Part shown: positions 1 through 64,000 of the stretch, one piece after another
Numbering within the stretch: position 1 is the stretch's first letter
How the letters are laid out: each line of letters opens with the position of its first letter
NCBI GenBank assembly: GCA_049515915.1
Contig: JBEKTP010000003.1
Coordinates: 735 to 64,734 of the forward strand
Direction: 5' to 3'
Length of the DNA: 64,000 nucleotides
Origin: Patescibacteria group bacterium
GTDB lineage: Bacteria; Patescibacteriota; UBA1384; UBA12157; JAENIV01
Program-made: the position numbers and the translations under genes
The notes under the pieces: generated by a model
What the model saw: the letters and a program-made list of their open reading frames with translations, nothing else
Told to the model about the DNA's origin: nothing
Databases searched by the model: none

Positions 1-374
1 GCAAGTAAAATTCAGAAAGAACCGTACCGCCGGTCCAATAAAAATTTTTGGTTATTTCTTTATTTTGGTTGATAAGTTCCAAAAAGTTAAGTTGTCGGGG
101 AGAGAGTATACTTTTTTCCATAAGATATATTCCAAAAATCTTTTTTTATAAGGGTCAAGTTGATCTTTTATATAAGGCCAGAGCTTTTTTAATTTTGTTC
201 GATCTAATTTTTCATTATCCAATCCAAAATTGATCATTTGTTCCATTTCCCAAATTTTAAAGACTCTTTGATTTTTTTTGAGTTGCTGTGTATCGACTGA
301 CCAATTAATCATACTGTTATTATACCTGATTTAATGATAAATTACAAACACACAGGGGGATTTAAATTATGCCT

Positions 375-1985
375 TTAATCATACTTGTTTAGAGTAGCTT
401 TAATGAACTCAATAAAAAGTGGATGAGGATCTAAAGGTCTTGATTTGAGTTCGGGGTGGAATTGGGTGGCAAGAAAGAACGGATGATCAACGATTTCAAT
501 TATCTCAACCAATTTCCCGTTTGGTGACGTGCCGGAAATAACTAGACCTTTTTCTTCTAATTTCTTTTTATATTTATTATTGACTTCATAGCGGTGGCGA
601 TGACGCTCGGAAATCGCGGATTTTTTATAAGCTTGGTAAGCTGTTGTTCCCGTTTTAAGTTTGCAAGGATAAGCGCCTAAACGCATCGTGGCGCCGTACT
701 TTGAACCTTCGAGCAATTTCTCCTGTTCAGGCATAATGTAGACGACTGGATAAGGCGTTTTAGGATCGATTTCGGTTGTATTGGCTTTACTCATTTGGCA
801 AGCGTGGCGGGCAAACTCGATGGTGGCCAGTTGCAGGCCGTAGCAAAGTCCGAGGAAAGGAATTTTCTGTTCGCGGGCGTATTTGATGGCCTGAATTTTT
901 CCTTCGACCCCGCGGCTGCCAAAGCCGCCGGGCACGACAACGCCGTCAATATCTTTCAGCATTTTTTCGGGGCCTTCTTTTTCAATTTTTTCGGCATCAA
1001 TCCAATCAATTTGAATTTTGACATTGTTGTAGACCGCGGCCGTTTTTAAAGCTTCAGTCACCGAATAATAAGTGTCTTTCATCCCCATATATTTCCCGAT
1101 TAAGCCGATGCGAACAACTTTATCAGGTAAATTCTCAAGTTTTTTTAAGAATTTGTTCCACGCTTGGCCGTTGTCTTTCTTTCCTTTAAGTTTTAATTTT
1201 TTGGCAGTAATTTTATGAAGATTAAACTTTTCCAAAACGACCGGCACTTTATAAACCGAATCGACTGTTTCCAAAGGGATAACCGCTTCTGAATCGACAC
1301 CGGTAAAGAGGGCAATTTTATTAAGGAGATTAGGATTGACTGGATGGTCGGATCGGCAAATTAAAATATCCGGTTGAATCCCCATCGCTTGAAGGTCATG
1401 GACGCTATTTTGAATTGGTTTCGACTTGAGTTCCTCGGAAGCGCCAAGGTATGGCAGAAACCCGACGTGAACGTATAAAACATTTTCCTTCCCGACATCG
1501 TATTGCATTTGACGAATGGCTTCGACAAAATGCGTGCCTTCGTAGTCGCCGATCGTGCCGCCGATTTCGGTAATTAAAACTTCGCACTGGGATTTTTTGG
1601 CGGCCGAAAATATTCTTTCTTTGACTTCATCAGTCACATGCGGAATCATCTGGATGGTTTTACCGAGGTACTGGCCACCACGCTCTTTTTCCAAAACCGC
1701 TTGATAAATTTGGCCGGACATCACCGAAGAAGTTCGATTGAGACTTTTATTTAAAAATCTTTCGTAATGACCCAAATCTAAATCGGTTTCGGCACCGTCG
1801 TCTAAAACAAAACATTCGCCGTGCTCGTTGGGGTTTAATGTGCCGGCGTCGACATTGAGATACTGATCGAATTTTTGCATCCAAACTTTGAAACCTTGAG
1901 CTTGTAAAATATTGCCGATCGAAGCGGCGGTAATGCCTTTGCCCAAACCCGATAAAACTCCACCCGTGACGAAGATGAATTTCAT
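375..1985 (-). CDS. pyrG: CTP synthase
   Basis: 536-aa ORF. N-terminal MKFIFVTGGVLSGLGKGI P-loop-like synthetase domain and C-terminal GATase domain (GLCYGLQ). Full-length match to the PyrG family. Confidence 0.95.
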   Translation of the reverse strand: MKFIFVTGGVLSGLGKGITAASIGNILQAQGFKVWMQKFDQYLNVDAGTLNPNEHGECFVLDDGAETDLDLGHYERFLNKSLNRTSSVMSGQIYQAVLEKERGGQYLGKTIQMIPHVTDEVKERIFSAAKKSQCEVLITEIGGTIGDYEGTHFVEAIRQMQYDVGKENVLYVHVGFLPYLGASEELKSKPIQNSVHDLQAMGIQPDILICRSDHPVNPNLLNKIALFTGVDSEAVIPLETVDSVYKVPVVLEKFNLHKITAKKLKLKGKKDNGQAWNKFLKKLENLPDKVVRIGLIGKYMGMKDTYYSVTEALKTAAVYNNVKIQIDWIDAEKIEKEGPEKMLKDIDGVVVPGGFGSRGVEGKIQAIKYAREQKIPFLGLCYGLQLATIEFARHACQMSKANTTEIDPKTPYPVVYIMPEQEKLLEGSKYGATMRLGAYPCKLKTGTTAYQAYKKSAISERHRHRYEVNNKYKKKLEEKGLVISGTSPNGKLVEIIEIVDHPFFLATQFHPELKSRPLDPHPLFIEFIKATLNKYD

Positions 1986-2077
1986 TGAGAACTTTTCTAG
2001 CCCTCATTAATTTAGCAACAACTTGCGAAAGTTGTCAAATTGTTAAGAAAAATTATACTATAAAAATAGGAGGATTG

Positions 2078-3478
2078 ATGAATATCAAATTTGGCACTGA
2101 CGGTTGGCGAGGAATTATCGATAAGGACTTCGATGAAGAAAATGTTAAGCTGGCGACGCAGGCGATCGCAAAGTTTTTTATTGATAATGGCAAAAAAAGT
2201 GTTGTTATCGGGTACGACGGCCGCCGCAAGGCGGATATTTTTGCGAACACCGTGGCCGAAGTAATGGCCGGCAATGGTATCAAAGTTTATTTAGTTGATA
2301 AACCCTGTCCTTCGCCAGTGGCTGGTTATGCTGTCATCGATAAGGGTGCGGACGGTGGTATAATGCTGACGGCCTCGCACAATCCGCCGGAGTTTTTGGG
2401 TCTCAAGTATATTACTGAAAAAGTGATGGTCGCACCGACGGAAGTGACCGATCAATTTATTAAGAATTTGGAAGATTTAGAACTGGCTGATGTTAAATTG
2501 GGCGACAAAATTGAAATTTTTGATCCGAAGCCGGCCTATGTGGTTAAAATCAAGAGTTTAGTTGATATCGAGAAAATTAAAAATTTCGAGCTTAAAGTTT
2601 TATTGAATCCGATGAACGGTGCCGGCGTGGGATATTTGGAGGAAATGCTTAAGGGTGGAAAAATTCAGATTGAAACGATTAATAACGAAGTTAAACCGGA
2701 TTTTGGCGGAAAACATCCCGAGCCGATTGTTGAGAAGAATGTCACCGATGCCATCGAAAAAATGAAAAGCGACAATTTTGATGTCTGCCTTTCTTCTGAC
2801 GGCGACGCTGATCGAATTGGTTTAATTGATGAAAATGGCAAAATGATTACCTCACTCGAAGGCTCTTTGCTTTTGGTTTATTATCTGGTCGTGGTTAAAG
2901 GTCAAAAAGGACCGATTGTCGAAACCTTGTCCAACACGGTGATGGGGGAAAATCTATGCAAAAAATATAACCTAGATTTTTATGAAGTCAAAGTCGGTTT
3001 TAAATATGTCGGCGAAAAAATGGCCGAAGTGGGGGCGATCTGGGGTGGGGAAGAATCTGGTGGCTCGGCAATTAAAGATTTTATTCCTTATCGCGACGCT
3101 CAACTGATGAATTTATTGATTTTGGATTTGATGGTAGAAAAACAAAGGCCGATTTCGGAAATTTTAGAAATCGCTAAAAAAGAAGCGGGCGGCGGTTATC
3201 AATTCCGTCGTGAAGATGTCCATTTCGAGTACGATCAATATGAAAAAATTAAAAACACTCAAGCGGCTGAACTGACCAAAAACCCGCCGAAAGAAGTTTT
3301 AGGCCGGAAAGTCGCCCGAACCCGGGACGATGACGGCTTAAAAATATATTTTGAAGACGGTTCCTGGCTCTTGATTCGCTTTTCAGGTACGGAGCCGGTG
3401 TTAAGACTCTATGCGGAAGCCAAAACAATGACTGAGGTTGATAAATTTATCAATTATGCCAAAGAATATTTTGGTTAG
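2078..3478 (+). CDS. phosphoglucomutase/phosphomannomutase family protein
   Basis: GTDGWRG motif and TASHNPPEF active-site serine loop. Start chosen at ATG 2078, preceded by AGGAGG 5 nt upstream. Upstream TTGTCA-16-TATACT promoter at about 2031-2058. Confidence 0.85.
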   Translation: MNIKFGTDGWRGIIDKDFDEENVKLATQAIAKFFIDNGKKSVVIGYDGRRKADIFANTVAEVMAGNGIKVYLVDKPCPSPVAGYAVIDKGADGGIMLTASHNPPEFLGLKYITEKVMVAPTEVTDQFIKNLEDLELADVKLGDKIEIFDPKPAYVVKIKSLVDIEKIKNFELKVLLNPMNGAGVGYLEEMLKGGKIQIETINNEVKPDFGGKHPEPIVEKNVTDAIEKMKSDNFDVCLSSDGDADRIGLIDENGKMITSLEGSLLLVYYLVVVKGQKGPIVETLSNTVMGENLCKKYNLDFYEVKVGFKYVGEKMAEVGAIWGGEESGGSAIKDFIPYRDAQLMNLLILDLMVEKQRPISEILEIAKKEAGGGYQFRREDVHFEYDQYEKIKNTQAAELTKNPPKEVLGRKVARTRDDDGLKIYFEDGSWLLIRFSGTEPVLRLYAEAKTMTEVDKFINYAKEYFG

Positions 3479-3499
3479 TAATTGTTCTCTCTAAAAAAA

Positions 3500-3535
3500 G
3501 AGAGGCGCCGCGCGCTGGGGGAGCGCGGCGCCTCG
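3500..3535. terminator. 12-bp GC hairpin (GAGGCGCCGCGC...GCGCGGCGCCTC)
   Basis: Perfect 12-bp stem. A-run on the plus-strand 5' side, which is a U-run for the minus-strand transcript. Likely terminates the minus-strand small-peptide operon and possibly the phosphoglucomutase-family gene. Confidence 0.5.
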
Positions 3536-3584
3536 TAGCCAAGTTCGAGGCGGACAGCCACTTGGCTACAGCGAGATCGTTTGT

Positions 3585-3791
3585 CTAGGTGGAGACCAAA
3601 CCTCCATCCTTGCTTTGGGATAGGGTCTGGTCGGGATGCGGGCTTTTTCCCGCGTCCATCTCAGCGAGGAGTTCCGCGGTGGTCGTCTTGGACATCTTGG
3701 CGACGAAGGCCATGTCAATTCCTGGTTTCAAACATCGCTCTTCGTAGGACTTGACCTTGGCCTCTTGGGCCGGCGGGAGAGCGTCTCGCAT
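3585..3791 (-). CDS. hypothetical 68-aa protein (GC-rich cassette)
   Basis: ORF with GGGGGTGAGAG upstream of the ATG. Third gene of a minus-strand small-ORF operon. Confidence 0.4.
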   Translation of the reverse strand: MRDALPPAQEAKVKSYEERCLKPGIDMAFVAKMSKTTTAELLAEMDAGKSPHPDQTLSQSKDGGLVST

Positions 3792-3794
3792 CTC

Positions 3795-3914
3795 TCACCC
3801 CCTTTCTTTCCGTGGTGCTCTGGCGCTGATCGCCATAAAGAGGAAAAGGAACATCGGTCCTCCAATGGCAAAGGCTCCAAAAGCCCAACGAATCACCACA
3901 GCGAGTCCGTTCAT
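3795..3914 (-). CDS. 39-aa hydrophobic peptide (MNGLAVVIRWAFGAFAIGGPMFLFLFMAISARAPRKERG)
   Basis: Hand-translated, below the ORF-track cutoff. GGAAAGGAAAGG immediately upstream of the ATG. Single predicted TM helix. Stop lies 3 nt before the start of the 68-aa ORF. Confidence 0.35.
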   Translation of the reverse strand: MNGLAVVIRWAFGAFAIGGPMFLFLFMAISARAPRKERG

Positions 3915-4092
3915 CGGCCTTTCCTTTCCGCTGTTGGCTACATCTCTATCGGGTGTAGTGCGATGAGGCACTTGTTCACATCACCCGGATGATCCGTAAG
4001 AAACAGACAGTCACACAGGCGATGCCAATCACCAGACGATATCCTCTCTCAATGAGAGGATTGGATCTGAACCAAAACTTGCTGAAGATCGC

Positions 4093-4164
4093 TTACAGGA
4101 TCAGGAAAATCCCGCAAAGAGCGCAGAAAAGCGTCAGTCCGACAGAATAGACCGTTGGCCACAT
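4093..4164 (-). CDS. 23-aa hydrophobic peptide (MWPTVYSVGLTLFCALCGIFLIL)
   Basis: Hand-translated. GGAGG 7 nt upstream of the ATG. TTGAAC-16/17-TATAAT promoter at about 4225-4252 (minus strand) in host-like AT-rich DNA directly upstream. Confidence 0.3.
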   Translation of the reverse strand: MWPTVYSVGLTLFCALCGIFLIL

Positions 4165-4275
4165 CGTCACGACCTCCGAAAGTTGAATTGTGAGGTAGCC
4201 CCTCAATTCTATTATGGCTCGCAAGGAATTATAAATACAAGAGATTGGAGTTCAAAAATAGATTCTTATTAATTC

Positions 4276-5244
4276 TTATATTATCAAACCCATTTTTTCT
4301 TTAACATCAGTAATGGTTTTTTGGGCGGCGGGAGCCAGTTTCAGAGCGCCGTCTTTAAGGATTTTCTTGATATCTTCGTCAGAAATTTCTTGGCGCTTCT
4401 TTTGAATCGGCTCGAGTTCTTTAATGATCGCTTCGGCGAGAGCGGGTTTAAACTCCGAATATTTAATCGTGCCGGCTTGGCGCTCTTTCATATATTTTCC
4501 TTCAGCTTCATGGCCGGCAAAAATTCCTATCAGCCCGATCAGGTTTTTGGTTCCTTCGGAAATCTCCTCACCTTGGCCAGTGTCGGTGGTTGCGGCCGCA
4601 ATTTTTTGGCGAATAATATCTGGACTATCAGAAAGCGCGATGTAGGTTCCCGGCGTATTTGATTTACTCATCTTACCTTTACCGTCGAGGCCGATGATTC
4701 TTTTCGTTTCTGTCAATATGGGTTTTGGTTCGATGAAAGTTTGGCCAAATTTGGAATTGAATCGCCGGGCCAAATCGCGGGCGAGCTCGATATGCTGGGT
4801 TTGGTCTTCACCGACAGGTACCCCTTCACCGCCATAAATTAAAATATCCGCCGCCATTAAAATAGGGTAATCGAAAAGACCCATCAATTGTTCGTGTTTT
4901 CCATGCTTTGCAGATTTTTCTTTAAACTGGGTCATCCGATTAAGTTCCCCCATCGTGGTAATTGTATTTAAGAGCCATGCCAATTCGGTGTGTTCGGGGC
5001 GGTCGGATTGCAAAAATAAGATCGATTTGGCTGGATCAATGCCCACGGCCAAAAGGTCTTTGGCGGCATTTAAAATTCGCGCGGGCATTTCTTTCGGATC
5101 GTAGTCAACGGTAATGGCATGGTAATCGACGACCCCAAAAATACATTCATTGTCATCTTGAAGAGCGACCCAGTTTTTCATGGCACCTAAATAATTGCCA
5201 ATATGAAACTCGCCCGAAGGCTGGATGCCGGAAAAAATTTTCAT
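4276..5244 (-). CDS. trpS: tryptophan--tRNA ligase
   Basis: HIGN (HIGH-type) motif in FSGIQPSGEFHIGNYLG, and KMSKS. Start set at MKIFSG (GGAGG upstream), not the longer ORF-track start. Confidence 0.9.
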   Translation of the reverse strand: MKIFSGIQPSGEFHIGNYLGAMKNWVALQDDNECIFGVVDYHAITVDYDPKEMPARILNAAKDLLAVGIDPAKSILFLQSDRPEHTELAWLLNTITTMGELNRMTQFKEKSAKHGKHEQLMGLFDYPILMAADILIYGGEGVPVGEDQTQHIELARDLARRFNSKFGQTFIEPKPILTETKRIIGLDGKGKMSKSNTPGTYIALSDSPDIIRQKIAAATTDTGQGEEISEGTKNLIGLIGIFAGHEAEGKYMKERQAGTIKYSEFKPALAEAIIKELEPIQKKRQEISDEDIKKILKDGALKLAPAAQKTITDVKEKMGLII

Positions 5245-5329
5245 AAAAAACCTCCAATATCGTTTATTTAATATTATCACAGGTGTGCTACGATACAAGC
5301 GAAAAATAATTTAAAATTTAAATCTCAAA

Positions 5330-6001
5330 ATGCAAAATGACAATGTAAAATTAAAAATTCAGAGTAAATATATGAAACGGGCTCGAATTATCGCTTTTTT
5401 ATTATCGATTGTGCCATTTACGCGGATGGTGGCGCTTGATGGCTCGTTGGCAAGAGGGGAGGCGACGGAAAAGTCGGATATTGATTTTTTTATTGTCTTA
5501 AAAACCGGCCGGATTTGGACCGGCCGGATTCTTGTCACTGCTCTAGTTCATCTCACTGGTCTTCGCCGCGCTGGCCAAAAAATCGCCGGCCGAATCTGTT
5601 TAAATCGCTACCAGACTGAGGATTTTTTGCTGATCAGGCCCAAGAACAAAAAAAACGCTTTGGATTATCGCCACTTTCGAGTGTTTTGGGGAAGTGCGAA
5701 ACTGCGAGCGCGTTTTTTTGACTTAAATAGCTGGATTCCGAAGAAAGGATACACCTTTACAAACAAAAATCGAAAACTGACATTTTGGGAGAAAGTATTG
5801 TTGATAATATCTTGGCCTTTTCAACGATTTTTCGAAATAATTTATGACGTTCTTTTTGGTGAACCAGGCGAAAAATATTTACGAAACTTTCAAATTAAGC
5901 GGATTTTAAAAGATCCGCGGACTCAACAATCATCAAATGAGCAAATTTTAATTTCCGATTACGAGCTTCGTTTTCACCCGCCAAAGGTATCGAGGGATTG
6001 A
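5330..6001 (+). CDS. nucleotidyltransferase-domain protein (pol-beta-like NTase fold)
   Basis: GSLARGEATEKSDIDFFIV motif (GS...D.D). Start uncertain; Met at 5372 (MKRARII) is also possible. Confidence 0.5.
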   Translation: MQNDNVKLKIQSKYMKRARIIAFLLSIVPFTRMVALDGSLARGEATEKSDIDFFIVLKTGRIWTGRILVTALVHLTGLRRAGQKIAGRICLNRYQTEDFLLIRPKNKKNALDYRHFRVFWGSAKLRARFFDLNSWIPKKGYTFTNKNRKLTFWEKVLLIISWPFQRFFEIIYDVLFGEPGEKYLRNFQIKRILKDPRTQQSSNEQILISDYELRFHPPKVSRD

Positions 6002-6036
6002 TTTTTCCGTTCTCTCTATGATATAGTTTCTAAGTT

Positions 6037-6924
6037 ATGACAAGGTTAGAGAAATCGATCTTAAAAACATTAGCTTTTTTTGATTTAAACCAAAGAGCAC
6101 TTGAGCTGGACGAAATTTGGCAATTTTTGTATCGAACTCGAGCAAGCAAGATTCAGGTTTTAATTGGTTTGCAGAATTTAGAAAAAAATGGCAAAATTTC
6201 GAAAAAAAATGAAAAATATTTTTTGGCCGGGCGAGGCAGAGTCGTGGTCGCTGAACCCGAAAAAGAAAAACTTTTGGTCGAGCGCTGGAAAAAAGTGGAG
6301 CGGTTCTCAAAAATTTTCCGTCACCTTCCGTTCGTCCAAAACGTCTCGGTGATTGGCTCGCTTGCGACGGGTGCTTCAAGTGAAGGATCGGATATTAACT
6401 TATTTATTATCGCTCGAAAACATCGGACGTGGCTAGCGAAAATCTTCGTGATGATCACCTTGGAAATTTTTGGGCAAAATAAAAATCGCTGGTACCGCGC
6501 GGGCAAGTTCTCGGTTGATTACGTTTTAGATGAGGGAGATCTTGATTTAGCCAAGCGCCAATTCAAAAAAGATAATTATTCAACTTACGCTCTGGCTAAT
6601 CTTACCCCGGTTTTGGACCGGGGTGGTTATAAAAAACTTCTGGCCGCTAACCTTTGGATTCAGCGCGAATTTCCCAATTGGCAAATTAAAGAAGTCAATT
6701 CGACCTCTTCTTGTTATACACCTTTAGAGAAGTTTATTTTAAGTAAATTCGGCCAGGCGGTCTGGGACTTAATTAAAAAGCTTAAACGAGTCAAAATTTG
6801 GTGGGATTACTTCAAAAATAAATCCCACGAGGCGGAACAAAAGTTAATTAAGTATCGAATCGAAGTTAAAAGGAGAGAATACCATCATAAGTGGCACAAA
6901 ATAGTTGAAAAAATTGTCCGTTAA
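6037..6924 (+). CDS. nucleotidyltransferase-domain protein with N-terminal winged-helix-like region (paralog of previous)
   Basis: GSLATGASSEGSDINLFII motif, same architecture as 5330-6001. Tandem paralogs. Confidence 0.5.
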   Translation: MTRLEKSILKTLAFFDLNQRALELDEIWQFLYRTRASKIQVLIGLQNLEKNGKISKKNEKYFLAGRGRVVVAEPEKEKLLVERWKKVERFSKIFRHLPFVQNVSVIGSLATGASSEGSDINLFIIARKHRTWLAKIFVMITLEIFGQNKNRWYRAGKFSVDYVLDEGDLDLAKRQFKKDNYSTYALANLTPVLDRGGYKKLLAANLWIQREFPNWQIKEVNSTSSCYTPLEKFILSKFGQAVWDLIKKLKRVKIWWDYFKNKSHEAEQKLIKYRIEVKRREYHHKWHKIVEKIVR

Positions 6925-7190
6925 TAACCAAAATTTGGCCCTTGACAAAAACAATGCCTATTCTACAATGGGTAATGATGGAAGTAGGTTATCCCCCTTC
7001 CTGCTTCCATCGCTAAAGAAACTTCATCAATGACTTGAAGTTTTTTTAGATCTTTGATAAAATAAAATGCTGTAAAGTATAGCCTCGGGTCGCCCTGTTT
7101 GCTCAGGGGCATTTCCTCGGCTAAAAAATATTTTTGAAGATTAAAGAGCAAGCAAATTAGAAATTTAAAATTTAATTTTTTGGAGGTAAT

Positions 7191-7478
7191 ATGAAAATTA
7201 AACCTTTAGCCGATCGCGTGGTGCTTAAACCACAAGAAGAAGAATCCAAAACAAAATCCGGCATTATTATTCCCGACACGGCCAAAGAAAAATCTCAGAA
7301 GGGAAAAGTCTTATCGGTCGGTCCAGGTAAATTTAGCAAAGGCGAAATCGTTCCTTTGACGGTCAAAGTTGGCGATATCGTTTTGTATAAGGAATACGGC
7401 GGCGAGGAAATTAAAATGGACGGCGAAGATGTCGTCATTATTAAAGAAGAAGATATCCTGGCGATTATCGAAGGATAA
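7191..7478 (+). CDS. groES: co-chaperonin GroES
   Basis: 95 aa, [14 protein letters not shown]...[11 protein letters not shown]...VGDIVLY, classic Cpn10. Confidence 0.92.
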
Positions 7479-7549
7479 TCACCCAATCTAATTAATAAAA
7501 TCCAAATTCCAAATAATTTAAAATTGGAGCTTTGGACTTTGGAATTTAA

Positions 7550-9199
<1,650 letters not shown>

Positions 9200-9320
9200 G
9201 CAGGAGACTTACAAATCTCAAAATTTAGGTAAAAAACACTATAAAAGAAGACCCTTCTGAGCTTGCTTTGGGCGGCTTGCCCTGAGCGTAGTCGAAGGGT
9301 TTTCTTTTGATTAGAAAAAG

Positions 9321-9382
9321 GGCGGCCAGCTGCGTTGCAGCTGGCCGCCTGTAGTCCGTGCATCGCACGGACGGGGACCTCA
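9321..9382. repeat. double-hairpin element, family A copy 1
   Basis: GGCGGCCAGCTGC-gtt-GCAGCTGGCCGCC (13-bp stem), then GTCCGTGC-atc-GCACGGAC, then GGGGACCTCA. Near-identical copy at 11203-11269. On the minus strand it is followed by a T-run, so it looks like an intrinsic terminator. Confidence 0.7.
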
Positions 9383-9462
9383 AGTTCGTAGTTCAGCTCG
9401 ACCGAAATCTTGACATCATGGTTTGGCCGAGGCTGTACTGTGCACGGCGTGATACTACTACG

Positions 9463-10242
9463 TTATCGCTCTGGCCCTTGTAACGTATCGCTCCTGAAGT
9501 GCCTTCTCATCGGTGGAACGAACGGCGGCGAGTAGCTGACCGAGACAAAAACTCTTTTTTGCTCGGCCAACAGCGCCTTGATCGCTTGATCGATCACTTC
9601 CACGTTCTCCGTGAGGTTCTCTATGAGAATCTTGCGGATGGCACGTTCCAGATCCTCGCACATGGAATCAAAGCCTGTTGGAGAGAAATCGTAATCGGTG
9701 GCCTTGATGAAAAACGATGCCTCCGCTCTTCGGTCCATGGAGTCTTTCGCTTCGATTCCACTGATGGTTCTGGCGGTGGAATAGAAGATGTGACCCTTTA
9801 GTCGCCAGATCCAGCTGCCACAGAAAGGCCAGTGGGTCTTCTTACCGATCCAGATGCCGACGATCTCTTTGCCTTTCTGGGCCACCTCGCGGGCTTTGAA
9901 TAATTCATCGAGCTCGTCGATGAACTGTCTCTTGTATCCCAGGTAGGCGATATTCACGCACAGGGCACACACGATCATCGCCACAATCCACATAATCACT
10001 CGCGTTGTAATAATCGGATGGTTGTAGTGGGCGGCGAGGATAGCCGCGGCAAGCACGGCCAGTGAGCCCAAGATAGTCCAAGCGCCGATTGAACGATCGT
10101 ATTTCTTGGACCGCTCGTTGATATGCGGGTACTCACGGTACCACTCGATCACGTTACCCCACCGGAGTGGGAGAGAGCCTGTCGAGCCAAGAGTGACGAT
10201 CGTCAGAACTACCTCAATCACGTCTATCAGCTTTTCCGGCAT
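9463..10242 (-). CDS. hypothetical membrane protein (about 3 TM N-terminal, about 150-aa soluble C-terminal domain), GC-rich cassette
   Basis: Start set at MPEKLIDV with AAAAGGAG upstream. Own TTGACA-17-TATATAAT promoter at about 10317-10348 (minus strand). Confidence 0.6.
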   Translation of the reverse strand: MPEKLIDVIEVVLTIVTLGSTGSLPLRWGNVIEWYREYPHINERSKKYDRSIGAWTILGSLAVLAAAILAAHYNHPIITTRVIMWIVAMIVCALCVNIAYLGYKRQFIDELDELFKAREVAQKGKEIVGIWIGKKTHWPFCGSWIWRLKGHIFYSTARTISGIEAKDSMDRRAEASFFIKATDYDFSPTGFDSMCEDLERAIRKILIENLTENVEVIDQAIKALLAEQKRVFVSVSYSPPFVPPMRRHFRSDTLQGPER

Positions 10243-10316
10243 TTGCGGCTCCTTTTGCCAGCAATCGGTTGGATTGTGGGGCATTGGCCCCACCGATTGC
10301 CGAGGCATTCGATTGT

Positions 10317-10348
10317 ATTATATAAGAGTTCTCAAGTCAATTGTCAAC
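10317..10348 (-). promoter_or_regulatory. sigma70-like promoter (TTGACA-17-TATATAAT) for 9463-10242
   Basis: Read on the minus strand. Preceded by the GGCCCGCCACCCGGCGGGCC hairpin that terminates the upstream gene. Confidence 0.5.
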
Positions 10349-10408
10349 AAAGTTAATAAGATGAAGGCCCGCCGGGTGGCGGGCCGAGAAGTCATGATAG
10401 TCGATGAA

Positions 10409-11083
10409 CTATCGGTGGAGGATCTTCGGCGCGGACATAATCCGCTTGGCTGCTTCGCCCGCGCGGTCGCTGGGTTCACCGAGCTGTTCTTTCACTGCGT
10501 CGTTGTAGAGAGATTCTGTAATCGCGAGCAGAGCATAGTGCGCTTCCGCGAGCGACTCATCGCGCGAAAAGGTATCGTCTGCGCGGATTCTCGGGATGAT
10601 CAACTCAATCTCGCCACGGTTGAAGAAGAAGCCCCATACGGGAGTGATCCCGAAGCCCGCCAGTTCGATACTGGTTGGGTAGAATTCGCCAAGGTGCTTT
10701 TTCATCCCGGGGCACTTGGCGAAAGCTTCTTTACCCAGCTCGTGATAGATCGTCGCCATCGCCCAGACGGCTGCCAGGTCAGTGAACGTCCGTGTGTGAA
10801 ACTGGGCGCTCATTGTTCTTTCGCCCTCAACTTTGACAGCGCGGAGTTGACCTTGGCTATGTTCTCCGCGGATCAGCGCCCCGTGGTGATAGTAGTCAAA
10901 CAACAGGATTGTTCGGGGGCTTAAGGGGATACTCTTACCGCGCGGAGGGGTTCCATCGAAACGGGCCAGCTGGAGGCCGAATTCCGCTGATTCGAGTTGA
11001 CCGATATCGATGTTGTCATCACTGGGCGAGAAGTCGGGCAATCGAAACCGGTTAATCTCGACGACAAGAAGCGTATGTCTCAT
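10409..11083 (-). CDS. hypothetical 224-aa protein (GC-rich cassette)
   Basis: AAAGAGGAAG RBS. TTGACA-16-TATATT promoter (minus strand) at about 11140-11175. No recognisable domain. Confidence 0.5.
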   Translation of the reverse strand: MRHTLLVVEINRFRLPDFSPSDDNIDIGQLESAEFGLQLARFDGTPPRGKSIPLSPRTILLFDYYHHGALIRGEHSQGQLRAVKVEGERTMSAQFHTRTFTDLAAVWAMATIYHELGKEAFAKCPGMKKHLGEFYPTSIELAGFGITPVWGFFFNRGEIELIIPRIRADDTFSRDESLAEAHYALLAITESLYNDAVKEQLGEPSDRAGEAAKRIMSAPKILHR

Positions 11084-11202
11084 CTTCTTCCTCTTTCGGG
11101 CGAGGTGCCCACGGTGTATTCCGGTCAGAGCCGGTAGCTAAAATATATTTTAAAATGAGAATTTGTCAACAAAAAACAGATTTTTTCTCTTAGATAAGAG
11201 AA

Positions 11203-11269
11203 GACGGCCAGCTGCGTTGCAGCTGGCCGTCTGTAGTCCGTGCAAAACATCACACGGACGGGGACCTCA
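11203..11269. repeat. double-hairpin element, family A copy 2
   Basis: GACGGCCAGCTGC-gtt-GCAGCTGGCCGTC. Relative to copy 1 it has a G-C to A-T compensatory pair in the stem. Second hairpin GTCCGTG-loop10-CACGGAC, then GGGGACCTCA, whose last 3 nt are the stop codon of 11267-12100. Confidence 0.7.
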
Positions 11270-12100
11270 TTTGAAATGCAAACCCAACTCTGCATCCGTA
11301 ACCGGCGTGGCCCCATCAGCGGCCGCAGACTCCTCGCTAGTTTCGCCTTTCGGCGGGATGTTGAAGATCTCCGCGCCGAGCTTGATACTCTTGACTCTGG
11401 CGATGGCTCGAGGATCAAATCGAAAGCTGTTGACCAGGTTGCAGACCCTCTCTTCGGTGGGATTTTCGAGCTCGAGGAGAGCCTCGATGAACGCCTTGTA
11501 GGTTTGGTCGACGATTACATCGTAGCTTTCTGGCGGTATCGCCCAGAAATTGTCAAAGCTGGAGTCGGGGATGAAGCTCGTCACAGTAGAGGCAACGGCC
11601 CCGCCTTTCTCCGGTGCCAGAGCCAGCGGCTTCAGCGGAAGGGCTTTCTCGCGTTTGGTGCGCACGGCGCCGTAGAAGAACATATTGCCATCGATGTTGG
11701 CCGACTTGCCCGGTTCGAGGTAGATCCAGGTCTTTCCGAGGATCAACCAGCCTGGGCCATAAGCCCTTCCCCAATGTTCCTCGGGCTCGGGTGCTGTGAA
11801 CCAGCCGAACAGCCGACCCAAAAGGGGGAGGACCGTTGCCGTCAACGCGAAGACGATGGTGAGAGAGCGTGATTTCTCATGATTGGTGGGTAGTGTGAAT
11901 GTTGCTAACAAGCATACGACAGCAAGAGCTAGGACGATCACAGAGACACTAATGGCGGTGTTTGTGATCACACACAGTGCCATGTCGTTGTGGCCCGGCA
12001 CTTTTCCCCTTAGGGTGGTTCTCCCATGGATTTCGCGCATCAGATAGATGCTGACGACAGCGAGAACCAAGACAGTCAGACAAAAGGCGACTTCGGACAT
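11267..12100 (-). CDS. hypothetical membrane protein (4 TM N-terminal, soluble C-terminal domain), GC-rich cassette
   Basis: Start set at MSEVAFCL with AAAGGAGAG upstream. Stop codon embedded in the end of repeat A2. Confidence 0.6.
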   Translation of the reverse strand: MSEVAFCLTVLVLAVVSIYLMREIHGRTTLRGKVPGHNDMALCVITNTAISVSVIVLALAVVCLLATFTLPTNHEKSRSLTIVFALTATVLPLLGRLFGWFTAPEPEEHWGRAYGPGWLILGKTWIYLEPGKSANIDGNMFFYGAVRTKREKALPLKPLALAPEKGGAVASTVTSFIPDSSFDNFWAIPPESYDVIVDQTYKAFIEALLELENPTEERVCNLVNSFRFDPRAIARVKSIKLGAEIFNIPPKGETSEESAAADGATPVTDAELGLHFK

Positions 12101-12240
12101 CGCGGCTCTCCTTTGCTTGCCGGGGTTGTATGGGGCGGTATGGCCCGCCGGCAAGACAAGGAATGGGGCGAAACGCTCCGACGGAGCTTGAGCCGATTAT
12201 ATCTCGAGAACGTTTAAATGTAAATAGTATTTAATATCGT

Positions 12241-12489
12241 TTATACCAAAAGATGGAAGGCGGAAGGATTGAAGACGTAGTAAGTTCGATAATCGGTTTC
12301 TTTGGCTTTCAAAAAATGATGCTTGGCGAAATTGCGGCAATAATATTGCGTCGCGCCAATGGACCAGCCTAATTCTTTGGCCACTTCCGCTTGGTAAAAC
12401 TCTTTTTTTTCTTCGCAAAATCGCAAAAACTGGGCTTTCTTTTTGCCAAAGAGAAATTCAAATTGGCCGGTGTCTTTAATCTTGATCAT
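12241..12489 (-). CDS. small putative winged-helix DNA-binding protein
   Basis: 82 aa, AT-rich host-like codon use. Helix-turn-helix-like segment (QAEVAKELGWSIGATQYY). Weak call. Confidence 0.35.
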   Translation of the reverse strand: MIKIKDTGQFEFLFGKKKAQFLRFCEEKKEFYQAEVAKELGWSIGATQYYCRNFAKHHFLKAKETDYRTYYVFNPSAFHLLV

Positions 12490-12575
12490 TTTGCTCCTTG
12501 TAAGTTCGATTAAAAATTAATCTATGTCGTTAGATTTATAATATCGTGAGATCAAAAAAATAGCAAATCAATATT

Positions 12576-12902
12576 CTAAGCAAAATCGGGCAGGTGAATT
12601 TTATGCTTGTCGATTACATGGCCTTCATTGGCAAGCAATTTTTCTTTGGCCTTGATTCCCTTGGCATATTCGCCGACAAAATTATCGGAACGAATGACGC
12701 GATGGCAGGGAACCGGTTCGAATTCTTTCATTGGTAGCTGCCAATTTTTAGCACGATAATTACGATTCAAAATTGAACCGACGGCACGGTAGGCCTGAGG
12801 GCTTCCGGCTTTTTTAGCGACTTGAGAATAAGTCATGACTTTACCTTTAGGAATCTGCGCTACAATATTGAGAACTTTACGCGAAAAATCTTTTTTAAGC
12901 AT
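12576..12902 (-). CDS. ogt: methylated-DNA--protein-cysteine methyltransferase DNA-binding/active-site domain protein (MGMT/Ogt-like)
   Basis: PCHRVI active-site motif with downstream helix-turn-wing. The 108 aa correspond to the C-terminal catalytic domain only. Confidence 0.7.
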   Translation of the reverse strand: MLKKDFSRKVLNIVAQIPKGKVMTYSQVAKKAGSPQAYRAVGSILNRNYRAKNWQLPMKEFEPVPCHRVIRSDNFVGEYAKGIKAKEKLLANEGHVIDKHKIHLPDFA

Positions 12903-12960
12903 GGCACTTTCAATATAGGCTTCCGAAATAAGTTGTCAATTAAACGAAATCGACTCCGCC

Positions 12961-13398
12961 TCAGAAAGGCGGAGTCGTCGATAGACCCAGTCGGTTACTG
13001 GGGAAGAAATAAGTACACCGATTCAGCCGGAACGGCTGAGGGTGATCGATGCGGGTGTACCGGGGAACGCCGCTGAAATCGAGCGCCCCGATTTCCCCCG
13101 GACCTTTGTGGATGCCACCGCCCCAGTTGAGATCAGTGCTGGTAAACCAGCACCAGAAAGCTCCGATGGTGGCCATGATGGTTCCGGTAATCCAGCCGTC
13201 CGGCGTGCCTTGTCCCAGTATGGGAGAGATCAGAGCCACTAAGAAGCTGACCGAACAGCCTACCACGGCACAGATTTCATCCCGCCGGCTTGGTCGCGGC
13301 CTGATGGGAAGCATCAAGTAGCAGTAGGCAAGCAGCCACCGCCAGTACAAAGCGATGGCGGCCGCGATGATCGCAACCAGCCAGAGTAACCAGAGCAT
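12961..13398 (-). CDS. hypothetical polytopic membrane protein (GC-rich cassette)
   Basis: Start at MLWLLWLV with GAAAGGAGAGG upstream. Perfect TTGACT-17-TATAAT promoter (minus strand) at 13455-13483. GC hairpin CGACTCCGCC...GGCGGAGTCG overlaps the stop. Confidence 0.55.
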   Translation of the reverse strand: MLWLLWLVAIIAAAIALYWRWLLAYCYLMLPIRPRPSRRDEICAVVGCSVSFLVALISPILGQGTPDGWITGTIMATIGAFWCWFTSTDLNWGGGIHKGPGEIGALDFSGVPRYTRIDHPQPFRLNRCTYFFPSNRLGLSTTPPF

Positions 13399-13454
13399 CA
13401 GCGCCTCTCCTTTCTTGGTTCGACCTTTCACTTCAAGATCACGGCATAATCAAA

Positions 13455-13483
13455 ATTATACTTGGTAGAAGAGATCAAGTCAA
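13455..13483 (-). promoter_or_regulatory. sigma70 consensus-like promoter TTGACT-17-TATAAT driving 12961-13398
   Basis: Read on the minus strand. Lies in AT-rich DNA immediately outside the GC-rich CDS. Confidence 0.5.
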
Positions 13484-13505
13484 CTCATACCAAAGGTTTA
13501 AGGTT

Positions 13506-14021
13506 TTAGGCCGCCGCGCCGGCGACGCCCGAAGGAATCTCAACGTCATCCATAAAAATAATCGCATTTTTTTCAATTCGGACGACTTTTTCGGCCGGAT
13601 AAATGCGCGCTTTCAAAACTAAATCTTTAAGATAATATTTGATGACACAGTTTGTTTCAGTCTCGATTAAGAAATTTTCAATGCTACCCAAATTTTTGCC
13701 CGATTCGGTTTTGGCTTTGAGACCGAAAAGATCAAAATCTTGGGTTAAAACTTCCTTTATTCGGACGATATCGATAGGGTTAATCAGATTGTTAGGCGAT
13801 TCGGTGACAAGGCCATTTCTATCCCAATCGCGGATGTCGACGGAGGAAATAACTTTTTTAGGAGAAAAAATTCCGCCGGCGCTCACTAAAAATCCTAAGA
13901 CAGAACCGCTCTCTGGGTCAACGAGAATTTTGCGAATTTCGGCAATTTTCGATTGCGTGTCGAGGGCGGCAATCGGAAGCCCGATTAAGTTTTTGGCTTC
14001 AATAAACATAACTGATTTCAT
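13506..14021 (-). CDS. PRC-barrel domain protein (two PRC-like repeats)
   Basis: Repeated (I/V)xGLPI...D.ESG..LG.LV... pattern typical of PRC barrels. Moderate confidence. Confidence 0.45.
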   Translation of the reverse strand: MKSVMFIEAKNLIGLPIAALDTQSKIAEIRKILVDPESGSVLGFLVSAGGIFSPKKVISSVDIRDWDRNGLVTESPNNLINPIDIVRIKEVLTQDFDLFGLKAKTESGKNLGSIENFLIETETNCVIKYYLKDLVLKARIYPAEKVVRIEKNAIIFMDDVEIPSGVAGAAA

Positions 14022-14104
14022 TGTATGAAATTAGAACTAAAAACGCAAAACTAAAAACTTAAAATTGAAGCTCGAAAGAAATTAACATCTTGATAAGTCG
14101 GTGA

Positions 14105-14405
14105 TAATATGATATATTCAGAAAAGGTTAGGGCCATTGCAATCTGGTGGAAAAGGGAGTCGCCTATGAGGAGTTGGTGATGTCGCTATCGTTGGGGCAA
14201 AGTTTTATGTAGGACGGCGATATCGCCGCGGTCACCTTACGGGAGGTGAAGAAAGTGCACCACAATGGTGTACGACGCCCGCGTCCGCAGGCCAAGGGAG
14301 CCTGGCAGGGCGACCATTCCTTGTTCGGCGTAGTTGTGTCCAATCCGAGTTTATCGAGTCACGACTCACAGAGTCCAGGGTATGTATTACCTGGACTCAT
14401 TTTTT
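14105..14405 (+). ncRNA. rnpB: candidate RNase P RNA (reduced, bacterial type A-like)
   Basis: No ORF in about 300 nt. Four motifs lie in the same order as in E. coli rnpB. GGAAAAGGGAGUCGCCUAUGAGGAG resembles GGAAAGUCCGGGCUCCAUAGGGCAG. GGUGAAGAAAGUGCACC...GGUGUAC resembles GGUGAAAGGGUGCGG..GCGCACC. GCAGGCCAAGGGAG resembles GCAAGGCCAAAUAGGGG. CACGACUCACAGAG resembles CACGACAGAA. Ends in a GTCCAGG...CCTGGAC hairpin plus TTTTTT. A P4 pairing could not be verified by hand. Confidence 0.35.
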
Positions 14406-14415
14406 ATTAGAACAT

Positions 14416-14973
14416 TTAAGCTCTCGCCACATATTCGCCGGTACGAGTATCGAGAACAATTTTATCGCCCTCTTTGATAAATAAAGGTACTTGGATTTGA
14501 GCGCCGCTCTCCAGCGTGGCCGGTTTGGTCACTGTCGAGGTGGTGTTACCCTTAAATCCTGGTTCAGTGTAAGTTACTTCGAGAGCAATTTTTATTGGTA
14601 AATTGATATTGATTGGCTGATTATCAAAATACAAAATATCGACATCGCTGCCCTCTTTTAAATAGCGAGAGACATCGCCAAGTTGGTTTTTGGTAAGTGA
14701 AAACTGTTCGAAATTATTCGAATCCATAAAATAATAACTGTTGCTATCTTTATAGAGATATTGGGCTTTTTTGGTTTCAAGTTCGGCTTCTTCGAGCTTT
14801 TCGGCGCCGGCAAAAGTTTTTTCGATAATCGTGCCGGAAATTAAATTACGCATTTTCGTGCGCATAATTCCACCCCCGCGGCCGAGTTTGGAATGCTGGG
14901 CAAAAATAACGGTGTAAGGCGTGCCGTCAAAATTAACTTTAATACCAACTTTTAGATCGTTGATAGTTAACAT
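14416..14973 (-). CDS. efp: elongation factor P
   Basis: 185 aa, KVG..V.FDG.PY.V..AQHSKLGRGGGIMRTKMRNL family signature. Confidence 0.92.
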   Translation of the reverse strand: MLTINDLKVGIKVNFDGTPYTVIFAQHSKLGRGGGIMRTKMRNLISGTIIEKTFAGAEKLEEAELETKKAQYLYKDSNSYYFMDSNNFEQFSLTKNQLGDVSRYLKEGSDVDILYFDNQPININLPIKIALEVTYTEPGFKGNTTSTVTKPATLESGAQIQVPLFIKEGDKIVLDTRTGEYVARA

Positions 14974-15041
14974 AATATTTGCTATAAATTACAAAAAAGA
15001 TGATACGAAATACAATTTTTTGTACTTTTGTAGTCCAATGT

Positions 15042-15284
15042 TTATCTTTTAACGTAGGGAATCAGGGCCATGAATCGCGCTCTTTTCATCGCGTCGGTGA
15101 GGATGCGCTGGTGGCGCGAGCAGGTGCCGGTATCGCGGCCAGCTTTGATTTTGCCCCAGCTCGATAGATATTTCGAAAGGAGTCCACTATCTTTAAAATC
15201 AATATATTGGACTTTTTTGCGGCAAAAATTGCATTTTTTACGGCCGATGCCGAACGGTCTTCGATTGTTCTGGGGTCGTGGCAT
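15042..15284 (-). CDS. rpsR: 30S ribosomal protein S18
   Basis: CNFCRKK...IDFKD...LSKYLS..GKI..GR.TGTCSRHQRILTDAMKRARFMALIPY. Confidence 0.9.
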   Translation of the reverse strand: MPRPQNNRRPFGIGRKKCNFCRKKVQYIDFKDSGLLSKYLSSWGKIKAGRDTGTCSRHQRILTDAMKRARFMALIPYVKR

Positions 15285-15350
15285 ATATTTCCTTAGGTTG
15301 ATATATATAACAATTATAGATTCGGAATTTGTTCGATGTCTCTATAACTT

Positions 15351-15875
15351 CTAAAATGGGATTTCGTCTAAATTAATTTCGTCATCGGCGGTGTCTGCTT
15401 TAGTTTCATTGGGGGATTTATCAGATTTTTTTTCTTTTGAGGCCGGTTTATCCTGAGTATCCTTGAGAGACTTTTCTTCTTTTTTCTCTTGACTGGGAAA
15501 TTCTTCGGGGCCTGGAACAGCATCAACATCGGCCGGGGTGGCGCCTTTTGGCGTGAAAACGATGAAATCTTCCATGACAATTTCGGTACGGTTGCGCTGA
15601 TTGCCGTCTTGGCCTTCCCATTGTCGGGTTTGCAGACGTCCTTCGAGGTAGATTTTGGTGCCTTTGTGAACGAGCTGACTCATCAGTTCCGCCAATTTTC
15701 CCCAAGCAACAATGTTATGAAATTCGGCTTGTTCTTGATTGTTGCCGTCTTTGTCGCGCCAGCGACGGTTAGTGGCGACGCCGAAACTGCAGACGGCTTG
15801 GCCGTTAGGGGTGTATCGCATTTCCGGATCGCGGGTGGCGTTACCGACAATTTGGGCTCGATTAAGACTAAACAT
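15351..15875 (-). CDS. ssb: single-stranded DNA-binding protein
   Basis: OB-fold N-terminus (NRAQIVGNATRDPEMRYTPNGQAVCSF) and acidic C-terminal tail ending DEIPF. Confidence 0.92.
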   Translation of the reverse strand: MFSLNRAQIVGNATRDPEMRYTPNGQAVCSFGVATNRRWRDKDGNNQEQAEFHNIVAWGKLAELMSQLVHKGTKIYLEGRLQTRQWEGQDGNQRNRTEIVMEDFIVFTPKGATPADVDAVPGPEEFPSQEKKEEKSLKDTQDKPASKEKKSDKSPNETKADTADDEINLDEIPF

Positions 15876-15963
15876 AGCAGCCTCCCGGCGTTTATAGATT
15901 TATAGCACTATATTATAGATTCCATATTGCCATAATACTATCTTACTTACTATAAGCGCTTAT

Positions 15964-16599
15964 CTACTCTTTTAATAATTCATCCAATTTTTTGTCCAAG
16001 GCCTTGAGTCGCTCTTCGGTCGAAACTTCTTTATCCCGAGCGACGTCGAGAGATTCTTCTTTTGGTTCGGCGACGGGTTTTTCTATTTTGGGCTTCGATG
16101 GTTTTTTGACCGTTTCTTTTTTGGGCTTTTCTTTTGATGGCTCGGGAGTTTCTTGAATTTTTGGCGCTTCTTTTTCTTTAGTCACGGCTTTGATTTCTGT
16201 TTCAGCGGGTTTAGCCAGTGCGCTGACGGCGGGCTCAATCATCGCTTTTTCTTCAGGGATCATGATTTCTTCTGGTTTTGGTTCAGTGATCGCTTTGGTT
16301 TCGACTTTGGCCGGCTTTGGCGCTTCTATTTGAGCCGCTTTTACGATAATAATTAAATGTCTTAAAATTTCACCTTTTAGGCTCAGTTTTTTATTCAGTT
16401 CCATCACTTTTTCCGGCGCCATTGTAAACTTGACGGCGGTGTAGTAGCCGGCCGTTTCTTTCTTAATTGAAAAAGCTAATTGCTTTTGGCCTAAACCATT
16501 GACTTCGGAAATTTTTCCGTCGAGGGCTTCAATTTCTTTTTTGACGGGTTCCTCTTTGAGGTCTTCTTTGGTAATAAAGGTGATTTCGTATTTATTCAT
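15964..16599 (-). CDS. rpsF: 30S ribosomal protein S6 with lysine/glutamate-rich C-terminal extension
   Basis: MNKYEITFI...YYTAVKF S6 core. Forms an rpsF-ssb-rpsR operon. Confidence 0.85.
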   Translation of the reverse strand: MNKYEITFITKEDLKEEPVKKEIEALDGKISEVNGLGQKQLAFSIKKETAGYYTAVKFTMAPEKVMELNKKLSLKGEILRHLIIIVKAAQIEAPKPAKVETKAITEPKPEEIMIPEEKAMIEPAVSALAKPAETEIKAVTKEKEAPKIQETPEPSKEKPKKETVKKPSKPKIEKPVAEPKEESLDVARDKEVSTEERLKALDKKLDELLKE

Positions 16600-16643
16600 T
16601 GCTTAATTAATTTTAGCATACCATATCTTATTTGACAATAGGT

Positions 16644-17501
16644 TTAGACATTGAACTTAAAGAGTACAATGTCATCTTCTTGCATCACGTAATCCTTGCC
16701 TTGAGTTTTGACGAGGCCTTTTTCGCGGGCTTCCTGCCAGCCGGCGGCATCGATCAAATCGATATAGTGGCAAACATCGGCGGCAATGAAACCGCGTTGC
16801 ATATCGGTGTGGACTTTACCGGCCGCCTGTGGGGCTTTGGAATCTTGCAAAATCGCCCAAGCTTGAACCTGTTTATGGGGGATTAAAGTATAAAAAGTGA
16901 TGAGATTTAATAATTTGTAGGATTCTTTAATTAAGCGGACTAAGCTTGATTGGGCCAGCCCGAAAGATTCTAAATATTGTTTAGCCTCGTTTTCAGAAAG
17001 GTCAGTCAGTTCTTCTTCCATTTTGGCAGAGATTATAATAGTATTTTCTAAATCTTGAGATTTATTTAAGCTCTCTTCTTTGACATTTAAAACATAAAGC
17101 ATTGGTTTTTTAATTTCCGCCAATTCCAGTTCGATGTTAATAATTTCTTTGGCGTTTTCTGGATCGGAATCTTTAGAAAAGCCGTCTAAAACATGGATGA
17201 TCGCATCAACTTCGCGGATATGACTTAAAAATTGATTGCCCAAACCTTCGCCTTGATGAGCGTTTTTAACGAGGCCGGCAATGTCAATAAATTTAATGGT
17301 AGCCGGGATTTTTTTAGGTAATTTCAATATTGCCGCGATCTTATCTAATCTCTCATCCGGTACTTCCACCATGCCCACATTTGGTTCAATCGTGGTAAAC
17401 GGATAATCGGCCACCTTGGCTTGATGACCTTTAACTAAAGCATTAAATAAAGTTGATTTGCCGACGTTTGGCAGACCGACTATGCCGATACTTAAACTCA
17501 A
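16644..17501 (-). CDS. ychF: ribosome-binding ATPase YchF (Obg-family GTPase fold)
   Basis: GIVGLPNVGKSTLFNAL P-loop. C-terminal TGS-like segment. Shorter than typical YchF. Confidence 0.85.
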   Translation of the reverse strand: MSLSIGIVGLPNVGKSTLFNALVKGHQAKVADYPFTTIEPNVGMVEVPDERLDKIAAILKLPKKIPATIKFIDIAGLVKNAHQGEGLGNQFLSHIREVDAIIHVLDGFSKDSDPENAKEIINIELELAEIKKPMLYVLNVKEESLNKSQDLENTIIISAKMEEELTDLSENEAKQYLESFGLAQSSLVRLIKESYKLLNLITFYTLIPHKQVQAWAILQDSKAPQAAGKVHTDMQRGFIAADVCHYIDLIDAAGWQEAREKGLVKTQGKDYVMQEDDIVLFKFNV

Positions 17502-17616
17502 TTTACTCCTTTAACTATTGACAAATAGTAAACCGCTTGTTACGGTATAAATGACAAGTAAATCCTTGTGCGTGGGCTTCCGGAATGGTTGCTCGTAAAT
17601 AGCGCACAAGGTTTTG

Positions 17617-18255
17617 TTATTTAAAAAGACTGTTTTCCTCAAAAACTAAATTTTTAAATATCTCGTAATATGACAGATCGTTGTACTCATATTTTCTAAA
17701 AATCGACCAGCTTATAAAATCAACGGCTTGTAAAGATTTTTCTTCAAAAGGTGTTTTGATATCGACTTCAATATCCAAATTGTGATTGTTTTTAATTTGA
17801 TCCTTGAGGTAATTTTTAAAATTTAAATTTAGAAATTTATTTGTTTCTTTGCGAGAAGCAACTAAATTAATTTCTTTAGTAAAATCGATTAATTTTTTTG
17901 AACAAATTCTGTCTAATAGGATATTTGTGACATAGTTATATAAGACATCTTTTTGGTTTTGGAGTTTGGTATAAACTTTGCTCTTGTTAAGATAAATTGC
18001 CAAAATTTTGATCTCTTTTTGAGCAAGCTGCTTGAGTAATCTTTTGCGCGTTATCGGTTTTTCGTGAAAGCAATGAAGTACTCCGCCTTTTTGTTTATGC
18101 TTCTTTTTAAGAGCCGAATGTATTTTTTTGACTATTTTTTCAATCGGACGCTTATTTTGGGCAAATAGAAATGTGATAATAAAGAATTTAGAAGTTCGTT
18201 TCTTACGAAAATCAAAACCAAGATCGCCGCTTTCATCAAGAAAAATATATGACAT
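17617..18255 (-). CDS. DUF3800-family protein
   Basis: N-terminal MSYIFLDESGDLGF signature typical of DUF3800. AT-rich. CGCACAAGG hairpin terminator at about 17570-17615. Confidence 0.5.
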   Translation of the reverse strand: MSYIFLDESGDLGFDFRKKRTSKFFIITFLFAQNKRPIEKIVKKIHSALKKKHKQKGGVLHCFHEKPITRKRLLKQLAQKEIKILAIYLNKSKVYTKLQNQKDVLYNYVTNILLDRICSKKLIDFTKEINLVASRKETNKFLNLNFKNYLKDQIKNNHNLDIEVDIKTPFEEKSLQAVDFISWSIFRKYEYNDLSYYEIFKNLVFEENSLFK

Positions 18256-18365
18256 AGGTCAATTATACCTGAAATAACTTCTCAGTTAAAGATGTTGTCA
18301 TATTGACGATGCAGTTTTATAGTGGTATATTATTATGTTCTGACAACGAAAGGAGGTACGGTTTA

Positions 18366-18632
18366 ATGGATTGGAACCCAGCTGCGCAATATCGTGAGTC
18401 GCTCGGGGAATGGGCGGATGCTAACGCAGGTTCCGCTGATGTCCCCACGCGAAACGCCGTGGAAAAAGTCCGTGAGGTTCTCTGCATCGAAGATGATCAG
18501 CGGTTTCTGGTGGAAGCACGGGTCGCTTTCAGCATCTTCCTTACAGACACCAATCCATTCGCGAAGGAACGAACCCCGCTCGACGAGCTACATAGTATCG
18601 TCTGCGGTATCAGCGAGACCCTGATGTGGTAG
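18366..18632 (+). CDS. hypothetical 88-aa protein (GC-rich cassette)
   Basis: Start MDWNPAAQ with AAAGGAGGT upstream. Followed by GGGTGGGT...ACCCACCC hairpin plus T-run terminator at 18672-18705. Confidence 0.45.
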   Translation: MDWNPAAQYRESLGEWADANAGSADVPTRNAVEKVREVLCIEDDQRFLVEARVAFSIFLTDTNPFAKERTPLDELHSIVCGISETLMW

Positions 18633-18671
18633 GGGTCTCTGTCTGATAATGAGTTCCGATCATTTCCCGTC

Positions 18672-18705
18672 CGGGGTGGGTAAAGAAGTAGCCCACCCTA
18701 TTTTT
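18672..18705 (+). terminator. intrinsic terminator
   Basis: GGGTGGGTAAAGAAGTAGCCCACCC hairpin followed by TATTTTTTT. Confidence 0.5.
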
Positions 18706-18838
18706 TTGCCCAAATCATACTACAAAATAAATAAAAAATTAAAGATTAAAAATAAAAAAAGTTTGGCAGGATTGATTTCTATCCTGGTTTTATATATAAA
18801 GGGTTTAGTTTCCGATCGGATTCCAGAAAGGAAGGGAT

Positions 18839-19207
18839 ATGGTGGTTAACTGGATTTTGCCGTTAGCGGCCATATTGGCGCTGGCCAGCACTAAACGGCG
18901 GGCGCCGAAGACGCAACCGCTACCCCCCGATTACCACGTGCATCCGGACGAGCCCGAGGACTTTACCATCCTCACGATGGTGATGCGAACGGATGCTGAC
19001 TGGACAAGAGACGAGATCTTCCAAGTCTGCCGGTTGATCGCGCCCAAAAGCGTCAGCCGTCATCCGGACCATCCTCGCGTTCTGTTCTTGCCGGGACGCG
19101 GCTATCAGCGCGAGCTGATTACGGCTGTGCTCGGCCACGAGCACTTCGATCTGGACGAAGTGGCCAAGGGAGATCCGGCTCTGCCCTTCCTGGCCATTTT
19201 TGTCTAG
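18839..19207 (+). CDS. hypothetical secreted/membrane-anchored 122-aa protein (GC-rich cassette)
   Basis: GAAAGGAAGGG RBS. N-terminal hydrophobic signal-like segment. TTGATT-17-TATAAA promoter in AT-rich DNA at about 18770-18805. GGCGGCGGTCTCATCGCCGCC hairpin terminator at 19235-19256. Confidence 0.5.
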   Translation: MVVNWILPLAAILALASTKRRAPKTQPLPPDYHVHPDEPEDFTILTMVMRTDADWTRDEIFQVCRLIAPKSVSRHPDHPRVLFLPGRGYQRELITAVLGHEHFDLDEVAKGDPALPFLAIFV

Positions 19208-19330
19208 CTGGCTTCGCCAGTGTTGACATCAAGGCGGCGGTCTCATCGCCGCCTTTCTCTTATATTTATAAAAGGAAGGGCGGCAGGACTTCTGTCCTGC
19301 CGCCGTTATAATCTGGGCGAGAAACGCTGG

Positions 19331-19828
19331 TTAGGCAGTGGCCATCTCTGGGATCATGGCATCCACGGCTCGCATCACCGCCGCGGCGGTCTGATCGCTG
19401 ACTCTGAGTGGCGCTCGGAGCTCGGGCGCGGCGCGGAAGATGTCTCTGAGAGTAAGGACGAGCTCGCCGTAGTATGGCCTTTCTCGGAGGTCGCAGTCGA
19501 CGCTGAAAGTGGCGACGGGCTCTTTCCAGCAAAGTGTGAACAACCGTTCGTACTTTGGATGGCCGAGCCCGAGCTTGGCCAGCTCGCTGAAGATGACGAA
19601 CTGGTGTGGCTCGACGAGCAAGACGAGTCGCAGGTTGGTCACCTCGAGCTTCTTGTACAGCCGGAAGCCGCCGGTATTATACAGTGGCGCAAACTCCATT
19701 TTCTCCGTCGGCGAACCCGTGATGGCGAACACGACAGAAGTCGTCAGCTTCTCGAGGTCGCTCGCGTCAACCTCTTTCCCCAGAATTGGAATCAAGGCAC
19801 GGCAAACTGATTTGATCCCAACTTTCAT
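19331..19828 (-). CDS. hypothetical 165-aa protein (GC-rich cassette)
   Basis: Start MKVGIKSV with AGGAGAGAG upstream. Convergent with 18839-19207. GGGCGGCAGGAC...GTCCTGCCGCC hairpin terminator. Confidence 0.5.
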   Translation of the reverse strand: MKVGIKSVCRALIPILGKEVDASDLEKLTTSVVFAITGSPTEKMEFAPLYNTGGFRLYKKLEVTNLRLVLLVEPHQFVIFSELAKLGLGHPKYERLFTLCWKEPVATFSVDCDLRERPYYGELVLTLRDIFRAAPELRAPLRVSDQTAAAVMRAVDAMIPEMATA

Positions 19829-20152
19829 CTGTCTCTCTCCTCGCCTTAAAATGTTCGGCACAGTCAAATCTAGCTTTATATTGATTAGTCAACAACCACT
19901 TGTAAAGACCCCTTTCAAAAAATAGGGAACCAATAAGTATTGAGCAACGACGGCGGTTTGGAGCACACACTGACAAGGGCGGATCGAACGCGCTGAAAGC
20001 GCTTTCGGCCGCCAAGAAAGTTTCGGCGAAAGCCGAGCAGGACTCGGGTGGGTGATGTATTGCCCGCCTTTTTTGTTAGAAAGTCGCCGGGGAATTGACA
20101 GAAGGTAAATCATATTATATAGTGCAACTAATCTGAACTGGTGAGGTGATTC

Positions 20153-20671
20153 ATGAAATACCGTATCAAAATCGGAGCCGTAGAACGTGAAGTCGTCATG
20201 GATGGTAAGGGTTGGGCAGTCAGCGCGGTGATCCTCGCCATCATCGAGCAGCATCTCCATGGAGTACCGGCGGCGGCCATCAGCCTGGAGATCGGGGATA
20301 AGACTCTCGATCCGAACGGAGGGATCGATGTCCAGCTCGATAAGCTTAGGGCTACCAAAGTGATTGAGAACTTGCCGGTAATCACCGTGCAGATCGATCA
20401 AGAAATGGTGGCCGAGGAGCAACGGAGAATCACCGAAGCCAGCCGACCCGAAGCGCTCTCGACGGTGCATCAGGGGAAGGTTCGGTTCGTCCGGGTCAAC
20501 GACAAAACCCGGACCGACGTGGCCAGCATCCGGCGGCTGGCTCTCTCATCACGGGCGAGCCGGCGTTGTGGCTTTCTCTGGCTCTCGCGGCGCTACTGCG
20601 TCGCCTTCGGTGATAAACCGGTGCAGTGGCTGAGAGAGATGGAAATCGCCAGCGAGCTCTTGCGGAAGTGA
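20153..20671 (+). CDS. hypothetical 172-aa protein (GC-rich cassette)
   Basis: GGTGAGGTGA RBS. TTGACA-17-TATTAT promoter at about 20094-20125. Terminator hairpin 20700-20738. Confidence 0.5.
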   Translation: MKYRIKIGAVEREVVMDGKGWAVSAVILAIIEQHLHGVPAAAISLEIGDKTLDPNGGIDVQLDKLRATKVIENLPVITVQIDQEMVAEEQRRITEASRPEALSTVHQGKVRFVRVNDKTRTDVASIRRLALSSRASRRCGFLWLSRRYCVAFGDKPVQWLREMEIASELLRK

Positions 20672-20699
20672 GAGCTTCTCGGCCGCGGGGCCGGAAAAA

Positions 20700-20738
20700 C
20701 AGGCAGGGCGCGTATACGCGCCCTGCCTTCTCTGTTTT
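20700..20738 (+). terminator. intrinsic terminator
   Basis: CAGGCAGGGCGCGTATACGCGCCCTGCCT hairpin followed by TCTCTGTTTT. Confidence 0.5.
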
Positions 20739-20816
20739 AAAGAGTTCCAGAGAAAATTGTTATTTTGGTGATATAATAAAATAAAGTTATAAATAAATTA
20801 TTCTCAAGGAGGGTTC

Positions 20817-21347
20817 GTGAGAAAAAGGAAAGCTCTTACCTTGTGGGTCATTGTTTTAATTGTCGTTTTGGTTTTGGCGGCTGGTTTTGCGGTTTACTAT
20901 TTTGTCCAAAAAACTCCGAGTAAAACTGCGACCGCTCCCAACGCTCCATCGGCGACCAGCTCCACTAAATCTTCGGGTAAACAAATGGTTGGTTGTCAAG
21001 TTTATCAAAACCTCAATGCTAATGGCGCCACCGCTTTCAAAACGGGAGATGATTCTTTGCTTCCAGCTGATGTTGCGGCGTGGAAAGGAACAAATACTTT
21101 GTGCGGCAGCTCGGCCGATTTGGATTACGTTTATTATTCGACCACTCAAGACGATCAGACTCTCTTGAGCTACTATCGCCAGAAACTAACCGCCAGAGGA
21201 TGCACGGTTGAAGATTTAGAAACTCCGCCAGACGGTCAAGTTGGCCCTTTTGCCTACGTGGAATCTTTTACTTGCTCCGATGGATATCATGGCCAGGTCG
21301 GGACGGACTTTGCTTACAATACTTATTGGGTTCAATTTACAAAATAG
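20817..21347 (+). CDS. hypothetical membrane-anchored extracytoplasmic protein
   Basis: AAGGAGGG RBS with GTG start. One N-terminal TM, then a Ser/Thr/Ala-rich linker, then a Cys-containing domain. Terminator hairpin 21360-21394. Confidence 0.5.
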   Translation: MRKRKALTLWVIVLIVVLVLAAGFAVYYFVQKTPSKTATAPNAPSATSSTKSSGKQMVGCQVYQNLNANGATAFKTGDDSLLPADVAAWKGTNTLCGSSADLDYVYYSTTQDDQTLLSYYRQKLTARGCTVEDLETPPDGQVGPFAYVESFTCSDGYHGQVGTDFAYNTYWVQFTK

Positions 21348-21584
21348 AAATCAGGTCCCAAAAAAGGACTGCGAACAGTCCTTTTTTGTTTTTTCAATAA
21401 GCGGTGTTTATGGCTTCGGGCACATAGGATATTCTCCTTCCTATTTAACTTTCTATTGGTAATTATTACTACGAACACCTCTTAATTTTATTTCGCCACC
21501 TCGAGTTTTGAAAGAAAAGTCCCATTCCATCGTAGTATTGTTTGAGGCAGGCTCTTTTTAGTTAGAGAGTGTAGAAAGGAAAGA

Positions 21585-22019
21585 ATGGAGAGTAAAAATC
21601 AAACATCAGGTGTCTTAATTATTATCATTGTGATTATTGTCGTTTTGGTGATTGGGCTGGGCGTAATGTCGTTAGCTTTTTTTCGGGCCAGCCGTTTGAA
21701 AGTGAATCGTGAGTTTGGGATGTTCGACACGATGAACTATCGCGGGTCTGGTTTAATGGTGGAAGGCCGAAATTTTGGCGGCGGGCGCATCGGCTTTGGC
21801 CGTTTGAGCGGGCAAGTGACGGCCATTTCTGGTAGTAATTTAACCGTTAAAGATGCCGCCGGCGATTCAATCTCGGTTGTGATTTCCGATACGACTTCGG
21901 TTTACAATCAAGGTAAAATCGCCAAAGCCTCCGATATCAAGGTCAACAACAGCGTCATTGTTTTAGGTCAGCCTAATAGTTCGGGCGTCGTGCCGGCGAC
22001 CGCGATTCTTATTCAATAG
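21585..22019 (+). CDS. membrane-anchored protein, possible accessory of the downstream ABC exporter
   Basis: N-terminal TM (LIIIIVIIVVLVIGLGV), Gly-rich segment, beta-rich C-terminus. Immediately upstream of the FtsX-like permease. Confidence 0.45.
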   Translation: MESKNQTSGVLIIIIVIIVVLVIGLGVMSLAFFRASRLKVNREFGMFDTMNYRGSGLMVEGRNFGGGRIGFGRLSGQVTAISGSNLTVKDAAGDSISVVISDTTSVYNQGKIAKASDIKVNNSVIVLGQPNSSGVVPATAILIQ

Positions 22020-22085
22020 TAAAGCATTTTTTAAATAATTAAAACCGCCGCGGTCGGCGAGATATTTTGAAGATTAGGAGTTTAA

Positions 22086-23456
22086 ATGGGAATGATTATT
22101 CGTGGATTCAAAAATGCCTTTCGTAACGGGATTAGATCTTTTGCCGTCATTATTATCTTGGCTATTAGTATCGGTATGGCCTTGGTGATGCTCGTGGCGA
22201 TGAAAGCGGTTGAAGCTAAAATCACTTCGGTGAAAGCTTCTGTTGGTAATGTCGTCACTATTTCCCCGGCCGGGGCGCAAGGCTTTGAAGGAGGCGGTAC
22301 ACCGTTGACCGGCACTCAGCTTAAGGATGTTTCTTCAATTACTCATGTTTCTAAGGTGACGGAAACCCTAGAGGATCGGGTTTCGACGACCGGGAGTTCG
22401 ACCGGCAGTGGTTTCGGGGGCGGGACTTCCGGCACGACCAGCCTTTCCTCGGCCATTAATCCGGGTACTTTGGGTCAGCGTTTCAATGGCGGCAGTAGTA
22501 GTAACCAAACCTTGCCGACGAACTTCAGCTTGCCGATCGAAATTATGGGTACAAATGACCTTTCGACGACTCAAGCGCTTGGTAATGTCAGTCAATTTAA
22601 GATCACTTCTGGTCAGGCTTTCGATGCCACTTCCAATAACAACGAAGCGTTAATCGGTAGCGGCTTGGCGACGAAAAATAATTTAAGCGTTGGCGGGACA
22701 TTTACCGCCTACGACACGACGATTAAAGTCGATGGTATTTTTGATACGGGAACCGAATTTTCGAACGGGATGGTCGTCATGCCACTAGCTTCTGTTCAGC
22801 GGCTTTCGGCACAATCGGATCAGATTAGCTCGGCCACGGTTCAAGTTGATTCCGTTGATCAGGTTACAGCGGTCGCGACGGCCATTAAAAATAAACTGGG
22901 TAGCGCCGCCGATGTGACCTCATCCATTGATGCCGCCAATAACTCGTTAGCCCCCTTGGAAAATGTTAAAAATATTTCAATGTATAGTCTAATTGGCGCT
23001 TTGGTGGCCGGCGCGGTTATTATTTTCTTAATTATGGTGATGATTGTCCGCGAGCGCCGCCAGGAAATCGGCGTCTTAAAAGCGATCGGCGCTTCCAATG
23101 CGATGGTGGTCGGGCAATTCATGTCCGAATCGATGATTTTGGCTCTGTTGGGCTCAATTATCGGTGCGCTGATTGGCTTTGCCCTGGCGAATCCCATTTT
23201 AAAAATGTTAGTTAATAATGCGAGTTCGAGTGCAAGCACGGCTGTTCGCGGCGCTGGTGGTGGCGGTTTTGCTCGTGCTTTTCGTGGCGCCACTTCCGGT
23301 TTTCAAAATTCTCTTCAAAGTCTTCACGGCGCGGTCGGCACAAGCCTGATTTTATACGCGGTTTTGGCCGCGGTGGCAATTGCCATTTTGGGCAGTGCCA
23401 TTCCGGCCTTTATAATTTCCAAAATCCGACCGGCGGAGGTCATGAGAGCCGAATAA
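22086..23456 (+). CDS. ABC transporter permease, FtsX/MacB-like
   Basis: N-terminal TM, large extracytoplasmic domain, C-terminal 3-TM FtsX-like module (VRERRQEIGVLKAIGAS). Confidence 0.85.
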   Translation: MGMIIRGFKNAFRNGIRSFAVIIILAISIGMALVMLVAMKAVEAKITSVKASVGNVVTISPAGAQGFEGGGTPLTGTQLKDVSSITHVSKVTETLEDRVSTTGSSTGSGFGGGTSGTTSLSSAINPGTLGQRFNGGSSSNQTLPTNFSLPIEIMGTNDLSTTQALGNVSQFKITSGQAFDATSNNNEALIGSGLATKNNLSVGGTFTAYDTTIKVDGIFDTGTEFSNGMVVMPLASVQRLSAQSDQISSATVQVDSVDQVTAVATAIKNKLGSAADVTSSIDAANNSLAPLENVKNISMYSLIGALVAGAVIIFLIMVMIVRERRQEIGVLKAIGASNAMVVGQFMSESMILALLGSIIGALIGFALANPILKMLVNNASSSASTAVRGAGGGGFARAFRGATSGFQNSLQSLHGAVGTSLILYAVLAAVAIAILGSAIPAFIISKIRPAEVMRAE

Positions 23457-23526
23457 GTTATCTACTAAATACGAAATCCGCCGGTTGGCGGATACGAAAG
23501 AATATGAAAAAAGAAATGGAGACATT

Positions 23527-24195
23527 ATGATTATTACCAAAGGGTTGTCCAAGGAATTTACTTCTGGCGATCATAAAGTTAAAGCCGTCAATAACATCAG
23601 CTTTGAAATGCCCGAAGGAATTTTTGCGGCCATTTTGGGCAAATCCGGCAGCGGCAAAAGTACTTTGCTTTCTTTACTTGGCGCTCTTGATAAACCGACG
23701 GCTGGTTCAATCGAAGTTGACGGCATCAAGATTAACGAGCTTTCGGACCGCAAATTGATCAAATATCGCCGCGATAAAATCGGCTTTGTTTTTCAAAATT
23801 ATAGTTTAATCCACAATTTAAATGCGTTAGAAAATGTTTGTCTGCCGATGGAATTCGCCGGTGTTGGGGCAGCCGAGAGAAAGGAAAGAGCGGAAAAATT
23901 ACTCGAGGAAGTCGGCCTGACCGAAGATAAATTTCACCGCCGTCCCGCCCGCCTTTCCGGCGGGGAACAACAACGGGTCGCGATTGCCCGGGCCTTGGCT
24001 AATAAACCAAAACTGATTTTGGCCGATGAACCAACCGGTAATTTAGATTCCAAAACCGGTCAGGTCATTATTGACCTTTTGCACGAATTGGCTAAAACCG
24101 AAAAGACAACCATTTTAGCGGTCACTCACGACATTGGTATTGCCAGACAAGCCAAAGTTATCTTTAAATTGCAGGATGGTACGTTGGTTGAATAA
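23527..24195 (+). CDS. ABC transporter ATP-binding protein (MacB/LolD-like)
   Basis: Walker [10 protein letters not shown], signature [15 protein letters not shown], Walker [13 protein letters not shown]. Start set at MIITKG with GGAGA RBS. Confidence 0.9.
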
Positions 24196-24662
24196 GAACT
24201 TTTTAGCTTCTCAAATACAAAAGGACCCGGTGGGCCCTTTTGTGGAAGGCTATTTTTAGGCGCTGCCTTTCTTTTTGAGTGAAGCTAAATGATTATTGCT
24301 TCATTCAGGTGAGCGCCATGGCCGTTTTTTTGGCGAGCCGTAGATTTTTTCCACGAAACGTCTGGGCCATTTTGGAGGGTTCTCGGCGCTCGGCAATGAA
24401 ATTTTTTTTCGCGGGCGCTCGCTTGACGATCTTTGGGGATATATATATTAGGTGGATCCGCTTAAGATCTGATCGTCATTACTGACCTAAAGCGTGAGGA
24501 TTCCTGCCTCCCCGGCAGATGACCGAAGAGGCCGTTGCCCCCGCCAAGAGCAAGCGGCAGGGGCGAGAGATTAATTGGTTGTGGGTCTATTTTTATGAGG
24601 GTGGATTCTTTTTGCTCCTTTCGTACTTAGTACTACGAACAATGAAAATTTTTCTTTCATGG

Positions 24663-25412
24663 TTAAAAAGGCGGTGGCGGCACGAGCATCGATTCTTGAT
24701 TGCGGATAAAAATTCGTCTCGGTCGCGAGCCGACGCTGGGGTGAATTTCATCGGCATCAAAAGTGTTATCGCCGGTTTTCTCGCCAATGATTTTGATTTC
24801 TTGCCCAACTTTAACCGGTGCACCAAAATATTGGACTTCAGTTGTGCTAACTTGCCAAATTTTGCCACTTGAATCTTTTAACTCCAAACTTTGACCCGAA
24901 ATTTTAGTGACCGTTCCGCCGAGGCGGCCTTCATCTGGTTCGGACCAGAGCTCACGCGTTTGATTCTCGACTGATTGGTACGCGGGAATATCTTTGGCCA
25001 ACCCGGCGTCGACCCTAGCGCCCAAGCCGATGATGTTGAACAAGGCGCCAAAGATTAGACTAAAAATCAAACTGCCCAAAACAATCCAGTAGGCCGAATA
25101 ACGATATCCGCTTTTCGAATGTTTGACGTTATAGTAGGCCAGTAAGATGGTTAAAACGAGCAAAATCAGCCAAATCGACGGGATATCCGAGAGAAGATGA
25201 CTGGGCGCGAGCGGCCGGTGGGCGGCGGTATAGAGAAACCAATCGCGATTTAAAATCACGTGAATAATCACGGCGACGCCGATGCTCCCGACTAAAGCTG
25301 AGGTAACGGCAGCGGCCAAGATAACATCGTTTTTGAGTAAAAAGTGCCATTTTGGAATCGGCGCGATTTTTTCTTGGCGGATTTTTTGAATTGTTTCTTT
25401 ACTGACACTCAT
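24663..25412 (-). CDS. membrane protein downstream of ECF sigma (putative anti-sigma factor)
   Basis: Cytoplasmic N-terminus, multiple TM helices, extracytoplasmic C-terminus. Position immediately 3' of the ECF sigma gene. The 3' end runs into an unusual GC-rich segment. Confidence 0.45.
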   Translation of the reverse strand: MSVSKETIQKIRQEKIAPIPKWHFLLKNDVILAAAVTSALVGSIGVAVIIHVILNRDWFLYTAAHRPLAPSHLLSDIPSIWLILLVLTILLAYYNVKHSKSGYRYSAYWIVLGSLIFSLIFGALFNIIGLGARVDAGLAKDIPAYQSVENQTRELWSEPDEGRLGGTVTKISGQSLELKDSSGKIWQVSTTEVQYFGAPVKVGQEIKIIGEKTGDNTFDADEIHPSVGSRPRRIFIRNQESMLVPPPPF

Positions 25413-25420
25413 GGTTTTAT

Positions 25421-25993
25421 TTAAAAATTAATCTTATTTTTTTGGGCGGCTTCTTTAAATACTTTCTTGGCGCGAGAAATTAAAGTGCCGACAGTGCCGA
25501 GCGGACTCTTTAAAATATCAGCAATTTCGCCGTAATCCTTTTCTTCAAAGAAGCGCAAGACTAAAACGTCGCGATATTTAATCGGCAATTTCTTTAAAAC
25601 CTCGTCGATTTTTTCCTTATTTAATTTAATATCCAGTTCTTTGTAAATCGGAGCATTGGAACTTAACTTGATATCGTTATCGAAAAGCTCGACATTTTTC
25701 GGGGAGTTGTTTAGTTTTCGCCAGTGAGAAATGACTTCGTTGTGGCAAATCCGATAAATCCAGGAAGAAAATTTTAAACTTTGATCAAAATCGTTGAGGT
25801 TTTGATACGCCTTGATAAAAACTTCCTGCAGAATATCTTCGGCGTCTTCGCGTGAACAGTTAGTAATCCGAAAGATATAGCGTAAGAGTTTCGGTTCGTA
25901 GCGTCGCATCAAATGCAAATAATTTTCTTTGTCTGATAAAGAAAGCTGGACGATTTTTTCATCGCTTGTTTTTTCGGGAATCTTTCCGACCAT
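25421..25993 (-). CDS. RNA polymerase sigma-70 factor, ECF subfamily
   Basis: Region 2 (DAEDILQEVFIKAYQNLNDFD) and region 4 (YRDVLVLRFFEEKDYGEIADIL...GTVGTLISRAKK). Confidence 0.85.
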   Translation of the reverse strand: MVGKIPEKTSDEKIVQLSLSDKENYLHLMRRYEPKLLRYIFRITNCSREDAEDILQEVFIKAYQNLNDFDQSLKFSSWIYRICHNEVISHWRKLNNSPKNVELFDNDIKLSSNAPIYKELDIKLNKEKIDEVLKKLPIKYRDVLVLRFFEEKDYGEIADILKSPLGTVGTLISRAKKVFKEAAQKNKINF

Positions 25994-26174
25994 ATCCCGA
26001 TTCTACCATATCGTCTCGCTTATTGATACGTCTGGGAAGGTTTTTTCTTTCAGAAGCCAGTCGGGGGCTTGTCCCGAGCCACGTCGAGGGTTGATTTTTT
26101 TGATGATATATGGTAAGCTCGAGCCAACTTGCCAACGTACCGGCAAAATTCAAGGTAAAGGGGTGCGCCCCAAA

Positions 26175-26792
26175 ATGGCAGCAAAGGAAACGGCCGTACA
26201 GAAGTTTATCGATGAGGTGCTGGGTCCGAACCTCATAATGCCGGAGGACCCGAACCACCCGTGGTGGTTTCAGATTCTGAAGGCGCGGCTCTGGGACGTG
26301 GAAAGACGTGAAAAGCGTCTGATCTGGCGGCTGTTGGGAGAAATGAGATTTCTCAAAGGCTGCCCGACTGGTGATCCGACACATAACCACCACAGTTTGA
26401 GGCAGGATTTCAGCCTAGACGTGCTCTTGCCCTATGTGCAGGGCTACTTCCACGTGGTCCCGGATATGACGGGCATTGATGGTTCCGCCGGAGAACTGAG
26501 TTTCTGGGGATACATCCGTGATGGTCGAACTGTGCTCGGCAGAGTTTCATTCTCGGTAGAAAAGAACGGGGCTGAAGAATACTGGAAAGCCAGTAACCTC
26601 TGGGTCTTACTGAAGGACCCGGAGGATATCGTGATCAAGCTCGGCGTCACAGCCAAAGGAATGTTCCTCGCAATCTGCGAGGACCATAAGTGGGTGCTGA
26701 AGCGCCGCCAGGAGTACGAGGCGGAGACAGCGACATGGGTGGACGGGATGGAGCTTGAGAACAGTGAGCTTATCAACGGGATCGGAGGGTGA
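26175..26792 (+). CDS. hypothetical 205-aa protein (GC-rich cassette)
   Basis: Start MAAKETAV with AAAGGGG upstream. Stop overlaps the RBS and start region of the next ORF. Confidence 0.5.
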   Translation: MAAKETAVQKFIDEVLGPNLIMPEDPNHPWWFQILKARLWDVERREKRLIWRLLGEMRFLKGCPTGDPTHNHHSLRQDFSLDVLLPYVQGYFHVVPDMTGIDGSAGELSFWGYIRDGRTVLGRVSFSVEKNGAEEYWKASNLWVLLKDPEDIVIKLGVTAKGMFLAICEDHKWVLKRRQEYEAETATWVDGMELENSELINGIGG

Positions 26793-26796
26793 GAGG

Positions 26797-27063
26797 ATGA
26801 AGTACACAGAGTATGAGAGTGTCAAGCAACTCTATGATTCCCTTGCTCGACAGCACGGTCTTTCGCGCGAGCAAGTCGTGATCCGAGAAGATTCAACTGT
26901 CCCTAAGTTGGGACACAGACCTTCGGAGCGGCAGACTGGTCGCATGATGGTGAGTAACGACAGTCACACTATCGTGCGTTTCATCATCGAGGAACTGCGG
27001 GCCCACAAACCGGTCAAGTACCGAGCGTGGGTCTACGACGACCAAAATCATGTGTCCATATAG
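26797..27063 (+). CDS. hypothetical 88-aa protein (GC-rich cassette, translationally coupled)
   Basis: GGAGGGTGAGAGG immediately upstream. Followed by GGCCCCGCCAC...GTGGCGGGGCC terminator at 27091-27130. Confidence 0.45.
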   Translation: MKYTEYESVKQLYDSLARQHGLSREQVVIREDSTVPKLGHRPSERQTGRMMVSNDSHTIVRFIIEELRAHKPVKYRAWVYDDQNHVSI

Positions 27064-27090
27064 GGCATATGAACTTGAAGGGGAAAGAGC

Positions 27091-27130
27091 GGCCCCGCCA
27101 CAAAAGTGGCGGGGCCTTCTCTATTTTATA
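27091..27130 (+). terminator. intrinsic terminator
   Basis: GGCCCCGCCACAAAAGTGGCGGGGCC hairpin followed by TTCTCTATTTT. Confidence 0.5.
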
Positions 27131-27194
27131 GCGTAAATATCCTTGTAAACTACGATTAAAAATTAATCGTAGTTTGATTAGTTCTCAAAAAGGA

Positions 27195-27224
27195 TTGACA
27201 TTATCGAACCAAATTATTTACAAT
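27195..27224 (+). promoter_or_regulatory. sigma70-like promoter TTGACA-17-TTACAAT
   Basis: Lies in AT-rich DNA about 100 nt upstream of the GC-rich OMP-decarboxylase-like gene. Confidence 0.45.
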
Positions 27225-27328
27225 GCGTTTGGAAAGAAAGCTCTAAACTTTGCCGTCGGCAAGTTTGGGGTACGCACCTTAAGTTTTGAATGTGGATTCT
27301 ATTTTACCGCCCAAAGGGCGAGGAGGAG

Positions 27329-28162
27329 ATGACGTTGGCAGGCTGTAGAATTGATAAGCGCGTCGTGATTCTGGCTCTTGATGGTGTCGAAGGCAAGAGA
27401 GCAATGTTGGATACTATTACTCGTGTCATGGACGGCCCGATCGGTCCGTATGTGGCATATGTCAAACTCAATGATGGACTGCACGATAAGGACGGCGGTC
27501 CAAACATTGTCCGCGCGATCCTCGTGGAGCATCCGAAACTGGATGTCTTCGGCGACATCAAGGGTGCCGATGTCTGGGGTACAATCCAGAACATCTGCAA
27601 GCGCTACGATGTCGCACGGATGCTCATGACTATCTCGATCCACGTGGACCACGGCGTCTTCGCGAAGCTGGCAACCACCTATCCGGCGCTAAAGATTGCG
27701 GCGATGGTGGTGCCCACCGACATTGCGAAGAAGGACTTCCTGCGTCGGTACGACATGGAGCCAGCCGAGGCCATGGAAACGTGGTATGGCGGGCTGACTG
27801 ATCTCTACCGCGAAGAACTTGACATCCCGGACGGCTATCCTTCGGAGCTGGTTATTGCCAGCAAAGACATGCTCCCGACTGTGCAGGAGAACTTCCCAGG
27901 AGTCCTCTCGATCACGCCAGGCGTGCGCGACGTCTGGATGGTTGATGCCGATCATCAAAAGCGCACTACAGGTGTCCAGAAAGCACTGGAGCTTGGGGCG
28001 CGGTACGTTGTCATGGGCGCCCAGCTTCTCAAGGGTGCAACTGGCGTAGACGCTAAAGAGAGCCAGGCGCGGACCGTGGTGGAGATCGAGCGCTTTTTCA
28101 ATCCGCCGGACGAGGGCAACGATGCGCTGGCGGGGATACACTACCGCGAGCCGCAGATCTGA
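27329..28162 (+). CDS. orotidine-5'-phosphate decarboxylase-fold protein (PyrF-like; OMPDC/KGPDC/HPS superfamily)
   Basis: GC-rich. VILALDG...YVKLNDG...FGDIKGADV (D-x-K-x-x-D catalytic motif) ... MTISIHV ... ITPGVR ... GARYVVMG. Motif order matches OMP decarboxylase. GGAGGAG RBS. Confidence 0.6.
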   Translation: MTLAGCRIDKRVVILALDGVEGKRAMLDTITRVMDGPIGPYVAYVKLNDGLHDKDGGPNIVRAILVEHPKLDVFGDIKGADVWGTIQNICKRYDVARMLMTISIHVDHGVFAKLATTYPALKIAAMVVPTDIAKKDFLRRYDMEPAEAMETWYGGLTDLYREELDIPDGYPSELVIASKDMLPTVQENFPGVLSITPGVRDVWMVDADHQKRTTGVQKALELGARYVVMGAQLLKGATGVDAKESQARTVVEIERFFNPPDEGNDALAGIHYREPQI

Positions 28163-28264
28163 ACGTCATATCAAGCCGTTAATGACCGACCGAGATCGGT
28201 CAACGGCGCCGCACACCATTACGAAGGGAAGGAGAGGCCAATTTCTGAACAGCGAATCAGGGTT

Positions 28265-28543
28265 TTGAAAACGCCGGTCGGAACGGCGCCAAAATGGGTG
28301 CGCGAGGCTTGGACGGGACTGGAACTTCCCGCCGCTCCTGGATATTGGGGAGTTGTCGGCGTGGCCGCGGCGGCTGATGATACCGAAGGCTATGCCGTCC
28401 ATGCCCACACCGCTTTCTCATCTCTCGAGAGAGATCCCGAAAAAGCGAAAGCGTACGAGTGGTATCTGCAGCATCAGTCCGACCTGTTCCAATCGCATGT
28501 TTACCTGCGATTCGGCAAGCGGTTTTGCGAGTTGGTTACGTAG
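28265..28543 (+). CDS. hypothetical 92-aa protein between the PyrF-like and PRTase genes
   Basis: ORF with apparent TTG start. No clear RBS. Uncertain. Confidence 0.25.
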   Translation: MKTPVGTAPKWVREAWTGLELPAAPGYWGVVGVAAAADDTEGYAVHAHTAFSSLERDPEKAKAYEWYLQHQSDLFQSHVYLRFGKRFCELVT

Positions 28544-28578
28544 TCCATCACCGCTTGGAAAGAGGAGGAGGTGAAGAG

Positions 28579-29340
28579 ATGGCGAATAGTACGTTCAGAA
28601 GCATCCTCGATGTCAGGTCCGCAGAAGGGTTGTGGGCACTGAAGCCCTCGCATTTCGTCGATCGCGAGATTACTATCGGGGAGTTCACGCACATGCTCAA
28701 GCTACGAGACGCCTTCTGGCAGTACGAAGGCGAGCCGCGGCCGGAACAACCGCACGCCCTGACCCGGGACGGCATGTGCACCGACGGGTTCGTTGACACC
28801 CTGAGGCTTCTCTGCTTGTCCAATATCTGCGAAATTCTCGGCGGACAGATGCTGGCGCAGGTGAGGAAAGTAACTGTGTTGAAACCTTTCCAGTGGACCA
28901 TCAGTGCCGCCAACGCCGGAATCGATCTCGGTCACGAAGTTGGTCGGCAGGCGCGAACCAACATCGCCTTCACCGAGAAGGACAAGGATGGCAACCCGAC
29001 GGTCTGGAAGAGATTTACTGTTGCCGAGGGCGAGACAGTCCTGATTGTCAACGAGCTCATGACCACGGCCCATGGCAGTACTTATATGGCCAAGGCAGCT
29101 GTCCGGGACCAGAACAAGGTTCAGCCGGTTCGGTTCATGCCGGTAACGGCCGTGCTCGTCAACCGGTCAGCCGACACGGAGACCCTCGAAGACGGAACGC
29201 CGGTGGTGGCACGTTTCCGCTACCACATGCACACCTATCAGCCAGGCCCAGCCACCTGCAAGTACTGTGCGGCCGGTTCGCCCTCCATTAAGCCGAAGGT
29301 CGAAGGCAACTGGGAGAAGTACTTCGCTTCGGCGATCTGA
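28579..29340 (+). CDS. type I phosphoribosyltransferase (orotate-PRTase-like) with Cys-containing C-terminal extension
   Basis: PRPP-binding motif VLIVNELMTTAHGST (hydrophobic x4, acidic, TTG/A-x-T). N-terminal GEFTHMLKL resembles the OPRTase GEFTLKSG hood. GAGGAGGAGG RBS. Confidence 0.6.
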   Translation: MANSTFRSILDVRSAEGLWALKPSHFVDREITIGEFTHMLKLRDAFWQYEGEPRPEQPHALTRDGMCTDGFVDTLRLLCLSNICEILGGQMLAQVRKVTVLKPFQWTISAANAGIDLGHEVGRQARTNIAFTEKDKDGNPTVWKRFTVAEGETVLIVNELMTTAHGSTYMAKAAVRDQNKVQPVRFMPVTAVLVNRSADTETLEDGTPVVARFRYHMHTYQPGPATCKYCAAGSPSIKPKVEGNWEKYFASAI

Positions 29341-29434
29341 TCACATCAGGCCGGGAATACGAGGTTTGACCTCTGCCCGGCCTTCGCTTTATCCACTTGA
29401 CGGATGGTTTGAGAAGGCTTTTAATTAAAAAAAT

Positions 29435-30580
29435 ATGAAAAAAATTGACGAGTTTAAATTAGCGCTAACCTTTGATGATATTCTCCTTTTGCCGGGCTAC
29501 ACCGATTTTACGCGCGATAAAATTGATCTTTCAACCAATTTAACTAAAAAAATTAAACTCCAAATCCCCTTAGTTTCGGCGCCAATGGATAAGGTGACGG
29601 AAGCAAAAATGGCGGCCGCTTTGGCCGGTTTAGGCGGCCTTGGCATTATTCATCGAAATTTAACGATCAAAGATCAAGCCAACGAAGTTAGGAAAGTCAA
29701 AGCAAAGAATTTATTGGTCGGGGCGGCCATCGGCTCTTCGCCCGGCTTTGAAGACCGCGTCAACGAACTCGTTCGGGCTAAAGTGGATGTGATTGTGATT
29801 GATTCGGCCCACGGTTTTTGTCAATTTGTGATCGAGGCGGTCAAGTTTATCAAGAAAAAATATCCTAAAATGCAAGTCATCGGCGGCAACGTGGCCACTT
29901 TCGAAGGCACTAAAGCGTTAATTAAAGCCGGCGCCGACGGGATTCGAGTGGGCATGGGGCCGGGTTCAATTTGTTCAACCCGGGTCATTTCGGGTATGGG
30001 CGTGCCTCAATTGATGGCCCTTGAAGAATCGGTTCGGGCAGCCAACCCATCCAAAACGCCGATTATGGCCGACGGCGGGATCCAATTTTCCGGCGATATC
30101 GTCAAAGCTTTGGCGATGGGTGCTTCGACGGTGATGATGGGCTCGCTTTTTGGTTCGGCTCTCGAATCGCCCGGTAAAGTGGTGAAATTGACCAAAGATT
30201 CCGTTCCCAGCCGATTTCAAAGTATTTGGAATAGCAAGAACAAAATTTATCTTTTTAAAGAATATCGGGGAATGGGTTCGGTAGCGGCCATTCAAAAGGG
30301 ACAGAAAATTAAATCGGAGGGCGAATTTCATAATAAAGATTACTCTCAGAAAAAAGCACTGGTGGCTGAAGGAGTAGAAGGGTTAGTGCCGGTAAAGGGA
30401 AAGGTCAAAGACCTGGTTGAACAACTGACGGGCGGGATTCTTTCGGGCATGTACTATACGGGCGCAAAATCTATCCCAAAACTCTGGCAAAAGGCGCGTT
30501 TTATTCGGATTACGGAGGCTTCGCTTAAAGAAAGCCATCCGCATAACGTTTTAATTACTAATGGCGGCCAAAATCTGTAG
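29435..30580 (+). CDS. IMP dehydrogenase/GMP reductase family protein (no CBS subdomain)
   Basis: Catalytic loop GSICSTR. Phosphate-binding [17 protein letters not shown]. The 381-aa length implies the CBS insertion is absent. Confidence 0.8.
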
Positions 30581-30593
30581 TGAGAGTAAATTA

Positions 30594-31670
30594 TTATTTT
30601 TCGAGGCGACGGCGCCGGCCGTGAAAGGCTTGGTGAACTTCGGCGAGATGTTGATCGGTGACGTGAGTATAAATTTGAGTGGTGGTAATTGAAGAATGAC
30701 CAAGAAGCTGCTGAACCGAGCGGATATCGGCGCCGTTTATGAGTAAATCTGTTGCAAAGCTATGACGGAGTGTGTGGGCCGTCACTTTTTTAGTTAGCCC
30801 TGCCATCTTAGCGTATTTTCGAATCATTCGTTGGACGGAACGGGGAGTGATGGATATTTCATCTTTGGTGATATTTATGTCGGGTTGGTTGGTGTGACCG
30901 TAAGAGATGAATAAGAATTTGTTTTTGTCATTGCGGCGAATGAGGTAATTATGGATGGCGTTTTTAGCTTCTTGGTCTAGAAAAACGACGCGAACTTTTT
31001 GCCCTTTGCCGACGACGGAGAATTCCGATTTGTCCAAATTAATATCTTCGATTTTGAGGTGGCAAAGTTCGGAAATCCGCAGGCCGGTCGAGAAAAATAA
31101 TTCTATTATGGCGCGGTCGCGGACGCCTTGAATAGTAGTAAGGTCGGGCATCGAAAGCAAATGATCGAGTTCGGTCTCATCCAAAAAAGAAATTTGCCGT
31201 TCACCGGTTTTAGCAAGCTCGATTTTGTCGGGCGAAAGTGTGGTGATATTGCGGCTGCCGAGGTACTTCAGGAAAGCGCGCAAGGCGATGAGGTAGTAGT
31301 TTTGGGTGGATTTGGAAAGAGTGTGACCGGGGAGGGTTGATGTTCTTAAAGATGCTGGTCGTGCCTGACCCAGCGAGTCGGGACTTTCTCCGCGCTCGGC
31401 TTGGCCTTGACCGTGCGCCTCGCCTATGCGAGTTACTTTGAGGTCACCGACCCCGCTTTTAGAGAGTTGTTGAGGGAGGCGGTTGAGCCAGAGGCGATAT
31501 TTATGGATCAAATTTTGATCAATTTTTTCCACCTCGGTAACACCATTTTCTTTAGCGAAACCGGCGAAACGTCGGAGATATCGATCATAATTTTGGGCTG
31601 AAAAGGGGGAGTTACCCTTCTCAATCTCCATATATTCTAAATAATCGATAATCAGCGAGTTGATGGTCAT
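30594..31670 (-). CDS. tyrosine site-specific recombinase (XerC/XerD-like) with a roughly 50-aa low-complexity insertion in the N-terminal domain
   Basis: C-terminal HTLRHSFATDLLINGADIRSVQQLLGHSSITTTQIYTHV (R..H..R..Y catalytic residues). GC-rich in-frame insertion at about 31320-31475. Confidence 0.85.
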   Translation of the reverse strand: MTINSLIIDYLEYMEIEKGNSPFSAQNYDRYLRRFAGFAKENGVTEVEKIDQNLIHKYRLWLNRLPQQLSKSGVGDLKVTRIGEAHGQGQAERGESPDSLGQARPASLRTSTLPGHTLSKSTQNYYLIALRAFLKYLGSRNITTLSPDKIELAKTGERQISFLDETELDHLLSMPDLTTIQGVRDRAIIELFFSTGLRISELCHLKIEDINLDKSEFSVVGKGQKVRVVFLDQEAKNAIHNYLIRRNDKNKFLFISYGHTNQPDINITKDEISITPRSVQRMIRKYAKMAGLTKKVTAHTLRHSFATDLLINGADIRSVQQLLGHSSITTTQIYTHVTDQHLAEVHQAFHGRRRRLEK

Positions 31671-31727
31671 ATTTTTATTTTACGACGCAAATTAGCGCTT
31701 GTCAAAGGTCAATTTTACTGATAAAGT

Positions 31728-32306
31728 ATGAGGGAAATGAATAAAATTTTAAACCTGGATAACCGCTGGCTCGCTGTCTTAAACCGGATCGCCACATCAA
31801 ATCATTTTTTGCAAACGCTGACAAAAGACGCGGCCGAATATCTTATTTACATTATCCCTCTTTTATTGGTGGTGGTTTGGTTTTACTCGGCGCAATCGAA
31901 AAAAGTGGCCCTTCGGGCGCTTGGGGCTGGCGGACTTGGCCTTTTGATTACCAGAATTATTGGTCAAAATGTTAATCGCGCGCGGCCTTTCGCTAGCGGC
32001 GGCATTAAAGAAATTCTTTTTCATCGCCCCGATTATTCTTTTCCTTCGGATCACGCTACCCTCTTGGCGGCGATCACTCTTTCGTTGTACTTATCCGGTT
32101 ACAAAAAATTATCATATTTTGTCTTTGCCCTTTTTGTGATAATCGGCTTGGCGCGGGTGGCGGCCGGGATCCACTTTCCTTCCGATATCATCGTCGGGGG
32201 CGTGGTCGGCATCGGCGCGGCCTATATTGTTTATGCCCTCGATGGTCTGTTAAATTATATTTATGAGTTTATCATTTTGGTGGCCAAAAAAATCCGGCTG
32301 GCTTAA
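31728..32306 (+). CDS. PAP2-family phosphatase (undecaprenyl-diphosphatase-like)
   Basis: KX6RP (NRARPF), PSDH (PSDHAT) and SRX5HX3D-like (GIHFPSDIIVGG) motifs. Confidence 0.75.
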   Translation: MREMNKILNLDNRWLAVLNRIATSNHFLQTLTKDAAEYLIYIIPLLLVVVWFYSAQSKKVALRALGAGGLGLLITRIIGQNVNRARPFASGGIKEILFHRPDYSFPSDHATLLAAITLSLYLSGYKKLSYFVFALFVIIGLARVAAGIHFPSDIIVGGVVGIGAAYIVYALDGLLNYIYEFIILVAKKIRLA

Positions 32307-32309
32307 AAA

Positions 32310-32927
32310 TTGAGCATGAAAAAAGAAAAACAGCTTCACAATTTCTTTGACTTTATTGCTTTTGGCATCTCGGCTTTATTTTCTCCCTATATTACGGCGG
32401 CCATTTTTATATTGCTGATTACCTACATGAACTCATCGGACTTAAGGCAATTTTTACCGTGGGTGAGTATTGCCGTTTTTTTCAGCGTTATTGTGCCGGG
32501 CGGTTATGTTTTATGGCTCTTGGAAAAAGAAGGTGTTCGGGATATTCATCTTTCGGACCATGAACAAAGAAAAGTGCCATTTATGATTGCGGCGATTTCT
32601 TCGACAATCGGGGCGGTCGCACTCGCTTGGGTGGGGGCGGCCAGACCGGTGATCGTGATGGGGGTAACTTATGCCGCTAATGCGGTAATGGTCGGCTTTT
32701 TGACTTTGGTTTGGAAAGTCTCCGTTCACACGGCTTTGCTTGCCTCAGTGGTAACGGTGATTGTCATTCTTTTTGGCGTTCAATTTGCATGGTTATATCT
32801 TCTTTTAGTACCGCTGGCTTGGTCACGAATTTATCGCCGTCGTCATACCTTAACTCAAGTGGTTGGCGGTTCCTTAATCGCTTTTGTGGTTACCTCAATG
32901 GTTTTTTGGTTATTTGGGTATATCTGA
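32310..32927 (+). CDS. hypothetical polytopic membrane protein
   Basis: 205 aa, 5-6 predicted TM helices, AT-rich host-like. Confidence 0.45.
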   Translation: MSMKKEKQLHNFFDFIAFGISALFSPYITAAIFILLITYMNSSDLRQFLPWVSIAVFFSVIVPGGYVLWLLEKEGVRDIHLSDHEQRKVPFMIAAISSTIGAVALAWVGAARPVIVMGVTYAANAVMVGFLTLVWKVSVHTALLASVVTVIVILFGVQFAWLYLLLVPLAWSRIYRRRHTLTQVVGGSLIAFVVTSMVFWLFGYI

Positions 32928-33037
32928 AATAAATACAAAATATAAATCTCAAAAATCAAAATTCAGGAAGAGAACATTAATATTAATTTTAAATTTTACA
33001 TTGTCATTTTGAGATTTGGATTTTGAGATTTGAGATT

Positions 33038-33655
33038 ATGGCTTCAACTATTTTAGGCGCAATCGGGAGTTTAATCATCTCGGCAATTTCCGTTTTAGGC
33101 TATGGCGGAGTTATTTTATTGATGGCCATTCAATCGGCCAATATTCCGATCCCTTCTGAAGTAATTATGCCGTTCGCTGGTTTTTTGGTTTGGCAAGGAA
33201 CGATGAATCTTTGGTGGGTCACTTTGGCCGGGGCGGTGGGGACGGTCTTGGGTTCGGTTTTTTCTTATTGGTTAGGAAAGGCGGGCGGGCGGCCGCTTAT
33301 TGAAAAATATGGCCAGTATATTTTGATTTCACGCCACGATCTGGATATGGCCGACTCCTGGTTTAAAAAAAGCGGCGAACTGACCGTTTTTTTGGGAAGA
33401 TTTTTGCCGATTATTCGAACTTTTATTTCCTTTCCAGCCGGCATTGCCCGAATGGATTTTAGGAAGTTTGTCGTTTACAGTTTTTTGGGTTCCATCCCTT
33501 GGACTTTAGCCCTGGTTTATTTTGGCTTTAGGCTCGGCGCCGACTGGATCAATCTTCGAACTTATTTTCATCGATTTGATGATCTAATTTTAGCTCTTAT
33601 TGTTCTTGGCATCGTTTGGTGGGTTTGGCGACATCTAAAATCAACTAAAAACTAA
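33038..33655 (+). CDS. DedA/SNARE-associated family membrane protein
   Basis: GGVILLMAIQSANIPIPSEVIMPFAGFLV ... LGRFLPIIRTFISFPAGIARMDF motifs typical of DedA. Confidence 0.75.
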   Translation: MASTILGAIGSLIISAISVLGYGGVILLMAIQSANIPIPSEVIMPFAGFLVWQGTMNLWWVTLAGAVGTVLGSVFSYWLGKAGGRPLIEKYGQYILISRHDLDMADSWFKKSGELTVFLGRFLPIIRTFISFPAGIARMDFRKFVVYSFLGSIPWTLALVYFGFRLGADWINLRTYFHRFDDLILALIVLGIVWWVWRHLKSTKN

Positions 33656-33699
33656 AAGCTTGAAGCTTAAAACTAGTATTTTTTACTTTTAAGCTTATT

Positions 33700-34605
33700 T
33701 TAACCGATTTCCATTTCTTCAGGTTCACTGTTCTCGCCTTTATACTGAGCCGAAGAGGCTTCATCGTCAGGTTCAAGATGAGGTTTTTCGGTCTTATGTG
33801 CTTCTAAATCGGCGTCGGCATTACTGAACTCCACCTCGATTTTAGCGTTGTCGTTAAAATTTGGGCCACTTGATGGGTTTTTGGGCTGAGCGTTAATCGG
33901 AATTTGGCTGGAATTGGCTGGTGACTTTTCGCTTCCTGGCATAATTAATTGACCCGGAGTGGCTGGTTTTTCAGCGGCCGGTGGCGGTGGGGTCGGGGGA
34001 ACAAACGGGGTCGGCACTTTGGGTTCGGCTGGAGATGGAGTAAATGACGATAAAGTGGGCGGGGTTGGTGCTTTAGGTTCAGGAGCAGTTGGTTTGGGGA
34101 CAGACGACGGCGGCGTTGAGGGGCTTGGGGCGGAAGGTTTTGTTGGAGCGGGCGGCGGAGTGGGTTTGGTAAAATTTTGGTTAGTCGGCGTGGGTGTGTT
34201 TGGCTTGGGGACTGGCGGTGGCGAAACAAGTGGTTTATTCGGTAACAACGCGGGTTTTCCAGGCGGGGGCGGCACGCTTGGCTTAAATTTTAAACTGCCA
34301 AAGTTTTGGCTGGGCGGCGGGGGGGCGGATGGATTTTTAGGTGGCTCGGCATGGTGCTCGACCATTTTCGGCAGGCCGACCTGCTCGGGGTTTTTATCGA
34401 TTTCTTCTTTGATTTCGGCTTTTTTAATCAAACCGCCGGTGAGTTGCTCTAAATAACGGACATCAATTAAAGCGATGGCCGGTTTGCCGCCTTTAGTAAG
34501 AATGTACATCTTGTCGCGCTGAACTTCGTTGACGATGTTTGAAAAGTGATCGCGGGCGTAGGTTAGGGGAATAATGTTTTCCAGGGCAACTTTTAAGTCG
34601 TTCAT
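33700..34605 (-). CDS. Phd/YefM-like N-terminal domain fused to long proline-rich low-complexity region
   Basis: N-terminal 60 aa (VALENIIPLTYARDHFSNIVNEV...PAIALIDV) resemble the Phd/YefM antitoxin fold. Residues about 90-230 are PPPxPxP repeats. Confidence 0.45.
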   Translation of the reverse strand: MNDLKVALENIIPLTYARDHFSNIVNEVQRDKMYILTKGGKPAIALIDVRYLEQLTGGLIKKAEIKEEIDKNPEQVGLPKMVEHHAEPPKNPSAPPPPSQNFGSLKFKPSVPPPPGKPALLPNKPLVSPPPVPKPNTPTPTNQNFTKPTPPPAPTKPSAPSPSTPPSSVPKPTAPEPKAPTPPTLSSFTPSPAEPKVPTPFVPPTPPPPAAEKPATPGQLIMPGSEKSPANSSQIPINAQPKNPSSGPNFNDNAKIEVEFSNADADLEAHKTEKPHLEPDDEASSAQYKGENSEPEEMEIG

Positions 34606-34727
34606 GGTCCTCCTTTTGTTTCGGCAGTATAATAAACTACCTTTTTAATGGTCATTCTAATCTTATCGCGGGAAGGGTAATTTTGTCAAAAATAAACCCG
34701 AAAAGACTCGCCGGGCATGGGTGGGGA

Positions 34728-35834
34728 TGCACAAGTTGAGATACATCGGTAACACTCCTAAAGTTATATTCGGAGGTGTTACCGATGAACAAACCATTGC
34801 CGGCTGAGCTGTTTTGTTACTTTAAGTCAAAACCAATAGTTCTTATCAATCGTCACGAGCGGTGGAAGAAGGTAGCGAAAGAGCAAAAGATCTCCCGCGA
34901 GGCCGCAAAGCGGCTCGAATGGATCATTTTCTATGAAACCAAAGGTGAGTTTAATGCCGTCTTTACTTGTCGCCATTTCGGCATTGCCAGAAAAACTTTC
35001 TACAAATACCTCAACCGTTTCAATCAGAACCCGATTTCACTTGAGGATCATTCCAAAAGACCGTTCAATGTTCGCCAGAAAATGATTACGCTTGAGGAAG
35101 AAACCAGAATCATTTCGCTAAGAAAACGCTATATTTTTTACGGCGCAGAAAAACTCCGAGCAGAGTACAATGAGCTTTATGGCAAGGATATTTCCAGCTG
35201 GAAAATCGGCTACACCATTGCTAAATTCCAGTTATATCCAAACCCAAAAAAGGTTGACAAACATCGGTTACAGATTAAGCGCAACAGGAGAAAACGAAAG
35301 ATCACCGAGCTTAAAAAGAGAAATGAAAACATCTTGGGCCACCTAATCCAGATCGATACGATCGTACTTCATCTGGATGGTCTCAAGCGTTATATTCTCA
35401 CCGCCATCGATACCTACGGCAAGCTGGCCTTTGCCCGGGTCTACCGTAATGCCAGCTCTTACTCGGCGGCTGATTTCTTAGAAAGATTAAACTTCCTTTT
35501 TGACGATCAAATCGTTAATATACAAACAGACAACGGTTCGGAGTTTCTAAAGCACTTTGAGAAAGCCTGCCAGAGTCTCAAAATGGAACATTTCTTCTCC
35601 AGAGCCAGAACTCCTCAAGACAACGCCTATGTCGAACGCTTCAACCAAACCTTACAAAAAGAATGGCTCTCTGAGGGACACTTCCACCCCGACCCCAGCG
35701 TTATGAATGCCAAGCTGACCGACTGGCTTATCCGCTACAACTTCCACCGCCGCCATGCCAGCTTAGGCAATATCTCACCCATCAATTATTGCATCAAAAA
35801 TAGACAACTGTTACCGATGTACTCAACTCGTACA
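34728..35834 (+). mobile_element. IS481-like insertion sequence (DDE rve transposase) with about 25-bp imperfect terminal inverted repeats and 5-bp GGGGA target-site duplication
   Basis: Left inverted repeat TGCACAAGTTGAGATACATCGGTAAC (34728-34753). Right inverted repeat GTTACCGATGTACTCAACTCGTACA (35810-35834), whose reverse complement is TGTACGAGTTGAG-TACATCGGTAAC. GGGGA directly flanks both ends (34723-34727 and 35835-35839). Confidence 0.7.
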
Positions 35835-35843
35835 GGGGATTGA
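34785..35843 (+). CDS. IS481-family transposase (HTH + rve integrase core)
   Basis: DDE core: QIDT..., TAIDTYGKLA..., DNGSEF..., YVERFNQTLQKEW. GGAGG RBS. Stop lies just past the right inverted repeat. Confidence 0.85.
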   Translation: MNKPLPAELFCYFKSKPIVLINRHERWKKVAKEQKISREAAKRLEWIIFYETKGEFNAVFTCRHFGIARKTFYKYLNRFNQNPISLEDHSKRPFNVRQKMITLEEETRIISLRKRYIFYGAEKLRAEYNELYGKDISSWKIGYTIAKFQLYPNPKKVDKHRLQIKRNRRKRKITELKKRNENILGHLIQIDTIVLHLDGLKRYILTAIDTYGKLAFARVYRNASSYSAADFLERLNFLFDDQIVNIQTDNGSEFLKHFEKACQSLKMEHFFSRARTPQDNAYVERFNQTLQKEWLSEGHFHPDPSVMNAKLTDWLIRYNFHRRHASLGNISPINYCIKNRQLLPMYSTRTGD

Positions 35844-36065
35844 CAAATCGGCGATTATATGGTATATTAACAGGTCGAAGCTTGAGAAATGTACTTTTGG
35901 GCGCTAAACTCAAGCTAAGTAATCTTGACAACCTGGAGGCTATCGTGAATTACCGTTGGTTGATGATCGTGATGGGGGTTTTCTTTGGCGGATCCCGTCT
36001 CGTCTGGGCGTAGCAGTTCAACTCGCGCTTTGCGCTGAGTCCATATAGTAAGGGAGGTAGCACCG

Positions 36066-36476
36066 ATGACGCAGCAAATGTTGCAGGCAGTTTCGGAGTA
36101 CGCGCACGCAGAGCCGGTTCATTTCGGTGTGATTGTCGCCATGTGTGTGGCGGCGCTGATGTTTGGGGGAGTACTGTTGCTACTGAAGCAGCAGTATAAC
36201 AAGCGTCAGCGTTTCCGCAAGTACTTTGACGGCGATCCGGAAAATCTGGAGAGCCAAAGCAAAGTCGATGCGGTGATGACTAAAGAGTATCGACGCCGCG
36301 ATCAGCTCGACGAGCAACTTGAGGAGTCACTGACTGTCGTCGAGAAAACTCGCCAAGCAATTCGCGCCCAGAACCATAAGATCGAGCTGAGGATCTCCTC
36401 GGCGGGCGACTTCAAATTCCGGGCGAAACGGCCAAAGACTCTGGATGCCTCCAGCGAGGAGTCGGGCGCCTCCTAG
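36066..36476 (+). CDS. hypothetical membrane-anchored 136-aa protein (GC-rich cassette)
   Basis: GGGAGGT RBS. One TM (FGVIVAMCVAALMFGGVLLLL), then a charged coiled-coil-like C-terminus. Stacked hairpins and a terminator at 36490-36610. Confidence 0.5.
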   Translation: MTQQMLQAVSEYAHAEPVHFGVIVAMCVAALMFGGVLLLLKQQYNKRQRFRKYFDGDPENLESQSKVDAVMTKEYRRRDQLDEQLEESLTVVEKTRQAIRAQNHKIELRISSAGDFKFRAKRPKTLDASSEESGAS

Positions 36477-36647
36477 CGGAGCGGAAACTTGGAGGGCGTT
36501 CCCTCTCCAGAACCTGGGCGGAACCCAGGTGTTGAAAATTCTGCTGCCATTAGCGGCGCGGCAGGATAACAGGGGCGAGTGTGACATAATGCACTCGCTC
36601 CTTTCTTATGTCTAAAAAGGTATATACTAAATTCAAGAAAGGGGCGT

Positions 36648-36878
36648 ATGGGTGAACATCTAACTGAACAAAGTCAAGTCGAAGGCGATCTTGGTAAGGA
36701 AAAGTTGACGGAGGAGAAAAAAGCGGCGTTGGCTAAGAAAGCTAAGCAAAGCGTTGAAGAAGAGGTTTTAGCGATGCATTTGGCCGCTCAAGATCGAAAG
36801 GAATATCTTAAAAATGAGCAAGCCTATCGAAATGAAGCTGAAGAAGTTATCAGAGAATCCGACGATCTGCCAAATTAA
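36648..36878 (+). CDS. small charged hypothetical protein (76 aa)
   Basis: AAAGGGG RBS. Lys/Glu-rich. Confidence 0.35.
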   Translation: MGEHLTEQSQVEGDLGKEKLTEEKKAALAKKAKQSVEEEVLAMHLAAQDRKEYLKNEQAYRNEAEEVIRESDDLPN

Positions 36879-36941
36879 AATTCAATCATAATTTTGATTT
36901 TTGATCTTTGATTTTTGAATTTCTTCTGGTATACTCTAAAT

Positions 36942-38219
36942 ATGTTAGACTACAAACTAACTAAGTTTTCGAATGGTCTCAAGCTGATTACTGTCCCTTT
37001 AGAAAATACTAAGGCAGTAACGGTTTTATTTTCGATCGGGGTCGGCTCGCGGTATGAGCCGAAAGAGCTTAACGGTATTTCTCATTTTTTGGAACATATG
37101 TTTTTTAAAGGTACCGAGAAACGCCCTACCGCTTTAGATATATCGAAGGCTCTCGATTCCGTTGGCGCGAGTTTTAACGCTTTTACTGGCGAAGAAGGGA
37201 CCGATTTTTATGTTCGGGCGGCTTCTGAACACTTCGACTTGGCGTTGGACGTTTTATCGGATATGCTTTATGCTTCCAAGTTTGAGCCGAGTGAAATCGA
37301 ACGCGAAAAAGGAGTTATCGCCGAAGAAATCAATATGTATCAAGATGTTCCTCAAACATACATTTATGACGTGGCTAAAAAGCTTTTATTTGGTGATCAC
37401 CCTTTAGGACGCGAAACGACGGGCCAAAAAGAAACAATCAAAAAATTTAAACGCGAAAGTTTTCTTTCCTTCCGGAATAAATTTTACAGTCCCCACAATA
37501 TGGTTGTGGCGGTGGCTGGGGGAAAAGATTCTTTTGATTGGGTTAAACGTATTACGGAGAAATTTGAAAAAATTCCGGTCTCGCGAGGGGAAGATTATGA
37601 AAAAGTGCAAATTGCTCAAATAAAACCTGAACTCTTAATTCATCATAAAAAAACCGATCAGGCCCATATAATTTTGGGCTTTCGTTCACTGCCGCGAACA
37701 GATCCGCGCCGGCCGGTTTTAAAAGTTCTCAATAACTTATTCGGTGAAAATATGTCGTCGCGGCTTTTTATCGAAGTCCGCGAGCGGCGGGGCTTGGCTT
37801 ATTATGTTGGCTCGGAGATGGGTGATTTTCGCGATGCCGGTGTTTTTGGAGCCGGAGCAGGCGTGGATATTGCCCGCGCTGAAGAAGCGATCAAAGTTAT
37901 TCTGGACGAGTTCGGTAAACTCAAATCCCACCGAGTCAGCGCTGATGAGCTTGTTCGAGCTAAAGAAAATCTTAAAGGTAAACTTTATCTCTATCTTGAG
38001 GAATCGTTTGCGGTGGCGGAGTTTTTAGCCGATCAAGAACTTTTTTGGGGAAAAATTAAAGATCCGGAAGAAATTGTTGAGCAATATGAAAGGGTGACGG
38101 CGGAGGATATCCAGAATCTGGCCCAAGAACTATTTATTCCCAAAAATCTTAACTTAGCTATGATCGCCCCTTTTAAAGATAAAAGTAAATTTCAAACAAT
38201 TTTAGAGGATTATTGTTGA
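36942..38219 (+). CDS. M16-family zinc peptidase (insulinase-like)
   Basis: HFLEHMFFKGT zinc-binding motif (HxxEH). TTGATT-16-TATACT promoter ends about 5 nt before the ATG, suggesting a leaderless or very short-leader mRNA. Confidence 0.8.
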   Translation: MLDYKLTKFSNGLKLITVPLENTKAVTVLFSIGVGSRYEPKELNGISHFLEHMFFKGTEKRPTALDISKALDSVGASFNAFTGEEGTDFYVRAASEHFDLALDVLSDMLYASKFEPSEIEREKGVIAEEINMYQDVPQTYIYDVAKKLLFGDHPLGRETTGQKETIKKFKRESFLSFRNKFYSPHNMVVAVAGGKDSFDWVKRITEKFEKIPVSRGEDYEKVQIAQIKPELLIHHKKTDQAHIILGFRSLPRTDPRRPVLKVLNNLFGENMSSRLFIEVRERRGLAYYVGSEMGDFRDAGVFGAGAGVDIARAEEAIKVILDEFGKLKSHRVSADELVRAKENLKGKLYLYLEESFAVAEFLADQELFWGKIKDPEEIVEQYERVTAEDIQNLAQELFIPKNLNLAMIAPFKDKSKFQTILEDYC

Positions 38220-38376
38220 TAATTTTAGTAAGGCTCGTTGTATCTTTAAAGTACCGGATTTGATTTCTTAAAACAGCAAATCGATCCTAAACGTTTGGCT
38301 CGACTTTAACTAGGGTGCCTTGCCTCCGCGATTTACTTTAAAAATACAGCTCACTTTTTTAGAGAAAGGATTAAAA

Positions 38377-38979
38377 ATGGAAAGAATGGAAAAGACGTTT
38401 GTGGCGGTTAAACCTGATGGTATTCAGCGCCATCTTATGGGTGAAATTATCAGTCGATTTGAGAAGCGGGGCCTGAAGCTCGTGGCCGCAAAATTAATCG
38501 CTCCCCAAAAAGCTCAGGTTTTGCAGCAGTATCCGGATGATGAAAATTGGTATGTCTCTTTAGGAACGCGAACTTTAGAGGGTTATAAAGAGCGGGGAGT
38601 CCAGATGAATAAAACTCCACTAGAAATTGGCAAGATGATTCGCAATCAATTGGTTGATTATATTTCGGATCGGCCGTTTTTAGCGATGGTTTGGGTTGGT
38701 CCTCATGCCGTTGAACTGGGGCGGAAGACCGCTGGGCATACTAACCCTCTTAAAGCCGAAATTGGTTCGATCCGCGGCGATTATTCGATGGAATCTTATT
38801 GGCTGGCTGACGATATGAATCGAGCGATTCAAAACTTGATTCATGCCTCGGGCACACCGGAGGAAGCCAAGCGCGAGATTGCGATTTGGTTTAAGGACGA
38901 TGAGGTATTGGATTATGATTTACTGACCGGTGAAGTGACGATGGGTTCAGGGTGGGGACGAGTTAAGAACAATAAATAA
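38377..38979 (+). CDS. ndk: nucleoside diphosphate kinase (with insertion)
   Basis: MEKTFVAVKPDGIQRHLMGEIISRFEKRGLKLVAAK. Active-site N(H)AS region (LIHASG). Longer than the canonical NDK length. Confidence 0.8.
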   Translation: MERMEKTFVAVKPDGIQRHLMGEIISRFEKRGLKLVAAKLIAPQKAQVLQQYPDDENWYVSLGTRTLEGYKERGVQMNKTPLEIGKMIRNQLVDYISDRPFLAMVWVGPHAVELGRKTAGHTNPLKAEIGSIRGDYSMESYWLADDMNRAIQNLIHASGTPEEAKREIAIWFKDDEVLDYDLLTGEVTMGSGWGRVKNNK

Positions 38980-39578
38980 TGTTTTATACCATTGAGGGAA
39001 TTGACGGCGCTGGCTGCGGGACGGTCAGGCGAGCGTTAGAAAAGCGACTGGCGGCGTCGGGCAAAAAATTTCAGAGTCTGAAGTATCCAGTCCCTAATTT
39101 ACCTTTTGGGGAGATTATTTATAAGTTTTTGGACGGTAAGCTTGATATTAAACCCGAGATCCAATTTCTGGCTTTTGTTGGGCAAATGATTTTGGAGAAA
39201 GAACGCTTAAAAAAATTGCGCAAAGATATTTTGATTGTTGATCGGTATTTACCCTGCACCTTAGTTTTTCAAGGAGCGAAAGGCTTTTCGATTCGGAAAG
39301 GTTTAGAATTTGCTCGTCTCTTTGAGGTTGAAAAACCCAATAAGATTTTTCTTCTTTTGGTGCCGTGGCAAATTGGCTACCAAAGAAAAAACGCCGAAAA
39401 ACGGCCAAGTGATCTTCATGAGAAAGATACCTCGCTTTATAAAAAGACGGCCCAAATTTATAATCGGCTGGCTAAAAAAAACATCCTAGGTCAGTGGAAA
39501 ATAATTGATGCGACTCGTTCCGTTGATACAATCGCTGATGAAATTTTTGACATAATTTTGAAGGATTCCAAAAAATGA
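38979..39578 (+). CDS. tmk: thymidylate kinase-like (dTMP kinase family)
   Basis: P-loop FYTIEGIDGAGCGT and DRY-like LIVDRY motif. Confidence 0.65.
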   Translation: MFYTIEGIDGAGCGTVRRALEKRLAASGKKFQSLKYPVPNLPFGEIIYKFLDGKLDIKPEIQFLAFVGQMILEKERLKKLRKDILIVDRYLPCTLVFQGAKGFSIRKGLEFARLFEVEKPNKIFLLLVPWQIGYQRKNAEKRPSDLHEKDTSLYKKTAQIYNRLAKKNILGQWKIIDATRSVDTIADEIFDIILKDSKK

Positions 39579-40687
39579 TGATCCAAAATTATCTCGCTCC
39601 CTTTGTCGTCGCAGCCCTTATTAGTGGCGGCTTAACCGGCTACGTTAAAACTCTGGCGGCGAAGTTAAACTTAGTCGATCACCCAGCGCCGCGCAAAATT
39701 CACTCCAAACCGGTGCCGCGATTAGGCGGTGTAGCCATTGTCTTAGCTTTTTTAATTGTCTTGATAGGCTATGCGCTCGCTTCGCCGAGGCTTTCTTTTT
39801 CGCCTTTTAAATTTTGGGTCGTCGATAAAAGATTAATCGGGGTGCTGGTGGGACTAATTATTCTTTTAATCACCGGCTTAATTGATGATATTAAAGGAGT
39901 CAAGGCGTGGAAAAAACTTTTTTGGCATATTGTGGCCGCCGCTGCGGTGGTCGCAGGTGGTATTTCGATTAGCTATCTTCGGTTGCCGTTCGGCTCTCAT
40001 ATTAACTTGACCCAGATTCAGTTTCCCATCCGTCTTTTCGACCAGACTTATCATTTTGTTTTGTGGGGTGATTTGCTGGCCGTTTTTTGGATTGTCTTAT
40101 TGATAAACACGTTGAATTTTTTGGATGGGCTTGACGGGTTGGCGGCCGGCGTTTCGGTGATTACTGGTCTGGTCATCTTCTTTTTAGCGATTTCTTTAGG
40201 ACAAGACGCCAATGCTTTGCTGGCTATTTTAATTGCTGGAGTCGCTTTTGGCTTTCTTCCCTGGAATTTTAATCCGGCGAAGATTTTTATGGGTGATAGC
40301 GGCAGTATGGCTTTGGGATTTCTTTTGGGAGTCTCTTCGATAATTTCCGGGGGCAAATTGGCAACCGCTTTTTTAGTTTTGGGTATCCCGGTCTTGGATG
40401 TCGGTTGGGTCGTCTTGCGCCGGATCATCGCTGGCCGATCGCCCTTTGAGGCCGACAAAGGTCATTTTCATCACCGGTTACTGACAGCTGGGCTTTCGCA
40501 AAGGCAGGCGGTAATTATGCTCTATTTGATTGCTTCGGCTTTTGGAGTGGTGGCCGTCATCGCCTCGACCCAGGAAAAAATTCAGGCGGTCATTTCGCTG
40601 GTGGTCTTGATGCTTATCTTGGCCGCCATTTTAGTTTATCTGGGATGGCGTAAGAAAAAACGCCCAGCGGGAGAAAACCATGGATAA
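39575..40687 (+). CDS. polyprenyl-phosphate N-acetylhexosamine-1-phosphate transferase (MraY/WecA family)
   Basis: NTLNFLDGLDGLAAG and MGDSGS motifs, 10-11 TM helices. Confidence 0.8.
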   Translation: MMIQNYLAPFVVAALISGGLTGYVKTLAAKLNLVDHPAPRKIHSKPVPRLGGVAIVLAFLIVLIGYALASPRLSFSPFKFWVVDKRLIGVLVGLIILLITGLIDDIKGVKAWKKLFWHIVAAAAVVAGGISISYLRLPFGSHINLTQIQFPIRLFDQTYHFVLWGDLLAVFWIVLLINTLNFLDGLDGLAAGVSVITGLVIFFLAISLGQDANALLAILIAGVAFGFLPWNFNPAKIFMGDSGSMALGFLLGVSSIISGGKLATAFLVLGIPVLDVGWVVLRRIIAGRSPFEADKGHFHHRLLTAGLSQRQAVIMLYLIASAFGVVAVIASTQEKIQAVISLVVLMLILAAILVYLGWRKKKRPAGENHG

Positions 40688-40811
40688 AGGATCGTGTAAG
40701 AGAGCTTTATTTATTATAATAATGGTGATCGTGGCGCTAGGCATGCTGATGCCTTTTATTTCTCAGCTTTGGAAATAGTTGATTAAAAGCGCCGATAGAA
40801 ATCGGAGATTT

Positions 40812-41345
40812 ATGGAAAATTTTACTTTTGATGGGCAGCGGGCGGACGAAAATGTTATTTTATATCGCCATCAACACCCTTGGGTTCTGGCCCGCGCTGG
40901 CTTTTTAGATGTTTTCCTGGCGCTAATCGTCTTAATCTTTTTTTTGGCGCTGGGTTCATCAAGTCTCAGCTTTTGGGTTCTGGGAATTGCCATTGCGGTT
41001 GGATTTTTCTATACTTTTAATAAAATTTTTCTTTTTAAAAACGTCCTTTTTATTATCACCGATCAACGGATTATTAATATTAACCAGTCGAGTATTTTCG
41101 GCCACAAAGTTCAAGAAACTGAACTGATTAACATTTATAACCTTTCCTACAGTGTTAAAGGAATGATTCGAAATCTCTTGGATTTTGGTAATATCGAGCT
41201 GACCACCGAGGGCGATGTCAATGATCGGATTATTCTTAAAAACGTGCCTACCCCTCATGAAGTTTTTGATAAACTTTCTAAGGCGCGTAAAGAAGCTATG
41301 CAAATTTCTGGCCTTGATGCGAGAAATAGGCCAGTAGCAAAATAG
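40812..41345 (+). CDS. membrane protein with bacterial PH (YdbS/YdbT-like) domain
   Basis: Two TM helices followed by ...ITDQRIININ...LTTEG... pattern typical of bPH_2. Start uncertain (TTG at 40779 is also possible). Confidence 0.4.
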   Translation: MENFTFDGQRADENVILYRHQHPWVLARAGFLDVFLALIVLIFFLALGSSSLSFWVLGIAIAVGFFYTFNKIFLFKNVLFIITDQRIININQSSIFGHKVQETELINIYNLSYSVKGMIRNLLDFGNIELTTEGDVNDRIILKNVPTPHEVFDKLSKARKEAMQISGLDARNRPVAK

Positions 41346-41413
41346 ACCAACTATTTTTTACTCATCAACGCGAATAGTTTGTGATTATTTACTGAAAAGC
41401 GAATTCGTGGTTT

Positions 41414-41758
41414 TTAGGCGTTCTTTTCAGCAATGTTACCGATGACCGGTAGTTTGTACTTTTCACCGCCGTACGATTTGACCATCATAACGATACTCAA
41501 GGCGACGAAGGCCAGCCACAGTAACCAAGTAATCCAGAAGAAAAAGGGAATGAAATCGAGCACAAAATAAATTACGAAGTAAGCGACACCCAAGAGAAGG
41601 GATTGCATGGCGTGAAAACGAACGAACTTGTCTTTGGAGATAAGATAGAAAACGATGCCGCCGATAACCGAAAAAAGATAGGCGAGCAAAGCCGCCAACT
41701 TTGGGTCGATTCCCCCTGTTTGAGACGAACCCGAACTCGATGGTTGATTCCCAGTCAT
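41414..41758 (-). CDS. small membrane protein (DUF4870-like)
   Basis: KDKFVRFHAMQSLLLG motif and two TM helices. Confidence 0.45.
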   Translation of the reverse strand: MTGNQPSSSGSSQTGGIDPKLAALLAYLFSVIGGIVFYLISKDKFVRFHAMQSLLLGVAYFVIYFVLDFIPFFFWITWLLWLAFVALSIVMMVKSYGGEKYKLPVIGNIAEKNA

Positions 41759-41833
41759 GTTGCCTCCTTGAAAAACTATTTAATGTTATCTAAGCCAATT
41801 ATGCCGGAATTCAAAACCGAATGCAACTGTTAT

Positions 41834-44800
41834 TTAATGAAGAGTAATTTTACTGCCGGAAATGGCTCGGAGTTTCGCAATCAATTCGGGATTATCAGCG
41901 ACGGTATTTTTCGCTTTGATTTCTTGAACGCCCGTCGATCGCTGGAGCCGCAAGGTGACCGGCAGAGCGCCCGGATAAGCGGCGAGAATGTCTTTGAATT
42001 TTAGTAATACTTCTTTAGTGACTGCTTTCGGTAAATCAATGACTAACCGAGTCGGCTCGGGCGGGTTATCAATCAAATCAGTGGTAATATCAGTTGCCAA
42101 CGGTGATGCCTCATCAACGATCATTTTCAGTATGCCATCTTTATTATTAACGCGGCCGCTTAAGACAATTAAGTTGTCGTTGACCCAAAGGGCAGGGTTT
42201 TGTTTTAAGACTTTTGGGAAGACCAAAATTTCCATTTTGCCGGTGGTATCTTCGATGGTGGCAAAAATCATCGGCTCGTTTGATTTAGTCACGATTTTTT
42301 TAATCGCCGAAATTAGGCCGGCAATTTTTACTTTATGATCAACGTCTTTAGTGGAAATTTCGGCCACTGGCGTACCTTCGCGCTCTAAAATACCTTCGAT
42401 GCCGGAAAGTGGATGTTCGGAAACATACATGCCCAAAAGCTCTTTTTCTTGAGAAAGCCTTTCCTTCCGAGAAAGTTCGTTGACCGGTGGTAAATTGAGT
42501 TTGCCCACGGCTGGTTTTTCAGTAAGGGTGCCGAAAAGATCGGGCTGATTTTCGGCGGCGGTTTTTGAAACATCGCCAAGATATTTAATGACAATTTCTA
42601 AACCGCTGATGATAGCGGCTCGATCAACGAGGGAGTCGAGTGTGCCGGCCTTGGCAAGCGCCTCAATGACTTTTTTATTGAGAATTCGATTGCCCAATCG
42701 TTGCAGAAAATCCTCGAAGTTAGCAAATTTTCTTTTTTTTCTTTCTTCAGTAATCGCTTCGGCTACGCCTTCTCCGACATTTTTGATGGCCGCTAAACCG
42801 AAGCGGATTTCACCGGTTTCTTTCATTACGCCGAATTCGACGAAAGATTCATTGACGTCTGGCGGCAAGATCTTCAAATTCATTCTTTTACATTCGGCAA
42901 TTGCGAAGGCGACTTTATCGATATTTTGTTGCTCGGCGGTCAGCCAAGCCGCCATAAAAGCCGATGGGTAGTGAGCTTTAAGATAGGCGGTTTGATAGGC
43001 AATCATGGCGTAGCAGGCCGCGTGAGCGCGGTTAAAGCCATAACTGGCAAATGGTTCAATAAAATTCCAAACCGCTTGAGCGGTTTTAGGGCTGGCGCCG
43101 GTTTTGACGGCACCTTTGAGAAATTTTTCCTTTTGTTCGTCGAGTAATTCTTTGATTTTTTTGCCGACGGCTTTTCTTAAAATATCGGCTTCACCATAAG
43201 TAAAACCGGCAAAATACCGCGCGATTTGCAAGACCTGGTCTTGGGTGACAATAACACCGTAGGTATTTTTTAAAATCGGTTCAAGTTTTGGATCGAGATA
43301 GGTAATTTTTTTGCGGCCATGCTTGGAAGCGATAAAGTCGGCGACCGATTCCATCGGACCGGGCCGGTACAAAGCGACCATCGAGAGAATATCTTCGAAA
43401 GTCGTTGGCTTGAGTTCTTTGAGATATCTTTTCATGCCGTCGGATTCCAATTGGAAAACGCCGGAGGTCTCGCCGCGCGAGAGGAGGACAAAAGTTTTTT
43501 TGTCGTCGAGCGGCAGCTCTTCGAGCTTGATTTCAATCTCGTTGACTTTACGGATGATTCTTAGAGCATTTTTGATAATAGTGAGATTTGATAATCCCAA
43601 AATATCAACCTTTAAAAGTCCGATGTCTTCGAGATAATTCATCGAATATTGGGTGACTAAACTTTCTTCGCCGCGCGGTGGATGCTGGAGCGGGACGTAA
43701 TCGGTCAAAGGTTTTTGGGAGATGACCACACCGGCGGCGTGGGTGCCGGCGTTCCGGGCAACGTTTTCCAATCGTTTAGCCATATCGATAAGGTTTTTGA
43801 ATTTCGGTTCATTGTTATAAATATCTTTTAATTCGTTAATATTACTTAAGCTTTCGTCGAGCGTCATCCCCAGAGGGATAAGTTTAGCGATTCGATCACC
43901 GTCGTCGTAGCTCATGCCCATGGCTCGAGCGACGTCGCGGATGGCCATCCTTGCTTTCATCACCCCAAAAGTAATAATTTGGGCAACGTGGTCGGCGCCG
44001 TATTTTTCAGAAATATATTGAATCACTTCTTCGCGGCGGTCGTCAGCAAAATCTAAATCAATGTCGGGTGGCGAAATACGGTCGGGATTTAAAAATCGTT
44101 CAAACAAGAGATCATATTTAATGGGATCGAGATCGGTGACGCCTAAAACATAAGCGACAATTGAGCCACCGGCCGATCCGCGGCCGGGCCCAACCAAAAT
44201 GCCGTTCTCCTTAGCAAAGTGGACATAATCAGCAACGATTAGAAAGTAATCTTCAAAATGGCACTTTTCAATCACCGAAAGTTCGTAATCTAGCCGCTCT
44301 TGAATTTTAGTGATCACCTTGCCATAACGTGCTTGGGCACCCTCGCGGCAGAGCTTTTCAAGATAACTTTTGGCCGTTTGAGATTTTGGGACATCAAACT
44401 TAGGCATAATCGTTTGGCCAAGCTCGATTTTTAAATTACAGGCGGCCGCAATTTTAACCGTATTTTCTAAGGCTTCCGGCGTCTGACCAAAATTTCTCAG
44501 CACGTCTTCCGGCGAGGTCAGCGAAAGGTCGAATTCTCGAAGCGACATTCGGGTGTCATCATCATAATCTTTGCCGGTTTGGACGGCTAACAATATTTCG
44601 TGGGCGTCTTTATCTTCGAAGTTGACATAATGAACATCATTAGAAGCAACCAAACCCGCTCCGACCTCTTTGGATAATTCGATTAATTTTTGGTTAACTT
44701 TTTTTTGATCTTCGAGCTCGGGATGATATTGCATTTCGAAGTAGAAATTTTCTGGGCCAAAGATATCTTGGTATTCTTTAACGGTCTCGCGCAGTTTCTC

Positions 44801-45256
44801 TTTTTGGTTGCTCAATATTAGTCTTGGAATCTCGCCGGCCAAGCAAGCCGTCAAAGCGATTAAACCCTCGGCATGATTTTTCAGATATTCTTTATCGACG
44901 CGGGGTTTGTAATAATAACCTTCTAAATGGGCGGCCGAAACCAGTTTGAGCAGGTTTTTATAGCCGACTTCATTTTTGGCTAAAAGAATGAGGTGATAGG
45001 GGGCGGTGTCAACTTTCGGTTCTCTATCTTGCATAGTTCGGGTGGCGATATAGGCTTCGACGCCAATAATTGGTTTAATACCTTGTTTTTGACATTCTTT
45101 ATAAAATTCGATGGCGCCGTACATGACGCCGTGATCGGTCAGCGCTAGCGAATCCATGCCTAATCTCTTGGCCCGTGAAACCAGCTCCGGAATTTTCCCG
45201 AGCCCGTCGAGCAAAGAGTAATGGGAATGAGTGTGAAGATGAACAAATTTAGACAT
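41834..45256 (-). CDS. dnaE: DNA polymerase III alpha subunit
   Basis: 1140 aa. PHP domain FVHLHTHSHYSLLDG. Polymerase core and OB-fold. Confidence 0.95.
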   Translation of the reverse strand: MSKFVHLHTHSHYSLLDGLGKIPELVSRAKRLGMDSLALTDHGVMYGAIEFYKECQKQGIKPIIGVEAYIATRTMQDREPKVDTAPYHLILLAKNEVGYKNLLKLVSAAHLEGYYYKPRVDKEYLKNHAEGLIALTACLAGEIPRLILSNQKEKLRETVKEYQDIFGPENFYFEMQYHPELEDQKKVNQKLIELSKEVGAGLVASNDVHYVNFEDKDAHEILLAVQTGKDYDDDTRMSLREFDLSLTSPEDVLRNFGQTPEALENTVKIAAACNLKIELGQTIMPKFDVPKSQTAKSYLEKLCREGAQARYGKVITKIQERLDYELSVIEKCHFEDYFLIVADYVHFAKENGILVGPGRGSAGGSIVAYVLGVTDLDPIKYDLLFERFLNPDRISPPDIDLDFADDRREEVIQYISEKYGADHVAQIITFGVMKARMAIRDVARAMGMSYDDGDRIAKLIPLGMTLDESLSNINELKDIYNNEPKFKNLIDMAKRLENVARNAGTHAAGVVISQKPLTDYVPLQHPPRGEESLVTQYSMNYLEDIGLLKVDILGLSNLTIIKNALRIIRKVNEIEIKLEELPLDDKKTFVLLSRGETSGVFQLESDGMKRYLKELKPTTFEDILSMVALYRPGPMESVADFIASKHGRKKITYLDPKLEPILKNTYGVIVTQDQVLQIARYFAGFTYGEADILRKAVGKKIKELLDEQKEKFLKGAVKTGASPKTAQAVWNFIEPFASYGFNRAHAACYAMIAYQTAYLKAHYPSAFMAAWLTAEQQNIDKVAFAIAECKRMNLKILPPDVNESFVEFGVMKETGEIRFGLAAIKNVGEGVAEAITEERKKRKFANFEDFLQRLGNRILNKKVIEALAKAGTLDSLVDRAAIISGLEIVIKYLGDVSKTAAENQPDLFGTLTEKPAVGKLNLPPVNELSRKERLSQEKELLGMYVSEHPLSGIEGILEREGTPVAEISTKDVDHKVKIAGLISAIKKIVTKSNEPMIFATIEDTTGKMEILVFPKVLKQNPALWVNDNLIVLSGRVNNKDGILKMIVDEASPLATDITTDLIDNPPEPTRLVIDLPKAVTKEVLLKFKDILAAYPGALPVTLRLQRSTGVQEIKAKNTVADNPELIAKLRAISGSKITLH

Positions 45257-45435
45257 ATTAACTCAAAAATATGATATCATATTTTTGAGAAATCCCAATT
45301 ATTTAAATCCAAATGTTTGAAGTCAAAGTTCTCAATGGTTGACTTTTTTTCTTCATTTTGCTATTTTAATAGTATCGATTCTTTAATTTTCGGATTTCGG
45401 GTTGAAAAATTTGAATTTATATACGGAGTATAGCG

Positions 45436-45708
45436 GTGGCACATACAAAAGCAAAAGGAACATCTAAATTAGGCCGCGACAGTCGTAGTAAGCGCTTAGG
45501 CGTTAAAATTTTCAGTGGTCAAAAAGTTCTTTCGGGACAAATTATTGTGCGCCAGCGCGGTTCGAAATATTATATTGGTACGGGTGTGGCTCGGGCCGAT
45601 GACGATACAATCTACGCTAAAAAAGATGGTTCGGTTTCATTTTCGAATAAAAAAGTTCGCCGCTTTAGCGGGCGATTAGATAAAAAAGTGATAGTCAATG
45701 TAGCTTAA
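45436..45708 (+). CDS. rpmA: 50S ribosomal protein L27
   Basis: GTG start with GGAG RBS. AHTKAKGTSKLGRDSRSKRLGVK...IIVRQRG L27 signature. Confidence 0.9.
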   Translation: MAHTKAKGTSKLGRDSRSKRLGVKIFSGQKVLSGQIIVRQRGSKYYIGTGVARADDDTIYAKKDGSVSFSNKKVRRFSGRLDKKVIVNVA

Positions 45709-45856
45709 CGCTTGGAGATCGTTTGACTTGCGATGATCTCGAAGCGTTAAGCCTGCTTTAGGTAGGTTTGACGCGAACCGGCCCTGTCGGTTTTAGGTCA
45801 CAGTAAGGAGGTGGTGAGTAGCGATTCTTGAGTGACGTTGTTTTGTTGGGGGCGAG

Positions 45857-46216
45857 GTGAACTTTGATCTCACTCCGTCCATGCAAACTTCCTGGGATCA
45901 GGGAGTCATCTTAGCTCGGAGTACTACTGTAATGGGTAAAGGGGACGAAAGGCCCAAGCCTTCTCAGCGAGGGCATATGTCGGGCCTTAGCAGACAAGCG
46001 CGTCAAGATGAAGCCATTATGGCAGCTGTTCTTGCTAGCGGTGGTTCAGGCTTCAGGTCTGATCACCTGGTGCAAGCCAGACTGGCCATGGTGGCTCTGC
46101 ACCCGCGGATGTTCAAGTCACCGGCCGACGTAGTTGAGCGCATTAACTCACTAGCCTGCCGGTCAAGTATCCGGCGTGAATACCGTGATCTTGTACATCG
46201 ACTCAAGCCCCAGTAG
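45857..46216 (+). CDS. hypothetical 119-aa protein (GC-rich cassette)
   Basis: GTG start after GGGGGCGAG. No recognisable domain. Confidence 0.4.
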   Translation: MNFDLTPSMQTSWDQGVILARSTTVMGKGDERPKPSQRGHMSGLSRQARQDEAIMAAVLASGGSGFRSDHLVQARLAMVALHPRMFKSPADVVERINSLACRSSIRREYRDLVHRLKPQ

Positions 46217-46288
46217 GAGGGGGGCAGCAATCAGAACGGGGCGACGCACTGCGCGTCGCCCCGAAACTATCTTAGGGAGGTAAAGGAT

Positions 46289-46870
46289 TTGGTTGCTCTG
46301 CGCGAAGAAGTTTGGCATAACCTCGGCGGTATGTCGCGACCGCGCCGAGTTGCCCCGAGCCATCTTCCCAAGTGGAGTCGGGGCCTGCCCTGGAAAGTTT
46401 CGGGTGACATTGAAGTTGTGATGCCGCTGGTCGAACAACTCTCGGGTAAGCACCCGGACTTGGTAGATCAACTGATCGTTCAGTGGGAGAAAGAAAAGCT
46501 TTCCTCGCTTCATTGCAGTTCCGGTAACTTCTACGAATCACTTCTTCGGGGGACGAAGATTTCTCTCGGGCATATCTGGGCAGAGATCTACGTCCTATGG
46601 CTTCGGATTGCCATGCTTGAACTCGGTCTTCACGACATTGAGTGCGCTGAGCGCTTCCGGACCATCTACCACGACGTGGGAAGAGTTGAGATCCGTGTGA
46701 CGTTGTATTTCTCTGAACCGTTGCCGAAACAGTTTGCCGGGCTCGAGACACTCATCTCGAGCTATCTCAACCGGCTGATTTCGGGACAGCAATTTGATCT
46801 GAAGGCAAGAATGGCAGCTTACGTGGCTTTCCGCCGCGCGATACTGCCAGAAGAAAAGGAGACAGTTTAA
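46289..46870 (+). CDS. hypothetical 193-aa protein (GC-rich cassette)
   Basis: TTG start after GGGAGGTAAAGGA. Followed by GGCAGGCGGCG...GCTGCCTGCC hairpin plus T-rich tail (46872-46915). Confidence 0.45.
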   Translation: MVALREEVWHNLGGMSRPRRVAPSHLPKWSRGLPWKVSGDIEVVMPLVEQLSGKHPDLVDQLIVQWEKEKLSSLHCSSGNFYESLLRGTKISLGHIWAEIYVLWLRIAMLELGLHDIECAERFRTIYHDVGRVEIRVTLYFSEPLPKQFAGLETLISSYLNRLISGQQFDLKARMAAYVAFRRAILPEEKETV

Positions 46871-46871
46871 A

Positions 46872-46915
46872 GTGGCAGGCGGCGTGAAATTATTGCTGCC
46901 TGCCATTTTCACTTT
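46872..46915 (+). terminator. intrinsic terminator
   Basis: GGCAGGCGGCGTGAAATTATTGCTGCCTGCC hairpin followed by ATTTTCACTTTTC. Confidence 0.45.
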
Positions 46916-47003
46916 TCAAAACTTGTATTTTAAACCTTAATATGATAAATTTATAAAGAACTTTTTCTTTCTTTTTGTATATAAATGCTTTGCGTATTAA
47001 TAC

Positions 47004-47585
47004 ATGTCTAAAGATGTATTTAATATTAAACTTATGTTGCTACAAGATATAACTAAACAATTTGGTAAAAAGAATATCCCTCAAATCAATCCAGGCGATA
47101 CGCTGCGAGTTTATTTTAAAATCACCGAAGGCAATAAAACTCGAATCCAAATTTTTGAAGGTGTTTGCATTGCCCGTAAACACGGCAATACTTTAGATGG
47201 CAGTTTTACGGTTAGAAAAATTTCTGATGGGGTAGGAGTGGAACGCACTTTTCCGATTCATTCGCCCCTGGTTACCAAAATCGAAAAGGTTAAATCACGC
47301 CATGTCAGCCGTGCCAAACTTTATTTTATTCGCGATTTAGTTGGTAAAAAAGCCAAGAAAACACGTGAAACGAAAGACTTTAAAATGTGGGAGGAAGCAA
47401 CCTCCGAAGAGGAGTTAACGCGTATTGAAGAAGAAAAGAAAATTGAAGCGGAAAAGAAAGCCACTGTGAAGGCTCAAAAAGAAAAAGAGCTTGAAAATAA
47501 ATATGAGCAAGCGGCTGCCGCTCATAATGAAGCTGAAAAATCCGCCGTTTCCAATCCCAAATCCGAAACAAATCAAAAATCTTAA
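47004..47585 (+). CDS. rplS: 50S ribosomal protein L19 with Lys/Glu-rich C-terminal extension
   Basis: PQINPGDTLRVYFKITEGNKTRIQIFEGVCIARKHGN...FTVRKIS.GVGVERTFPIHSP. Confidence 0.85.
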   Translation: MSKDVFNIKLMLLQDITKQFGKKNIPQINPGDTLRVYFKITEGNKTRIQIFEGVCIARKHGNTLDGSFTVRKISDGVGVERTFPIHSPLVTKIEKVKSRHVSRAKLYFIRDLVGKKAKKTRETKDFKMWEEATSEEELTRIEEEKKIEAEKKATVKAQKEKELENKYEQAAAAHNEAEKSAVSNPKSETNQKS

Positions 47586-47643
47586 AATTCAAATTTTAGT
47601 CATATTTTCGTAGTTTGCATCTAAGCGACCAAAGAAAGCATTT

Positions 47644-49089
47644 ATGAACGAAGAAATAAGAGTAAGAATTGCGCCTAGCCCGACGGGGCCGCTGCATATC
47701 GGCACTGCTCACACTGCTTTGTTTAATTGGCTTTTCGCCCGCGGCAAACAGGGCAAGTTTATTTTAAGAATTGAAGACACTGACCTTGAACGTTCGAAAG
47801 AGGAATTCATTACCGATATCACTGACGGTTTTTCTTGGCTCGGTCTCGATTGGGATGAAGGTCCGGAGCGCGATGCGCCTTATGGTCCGTACCGACAAAG
47901 CAAACGGCTTGAGATTTACCGTCAATATGCCAAACAATTACTTAATGAAAAAAAAGCCTATTATTGTTATTGCACGCCTGAAGAACTTGAAAAAGAGCGC
48001 CAAGACCAATCGGCGAAAAAGCAAGCGCCAAAATATTCCGGCCGCTGCCGAAATTTAACGGTCGAACAAATTGCCAGATTTAAAACCGAAGGCCGTAAAC
48101 CTTCGATTCGTTTTATTATTAAAGGAAAAAAAATTAAATTTGACGATATGGTCAAAGGTGAAGTGGAATTTGATACCGCTTTATTTGGTGATTTTGTAAT
48201 TATGAAATCAAACAATATCGCGACTTTTATGTTTGCCGGGGCAATTGATGATTTCCTGATGAAAATTTCGCATGTGATCCGGGGCGAAGACCATCTTTCG
48301 AACACGCCTCGACAAATTCTTTTGGCCGAAGCCTTGAATTTTTCAGTGCCCGGGTACGGCCATTTGCCGCTGATTTTAAATCCGGATCGAACCAAACTGT
48401 CAAAAAGGAAAAATCCCACTTCGATTAATAAAGATTTTCGTGATCAAGGCTATCTGCCGGAGGCGATGATTAATTTTATTGTCTTGATGGGCTGGTCGCC
48501 AAAAACTAATAAGGAAATTTGGACGCTTAAGGATTTAATTACTGAATTTAACTTTGATGATGTCGGTAAAAGTCCCTCAATTTTTGATCAAAAAAAACTT
48601 GATTATTTAAATGGTTATTACATTCGCAAACTTCTTATTGGTGAACTAGCCAAGATAGCTCAACCCTTTTTGAGAAAATCGGGGCACGACAAAGCCAAAG
48701 ACAAGTTACTTGTTGCTTTGGCTTTAATCCAAGAGCGATTAAAAAAATTATCAGAAGTGCCGGAACTCATAAGGTTTTTCTTTGAAAGTCCCAAGGGTTA
48801 TGAACATTTTCTGGTAGCTAAAGGGTCGGATAAGGAAAAAACCAAGCTGGCTTTGAAAGAATCTTATCAGTATCTCTCAGCGGAAAAAGATTTTGGCCGC
48901 GATTCACTGGAAAAACTTTTAAGAGCCATTGCCCAAAAGAATAATCTTAAAAGCGGGGAAGTTTTATGGCCGATTCGGGTGGCTTTGACCGGCAAGGAAG
49001 CTTCGCCAGGCACATTTGAAGTGCTGGAAGCGTTAGGTAAAGAAGAATCACTGACGCGTATCAAATTGGCTTTGGATATGTTAAAATAA
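47644..49089 (+). CDS. gltX: glutamate--tRNA ligase
   Basis: RIAPSPTGPLHIGTAHTALFNWLFAR (HIGH) and KLSKRK (KMSKS). Confidence 0.93.
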   Translation: MNEEIRVRIAPSPTGPLHIGTAHTALFNWLFARGKQGKFILRIEDTDLERSKEEFITDITDGFSWLGLDWDEGPERDAPYGPYRQSKRLEIYRQYAKQLLNEKKAYYCYCTPEELEKERQDQSAKKQAPKYSGRCRNLTVEQIARFKTEGRKPSIRFIIKGKKIKFDDMVKGEVEFDTALFGDFVIMKSNNIATFMFAGAIDDFLMKISHVIRGEDHLSNTPRQILLAEALNFSVPGYGHLPLILNPDRTKLSKRKNPTSINKDFRDQGYLPEAMINFIVLMGWSPKTNKEIWTLKDLITEFNFDDVGKSPSIFDQKKLDYLNGYYIRKLLIGELAKIAQPFLRKSGHDKAKDKLLVALALIQERLKKLSEVPELIRFFFESPKGYEHFLVAKGSDKEKTKLALKESYQYLSAEKDFGRDSLEKLLRAIAQKNNLKSGEVLWPIRVALTGKEASPGTFEVLEALGKEESLTRIKLALDMLK

Positions 49090-49175
49090 AATTGTCTAAG
49101 AAGTACGGAAAGAATACAAAAATACAATTTTTTTTGGTATTTTAGTGTCATTTTCGTAATTTAGTAGAAAAAAAC

Positions 49176-50285
49176 ATGAAGATAAAGGTTCTTGAAATTA
49201 TTGGTGATACGACTTTGGCTGGTGCCCCGCGGCATCTTCTTTCTCTTTTGGAAAGTTTTGATTACGATAAATTTCAAGTTTTTGTCATCAGTCCCCCTGG
49301 CCCTTTGACAGGGGAGATCAAATCACTCAAAAAATCAATTAATCTTGAAACAGTATCGATGCCGACCAAGTACGATCTCAGAGCGATGCGCGAAATAAGA
49401 TCATATATTCAGCATATTAAACCTGATTTAGTTCATATTCACGGCACACGGGCGGGGGTTTTGGGCCGTCTTGCTCTGATTGGGGTGAAAGTCCCCGTTG
49501 TTTATACCGAACATCTCTGGACGAAGCAATATCGATTGCCCGGTTGGCTGGCCCATAACGTTCAGTTGTTTGGACTTTGGTTTCTTGATATGTTTACAAC
49601 GCTCAATATTGCAGTCTCACAGGCAGTGAAAGATTTTATGGTCGAAAATCAGATCTCGCGGCCGGAAAAAATTGTTGTGGTTTATAACGGGGTTGAACCA
49701 CCCCACAAAAAAGCCAAGCCGTTCGGCCATAAAAATGAGTATCGATTGGGTTCGATTGGAACACTCAACGAACAAAAGGGAATGCAGTATCTTCTCGAAG
49801 CGATGCCGACTATCATTAAAGAATTTCCCGACACTTCCTTAGAAATTATTGGCGAAGGCTACTATAAAAGCCGTTTGCAAAAATTAATTCGAACTTTAAA
49901 GCTCTCGCGACATGTTAAGTTGACAGGATTTTTAAAGGATGTTTATGATGAGCTAGAGAAGCTGGACATTTATATTCAGCCATCACTTTCGGAGAGTTTC
50001 GGTTTAGCCATCCTACAGGCAATGAGTATGGGATTACCGGTCGTGGCGACTAACGCTGGGGGTATTCCTGAGGTGGTGACCTCTTCAAAAACGGGAATTT
50101 TGGTTGAGCCGAAGGATCCAAAAGCGCTGGCGGGAGCCATCTTGGAGCTTCTTCGGAATCAATCGGCGGCCGTTCATATGGGAAAACTTGGCGAGCAAGA
50201 CGCGGACATTAAGTTTTCTCTGAAAGATATGGTGGAGGAAACAGAGAAAATTTATATTGACGTGGCCGATAAAAAAGGCCGCTAA
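49176..50285 (+). CDS. glycosyltransferase family 4
   Basis: C-terminal EGFGLAILQAMSMGLPVVATNAGGIPEVV motif of GT-B group 1 transferases. Confidence 0.8.
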   Translation: MKIKVLEIIGDTTLAGAPRHLLSLLESFDYDKFQVFVISPPGPLTGEIKSLKKSINLETVSMPTKYDLRAMREIRSYIQHIKPDLVHIHGTRAGVLGRLALIGVKVPVVYTEHLWTKQYRLPGWLAHNVQLFGLWFLDMFTTLNIAVSQAVKDFMVENQISRPEKIVVVYNGVEPPHKKAKPFGHKNEYRLGSIGTLNEQKGMQYLLEAMPTIIKEFPDTSLEIIGEGYYKSRLQKLIRTLKLSRHVKLTGFLKDVYDELEKLDIYIQPSLSESFGLAILQAMSMGLPVVATNAGGIPEVVTSSKTGILVEPKDPKALAGAILELLRNQSAAVHMGKLGEQDADIKFSLKDMVEETEKIYIDVADKKGR

Positions 50286-50299
50286 GGGATCGGAGATTT

Positions 50300-51109
50300 A
50301 TGGGAACGTTATCAAGAAACGCTCGTAGTTTTAACGCTCTAAACAAAGCTTTAGGTTTAGGAAATGTTTTTCGGGTGCTCAAATTTGATTTTGGCGTGGA
50401 AGATAACGCTGCTATCAGTTTTGAGAAGGTGCTTGTTTTGTCACCACACCCGGACGATGAAGCTTTTGGTATGGGAGGAACGGTCAAAAAGATGACCGTC
50501 GCCGGCAAACATGTTGCCGTTGCTTTTTTGACCGATGGCTCTCGCGGCATACCAGAAAGGAACGCTCAAGGAACGATCATTGAAAATATCAAGCCGGATA
50601 AAAAGCTCATTAAAGCCAGAAAGGATGAAGGTCTCCGCTCATGTGAAATTTTAGGCGTCCAGCAAAGTATTTTTTGGGGCAATCGCGATTCAAAATTGGC
50701 CGCCTCGATTTCAGCAATCAAGGCTTTAGAAGACTTGATCCGCCAACTTAAACCAGGTATAATTTTTGTACCTTCTTTTTTAGATCCTCATTCTGATCAC
50801 CGGGCCGCTAATGAGATTTTGATTAACGCGGCGGTGGGGTTGTCTTCGGTTGAACGAAATTTTGAAATCTGGAGCTACGAAATCTGGACGCCGATTTTCG
50901 CTAACCGAGTGGTAGACATTTCCTTGTATATTAAAACAAAAGAAGAGGCTATTAAAGTTTATGCCAGCCAGTTGGAATCGAGGAGATACGACAAGGCATT
51001 CTTAGGCTTAAGCCAATATCGAGCCGAAATCAGAAATATTCATGGTTATGCCGAAGGGTTTTTCGCCTCTAGCTTTAAAATATACAAAGAATTGTACGAA
51101 AAAAGTTAA
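50300..51109 (+). CDS. PIG-L/LmbE-family N-acetylglucosaminyl deacetylase
   Basis: VLVLSPHPDDEAFGMGGT and HSDHRA motifs. Confidence 0.75.
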   Translation: MGTLSRNARSFNALNKALGLGNVFRVLKFDFGVEDNAAISFEKVLVLSPHPDDEAFGMGGTVKKMTVAGKHVAVAFLTDGSRGIPERNAQGTIIENIKPDKKLIKARKDEGLRSCEILGVQQSIFWGNRDSKLAASISAIKALEDLIRQLKPGIIFVPSFLDPHSDHRAANEILINAAVGLSSVERNFEIWSYEIWTPIFANRVVDISLYIKTKEEAIKVYASQLESRRYDKAFLGLSQYRAEIRNIHGYAEGFFASSFKIYKELYEKS

Positions 51110-51125
51110 AAATAAGATATATCGT

Positions 51126-51199
51126 TCCGGGGTAGATTAGTGGTAGATCGTCGGACTCTGGATCCGAAGACCTAGGTTCGAATCCTAGCCCCGGAGCCA
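51126..51199 (+). tRNA. tRNA-Gln (anticodon CUG)
   Basis: Hand-folded cloverleaf. Acceptor TCCGGGG/CCCCGGA. Anticodon stem TCGGA/TCCGA with loop CTCTGGA. T-arm CTAGG-TTCGAAT-CCTAG. Encoded CCA. G37 is atypical for Gln. Confidence 0.75.
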
Positions 51200-51252
51200 A
51201 TCTATCAAGAACGGATTTTTTGATTATTTTAAAAAGATGGTATTATCTTGTT

Positions 51253-51993
51253 GTGATAAAATCATCAAAAAAAGTTCTCATTATTATTCCCACTTATAAT
51301 GAAAAAGAAAATGTTGAAAGAATCGTTAACGCTATTTTAAAAATTCAGACAAATCTTCACATTTTAATTGTGGACGATAACTCACCGGATAAAACCTGGC
51401 AAATAGCTCAGAGATTGAGTAAGAAAAATAATCAGGTTCATTTTATCCGTCGAGATTTCAAAGAGGGAATTGGACCGGCCTATATGGTTGGATTCAATTA
51501 CGCTCTCAAAAATAAATTCGATTATATCTTTCAAATGGACGGCGATTTTTCTCATGATCCAAAAATGATTCCCTTGATGCTAGCGGTGGCCCAGTTTTCC
51601 GATTGGGTGATTGGTTCTCGCTATGTTAAAGGCGGCAATATTAAAGGCTGGGGGGCCAGAAGAAAAATTATCAGTTGGTTGGGTAATTTTTATACGAAAT
51701 TGTTTTTAGGGTTTCAAATTCGAGATTGGACTTCTGGTTTCAGCTGTTGGAACGCCCAAGTTTTAAAAAAAATTAACCTCACTTCCGATGAAAATCCCAA
51801 TGGCTATGCCTTCCAAATTGCCATCAAATATAAAGCTTTGTTAGCCGGTTTTAAACCTTCAGAAATTCCGATTGCTTTTTGTGACCGGAAAAAAGGAATG
51901 ACCAAAATGGGTGGCGGGATCGTCAATGAAGCCGCCCTCACGGTTGTAAGATTGCGATTAATGAAAAAGGAATTGATGAAAACGTTTGTTTAA
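51253..51993 (+). CDS. glycosyltransferase family 2 (dolichyl/polyprenyl-phosphate mannosyltransferase-like)
   Basis: VLIIIPTYNEKENV ... IVDDNSPDKT ... DGDFSHDP motifs (DXD). Start uncertain (GTG at 51253 or TTG at 51220). Confidence 0.75.
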   Translation: MIKSSKKVLIIIPTYNEKENVERIVNAILKIQTNLHILIVDDNSPDKTWQIAQRLSKKNNQVHFIRRDFKEGIGPAYMVGFNYALKNKFDYIFQMDGDFSHDPKMIPLMLAVAQFSDWVIGSRYVKGGNIKGWGARRKIISWLGNFYTKLFLGFQIRDWTSGFSCWNAQVLKKINLTSDENPNGYAFQIAIKYKALLAGFKPSEIPIAFCDRKKGMTKMGGGIVNEAALTVVRLRLMKKELMKTFV

Positions 51994-52039
51994 CCAAAGA
52001 TCACCTTTATCTTTATGATATAATGAAAGCGAGGTTAAG

Positions 52040-52348
52040 ATGGAAGAGGCCAAAGATCTTATTCCATTAAGCAAAAGTGAGATTCTAAAAAATCTTAAAA
52101 GTTTGGCGGGTTGGGAATATCGAGAAAACAAAATTCTCAAACAGTTTGAATTCAAAGATTTTCAAGATGCTTTGGAGTTTATTAACCGTCTGGCGCCTTT
52201 TTGTAATAAAATCGACCATCATCCAGATGTGCACATTTACTTCCGGAAAGTTACCTTCGAACTGACACGTTATAGTATTGGCGGCAAGGTGACCTTACGG
52301 GATTTTACCGTCGCAAGAGGAATCGAACGTCTTTATAAAAGTAGATAA
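52040..52348 (+). CDS. pterin-4a-carbinolamine dehydratase (PCD/DCoH)
   Basis: L.GW.......L...F.F.DF..A..F.N.......DHHPD signature. Confidence 0.7.
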   Translation: MEEAKDLIPLSKSEILKNLKSLAGWEYRENKILKQFEFKDFQDALEFINRLAPFCNKIDHHPDVHIYFRKVTFELTRYSIGGKVTLRDFTVARGIERLYKSR

Positions 52349-52407
52349 GAATATATTTTTGTTCTATCGATTGATTTTGGGGCATTTTTAAGGTAAAATT
52401 ATTTTGT

Positions 52408-52484
52408 GGCGCGTTCGTCTAGCGGCCTAGGATATCGCCTTCTCAGGGCGAAGATCACCGGTTCGAATCCGGTACGCGCTGCCA
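52408..52484 (+). tRNA. tRNA-Glu (anticodon CUC)
   Basis: Hand-folded. Glu-like D-arm GUCUAGCGGCCUAGGA. Anticodon stem TCGCC/GGCGA with loop TTCTCAG. T-arm ACCGG-TTCGAAT-CCGGT. Acceptor with G1-U72 wobble. Encoded CCA. Confidence 0.75.
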
Positions 52485-52559
52485 AATATAAAAACTCTCG
52501 TGGTCTTTTTTTGTTAGCTCTTGCTTGTCGACTAGGATTTTGTTATTTTTAAAAGGCCG

Positions 52560-53723
52560 ATGACATTTAAACAGTTCTCAAAATTAAGAAGGGGTTTAGC
52601 GAAAAATATTCTCATCATGGGGGTGATGCTGGTAATGGTCTTTTGGCCTTTTTTGGGCGTTCAATCCTCGAGCCTTAGCGACTTAGAGCAGCAACAAGCC
52701 GATTTGCAAAAACAGATTCAGGCTATCCAGCAGTCTCTCAACGCCAAGCAGAAGGAAGTTTCAAATAACCAAGATTTGGTTAATCAGCTTCAGGATCAAA
52801 TCGCGGCGACTCAAGAGGAAATCAACTTAGAAAATCAGCAAATTTCAGTTCTCAATCAACAGATTGCCGCTTTAAATGATCAAATTACCCAAAAAGAGGC
52901 CGAGTTAGCAGTTCAGAAAGATAATTTGGCCGAGACGTTGAAAACTTTGTACGAAGAAGGAAACCAATCCTCTTTGGAAATAATCCTCGGTTCAAATTCA
53001 CTTTCCGATGTCGTCACCCGCGAGCAGGACCTTTCGGCCATCAGCTCAAGTATAAACGATAATATCAACACGATTACGCAAATCGAAAATAGTCTCAAGG
53101 CCGATCAAAGTAATCTTCAAACTCAACAGACTAATTTAAGCAACACGGTCAGTTCTCTGACGGATAAACAGCGAAACTTAAATATTCAGCAACAACGTCA
53201 AAGTGCTCTCTTGGCTCAAGCGGCGGCCCAGCAGGCCCAAATTCAATCTAACTTAAATTCGACGGTGGCCGATCAAGATAATGTCTCCGCTCAAATTTAT
53301 GCGCTCCGTCAAGCTAGCGGCGGATACACCTCCGGTGGCACGGGTGGTTATCCATTTGCTAACTCCACGCCGGATATGCCCGATCCGTGGGGTTTTTACA
53401 CACGGGAATGCACTTCTTACGCGGCTTGGTATTTTAATGATATTGAGGGAAAATATTGGTACAATACGAGACCCGGTTCCGGCAGTGCCTGGAACTGGCC
53501 GGCGCTGGCGACCGACCAGGGATATTCGGTCAGCTCGACGCCTCGTGCGGGGGCGATTGCTTCGTGGCCAGCCGGTGGGATTTTTGGTAGCTATGGTCAT
53601 GTGGCTATTGTTATGTCGGTCAACGCTAATGGGACAATTAATGTTTCCGAATATAACTGGGTCAAATTTGCCTACGATGAGCGGTATAATGTCTCACCGT
53701 CGGGCGCCCGCTTTATTTTTTAA
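52560..53723 (+). CDS. secreted coiled-coil + CHAP-domain peptidoglycan hydrolase (PcsB-like architecture)
   Basis: N-terminal TM/signal, long Q/L-rich coiled coil, C-terminal CHAP domain (ECTSYAAWY ... GHVAIV). Confidence 0.7.
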   Translation: MTFKQFSKLRRGLAKNILIMGVMLVMVFWPFLGVQSSSLSDLEQQQADLQKQIQAIQQSLNAKQKEVSNNQDLVNQLQDQIAATQEEINLENQQISVLNQQIAALNDQITQKEAELAVQKDNLAETLKTLYEEGNQSSLEIILGSNSLSDVVTREQDLSAISSSINDNINTITQIENSLKADQSNLQTQQTNLSNTVSSLTDKQRNLNIQQQRQSALLAQAAAQQAQIQSNLNSTVADQDNVSAQIYALRQASGGYTSGGTGGYPFANSTPDMPDPWGFYTRECTSYAAWYFNDIEGKYWYNTRPGSGSAWNWPALATDQGYSVSSTPRAGAIASWPAGGIFGSYGHVAIVMSVNANGTINVSEYNWVKFAYDERYNVSPSGARFIF

Positions 53724-53765
53724 AAGGTGGACTAATTAATCTTTAAAAGATATATTAAATGAATA

Positions 53766-54446
53766 ATGACTCATTCGCTTTTATATTTAGTGATCACCAC
53801 CGGCTTTTTGGACAGCTTTAATCCTTGCGCGATTGCGATTTTATTGATTTTTATCGCCTTGATGCTCACACTCGAAAAGTCTCGGCGGCTGATTTTTATT
53901 TTAGGACTGACTTATATTTTTTCCGTTTACTTAACTTATTTTGCCATTGGTCTGGGATTATTACGGCTGGTTCATCTTTTTTCTATCCCAAGATATGTTG
54001 CTCAGGTCATCGGCTGGATTTTAATTATCTGGTCTTTATGGGGATTTAAAGATTATTTTTTTCCGCAACTTCCTTGGCGGCTTTCGACCTCGGTTCGCTC
54101 GCGTCAAATTATTGCCTCCTGGGCGGAACGTCTGACTTTGCCGGCCACTATTATAATGGGGTTTTTTGTGGCGATCTTCGGTTTTCCTTGCACCGGCGGG
54201 ATTTATTTAGCGACTTTGGCACTGCTTTCTACGAAAGCGACATATTTTAAGGGAGTCCTCTATTTATTGATCTATAATCTGATGTTTGTGGCGCCACTTC
54301 TCGTGATCTTTTTTGGCACGACCAACCGATTTGTCGCCGAAAAATTAATTAATCTTAATGAACAAAAAAGCCATCTCTTAAGATTAATTATTGCCATCTT
54401 GACCTTAATTCTTGGTTTGGCATTAGTTTTTTATTTAGCAAAATGA
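53766..54446 (+). CDS. CcdA/DsbD-family thiol-disulfide transporter membrane protein
   Basis: 6 TM helices with conserved Cys in TM1 (SFNPCAI) and TM4 (GFPCTGG). Confidence 0.6.
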   Translation: MTHSLLYLVITTGFLDSFNPCAIAILLIFIALMLTLEKSRRLIFILGLTYIFSVYLTYFAIGLGLLRLVHLFSIPRYVAQVIGWILIIWSLWGFKDYFFPQLPWRLSTSVRSRQIIASWAERLTLPATIIMGFFVAIFGFPCTGGIYLATLALLSTKATYFKGVLYLLIYNLMFVAPLLVIFFGTTNRFVAEKLINLNEQKSHLLRLIIAILTLILGLALVFYLAK

Positions 54447-54487
54447 TAAAATTAGAGAGATTTTAGTTATTATTTGGAGGTTAGATT

Positions 54488-54715
54488 ATGGATCCAAAAG
54501 ATGAGCAAAAACTGGCGGGCCAGAAAGTCGTTGTCGACCAAAGCAAATGTATTGGTTGCGGACTTTGCGCTTCGACATGCTCTGATGTTTTTGAACTTGA
54601 TGAAAGCGGTAAATCTAAAGTTAAAGATGACGCCGATTGCGAGAAAGCCGGCTGTTGTCAAGAAGCAGTCGATAATTGCCCAGCTAAAGCAATAAGTTGG
54701 AGCAAACAGGATTAA
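54488..54715 (+). CDS. 4Fe-4S ferredoxin
   Basis: CIGCGLCASTC cluster motif plus distal CP. Confidence 0.7.
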   Translation: MDPKDEQKLAGQKVVVDQSKCIGCGLCASTCSDVFELDESGKSKVKDDADCEKAGCCQEAVDNCPAKAISWSKQD

Positions 54716-54794
54716 TAGAAATATAGAAATATAGAAAAATCTATAACGCTATATATTTATAAATCTATTATCTCTAATTTTCCGGAGGAAAATT

Positions 54795-55706
54795 ATGCAA
54801 GATTGTATTATTATTGGTGGTGGGCCGGCGGGATTGACCGCGGCGATTTATTTAGTTCGAAAAAAGGTCAACATTCAAGTTCTTTCCAATAGTTTGGGCG
54901 GCCAGATTATGGATGGGCCGTTAATTGAAAATTATCCTGGTTTCGAACAATTGCCAGGACCCGACTGGGTTACTAAGGTTAAAGAGCAAGCCGATAAATT
55001 GGGTGTAAAATTTGAACTCAATGCCGAAGTGACGAAAATTTCTCAAGAAAATAATATTTTTGCCGTCGAGACCACGAATGGCAAATTCGAAGGAAAATCA
55101 GTTTTAATTGCCTCTGGCAAAACCCCCCGAAAATTGGGAGTGCCGGGTGAGGAAGAGTTTTTAGGCAAAGGGGTCAGCCATTGTGTGACTTGTGACGGGC
55201 CGCTTTTTTCAGGCAAAACCGTGGCGGTCATTGGTGGCGGGAACTCGGCTATTTCGGCTGCTTTAGAACTTGAAAAATATGCTCAAAAAGTCTATGTGAT
55301 TAATTTGGGATCGGCGCTAATCGGCGAAGAAGTTCGAATTGATCAACTCAAAAAATCCACCAAAGTTGAAATTATCGGGCAAGCTAAAACGACTGCCATT
55401 TCCGGTTCAAAATTTGTCGAGAGCTTAAAATATCAGGATTTAAGCTCAAGCCAAGAAAAAAAAATCGCTTGCCAGGGAATTATCGTGGAAATCGGTTGGG
55501 TTCCGTCGACGAAATATTTAGAAGGTTTTGTCGAACTCTCGGACACTAAGGAGATCAAAATCGATAAAGAAAACGCCACTAGCGTGCCGGGCGTTTTTGC
55601 AGCTGGTGACGTGACTGAAATTCCTTATAAACAACTTGTCATTGCCGCTGGTCAAGGTGCCAACGCAGCGATGAGCGTTTGGGACTATCTCTCGAAATTA
55701 AAATAG
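54795..55706 (+). CDS. trxB: thioredoxin-disulfide reductase
   Basis: FAD motif IIGGGPAGLTAA, redox-active CVTCDG, NADPH motif VIGGGNSA. Confidence 0.88.
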   Translation: MQDCIIIGGGPAGLTAAIYLVRKKVNIQVLSNSLGGQIMDGPLIENYPGFEQLPGPDWVTKVKEQADKLGVKFELNAEVTKISQENNIFAVETTNGKFEGKSVLIASGKTPRKLGVPGEEEFLGKGVSHCVTCDGPLFSGKTVAVIGGGNSAISAALELEKYAQKVYVINLGSALIGEEVRIDQLKKSTKVEIIGQAKTTAISGSKFVESLKYQDLSSSQEKKIACQGIIVEIGWVPSTKYLEGFVELSDTKEIKIDKENATSVPGVFAAGDVTEIPYKQLVIAAGQGANAAMSVWDYLSKLK

Positions 55707-55711
55707 GTAAT

Positions 55712-56086
55712 CTAGTTAATGGGAATTTTGGCGGCCGATTTAACAATATCCAAAAGCATTTTTGGTTCGTATTCGGCTTTAACTAAATAACCGGCTGCTC
55801 CCAGTTCTTTAGCTTTGCTCCCGGAGCTTTCCGGAGGGAGATTGGTCAGCAAGAAAACCGGGGTGTTCTTTAAATCTGGGTCATTTTTGATATCACGCAA
55901 CACATCAAGGCCATTAAATTTTGGCATAATGATATCCAAAAAAATCACGTCTGGTTTATTTTCTTTAGCCATTTTGAAGCCAGTTTCGCCGTCAGGGGCC
56001 GTTAGTGTCTCGACTCCGCCCATATTGAGACACTCGCTGTACATTTTTAAAACCCCTTTTTCATCATCAATAATCAAAACCTTCAT
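55712..56086 (-). CDS. response regulator receiver-domain protein (CheY-like, no output domain)
   Basis: MKVLIIDDE...D(57)-like LDIIMP...K. The 125 aa are the receiver domain only. Confidence 0.8.
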   Translation of the reverse strand: MKVLIIDDEKGVLKMYSECLNMGGVETLTAPDGETGFKMAKENKPDVIFLDIIMPKFNGLDVLRDIKNDPDLKNTPVFLLTNLPPESSGSKAKELGAAGYLVKAEYEPKMLLDIVKSAAKIPIN

Positions 56087-56192
56087 ATAACCTCCATGGT
56101 ATAGCACTCTACCAATCTTTTATTTAAGAATGATCGTAAATATTTATTTAGATTAATTGGTGAAAGTCAATTCGCCGGGGTGTGATACTATA

Positions 56193-57440
56193 TTAACTCA
56201 TCGGTAAGGTGAATTCAAAGACGGCGCCTTTTTCCGCGTTATTTTCGGCTGTAATATGGCCGCCATGTTGCTCGATAATTAATCGCGAAATATAGAGGCC
56301 TAAACCTGTGCCTTTGTTATCAAGTTCCAGAATATTTTTTCCTCTAAAAAATGGTTGGAATAATTTTTCAAAGTCGGCTGGATTAAGGCCGACGCCTTGA
56401 TCGGAAACTCTGACCGTTGTCCAATCCTTGGACTGTAAAGCGCTGACGGTGATCGTGCCTTCTGGGCAATATTTAAGGGAGTTATCGAGGAGGTTATAGA
56501 GAACCTGCCGAATTTTTTCTGGATCGGCGGTGACGGACCGAAAAGCCCCATTTTTTTCAAAGGAAAGTTTTGCTTTTCCTTTGGCCAGAGTTTTATCCAA
56601 AACATTGATTGTTTCTGAAATTAATTGATTTAAATCGAAAGATTTCTTATTTAAAATAAAAGTGCCCGTTTGAATGCGGGAGATTGATAAAAGCTCGGAA
56701 ACCAAATTAACCATTCTTTTAGTGTTTTTATGAATCTCGTCCACGGCTTCTTTTTGTTTCGGCGCCAATTTGCCCAAGCTATTGTCATTAAGCATCGAGA
56801 CAAAGCCACGGACAATCGAAAGAGGGGTAAAAAGCTGATGGGAGGTCATTGATAAAAATTCTTTCTGGCGGGCGGATTCTTCCTCAAGGACTTTTTCGCG
56901 GGTCAAAGATTCTTCTTTAGCCTGTTTTTCCTGTTTAAGTTGGATGGCGAGCATCCGGCAAAAAATTGTGATGAATAAAATCAAAGCGACTTGCCAGACG
57001 CCTTGAAAAAGTTCACTTTGGATGGGTAAAAGCTGCTGTGAGCCAAGAAAAATTTCAAAAATAACAAACAAAGAAGCGATGGTCGCAATCAGCAAGGCAT
57101 TGATAAATTCCAATTCCAAAGCCGCGGCCGCGATGGGCAAAAAATAAAGGGCAAAGAAATATTCACCGTAATCTTTTAAAAGGTGAATTAAGACGCCGAT
57201 AAGAATAATATCGGCAATGTTTTTGAGATAAATCCGATTCGAGCGAGCAAAGTATTTATAAATGACCAAATAGTAAAGCAGGGCAAAAGCGGCGATCCCG
57301 CCGACTAAATAATAAGTTAGTTGATTATTAATGCCGTTATTGGGCAAGAATCTCACCCCAAAAATAATCACCACTAAAACAGCCCATGTCGAAATTTCAA
57401 TAATCTTTTCCAAACGGTTGGCGGTTGGTTTTAGCGGCAA
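56193..57440 (-). CDS. sensor histidine kinase
   Basis: Multi-TM N-terminus, H-box SHQLFTPLS, HATPase_c N/G1/G2 boxes (NLLDNSLKY, DQGVGL, GTGLGL). TTG start with GGAGGGG RBS. Confidence 0.85.
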   Translation of the reverse strand: MPLKPTANRLEKIIEISTWAVLVVIIFGVRFLPNNGINNQLTYYLVGGIAAFALLYYLVIYKYFARSNRIYLKNIADIILIGVLIHLLKDYGEYFFALYFLPIAAAALELEFINALLIATIASLFVIFEIFLGSQQLLPIQSELFQGVWQVALILFITIFCRMLAIQLKQEKQAKEESLTREKVLEEESARQKEFLSMTSHQLFTPLSIVRGFVSMLNDNSLGKLAPKQKEAVDEIHKNTKRMVNLVSELLSISRIQTGTFILNKKSFDLNQLISETINVLDKTLAKGKAKLSFEKNGAFRSVTADPEKIRQVLYNLLDNSLKYCPEGTITVSALQSKDWTTVRVSDQGVGLNPADFEKLFQPFFRGKNILELDNKGTGLGLYISRLIIEQHGGHITAENNAEKGAVFEFTLPMS

Positions 57441-57666
57441 AATTACCCCTCCAAATTTATTATACCCTCTAAAACTTTAATACAAAAGACCGTCTCGGGT
57501 GAGACGGTCACGGGTAAAAGGGTATATGGTTTGAGTTTACTCGATCGTCACGCCGGCGATTTTATTTTAGATTAAAATTTTTCTGTCATTATGGATTAAG
57601 ATATCATAAAACACCGATTAAAATTTAATCGATGTTTTCAGGAGTAGTTAGAATTAATTCAGTCTA

Positions 57667-58950
57667 TTATGGACTCAAGCGTTTAACATCGCGTGGGAAT
57701 AAGACCGCTTCTTTGACATTCGTAAGTCTGAGTAATAATTGGATTAATCTTTCCGAACCGATAGCCCAACCGCCGTGCGGCGGCATCGCGTATTTAAAAA
57801 CATCCAAATAGAACTCTAAACCGGCGGATTTGACACCTTTCTTTTCCATATTTTCAATCAACATTTTATATTCGTGAATGCGCTGGGAACCGGTGACGAT
57901 CTCGACGCCACGGAAGAGTAAATCAAATCCGTAAGTGGCATTTTTATCTTCCGGATCGGGCATAGTGTAAAATGGCCGATCTTTCCAAGGATAATGAGTG
58001 ATAAAAATGAAATCACTGCCAAATTTTTCTAAAGCGTAACGACAGGCGAGCCGCTCAGCTTCCGGATCGATATCGGTTTCTTTTGGCACGTCATATCCAT
58101 ATTTTTCCTTGATGATTTTTTTGATTTCCGAGAGTTTAATGTGCGGAATTTCTTTCGGCACTGCCGGAACGGTCATATCGTAAAGATCAAAATATTTTTG
58201 ACCATTTTCTTTTAAGTGCTCGAACATTTTGACGAATACTTTATTTAGCATCGCGGTGACGGTTTTATAATTTTCGATGAATCCCATCTCGGCATCCAAA
58301 CTGATGTATTCATTGACATGACGAGTGGTAAAGTGCGGTTCGGCCCGAAAAACCGGCCCGATTTCAAAGACGCGTTCAAAAACGCCGACCATAATTTGTT
58401 TGTAAAGTTGCGGACTTTGAGCCAAGTAAGCGTCTTTTTCAAAATATTTCAATTTGAAAAAGTTGGCGCCGCCCTCGGAAGCCGCTTCCAAAATCTTGGG
58501 GGTTTTGATTTCGGTAAAACCTTCTTCACGCATCACCTTTTCGTAAGTTTCCAATAATAAATCATAAATCTTAAAAATAGCTTGAATTTTGCCGTGGCGG
58601 AGTGAAATCGGTCTTAGATCAAGCAGGGTTGAAAGCTGAAGTTCGAATTTGGTTTTAGCTAAATCTAAGGGCAGATCCTTGGCGAGCGGCGAAATTACTT
58701 CGGAGGCTTCGGCGGCGATTTCCCAGCCGCTTTTAGCGCGCTCGTCTTGGCGCGCCGTGCCGGTCACCGAAACGGCTTCGCCCATTTTAAAAGGCACGGC
58801 TTTTTCGAAAACGGTTTGAATAGTGCCGGTGTAATCTTGAATTTGGGCGAAGGTAATGCCGCCCATTGTTCGAAGATTAATGACGCGCCCGGCAATCGTA
58901 ATTTTCTTGCCCAAATGATTGGCGATATCCGAAATGAGAACTCTTGCCAT
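57667..58950 (-). CDS. class IIb aminoacyl-tRNA synthetase (aspartate/asparagine--tRNA ligase, archaeal-type length)
   Basis: N-terminal OB anticodon-binding domain. Motif 2 FRAEPHFTTRHVNEY. Motif 3 GGWAIGSERL. Confidence 0.88.
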   Translation of the reverse strand: MARVLISDIANHLGKKITIAGRVINLRTMGGITFAQIQDYTGTIQTVFEKAVPFKMGEAVSVTGTARQDERAKSGWEIAAEASEVISPLAKDLPLDLAKTKFELQLSTLLDLRPISLRHGKIQAIFKIYDLLLETYEKVMREEGFTEIKTPKILEAASEGGANFFKLKYFEKDAYLAQSPQLYKQIMVGVFERVFEIGPVFRAEPHFTTRHVNEYISLDAEMGFIENYKTVTAMLNKVFVKMFEHLKENGQKYFDLYDMTVPAVPKEIPHIKLSEIKKIIKEKYGYDVPKETDIDPEAERLACRYALEKFGSDFIFITHYPWKDRPFYTMPDPEDKNATYGFDLLFRGVEIVTGSQRIHEYKMLIENMEKKGVKSAGLEFYLDVFKYAMPPHGGWAIGSERLIQLLLRLTNVKEAVLFPRDVKRLSP

Positions 58951-59118
58951 TTTTCACCTCAAAATTTATTTGTCTTAGATAATCTTACCAAATTTGACGA
59001 AATTCTCAAGCGATTTTTGACCAAAGTGATTTTTTGGAGGGGGACGCCTTGATTATTCGTTAGTTTTATGGTAAAGTATGGTCAGAAATCGCCGTCATCA
59101 ACTCTGAGCGAGGTGAAG

Positions 59119-59541
59119 ATGATGTCTGATTCAAAGAAGACGTGGATTGGGGCGTTGATTTTTGTGACACTGATGGTATGCTGGTATTTCGTGACACGGC
59201 CCTCTGCGACAAGCCAGCCGCCGGGCGCAAGTGCAGTCGCGGCTATTCGGGCTATCGGTCTAGGCGGGCCGTCTTTCGTCCACACATGGACAGGGACGAA
59301 CGAGTTCGGGATGAGCGTGATTCTTATCATCAACGACGGCGGCATGTGTTCGTTCGGCGGTGATCCGCTCAAGTGGAGAGTCGAGGGCAGTACCCTCGTC
59401 ATCTACAAGGACGGGTCCAACTACACTCTCAGAGGGACTCTCTCGAGCGACGGGCACGGGTTGGAGCTGGCCATTCCGTGGAACAGCCCAATTACCGGAA
59501 AGCCGGAGGTACGAACCTACAACTTCGTCCGGCAAGGGTGA
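59119..59541 (+). CDS. hypothetical membrane-anchored 140-aa protein (GC-rich cassette)
   Basis: GAGGTGAAG RBS. N-terminal TM, beta-rich extracytoplasmic domain. Confidence 0.45.
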   Translation: MMSDSKKTWIGALIFVTLMVCWYFVTRPSATSQPPGASAVAAIRAIGLGGPSFVHTWTGTNEFGMSVILIINDGGMCSFGGDPLKWRVEGSTLVIYKDGSNYTLRGTLSSDGHGLELAIPWNSPITGKPEVRTYNFVRQG

Positions 59542-59627
59542 GAAGAATGCGGCGACCAAGGCGTTGTTGTCACCTTCCGCCGCGACGAAAATATCTTGAT
59601 CGGTACTGGAGGGGCGATGCAAGCCGG

Positions 59628-59687
59628 ACTCGGCGGGCTTTAGCCCGCCAGACGAGCTCTGGGGATTTCCCGGAGCTCGTTTTCGTT
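59628..59687 (+). repeat. double-hairpin terminator-like element, family B copy 1
   Basis: GGCGGGC-ttta-GCCCGCC, then ACGAGCTC..GGGGATTTCCC..GAGCTCGT, then TTTTCGTT. Near-identical copy at 61036-61094. Confidence 0.65.
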
Positions 59688-59770
59688 CCAAAGAGAAAAA
59701 TTTGACAGTTAAAATAGTCGTTGTGGTATAGTATTAATACATCAATTTAATGAACTTGACAGGAGGAAAA

Positions 59771-60106
59771 ATGGATCCGAAAGAAAAAAAAGAGATGACG
59801 GAACTTGTTGGCGAGGTAATTGACCGAAAGGTAACACCGCGGTTGGAGAAAATTGAAAAGAAATTATCAGATCACGATAAAAAATTTGAAACGATTATTG
59901 AGCAAGTCGTTAAAAATTCAGAAAACATTACCGATATTAAAGAAGATTTATCGGAACTAAATGAAGAGATGACTGATGTGAAGTATGTAGACGAACGCAT
60001 TGAAACAAAACTGGATTCCTCAATTCGTCGAGAAACCGACTTGGAAGTTAAAACTTCTCAACTTTCCCGCCGCGTTCTCCGGCTGGAATCTAAAAAGACA
60101 AGTTAA
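59771..60106 (+). CDS. small coiled-coil protein
   Basis: GGAGG RBS. Lys/Glu-rich heptad-like sequence. AT-rich host-like composition. Confidence 0.45.
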   Translation: MDPKEKKEMTELVGEVIDRKVTPRLEKIEKKLSDHDKKFETIIEQVVKNSENITDIKEDLSELNEEMTDVKYVDERIETKLDSSIRRETDLEVKTSQLSRRVLRLESKKTS

Positions 60107-60263
60107 TTATCAAATTTTTAATTGAACTCACTAATTATTAAGGGTAATTTTACTAGTCGGCGTTTGTTTTGGCGTTGGGTCTTGATATTTAAGGAATTTT
60201 GAGGTAGAATATAGCCAGAATTACCGATTGTACCACACTCTGCTAAAGAAAGGCGAAAAGACG

Positions 60264-60998
60264 ATGAGGAAGAGAGCAGGGCTGTTGATGTTGCTGGCAG
60301 TGGTTGTTGGTCTGACGATGATACTGGCGGGCTGCGGCGGACACTCGTCGGCGGCGGCGCTGGTGGCCAAATCCGGTGTGACGGCCGAACCTCCGGAAGG
60401 CGCTCCGAGGACGCCATTCAGCCAGGTCAGGACATCAGCCGATGATTCGAATTCGGGGAATTTGGCGCAGTCAGCGAAGGTGGCCAAGATAGCATCTACT
60501 ACTGAAGCCGCGCAGGCTCTCGACCACTTCACGGTTTCGTTGTACGGACTTTCGAGTATGAACGGAGATTCCGAAATAACCGCGCCGCCGGGGTGTGTGA
60601 TCTTTCCATGGATTCATGTGAGAAACATGGGAACCGTGCCAATCACGGGGATCAAGATCGCGATCCGTTCTAATCCCGCCATCACGGTGGCTTATCCGGA
60701 TGATCCTTTCAACAAGAAGTTCATTAAGGCTTTGACGACGTCAGGGGTACCACTTCTCGATGGGCAAACCCGGAAGAATACCATTGGACCGTACAACTCG
60801 AAGTACTATCGGCAAGGTGCCGAAGCAATTTGGTCAGCGCTTGTTGCCGGGCCCAGTGGTGTTGAGGGCGTGATGCCAATTCAGCTGAGCAAACATCTGA
60901 TGCCGGGTACAGACGAACAGCTCCGGTTTACTCTGATCTATAAAGGAGCTGAGAAGGTCGTAGCGGTGGCGACGGTACACGTGATGCACCCAGAATAG
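60264..60998 (+). CDS. hypothetical lipoprotein (GC-rich cassette)
   Basis: Signal peptide with lipobox LAGC (MRKRAGLLMLLAVVVGLTMILAGCGG). Followed 38 nt later by repeat B2. Confidence 0.55.
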   Translation: MRKRAGLLMLLAVVVGLTMILAGCGGHSSAAALVAKSGVTAEPPEGAPRTPFSQVRTSADDSNSGNLAQSAKVAKIASTTEAAQALDHFTVSLYGLSSMNGDSEITAPPGCVIFPWIHVRNMGTVPITGIKIAIRSNPAITVAYPDDPFNKKFIKALTTSGVPLLDGQTRKNTIGPYNSKYYRQGAEAIWSALVAGPSGVEGVMPIQLSKHLMPGTDEQLRFTLIYKGAEKVVAVATVHVMHPE

Positions 60999-61035
60999 CG
61001 AACACTTCGTCGTGACGTGACACGTTGCGGATCGA

Positions 61036-61094
61036 ACTCGGCGGGCTTTAGCCCGCCAGACGAGCTCTGGGATTTCCCGGAGCTCGTTTTCGTT
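61036..61094 (+). repeat. double-hairpin terminator-like element, family B copy 2
   Basis: Same sequence as 59628-59687 apart from a single G deletion in the second loop. Confidence 0.65.
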
Positions 61095-61184
61095 TATCTA
61101 AATTATTATTATGACAGCAATTCTTGTTAATTTCTCGAACTTGTGTTACAATGCGACCAGTTCTTGCACATCAAGGAGAGCGTC

Positions 61185-61457
61185 ATGGAAAGCGGTACGG
61201 CGAAGACGTTAGGAGTTATTTCAGTTGTACTGGGGGCGCTAACAGCCGGTGTCGAAGTGATTGGCGGGCTTTGCTGCGGCTGGATTGTCTGGCCGTTGGC
61301 GATTGCCGCCATCATCCTGGGCATTCTGGCGTGGACCAGCGCCCGGGGCGACCAGACGGCCGCGACTCTGGGCAAGATCGGGATCTGCTTGAGTTTAATC
61401 GTCCCTATCTGGCAGCTGCTGACCGCCACGATCCTGGCCGGTCTTATCCATCGGTAG
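61185..61457 (+). CDS. small membrane protein (DUF4190-like)
   Basis: Two TM helices with CCGW motif. Immediately upstream of the DUF2752-like gene. Confidence 0.4.
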   Translation: MESGTAKTLGVISVVLGALTAGVEVIGGLCCGWIVWPLAIAAIILGILAWTSARGDQTAATLGKIGICLSLIVPIWQLLTATILAGLIHR

Positions 61458-61460
61458 TCA

Positions 61461-61796
61461 GTGATGGATGCGTCAGTCAGGCAAGGTCTGAAAGCGTCAT
61501 TCCTGATCATCGCCGCTATGATGGCGGCAATGATCGGAAGAAGCTTCCTCCTAAACAGCTTTGATCCGCACCTCGCAGTTCTCTCGCGAATTGCACCGAC
61601 AGTGCCGGGTCACCACTGCTTGCTCTGCGGTATGACTCACAGTTTTATGGCCATTTCGCGGGGTGACTTTGGCCAGGCGGTTGCCGCTAATCCCGGCGGC
61701 CCAATGCTGTACTTTTTCTTTTGTCTGGCGGCGGTTGGCGGTCTCGTCGTAATCTTTCGAGATTACATCACTCGCCACCACCGCCACAAGGCCTGA
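61461..61796 (+). CDS. DUF2752-family membrane protein
   Basis: HCLLCGMTHSF (CxxCG-M/L-T) signature between TM helices. Confidence 0.5.
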   Translation: MMDASVRQGLKASFLIIAAMMAAMIGRSFLLNSFDPHLAVLSRIAPTVPGHHCLLCGMTHSFMAISRGDFGQAVAANPGGPMLYFFFCLAAVGGLVVIFRDYITRHHRHKA

Positions 61797-61910
61797 CCGG
61801 CAACAGTCAGGCCTGCTGTTTTAAATTAAACATTAAAGGCACGAAATGTTTCCTTGACATCCTTAAAAAAGAAGAATATATTAAAGGGTCTCATCAAGGA
61901 GGTGAGAATA

Positions 61911-62180
61911 ATGGCCATTCGGCTTGAGCCAGTTGTTGTCGAGCATGCGTGCAATCTTGCGCGTCTCATCCGAGTGATTCATCACAAGTCAAAAACACAG
62001 GACGAAATCCAGGCGAAGTTCGAAGTCTATTTTCGTCGAGTGGCTGATGAGCTTGAAGCACTGGGTGAATCGCCCGACAAAGCCGCCGAGATGGCCCTGG
62101 CGGCAATCAGTGTACTTTTGGACGAGATGAACAAACGCGTCGTAACTAAGGAGGAGAGCAATCAGAGCCCAAGCGCATAG
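61911..62180 (+). CDS. hypothetical 89-aa protein (GC-rich)
   Basis: AAGGAGGTGAG RBS. Confidence 0.4.
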   Translation: MAIRLEPVVVEHACNLARLIRVIHHKSKTQDEIQAKFEVYFRRVADELEALGESPDKAAEMALAAISVLLDEMNKRVVTKEESNQSPSA

Positions 62181-62346
62181 CAAGGGCTCTGCTGTTTAAT
62201 AAAAAATAGTTTGTTAAGCCATTGACTTTTAGATAGTTTTATGGTATAGTTGGGAGTATTTTGAGAATAAGCCAGGCGTCGCCTGACCTCAAAAACACCA
62301 TCCCCGCCTAGCGGGGAGAAACTTGAAAACATAGGAGGAGCCCGCG

Positions 62347-62616
62347 ATGCGGATCTTAGTAGGAATTTGGTGCTACGTCATCGCGATAGCTTTTGTCGCT
62401 ATAATCTGGTACACAATTCCGATGATTATCGGCGACTTCGTTGACTATCGCGTGATGGGGCGATGGATTGATTTGTTCGGCGCCATCTTGGGTATTGTCC
62501 TTGTCGTAGTGCTGATAGCCGCAGCAACGTTTCTTTTCGTTTTGCCCTGGAAACCAGCTGTGATTAAGTTTGTGGTTGACTTGGATCCATCCGATACAGA
62601 AAGGGAAACTAAGTGA
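62347..62616 (+). CDS. hypothetical 2-TM membrane protein (GC-rich)
   Basis: TAGGAGGAG RBS. Stop overlaps the start of the next ORF. Confidence 0.4.
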   Translation: MRILVGIWCYVIAIAFVAIIWYTIPMIIGDFVDYRVMGRWIDLFGAILGIVLVVVLIAAATFLFVLPWKPAVIKFVVDLDPSDTERETK

Positions 62617-63140
62617 TCGAACGTTTGATGGCGATTGAAGATCCGGAAGAACAGGGCCGACTATGGGAATTCTATGACAGGATTTTCGGGCCGGTCAACG
62701 AGCTCACGCCTATCATTCAGACCTTTCCGAAGGCGAACCTCATCGGTTTTCTGGCGAGTTCGCGCGTGGTGAAGTTCGTTGTTCGTGAGGAAGGTGAAAT
62801 CGTCGCTCTGGCGATCATCGCTGATCCCGAAGAGTGGGACAGCTGGCTTTCGCCGGCGTATTTCGCCAAGAACTACCCAGGGAAGATCGTCTTCCACATC
62901 CCCGTCATCGCTATCGCGCCAGAAAAGCGCGGCAGTCTGTTGGCGGTCCGACTGGTGAAGGCGCTGATTAACGAAGCGCCTGCGAACGCGGTCGTCACTC
63001 TGACTCACTCCGAGCTGGTTAATCCACTTATGCTCAAGCTTGTTCAAGCCACCGGCGTGATGGATTACGCGGAGGGTGGGAAGATTGACGCCGAAGCCTG
63101 CCTCGTCTTTCAATGGAAAGACGGGAAGGTGCGAATCTAA
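62613..63140 (+). CDS. hypothetical protein, possibly GNAT-like fold
   Basis: IAIAPEKRGSLLAVRLVKALINEA resembles GNAT motif A. Weak. Confidence 0.35.
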   Translation: MIERLMAIEDPEEQGRLWEFYDRIFGPVNELTPIIQTFPKANLIGFLASSRVVKFVVREEGEIVALAIIADPEEWDSWLSPAYFAKNYPGKIVFHIPVIAIAPEKRGSLLAVRLVKALINEAPANAVVTLTHSELVNPLMLKLVQATGVMDYAEGGKIDAEACLVFQWKDGKVRI

Positions 63141-63210
63141 GGGGCTGAATGTTACCATTCAGCCCCAAAAATTTTGAAATAAATCATTAAATAAACTACA
63201 ATAAACTCAC

Positions 63211-63714
63211 ATGGCACAGAATAAAGAAAAAACAATTAGTATTACTAGCGGGACAGGTGAAGGTCAAACGAAACTGTCTGCTTTTGATGCAGCTTTATGG
63301 GATGCCGGAATTGCGAATTTTAATTTAATTAAATTGTCCTCGATTATTCCTTTAGGAGTAAAAGTCAAGGTACAGCATCTTAAAAACAATGGCCAAGGTG
63401 GCTTTGGCGATAAACTTTATATTGTTTTAGCGGAAAAAAGGGAAAGCGAAAGAGGCAGGGAAGCTTGGGCCGGCATTGGTTGGGTGCAGGCCAAGGATGG
63501 TCGTGGCTTATTTGTCGAACATGAAGGCTCTCAACAAGCCGAAGTAATGCGTCTAATCAAAGAAACTCTATCTGATATGATTAAATATCGTAAAGAAAAA
63601 TATGGTGAAATTCATTATCATGTAGTTGGTGTTCGCTGTGAAAATAAACCAGTCTGTGCGGTTGTTTCTGCCGTTTATCAAGCCGAGAGCTGGAAAAAAA
63701 TGTTTTGCGAATAA
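63211..63714 (+). CDS. pdaD: pyruvoyl-dependent arginine decarboxylase
   Basis: SITSGTGEGQTKLSAFDAALWDAGIANFNLIKLSSIIP closely parallels archaeal PdaD (…[32 protein letters not shown]), including the Ser-Ser self-cleavage site. Confidence 0.8.
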   Translation: MAQNKEKTISITSGTGEGQTKLSAFDAALWDAGIANFNLIKLSSIIPLGVKVKVQHLKNNGQGGFGDKLYIVLAEKRESERGREAWAGIGWVQAKDGRGLFVEHEGSQQAEVMRLIKETLSDMIKYRKEKYGEIHYHVVGVRCENKPVCAVVSAVYQAESWKKMFCE

Positions 63715-64000
63715 TCAAGAGTCTCATAAATTTATTTGACTATTTTTAGTGCTCTTTTTTCTGCTATAATTAAATTAGACAGAATAAAAACCAATGAATA
63801 TTTTAGTAATTTATAAGTTGTGAGTAAGTGCTTGTTAGATGAGGAATGAACTACATTGGAGGTCTAAAATAACTGTTAAAACTGAGACTAGATCAATTGC
63901 AATAAGAAAATTATCTTTAGCTGATATTCCAGAAATGTTAATGGTTGAAAAGTTGGCTTGGCCTGATTCCAAACAGCAATTTTCAAAAGAAAACTTTAAA

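Follow-up and report, generated by a model that had tools for sequence, protein, structure and literature searches.

We have identified in the window (the whole 64,000-nucleotide stretch of Patescibacteria DNA analysed) what is very probably a two-gene pyrF-pyrE operon for the conversion of orotate to UMP, encoding ordinary but highly diverged enzymes. The operon would extend from a promoter at 27195 to a hairpin ending at 29383, with the two genes predicted to be co-transcribed. PyrE (28579-29340) would use orotate and PRPP to form OMP, and PyrF (27329-28162) would decarboxylate OMP to UMP. The two proteins fall in divergent, Patescibacteria-centred clades that are barely detected by standard models. 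The features discussed below are as follows:

375-1985, minus strand: pyrG, the sole other pyrimidine gene found in the window
26175-27063: upstream two-gene unit, closed by its own terminator at 27091-27116
27091-27116, plus strand: strong intrinsic terminator with an 11-bp stem (10 GC pairs), followed by TTCTCTATTT
27146-27176, no strand assigned: perfect AT-rich palindrome with 13-nt arms and a 3-nt spacer, 19 nt upstream of the -35 hexamer
27195-27224, plus strand: putative sigma-70-type promoter, TTGACA-18-TACAAT, matching at 11 of 12 positions (a consensus match only, such sites being no commoner in the region than in shuffles)
27329-28162, plus strand: pyrF, predicted orotidine-5'-phosphate decarboxylase of a divergent clade, type A (profile, fold, fusions, operons)
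27338-28113, plus strand: segment replaced by a type B PyrF in loci L008 and L009, joined at codon 3 and at a point 16 codons ahead of the stop
28265-28543, plus strand: 92-aa open frame, unlikely to be a functional gene, within the 416 nt between pyrF and pyrE
28579-29340, plus strand: pyrE, predicted orotate phosphoribosyltransferase (OPRT) of a Patescibacteria clade of the pyrE_Therm/HP1257 type (profile, fold, operons)
29348-29383, plus strand: terminator-like hairpin after pyrE (-24.2 kcal/mol, z = -2.9)

The pyrF reading frame follows an AGGAGG ribosome-binding site 6 nt ahead of the ATG at 27329 and encodes the motifs ALDG, VKLNDG, DIKGAD, TPGVR and GARYVVMG. It falls in a clade drawn mostly from Patescibacteria, type A, whose signature is VKLNDG ... 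DxKxxDV ... PGVRDxWM ... HQKRTTG ... YVVMGAQ. Scores for the product fell below the curated cut-offs of PF00215 (25.9 bits against a gathering score of 27), TIGR01740 (31 against 92.3) and PRK00230 (33.6 against 193). A search of the PDB with the type A family profile retrieved OMP decarboxylases (OMPDCs) only (best E = 1e-10), with no KGPDC or HPS chains at E <= 0.01, and there were no RuMP/HxlA models among the NCBIfam matches of the product. HHalign aligned type A with canonical Patescibacteria PyrF embedded in pyr operons at 99.7% probability (E = 2e-25). In this alignment D18, K46, D76, K78 and D81, which are invariant across the type A clade, correspond to the invariant D11, K33, D60, K62 and D65 of canonical PyrF, so the catalytic Asp and Lys residues, whose profile alignment had been proposed as a check, do align. 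PGxR200 and Q210 align with canonical PyrF as well, and the DxKxxD motif was also aligned with the OMPDCs of the PDB. The AF2 model is a (beta/alpha)8 barrel (pLDDT 79.7, pTM 0.81), and 50 of the 50 listed Foldseek matches in the PDB were either OMPDCs or entries sharing an OMPDC sequence (best E = 1e-9). Of the 72 highest-ranking family representatives, 14 are fusions of PyrF to a pyrE_Therm-like phosphoribosyltransferase (PRTase). The identical protein is listed as OMP decarboxylase by IMG and as 'hypothetical' by NCBI. Profile and model evidence thus strongly support the assignment of the 27329-28162 product to the OMP decarboxylase family.

Bacterial type-1 PyrF (PF00215; PDB 1eix, 1dbt, 3tr2) shares with the window PyrF the (beta/alpha)8 barrel, the beta1 Asp, the beta2 Lys, DxKxxD, PG(I/V)R and (D/H)QKR, together with a place just 5' of pyrE, in pyr operons and in OPRT fusions. 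However, identity between the two is only 15-19%, and the window protein has two additions relative to type-1 PyrF, an insertion of ~30 residues that includes a long helix (145-164) and a tail of ~20 residues at the C-terminus. The same two activities are coupled in bifunctional UMP synthase and in PRK05500-type OMPDC-OPRT fusions, to which the clade members with a C-terminal OPRT-like domain can be compared. In the window, by contrast, the two are encoded by separate genes 416 nt apart, and the PRTase domains of the fusions are no more than remote relatives of the window PyrE (BLAST best E = 1e-4).

Type A PyrF departs from canonical OMPDCs in the phosphodianion gripper. The loop-7 Gln is kept (HQKR, Q210, at the position of ScOMPDC Q215), whereas the gripper Arg of the GR motif (ScOMPDC R235) is Ala in seven of seven aligned members (YVVMGAQ). 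In yeast OMPDC the R235A substitution lowers kcat/Km ~19000-fold (PMC12874384). The canonical PyrF of locus L010, which lies inside a pyr operon, also lacks the gripper Arg (VIASQ), and we therefore consider the loss compatible with a role in a pyr operon. In addition, the Ser of the canonical LTS motif is aligned with Asp (PTD) in type A PyrF.

For pyrE, we found a ribosome-binding site, GGAGGAGG, ahead of the ATG at 28579, and the motifs VLIVNELMTTAHGST and CKYC within the reading frame. The product had no match to Pfam Pribosyltran at E <= 1, and matched TIGR01367 with 48.3 bits (E = 9e-13), below the cut-off of 150.25. The pyrE family profile gave four matches in the PDB, all of them OPRT or UMP synthase, the H. 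pylori HP1257 OPRT (4paw) scoring 2.9e-17. The AF2 model (pLDDT 91.6) likewise matched OPRTs at Foldseek ranks 1-15, with 4paw first and APRT/XPRT weaker. The 4paw protein and TIGR01367 are thus the best sequence and fold matches of the window PyrE, with which HP1257 shares the type-I PRTase core and hood, a PRPP loop ending in TT-x-x-GS, and a C-terminal Cys-x-x-Cys ... IKP ... GN tail. This tail had been described as unusual; instead, it is a common property of the type, since the 4paw alignment takes in the CxxC...IKP segment to 4paw residue 223, and the tail aligns with the TIGR01367 model up to position 184 of 187. C227 and C230 do not vary within the clade. The PRPP loop reads VLIVNELMTTAHGS, with E159, T162, T163, G166 and S167 invariant. 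Relative to HP1257, the window PyrE has ~20% identity and a conserved N-terminal extension of ~40-55 residues (W47, Y49, G51, P53, H59), and the first acidic position of its PRPP loop is Asn (VNELMTT), as in nearly all clade members, giving N-E rather than the usual acidic pair. Remoter relatives (25-28% identity) occur in Campylobacter and Acidithiobacillus genomes. As for PyrF, the identical protein is named by IMG ('orotate phosphoribosyltransferase') and is 'hypothetical' at NCBI. Profile matches and the structural model strongly support membership of the OPRT family, of the pyrE_Therm/HP1257 type, and the question of whether the PRTase might match purine or other PRTases better is answered in favour of OPRTs.

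Gene order in relatives points to the same pathway. Orthologues of the window pyrE with the same NE loop are found in full pyr operons, and occupy the last position of pyrB-pyrC-pyrK-pyrD-pyrF-pyrE operons in Falkowbacteria, Buchananbacteria and Parcubacteria metagenome-assembled genomes. We observed pyrB...pyrD-pyrF-PRTase in L020, L021, L024 and L025, pyrD-pyrF-PRTase in L023, pyrF-PRTase-prs-pyrD in L010 (where the PRTase is an orthologue of the window pyrE), and pyrB-pyrF(type B)-PRTase in L103 and L105. Type A pyrF itself adjoins pyrE in the window and in L001, L007, L013 and L015, and has pyrB upstream in L014 and L015. In L015, pyrB (TIGR00670, 220 bits) is followed by a PyrF of 80% identity and a PyrE of 71% identity, with a 4-nt overlap between the pyrF and pyrE genes. 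In L001, type A PyrF is followed by a different PyrE, whose best model is TIGR00336 (55 bits, below the cut-off).

The original prediction had named a PyrF-like and PyrE-like pair acting from orotate to UMP, which the profile, fold, fusion and operon evidence upholds. It had held equally possible that the pair modifies nucleotides by some other chemistry, or contains an anti-phage or toxin-like PRTase effector on a mobile cassette. Both proteins are indeed as divergent from canonical PyrE and PyrF as had been claimed, falling below all curated cut-offs; the gripper Arg of PyrF is missing and the PRPP-loop acids of PyrE are altered; and the block is compositionally foreign, with a pyrF body that has been exchanged between near-identical genomes. 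However, the structural and profile neighbours are all OMPDCs or OPRTs, as the suggested comparison with KGPDC/HPS bears out; orthologues, and the swapped-in type B allele, sit in pyrB/C/K/D operons; PADLOC gave no matches at E <= 1 and PHROG none that were meaningful; neither family profile found a viral relative in 2.9 million viral contigs; and there were no att-like flanking repeats. We consider an alternative chemistry or a defence function extremely improbable. Viral-contig scans with the upstream 205-aa reading frame were negative too, and a defence or phage origin was rejected.

Several observations count against the orotate-to-UMP reading: the sub-cut-off scores with all Pfam and NCBIfam models, the 'hypothetical' label at NCBI, the gripper Arg, the LTS Ser to Asp change, the N-E PRPP loop, and a window with no other pyr gene (pyrG aside), no prs and no transporter.

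The pyrF-pyrE pair stands out from its surroundings, with a GC content of 57.6% against 44.7% in the remaining window and GC3 values of 0.69 and 0.74 for its two reading frames, compared with 0.50 in the nearby IMPDH gene. The genes around the pair have housekeeping functions. The two large reading frames, their motifs, the GC excess and the terminal hairpin are all present as originally described. The GC-rich block does contain the PyrF- and PyrE-like genes, but it is not confined to them: it begins near 26050, and its upstream part also holds two unrelated conserved reading frames (205 and 88 aa). A link between these and the pyr pair was rejected, their homologues being found only in L008 and L009 and their unit having its own terminator, which we take as the left-hand limit of the pyrF-pyrE transcription unit. 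The promoter had been predicted correctly in position; its spacer, counted as 17 nt for the same site, is 18 nt. The palindrome upstream of it, which has also been kept in the sister genome L008, has a near-copy at 57608-57638 and could be an operator. The hairpin after pyrE has a long loop and so was missed by a simple terminator scanner. We rejected riboswitches and attenuators for both the leader and the pyrF-pyrE spacer: Rfam matches at E <= 1 were chance matches far below gathering scores, and folding z-scores were -1.1 for the leader and -0.55 for the spacer, which shows no RNA structure. A search around the block for flanking direct repeats that would mark a mobile-element boundary found none. 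The spacer is flanked by the arms (28158-28171 and 28586-28599) of an imperfect 14-nt inverted repeat, which was treated as chance because its right arm lies within conserved pyrE codons.

The module had been proposed to contain three genes. On this proposal the 92-aa frame would encode a third functional product, a regulatory or adaptor subunit of both enzymes. The frame is called as a gene by both NCBI and IMG, it is also open in L008 with an in-frame 6-nt indel, and the spacer as a whole has diverged less (about 10%) than pyrE has at synonymous sites (dS 0.37). Nevertheless, comparison of the window with L008 gave a dN/dS of 0.86, with differences spread evenly over the codon positions (11/8/9); its TTG and GTG starts have no ribosome-binding site at a usable distance; it has no family matches in Pfam, NCBIfam, PADLOC or PHROG; and no homologue is present in any other locus examined. 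Moreover, pyrF and pyrE overlap in L015 and are only 65-103 nt apart in L001 and L007, and long spurious reading frames are expected in DNA of 58% GC. Read-through of the pyrF TGA into the 92-aa frame was also rejected, since pyrF and the 92-aa frame, although in register in the window, are out of register in L008. A functional third gene is very unlikely, and the frame is probably not a gene. We read the module as two genes, not three, because the 92-aa frame is lineage-specific, lacks a coding signature and is missing from all other pairs.

Given a pyrF-pyrE operon, we considered whether its role is stand-alone salvage of orotate in an organism that lacks de novo pyrimidine synthesis. Many Patescibacteria lack de novo nucleotide synthesis. 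Neither Pfam searches of 20 further large reading frames nor tblastn, for which PyrB, PyrD, Prs and other types of PyrE and PyrF served as queries, found a pyrB/C/D, carAB, prs or transporter gene in the 64-kb window, in agreement with the original statement that, beyond the pair, pyrG is the sole pyr gene. Not one of the best 120 of 2362 PyrB matches is on the 541934-bp, 187261-bp or ~90-kb contigs that carry the locus, and the pair also lacks neighbouring pyr genes in L001, L007 and L013. On the other hand, among relatives arranged differently, the closest do have pyrB: in L015 it lies beside the pair, and in L089 it stands by itself at the same LytR/TsaDE site. Full pyr operons are present in many Patescibacteria loci. 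Searches of the literature on pyrimidine genes in Patescibacteria/CPR, and on HP1257, brought up nothing. Stand-alone salvage is a live possibility that we place just short of even; the biochemistry would be the same.

What sets the block apart is that the position of pyrF is occupied by different PyrF lineages in closely related genomes. In the sister genome (L008/L009), where the flanks are 92-96% identical, we found at the same position a type B PyrF that BLAST cannot align with type A. The swap takes in the pyrF coding body alone, its junctions lying at the start codon and within a shared C-terminal tail. Type B PyrF adjoins pyrE, pyrB, pyrC, pyrK and pyrD in many metagenome contigs, and the window's pyrE clade as a whole is preceded by four different PyrF lineages in different genomes. 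The pyrF-pyrE module is foreign in composition (+13 GC points) and is exchangeable in behaviour. It is conceivable, though we regard it as rather doubtful, that pyrF is 'hot-swappable' in Patescibacteria, with two pairwise-dissimilar, analogous lineages alternating, perhaps as a polymorphism maintained in the population and not through a single event, and with the type A clade working without the gripper Arg. If so, active-site closure or phosphate binding must proceed differently in type A PyrF.

Although these findings do not overturn current knowledge, two of them go beyond routine annotation: the clade-wide change of the gripper Arg to Ala, and the presence of a type B PyrF at the same site in the sister genome. 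A natural OMPDC clade with Ala at the R235 position provides a ready-made test of the 'dianion gripper' model. Four PyrF lineages ahead of one pyrE clade, together with the swapped pyrF body, make a clean case, in reduced genomes, of an enzyme being replaced in situ by a remote homologue of equivalent function. Patescibacteria usually count as incapable of making pyrimidine nucleotides, and NCBI lists both genes, and ~70 clusters of their families, as 'hypothetical'; naming them PyrF and PyrE changes metabolic reconstructions of Patescibacteria.

The window is a segment of a Patescibacteria (CPR) chromosome, and the pyr unit is surrounded by housekeeping genes: pyrG, a gene of the phosphoglucomutase/phosphomannomutase family, one for a class I tRNA synthetase of the Trp/Tyr type, and those for GroEL, DnaE, GluRS, IMPDH and a sigma factor. 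The two large ORFs of the pyr unit are present as originally described, as are their quoted motifs, the elevated GC content, the promoter and the terminal hairpin (folding energy -24.2 kcal/mol). The pyr pair has a GC content of 57.6%, against 44.7% for the remaining window, and GC3 in its genes is 0.69-0.74, against 0.50 in the adjacent IMPDH gene. The GC-rich block itself starts near 26050 and includes two more ORFs:

26175-26792 and 26797-27063: two conserved, GC-rich ORFs (205 and 88 aa) without assigned function, immediately preceding the pyr unit
27091-27116: strong terminator that ends the 205-/88-aa ORF unit
27195-27224: promoter, TTGACA-18-TACAAT, 11/12 positions matching
27329-28162, + strand: pyrF
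28265-28543, + strand: 92-aa ORF in the 416-nt spacer
28579-29340, + strand: pyrE

Since the upstream ORFs end at their own terminator, the pyr unit is a separate transcription unit. Both ORFs are conserved in the sister genome, where dN/dS values of 0.21 and 0.27 indicate purifying selection; neither has a significant match in Pfam, NCBIfam, PHROG or PADLOC, or a viral relative. Two near-identical, AT-rich palindromes lie at 27146-27176 (TAAACTACGATTAAAAATTAATCGTAGTTTG), 19 nt before the -35 hexamer of pyrF, and at 57608-57638 (AAAACACCGATTAAAATTTAATCGATGTTTT), between a histidine-kinase gene and a gene for a tRNA synthetase. Their half-site has 11 matches with up to two mismatches, compared with 2.7 expected. 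The palindromes might serve as an operator, or might terminate transcription weakly in both directions. Elsewhere in the window, blocks at 8000-12200, 19000-21000 and 59000-63000 have 49-56% GC, against about 42-45% outside the GC-rich blocks, and none of the long overlapping ORFs at 9463-12154 has a Pfam match. The IMPDH/GMP-reductase-family gene next to the pyr pair (29435-30580) has a product of just 381 aa, whose match spans the whole Pfam catalytic model; judged by this length, the usual CBS pair of IMPDH is apparently missing.

The 92-aa ORF had been counted as a third gene of the module. Among the loci compared, however, the ORF and the 416-nt spacer are confined to the window lineage and the sister genome, with no family match, structured RNA or Rfam match. 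The ORF is also open in the sister genome, with a dN/dS of 0.86 and 11, 8 and 9 substitutions by codon position, whereas pyrE and IMPDH each have a dN/dS of 0.07 and the upstream ORFs lie at 0.21-0.27. We conclude that the module consists of two genes. An imperfect 14-nt inverted repeat (28158-28171 and 28586-28599, 12/14 complementary) exactly brackets the pyrF-pyrE spacer; its right arm lies within conserved pyrE codons, so it is probably a chance occurrence.

The product of 28579-29340 is PyrE, a putative orotate phosphoribosyltransferase (OPRT), as predicted from the sequence; family model, PDB profile, Foldseek neighbours and operon context all agree. It scores 48 bits, under the cut-off, against NCBIfam TIGR01367 (pyrE_Therm). 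A profile of 11 family members retrieves only OPRT or UMP-synthase chains from the PDB (Helicobacter pylori OPRT 4paw, 2.9e-17), and the AF2 model (pLDDT 91.6) matches 4paw first, other OPRTs next, and APRT and XPRT lower down. The alignment with 4paw, a solved structure, reaches through the C-terminal CxxC...IKP...GN tail; thus the tail, originally described as unusual, is a hallmark of this OPRT type. Textbook OPRTs have two acidic residues in the PRPP loop, whereas the first is Asn in the window PyrE, a substitution common to operon-embedded orthologues. A protein identical to it is labelled 'orotate phosphoribosyltransferase' in IMG.

Genomic context of the orthologues is decisive for this assignment. 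A 44%-identical member lies within a pyrF-pyrE-prs-pyrD cluster (locus L010), and four loci (L020, L021, L024 and L025) have a pyrB ... pyrD-pyrF-pyrE array that ends with the relative, the order in L020 being pyrB-pyrC-pyrK-pyrD-pyrF-pyrE; the pyrD-pyrF-pyrE portion is seen in L023. Across the GTDB species genomes scanned, closer relatives (30-49% identity) are mainly from Patescibacteria MAGs (Saccharibacteria, Kuenen-, Falkow-, Buchanan-, Doudna- and Staskawiczbacteria, and Parcubacteria), with two MAGs labelled Gammaproteobacteria; more distant ones (25-28%) occur in Campylobacter and Acidithiobacillus genomes. The pyr genes of L001, L007, L015, L020 and L089 are 9-18 GC points above their own flanks. 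Such a GC excess is not peculiar to this window and suggests that these genes were acquired laterally more than once.

The product of 27329-28162 is 100% identical to an NCBI entry, 'MAG: hypothetical protein ABSE91_01485 [Patescibacteria group bacterium]', and is PyrF of a divergent clade (type A), a putative OMP decarboxylase (OMPDC). It scores 25.9 bits against Pfam OMPdecase (gathering score 27). The PyrF-like reading is nonetheless borne out: a seven-member type A profile retrieves only OMPDCs from the PDB, as does the AF2 barrel model (pLDDT 79.7), and an HHalign comparison with eight canonical Patescibacteria PyrF proteins from operons has a probability of 99.7% (E = 2e-25). In that alignment D18, K46, D76-x-K78-x-x-D81, PGxR and the loop-7 Gln superpose on canonical PyrF. 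When 1.84 billion representatives were searched exhaustively by HMM, 68 clusters passed E <= 1e-30. Fourteen of the top 72 representatives have a pyrE_Therm-like PRTase fused to the C-terminal side of this domain, and such gene fusions ('Rosetta stones') tie the two activities together. A gene for aspartate carbamoyltransferase (TIGR00670, 220 bits) precedes an 80%-identical PyrF in both L014 and L015, and in L015 this pyrF shares a 4-nt overlap with the gene of a 71%-identical PyrE. A 67%-identical PyrF in L001 precedes a different PyrE type (best model TIGR00336, 55 bits, under cut-off). Related Patescibacteria vary in the pyrimidine genes that they carry between a LytR-family gene and tsaD/tsaE: pyrF and the different PyrE type in L001 (7836-9627), pyrB-pyrF-pyrE in L014 (3239-6324) and likewise in L015, and pyrB alone in L089 (2807-3941).

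Type A departs from textbook OMPDC in its motifs: Asp aligns with the Ser of the LTS motif, and Ala (YVVMGAQ) replaces, throughout the clade, R235 of the G-R motif of ScOMPDC. In yeast OMPDC, R235A lowers kcat/Km about 19000-fold, or 5.6 kcal/mol (PMC12874384). However, the canonical type-1 PyrF of the L010 cluster (1169-1840; 128 bits to PF00215) also lacks this phosphate-gripper Arg (VIASQ, not VIGRP), so its loss is compatible with a pyrimidine role. Type A keeps the Arg of PGVR and a K-R after the Gln, which might offset the missing side chain.

The sister genome (L008, a 541934-bp contig, and L009) is 92-96% identical to the window on both sides of pyrF, and the alignment is interrupted between 27338 and 28113. 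The insert encodes a 272-aa OMPdecase-family protein, type B (PF00215, 31 bits; PRK13813, 48 bits), without BLAST similarity to the window PyrF beyond the last roughly 10 residues. The left junction is at codon 3 ('...GACGTTG') and the right junction 16 codons before the stop ('GGGCAACGATGCGCTGGCGGG'). At least 23 contigs, of several origins, carry the window allele; the type B allele is in two assemblies, which may share one sample. Type B is itself a pyr-operon lineage: many of 80 metagenomic relatives examined adjoin pyrE, pyrB, pyrC, pyrK or pyrD, and two lie in pyrB-typeB-PRTase arrays whose PRTase belongs to the window's PyrE clade. Type-1 PyrF precedes this pyrE clade in L010, L020 and others, and the PyrF of L018, L019, L027, L030 and L031 appears from its motifs to be type-2. 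Counting this putative type-2, four PyrF lineages precede one pyrE clade. The two genomes differ at further places, among them L008 743-1834 (window about 19930-21340), a non-aligning stretch with an rve-family transposase gene, and L008 16126-17187 (window 34711-35835), where about 1.1 kb likewise does not align.

PyrE and then PyrF would convert orotate to OMP and UMP. The 64-kb window has no prs and no pyr gene besides the pair and pyrG; NDK and thymidylate kinase genes, placed by synteny, lie about 9 kb downstream. Whether the pair would serve orotate salvage or a split de novo pathway is close to an even call. Among the best 120 of 2362 PyrB homologues, none is on a contig known to carry this locus, which favours salvage, but relatives do have pyrB, beside the pair or alone at the variable LytR/TsaDE site, which argues for the split pathway. 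The predicted function is in either case ordinary biochemistry, assigned to two poorly annotated, divergent family members, and the pyr pair is a compositionally foreign, exchangeable module.

Follow-up and report, generated by a model that had tools for sequence, protein, structure and literature searches.

A double-hairpin element held in two near-identical copies, probably a lineage-restricted terminator or boundary module, at a variable secreted-protein locus of uncultured Patescibacteria

Short paralogous non-coding sequences may evolve in concert through gene conversion, as is the case for the spacers of rRNA operons and for duplicated regulatory regions. Rho-independent terminators are normally unique and fast-drifting, and the attC sites of integrons (e.g. 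the chromosomal integrons of Vibrio cholerae) are near-identical palindromes placed 3' of genes that are unrelated to one another, mostly orphan and in head-to-tail order. Repeat families with stable intergenic stem-loops are also known (PMC2267715), and SPRITE is a terminator-like repeat of pneumococci (PMC3184786). Such dispersed terminator-like families are many-copied and thought to be mobile. The element described here (family B) occurs twice within the window (i.e. the whole 64-kb stretch of DNA that was analysed) and resembles each of these systems in part: it shares with Rho-independent terminators a GC-rich stem of 11-14 bp, a short loop, a U-rich tail, the sense strand and a position behind genes; with the dispersed families its shortness, intergenic placement, stable predicted fold, sharp edges and unrelated flanks; and with attC sites the near-identity of palindromes behind unrelated, mostly orphan, head-to-tail genes. 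Judging from its anatomy, from which termination is deduced, we consider that B is probably a lineage-restricted terminator or boundary module of a variable secreted-protein locus, and that the second copy of the window was homogenised with the first.

The paired element and its surroundings in the window

The two copies (Table 1) lie 1.4 kb apart and are identical save for one loop G, as the original prediction had stated: loop 2 reads GGGG in copy 1 and GGG in copy 2, and there is no other difference. A search of the window with the first 36 nt gave exactly two matches, which start at 59628 and 61036 (0 expected from 100 shuffles), and the last 26 nt are alike in both copies. The repeat starts 3 nt upstream of the element, at CG[G/A]ACTCGG, and ends in ...CGTT; past these sharp edges the regions flanking the two copies do not align, which bears out the view that the flanks are unrelated. 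A covariance model run with the filters off recovered these two copies alone from the window (with a score of 94 bits for copy 2), and the chance of two randomly placed copies falling within 1.4 kb of each other is P ~0.04. The sequence examined for B amounted to ~69 kb from this genome and 12 kb from each relative. The suspicion of an assembly artefact was dispelled, because at least five independent assemblies span both copies and carry them at 100% identity (contigs from ENA ERZ4200889, ERZ27249994 and JGI 3300017998, 3300038426, 3300018013); three shorter contigs end at or within a copy of B, as expected for a repeat.

Both copies are predicted to fold into the double hairpin with U-tract that had been proposed for them (copy 1: -40.9 to -41.8 kcal/mol, z -4.6 against shuffles; copy 2: -43.3 kcal/mol, z -7.0 against shuffles). 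Hairpin 1 directly abuts hairpin 2, whose core stem (CGAGCUCUGGG/CCCGGAGCUCG) comprises 11 bp (-20.7 kcal/mol) and can be extended to 14 bp (-24.4 kcal/mol), and which is succeeded by an interrupted U-rich tail (UUUUCGUU) with 3 U residues able to pair into the stem. This architecture is confined to the sense strand, as the minus strand carries no T-tract after the hairpins. Among the terminator-like sites listed by a scan of the 50-64 kb region, copy 2 holds the top rank (14 pairs, 8 of them GC pairs).

The likeness of B to a further pair of repeats (family A) was also recovered, since the latter has the same architecture on the minus strand. Copy 1 of family A consists of a hairpin (GTCCGTGC/GAT/GCACGGAC), 5 nt, and a second hairpin (GGCGGCCAGCTGC/AAC/GCAGCTGGCCGCC) followed by CTTTTTCT; copy 2 differs in loop 1 and in one pair of hairpin 2, in which both partners have changed (G-C to A-T). 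This two-sided change, together with the diverged loop, points to selection on structure. The covariance model of B matched family A weakly (16.1 bits for copy 1 and 16.7 bits for copy 2), and the chance of the family A spacing under random placement is P ~0.06.

Each copy of B follows a GC-rich gene for a membrane protein or lipoprotein, in agreement with the original prediction, the 3' UTR spanning 86 nt before copy 1 and 37 nt before copy 2. The paralogy of these two genes had been put forward as a check, and their products proved not to be homologous (BLASTP E=5.8). A word-indexed search of 5.8 billion proteins returned only the 140-aa protein itself, and the word-indexed protein search with the 244-aa lipoprotein likewise returned self alone; full HMMER retrieved nine distant homologues of the latter (23-35% identity), and a homologue in L018 sits upstream of the coiled-coil gene. 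The 140-aa protein is 28% identical (E 4e-7) to a 143-aa lipoprotein encoded upstream of copy 1 in the distant relative L019. For the coiled-coil protein, 20 homologues were found (96% amino-acid identity in L009, 58% in L021), and the promoter-like motif of its gene recurs before the coiled-coil gene in L009, L018, L019 (twice), L021, L023 and L025; the spacing of this motif (19 nt) falls outside a simple sigma-70 scan, and its promoter function is putative. The stretch with the promoter and signal peptide of the lipoprotein gene (60180-60340) is 69% identical to L019 5224-5380. As regards the window at large, GC3 is bimodal, and other GC-rich genes end in comparable strong hairpins, some of them double (examples are at 19213-19308, 20653-20744 and 36489-36604).

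Table 1. Coordinates of families B and A and of the genes and promoter-like sites around B (positions in the window)
Feature	Position	Strand	Description
140-aa protein gene	59119..59541	+	N-terminal TM helix; GC 0.57, GC3 0.71; upstream of copy 1
B copy 1	59628..59687	+	60 nt; starts ACTC; covariance-model score 104 bits
B copy 1, hairpin 1	59632-59649	+	GGCGGGC/TTTA/GCCCGCC, 7 bp
B copy 1, hairpin 2	59650-59682	+	AGACGAGCTCTGGG/GATTT/CCCGGAGCTCGTTT
B copy 1, tail	59683-59687	+	TCGTT
Promoter-like motif of coiled-coil gene	59702..59732	+	TTGACAG...TGTGGTATAGT; begins 14 nt past copy 1
111-aa coiled-coil protein gene	59771..60106	+	AT-rich, GC3 0.35; between the copies; without its own hairpin terminator
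Promoter-like site before lipoprotein gene	60182..60210	+	TTGATA-17-TAGAAT
244-aa lipoprotein gene	60264..60998	+	LAGC lipobox; GC 0.55, GC3 0.62; upstream of copy 2
B copy 2	61036..61094	+	59 nt; loop 2 ATTT, one G fewer than copy 1
B copy 2, hairpin 1	61040-61057	+	
B copy 2, hairpin 2	61058-61089	+	
B copy 2, tail	61090-61094	+	
Promoter-like site after copy 2	61124..61152	+	TTGTTA-17-TACAAT; begins 30 nt past copy 2
Gene pair, 90-aa TM protein and DUF2752	61185-61796	+	behind site 61124..61152
Family A copy 1	9313..9372	-	downstream of GC-rich gene 9463-10308(-)
Family A copy 2	11195..11259	-	downstream of GC-rich gene 11267-12154(-)

The element in related genomes and the history of its copies

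Relatives were reached by using the coiled-coil gene as search anchor, the two upstream proteins having matched themselves alone. Related Patescibacteria contigs carry B at the same locus, adjoining AspRS, which brings the inventory to five copies in three genomes (two in the window, two in L019 and one in L021). In the distant relative L019 (~70% nucleotide identity) the order is B, cc1, a gene of 247 aa, B and cc2, that is, the layout of the window (B, coiled-coil gene, variable gene, B). The close relative L021 (94% nucleotide identity) has a single copy, which lies between the divergently transcribed AspRS and coiled-coil genes and has no plus-strand gene upstream; a promoter-like TTGACT site is found ~30 nt upstream of it, and a transcript of ~90 nt ending in B is possible. 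The gene upstream of B belongs to the 140-aa family in two cases, is the 244-aa gene in one and an unrelated 247-aa gene in another, and is absent in the fifth; the idea that B is a stereotyped 3' module of cassettes was therefore abandoned, as the element is not tied to its upstream genes. On the downstream side, the conserved coiled-coil motif (TTGACAG...TGTGGTATA) follows four of the five copies at a distance of 12-130 nt. No B element was present in L026 and L023-L025, which have other terminators instead, and in more distant relatives (L018, L023, L025 and L009) unrelated hairpin terminators occupy the place of B, so that the site seems to accept any strong terminator. The contigs of strain variants (L013-L017) are uninformative on the evolution of the copies, because they are 99.9-100% identical and keep the arrangement unchanged. 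A weak model match in L019 (9108-9175, 17 bits) was judged to be a generic hairpin, and a derivation of the L021 arrangement by deletion of the 140-aa gene was discarded, as L021 5650-5750 has no convincing homology with 58972-59618 of the window.

All five copies are predicted to adopt the same fold (-34 to -45 kcal/mol). Between the window and copy 1 of L019 the stems are identical at 40 of 42 positions (~95%; ~70% in housekeeping DNA; binomial P ~7e-5) and the loops at 4-5 of 9, substitutions and indels being concentrated in the loops. Loop lengths of 4, 5 and 9 nt were recorded across the genomes, the stem top of L019 copy 2 is mismatched, and the ACTCG 5' of hairpin 1 is invariant. Since none of the 21 base pairs is changed on both sides in the five sequences (3 are changed on one side), covariation gives the structure no support; the variable spacing of the arms, for its part, favours a hairpin over a rigid double-stranded operator. 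The conservation of the stems as sequence would also fit recognition by a sequence-specific ligand or a recent lateral exchange of the locus.

With regard to the origin of the two copies, those of L019 are 75% identical to each other and those of the window 100% identical over the aligned bases. Moreover, several states are specific to the genome and not to the position of the copy: AGA is shared by the two window copies and that of L021, and TAA by the two copies of L019, which also have CAGT in common where the copies of the window and L021 have CCGG, TCGA and CCGA. The identical tract of the window copies stops where conservation between species stops. As the layout is common to the window and the distant relative, the duplication is most likely old; B would thus most likely predate the split from the ~70%-identical relative, and only the homogenisation of copy 2 would be recent. 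Of the recent duplication or recombination that had been suggested at the outset, recombination remains the best explanation of the near-identity, and recent duplication alone does not account for a layout that the distant relative already shows with two copies. We infer that the near-identity is due to a process confined to the short homology, either gene conversion or local recombination, a mechanism advanced with reserve because the tract is so short; separate duplications in each lineage might alternatively have produced it. The locus is dynamic in other respects as well: the tree of the coiled-coil gene conflicts with that of AspRS, L009 has a tandem duplication of TM gene, DUF2752 gene, terminator and coiled-coil gene, and the 143-aa gene of L019 combines parts of two window genes in a mosaic.

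Proposed terminator function and competing explanations

On the terminator reading, hairpin 2 (11-14 bp, GC-rich) and the following UUUUCGUU would, once transcribed, lead to the release of RNA polymerase, and hairpin 1 may act as an extra clamp which keeps the GC-rich mRNA upstream from pairing with the terminator stem, guards the 3' end, or does both. The locus next to AspRS would then be built of single-gene units (secreted or membrane gene, terminator, coiled-coil motif and gene, variable gene, terminator), in which an old duplication of B was succeeded by a recent homogenisation of the window copies. A GC-rich hairpin and a U-rich tract, the latter interrupted, are both present on the transcribed strand, and a co-directional gene precedes the copies of the window and L019 but not that of L021, an arrangement more in keeping with an insulator or boundary role than with that of a gene's own terminator. 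This last observation belongs to a view that overlaps with, and does not fully exclude, the terminator reading, namely that B pertains to the coiled-coil gene and is kept for the promoter downstream (e.g. by blocking read-in transcription or by binding a regulator), or else that it is a sequence-specific binding site or the 3' end of a small RNA. The proximity of most copies to the coiled-coil motif, the possible short transcript of L021, the invariant ACTCG and stems kept as sequence without compensatory change all argue for it; yet copy 2 of the window precedes a different promoter and gene pair, distant relatives place unrelated hairpin terminators at the site, the variation in loop length speaks against a DNA site of fixed geometry, and B has no match in Rfam (in a search of the window against Rfam 15 only two tRNAs exceeded the gathering score, the best hit across 59500-61200 having E=0.89). 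We regard this alternative as unlikely.

Much less probable still is that B is a mobile repeat of small size (REP/REPIN, MITE or SPRITE type) which inserts into intergenic DNA and resembles a terminator by coincidence. The sharp edges, the unrelated flanks and a stable intergenic stem-loop comparable with those of known families (PMC2267715) and of SPRITE (PMC3184786) are what such a repeat would display, and transposases do occur in the lineage (the window has an rve-family gene at 34776-35843, and L021 carries IS1595 genes). However, the many dispersed copies typical of REP/REPIN are reduced here to two in 64 kb, 1.4 kb apart, and in the three genomes the copies sit at one syntenic locus rather than being scattered; the ends of B are not inverted repeats as in MITEs (ACTCGGCGGG and CGTTTTCGTT; reverse complement AACGAAAACG), and the flanks (CCGG...CCAA for copy 1, TCGA...TATC for copy 2) reveal no target-site duplication. 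Furthermore, neither strand of B has a GTAG motif, and no Y1_Tnp/RAYT-type transposase was detected among the window ORFs scanned against Pfam. Public collections yielded no true match: the single match of a pattern scan over 185,579 species genomes falls within coding sequence of a high-GC genome and the three from the JGI metagenome set (evidently without the source contig) all within coding DNA of 71-74% GC, and are thus ascribed to chance; IMG/VR, scanned for families B and A, and phage and plasmid records (searched by BLAST) gave none. No more credible is a recombination site (attC-like, or like the attL/attR of a small integrated module), on which a recombinase would have acted to insert a unit of 1,408 bp made up of the coiled-coil gene, the lipoprotein gene and B. 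In its favour, two genomes have a pair of genes enclosed by direct repeats, as is also seen in family A, relatives differ in the genes that lie between and beside the copies, the repeat edges match the conserved element, and some assemblies break at copies of B. Nonetheless, no recombinase or integrase is encoded within 10 kb on either side, the only tyrosine recombinase of the window (30594-31670, Phage_integrase with a SAM-like N-terminal domain, read as XerC/D-like) being 28 kb away; B consists of two independent hairpins with unpaired ends and lacks RYYYAAC and GTTRRRY; a promoter-like site of its own precedes each gene; the two copies form no array; and the strain-level contigs all share one arrangement, with no empty site or circular junction among them. 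The word 'cassette' of the original prediction is accordingly unsupported if taken in the integron sense. Two other candidates were dismissed: a DNA uptake sequence, in view of the low copy number (two), and a variable/template repeat of a diversity-generating retroelement (DGR), as B lies past the stop codons and its copies differ by a 1-nt indel and not by substitutions at A positions. Among the window ORFs that were scanned, no reverse transcriptase turned up.

A further conjecture, somewhat improbable in our estimation, is that the conserved regulatory boundaries (B with the coiled-coil motif, plus P_x, the promoter downstream, and its 5' UTR) serve as portable homology arms by which Patescibacteria exchange, duplicate and rearrange GC-rich orphan genes encoding secreted or membrane proteins. 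If true, it would amount to a recombinase-independent 'expression slot' system generating surface-protein diversity in an episymbiont, with the terminators kept identical by gene conversion and with family A and the bimodal GC3 as further instances.

Comparison with described systems

B does not represent a novel type of system, nor does any long-standing question depend on it. Should the terminator reading be right, a non-coding terminator would show far stronger conservation than the accessory genes upstream of it, concerted evolution would have operated over a tract of ~60 nt, and the variable secreted-protein locus by AspRS would be one in which promoters and terminators stay in place while genes are exchanged (in uncultured Patescibacteria), which is of relevance to how episymbionts with reduced genomes vary their surface proteins.

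Set against the systems named at the beginning, B departs from typical Rho-independent terminators in that the same 60-mer stands after two unrelated genes, that its stems are ~95% kept where housekeeping DNA is ~70% identical, and that in one instance there is no gene upstream for it to terminate. The attC site consists of a single imperfect hairpin with conserved, pairing ends, located by intI and serving promoterless cassettes, whereas B has two hairpins and no intI nearby; unlike the many-copied dispersed families, it amounts to two copies in 64 kb at a single syntenic locus. Relative to known instances of concerted evolution the tract is only ~63 nt long, which approaches the minimum that homologous recombination requires in well-studied bacteria, but the likeness lies in the pattern itself: the B paralogues of one genome resemble each other more closely than orthologues of different genomes do, and their identity is confined to the shared element.

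Sequence, fold and predicted role of element B

As the original prediction held, the two plus-strand copies (B1 and B2) of the double-hairpin element B are near-identical and differ by one G where loop 2 begins (GGGG vs GGG). The window contains the opening 36 nt exactly two times (0 expected in shuffles), the last 26 nt are identical, and the similarity runs from 3 nt before ACTCGG to ...CGTT, with unrelated flanks (280-nt alignment around each copy). The repeat is genuine and not an assembly artefact, as 12 kb are 100% identical in contigs of three separate projects. Two additional contigs cover both copies, while one Logan and two MEGAHIT contigs end at or within a copy (contig breaks are usual at repeats).

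Each copy consists of a 7-bp hairpin (GGCGGGC/TTTA/GCCCGCC, -14.5 kcal/mol) abutted by a second one, whose 11-bp core (CGAGCUCUGGG/CCCGGAGCUCG, -20.7 kcal/mol) is extendable to 14 bp and is then followed by UUUUCGUU; relative to shuffles, the folds have z-scores of -4.6 and -7.0. Since the T-tract after the hairpins is missing on the opposite strand, the element is one-directional. B2 tops the terminator-like sites listed for 50-64 kb, and no Rfam family matches B. Its anatomy, strand and position fit a predicted intrinsic terminator, a role that we consider quite likely; an insulator, a ligand-binding site or a small-RNA 3' end is possible, and overlaps with the terminator reading.

B had been proposed as a stereotyped 3' module of gene cassettes. 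The repeated, terminator-like module stands, but its tie to a cassette is not supported, as the upstream gene varies between copies and is missing in one. In 4/5 cases the conserved motif (TTGACAG...TGTGGTATA) of a coiled-coil gene follows the copy at 12-130 nt, and B would therefore be better described as a locus boundary module than as a 3' terminus belonging to a given cassette. This promoter-like motif (TTGACAG-N18-TGGTATA(G/A)T) has equivalents in six relatives (L009, L018, L019, L021, L023 and L025), with a conserved -35/-10 spacing of 19 nt, above the 16-18 nt allowed in the sigma-70 scan. The sequence ATGACAGCAA, 17 nt 3' of B2, resembles TTGACAGCAA 3' of L019 copy 1; it may, weakly, be a decayed -35 box of this type, which would hint that a coiled-coil-type promoter once followed B2 too.

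Coordinates of element B, family A and features of the window and related loci
Feature	Sequence	Position	Strand
140-aa gene	window	59119-59541	+
B1	window	59628-59687	+
Coiled-coil promoter-like motif	window	59702-59732	
Coiled-coil gene	window	59771-60106	+
Promoter and signal peptide of 244-aa gene	window	60180-60340	
244-aa lipoprotein gene	window	60264-60998	+
B2	window	61036-61094	+
ATGACAGCAA region	window	61095-61123	
Family A copies	window	9313-9372, 11195-11259	-
GC-rich genes before family A	window	9463-10308, 11267-12154	
GC-rich gene regions, examples (GC3, Pfam)	window	3636-3992, 9463-12154, 12961-13431, 18839-20671, 25929-29340, 36066-36476, 45857-46870, 59119-59541, 60264-61796, 62613-63140	
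Tyrosine recombinase	window	30594-31670	-
Phd/YefM-like antitoxin domain	window	within 33700-34605	
Perfect palindrome	window	34745-34788	
rve-family transposase	window	34776-35843	+
Match to L016	window	58337-59901	
AT-rich end	L016	1-346	
Tandem duplication	L009	3260-5290	
Coiled-coil gene	L009	4150-4482	
ORF called in second copy	L009	4845-5258	-
381-aa ORF	L018	4703-5848	+
374-aa gene call	L018	4742-5866	-
143-aa lipoprotein gene	L019	5224-5732	
IS1595-family transposase genes	L021	728-1393, 8071-8736	-
Coiled-coil gene	L021	6001-6336	
GAACGGCTCAC...TGAGCCGTT hairpin	L023	6018-6046, 6833-6866	
GAACGGCTCAC...TGAGCCGTT hairpin	L025	4983-5013	

Conservation, copy number and related loci

B is present in three genomes: that of the window, L021 (a 542-kb contig, 94% identical in housekeeping DNA) and L019 (histidine kinase gene ~70% identical in nucleotides). 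Core identity is 100% of aligned bases between B1 and B2, 98% between window and L021, 90% and 78-79% between the window and L019 copies 1 and 2, and 75% between the latter two. With L019 copy 1 the window shares 40/42 stem positions vs 4-5/9 loop positions (the loops differing in length), and against a ~70% background this degree of stem conservation gives P ~7e-5 (binomial). No base pair has both partners substituted in any of the five copies, which makes covariation uninformative; what is conserved in the stems is the sequence. The loop-length change, which shifts the spacing of the arms, would be easier to reconcile with a hairpin than with a double-stranded binding site of fixed geometry.

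With a covariance model of the five copies (filters off), only B1 and B2 were recovered in the window (104 and 94 bits), the next-best matches (16-17 bits) being the two minus-strand family A elements, which have the architecture in common with B and not the sequence. Scans for the exact pattern in GTDB species genomes, JGI metagenome contigs and IMG/VR gave chance matches in high-GC coding DNA or none, and phage and plasmid records held no match. A mobile REP-, MITE- or SPRITE-like repeat is unlikely: within the sequence of this genome covered (the 64-kb window and about 5 kb beyond) the copy number is low, with both copies at a single syntenic locus. Of the features that define such repeats (PMC3184786, PMC2267715), B has no terminal inverted repeats, no target duplications and no GTAG motif, and no RAYT gene was found among the window ORFs scanned against Pfam. 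The B copies lie 1.4 kb apart and those of family A 1.9 kb (P ~0.04 and ~0.06 for random placement in 64 kb), which points to duplication that acts locally rather than by dispersal. An integron-type attC site was ruled out by anatomy and context.

Homologues of the AT-rich coiled-coil gene between B1 and B2 were found on contigs that repeat the neighbourhood beside histidine kinase and AspRS. The window reads AspRS (minus strand), 140-aa gene, B1, coiled-coil gene, 244-aa lipoprotein gene, B2, TM gene and DUF2752 gene, and L019 reads 143-aa lipoprotein gene, B, coiled-coil gene 1, 247-aa gene, B, coiled-coil gene 2. The single L021 copy (59/60 identical to B1) occupies a 374-bp gap between divergent AspRS and coiled-coil genes, with no upstream plus-strand gene, and homology to the window begins 9 nt 5' of it; two IS1595-family transposase genes (221 aa each) flank this region, in what may be a composite arrangement. 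In the more distant L009, L018, L023 and L025, unrelated strong hairpin terminators lie just 5' of the same promoter motif. A short hairpin (GAACGGCTCAC...TGAGCCGTT) recurs in L023 and L025, where it spans or immediately follows the ends of three different genes; it may be what remains of a zinc-ribbon C-terminus (CGxCGERL) or some other 3' module in common. The 374-aa call in L018 is probably spurious; the plus-strand ORF there opens with a signal or TM segment, is a homologue of the 244-aa lipoprotein, and is followed by a hairpin terminator and the coiled-coil motif. The contig L016 (JGI 3300027896) is 99.9% identical to window 58337-59901 except for its AT-rich first 346 nt, which match neither the window nor any related locus compared; it is either chimeric or the carrier of a recombinant AspRS 3' part.

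Duplication, with probable homogenisation and exchange

The near-identity of B1 and B2 had been ascribed to recent duplication or recombination. The duplication itself appears old, as the window and L019 have in common the order B, coiled-coil gene, variable gene, B; the duplicated unit was probably variable gene, terminator and coiled-coil gene. Such a unit, with its own terminator, forms a plain tandem duplication in L009 (promoter with 5' UTR hairpin, 108/109-aa TM gene, DUF2752 gene, terminator GAGGCCTGACC...GGTCAGGCCTC), a coiled-coil paralogue following each copy; in the second, the gene caller placed a minus-strand ORF at the DUF2752 position. The recent component would be a later homogenisation of B by gene conversion across a short homologous tract, since the L019 copies have drifted to 75% while those of the window are identical, the identical tract stops where interspecies conservation stops, and certain states are specific to a genome and common to its paralogues (AGA in both copies of the window and in L021 vs TAA in both L019 copies, which also share a 5' CAGT). 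Independent recent duplications in each lineage are a possible alternative to such conversion.

The B/coiled-coil locus is clearly recombinogenic. The window coiled-coil protein is 96% identical in amino acids to that of L009 (AspRS 80%) and only 58% to that of L021 (AspRS 94%), and this incongruence between the coiled-coil and AspRS trees suggests allele replacement or lateral exchange. Gene modules are likewise reshuffled between genomes: the L019 143-aa lipoprotein gene is a mosaic of two window genes, its mature domain being 28% identical to the 140-aa protein (E 4e-7) and its promoter and signal peptide resembling those of the 244-aa gene (69% over 160 nt). The L019 247-aa protein is unrelated to the 244-aa one.

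Genome setting, family A and significance

The window (bases 733-64732 of a 187-kb JGI contig; proteins here ABSE91_01665-01680 in an NCBI Patescibacteria group bacterium MAG) is ordinary chromosome, with CTP synthase, GroEL, EF-P, SSB, DnaE, several tRNA synthetases and other housekeeping genes. It also carries a tyrosine recombinase (Phage_integrase and SAM-like N-terminal domains, read as XerC/D-like), an IS3/IS481-like transposase preceded by a palindrome, and an antitoxin domain. Gene composition is bimodal (housekeeping GC3 0.35-0.47 vs 0.62-0.73 in interspersed genes), and the GC-rich genes mostly have no Pfam match and often encode TM or secreted proteins; strong GC-rich hairpins, double in several cases, lie at the ends of many of them. 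These genes are possibly of foreign origin, or form a lineage-specific class under a mutational regime of its own. Both genes 5' of B belong to this class and are, as foreseen, of membrane or lipoprotein type (N-terminal TM helix in the 140-aa protein, LAGC lipobox in the 244-aa one). They are not homologous to each other (BLASTP E=5.8); no close homologues of either were found, and nine distant ones were retrieved for the lipoprotein. In 59-63 kb, most genes are preceded by their own promoter-like site.

The family A copies, which follow GC-rich genes and bracket a two-gene unit of 1.9 kb, have the same plan as B (short hairpin, 5 nt, long hairpin, T-tract). They differ by a diverged or expanded loop and by one long-hairpin pair in which both partners are replaced (G-C to A-T), a parallel that supports selection for the fold.

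Taken together, these comparisons indicate that B is a real, conserved and locally duplicated module, predicted to be a terminator. It makes a neat case for concerted evolution and is a marker of a variable locus for secreted proteins in Patescibacteria, and it belongs with the repeated terminator-like stem-loops, which are of a known kind.
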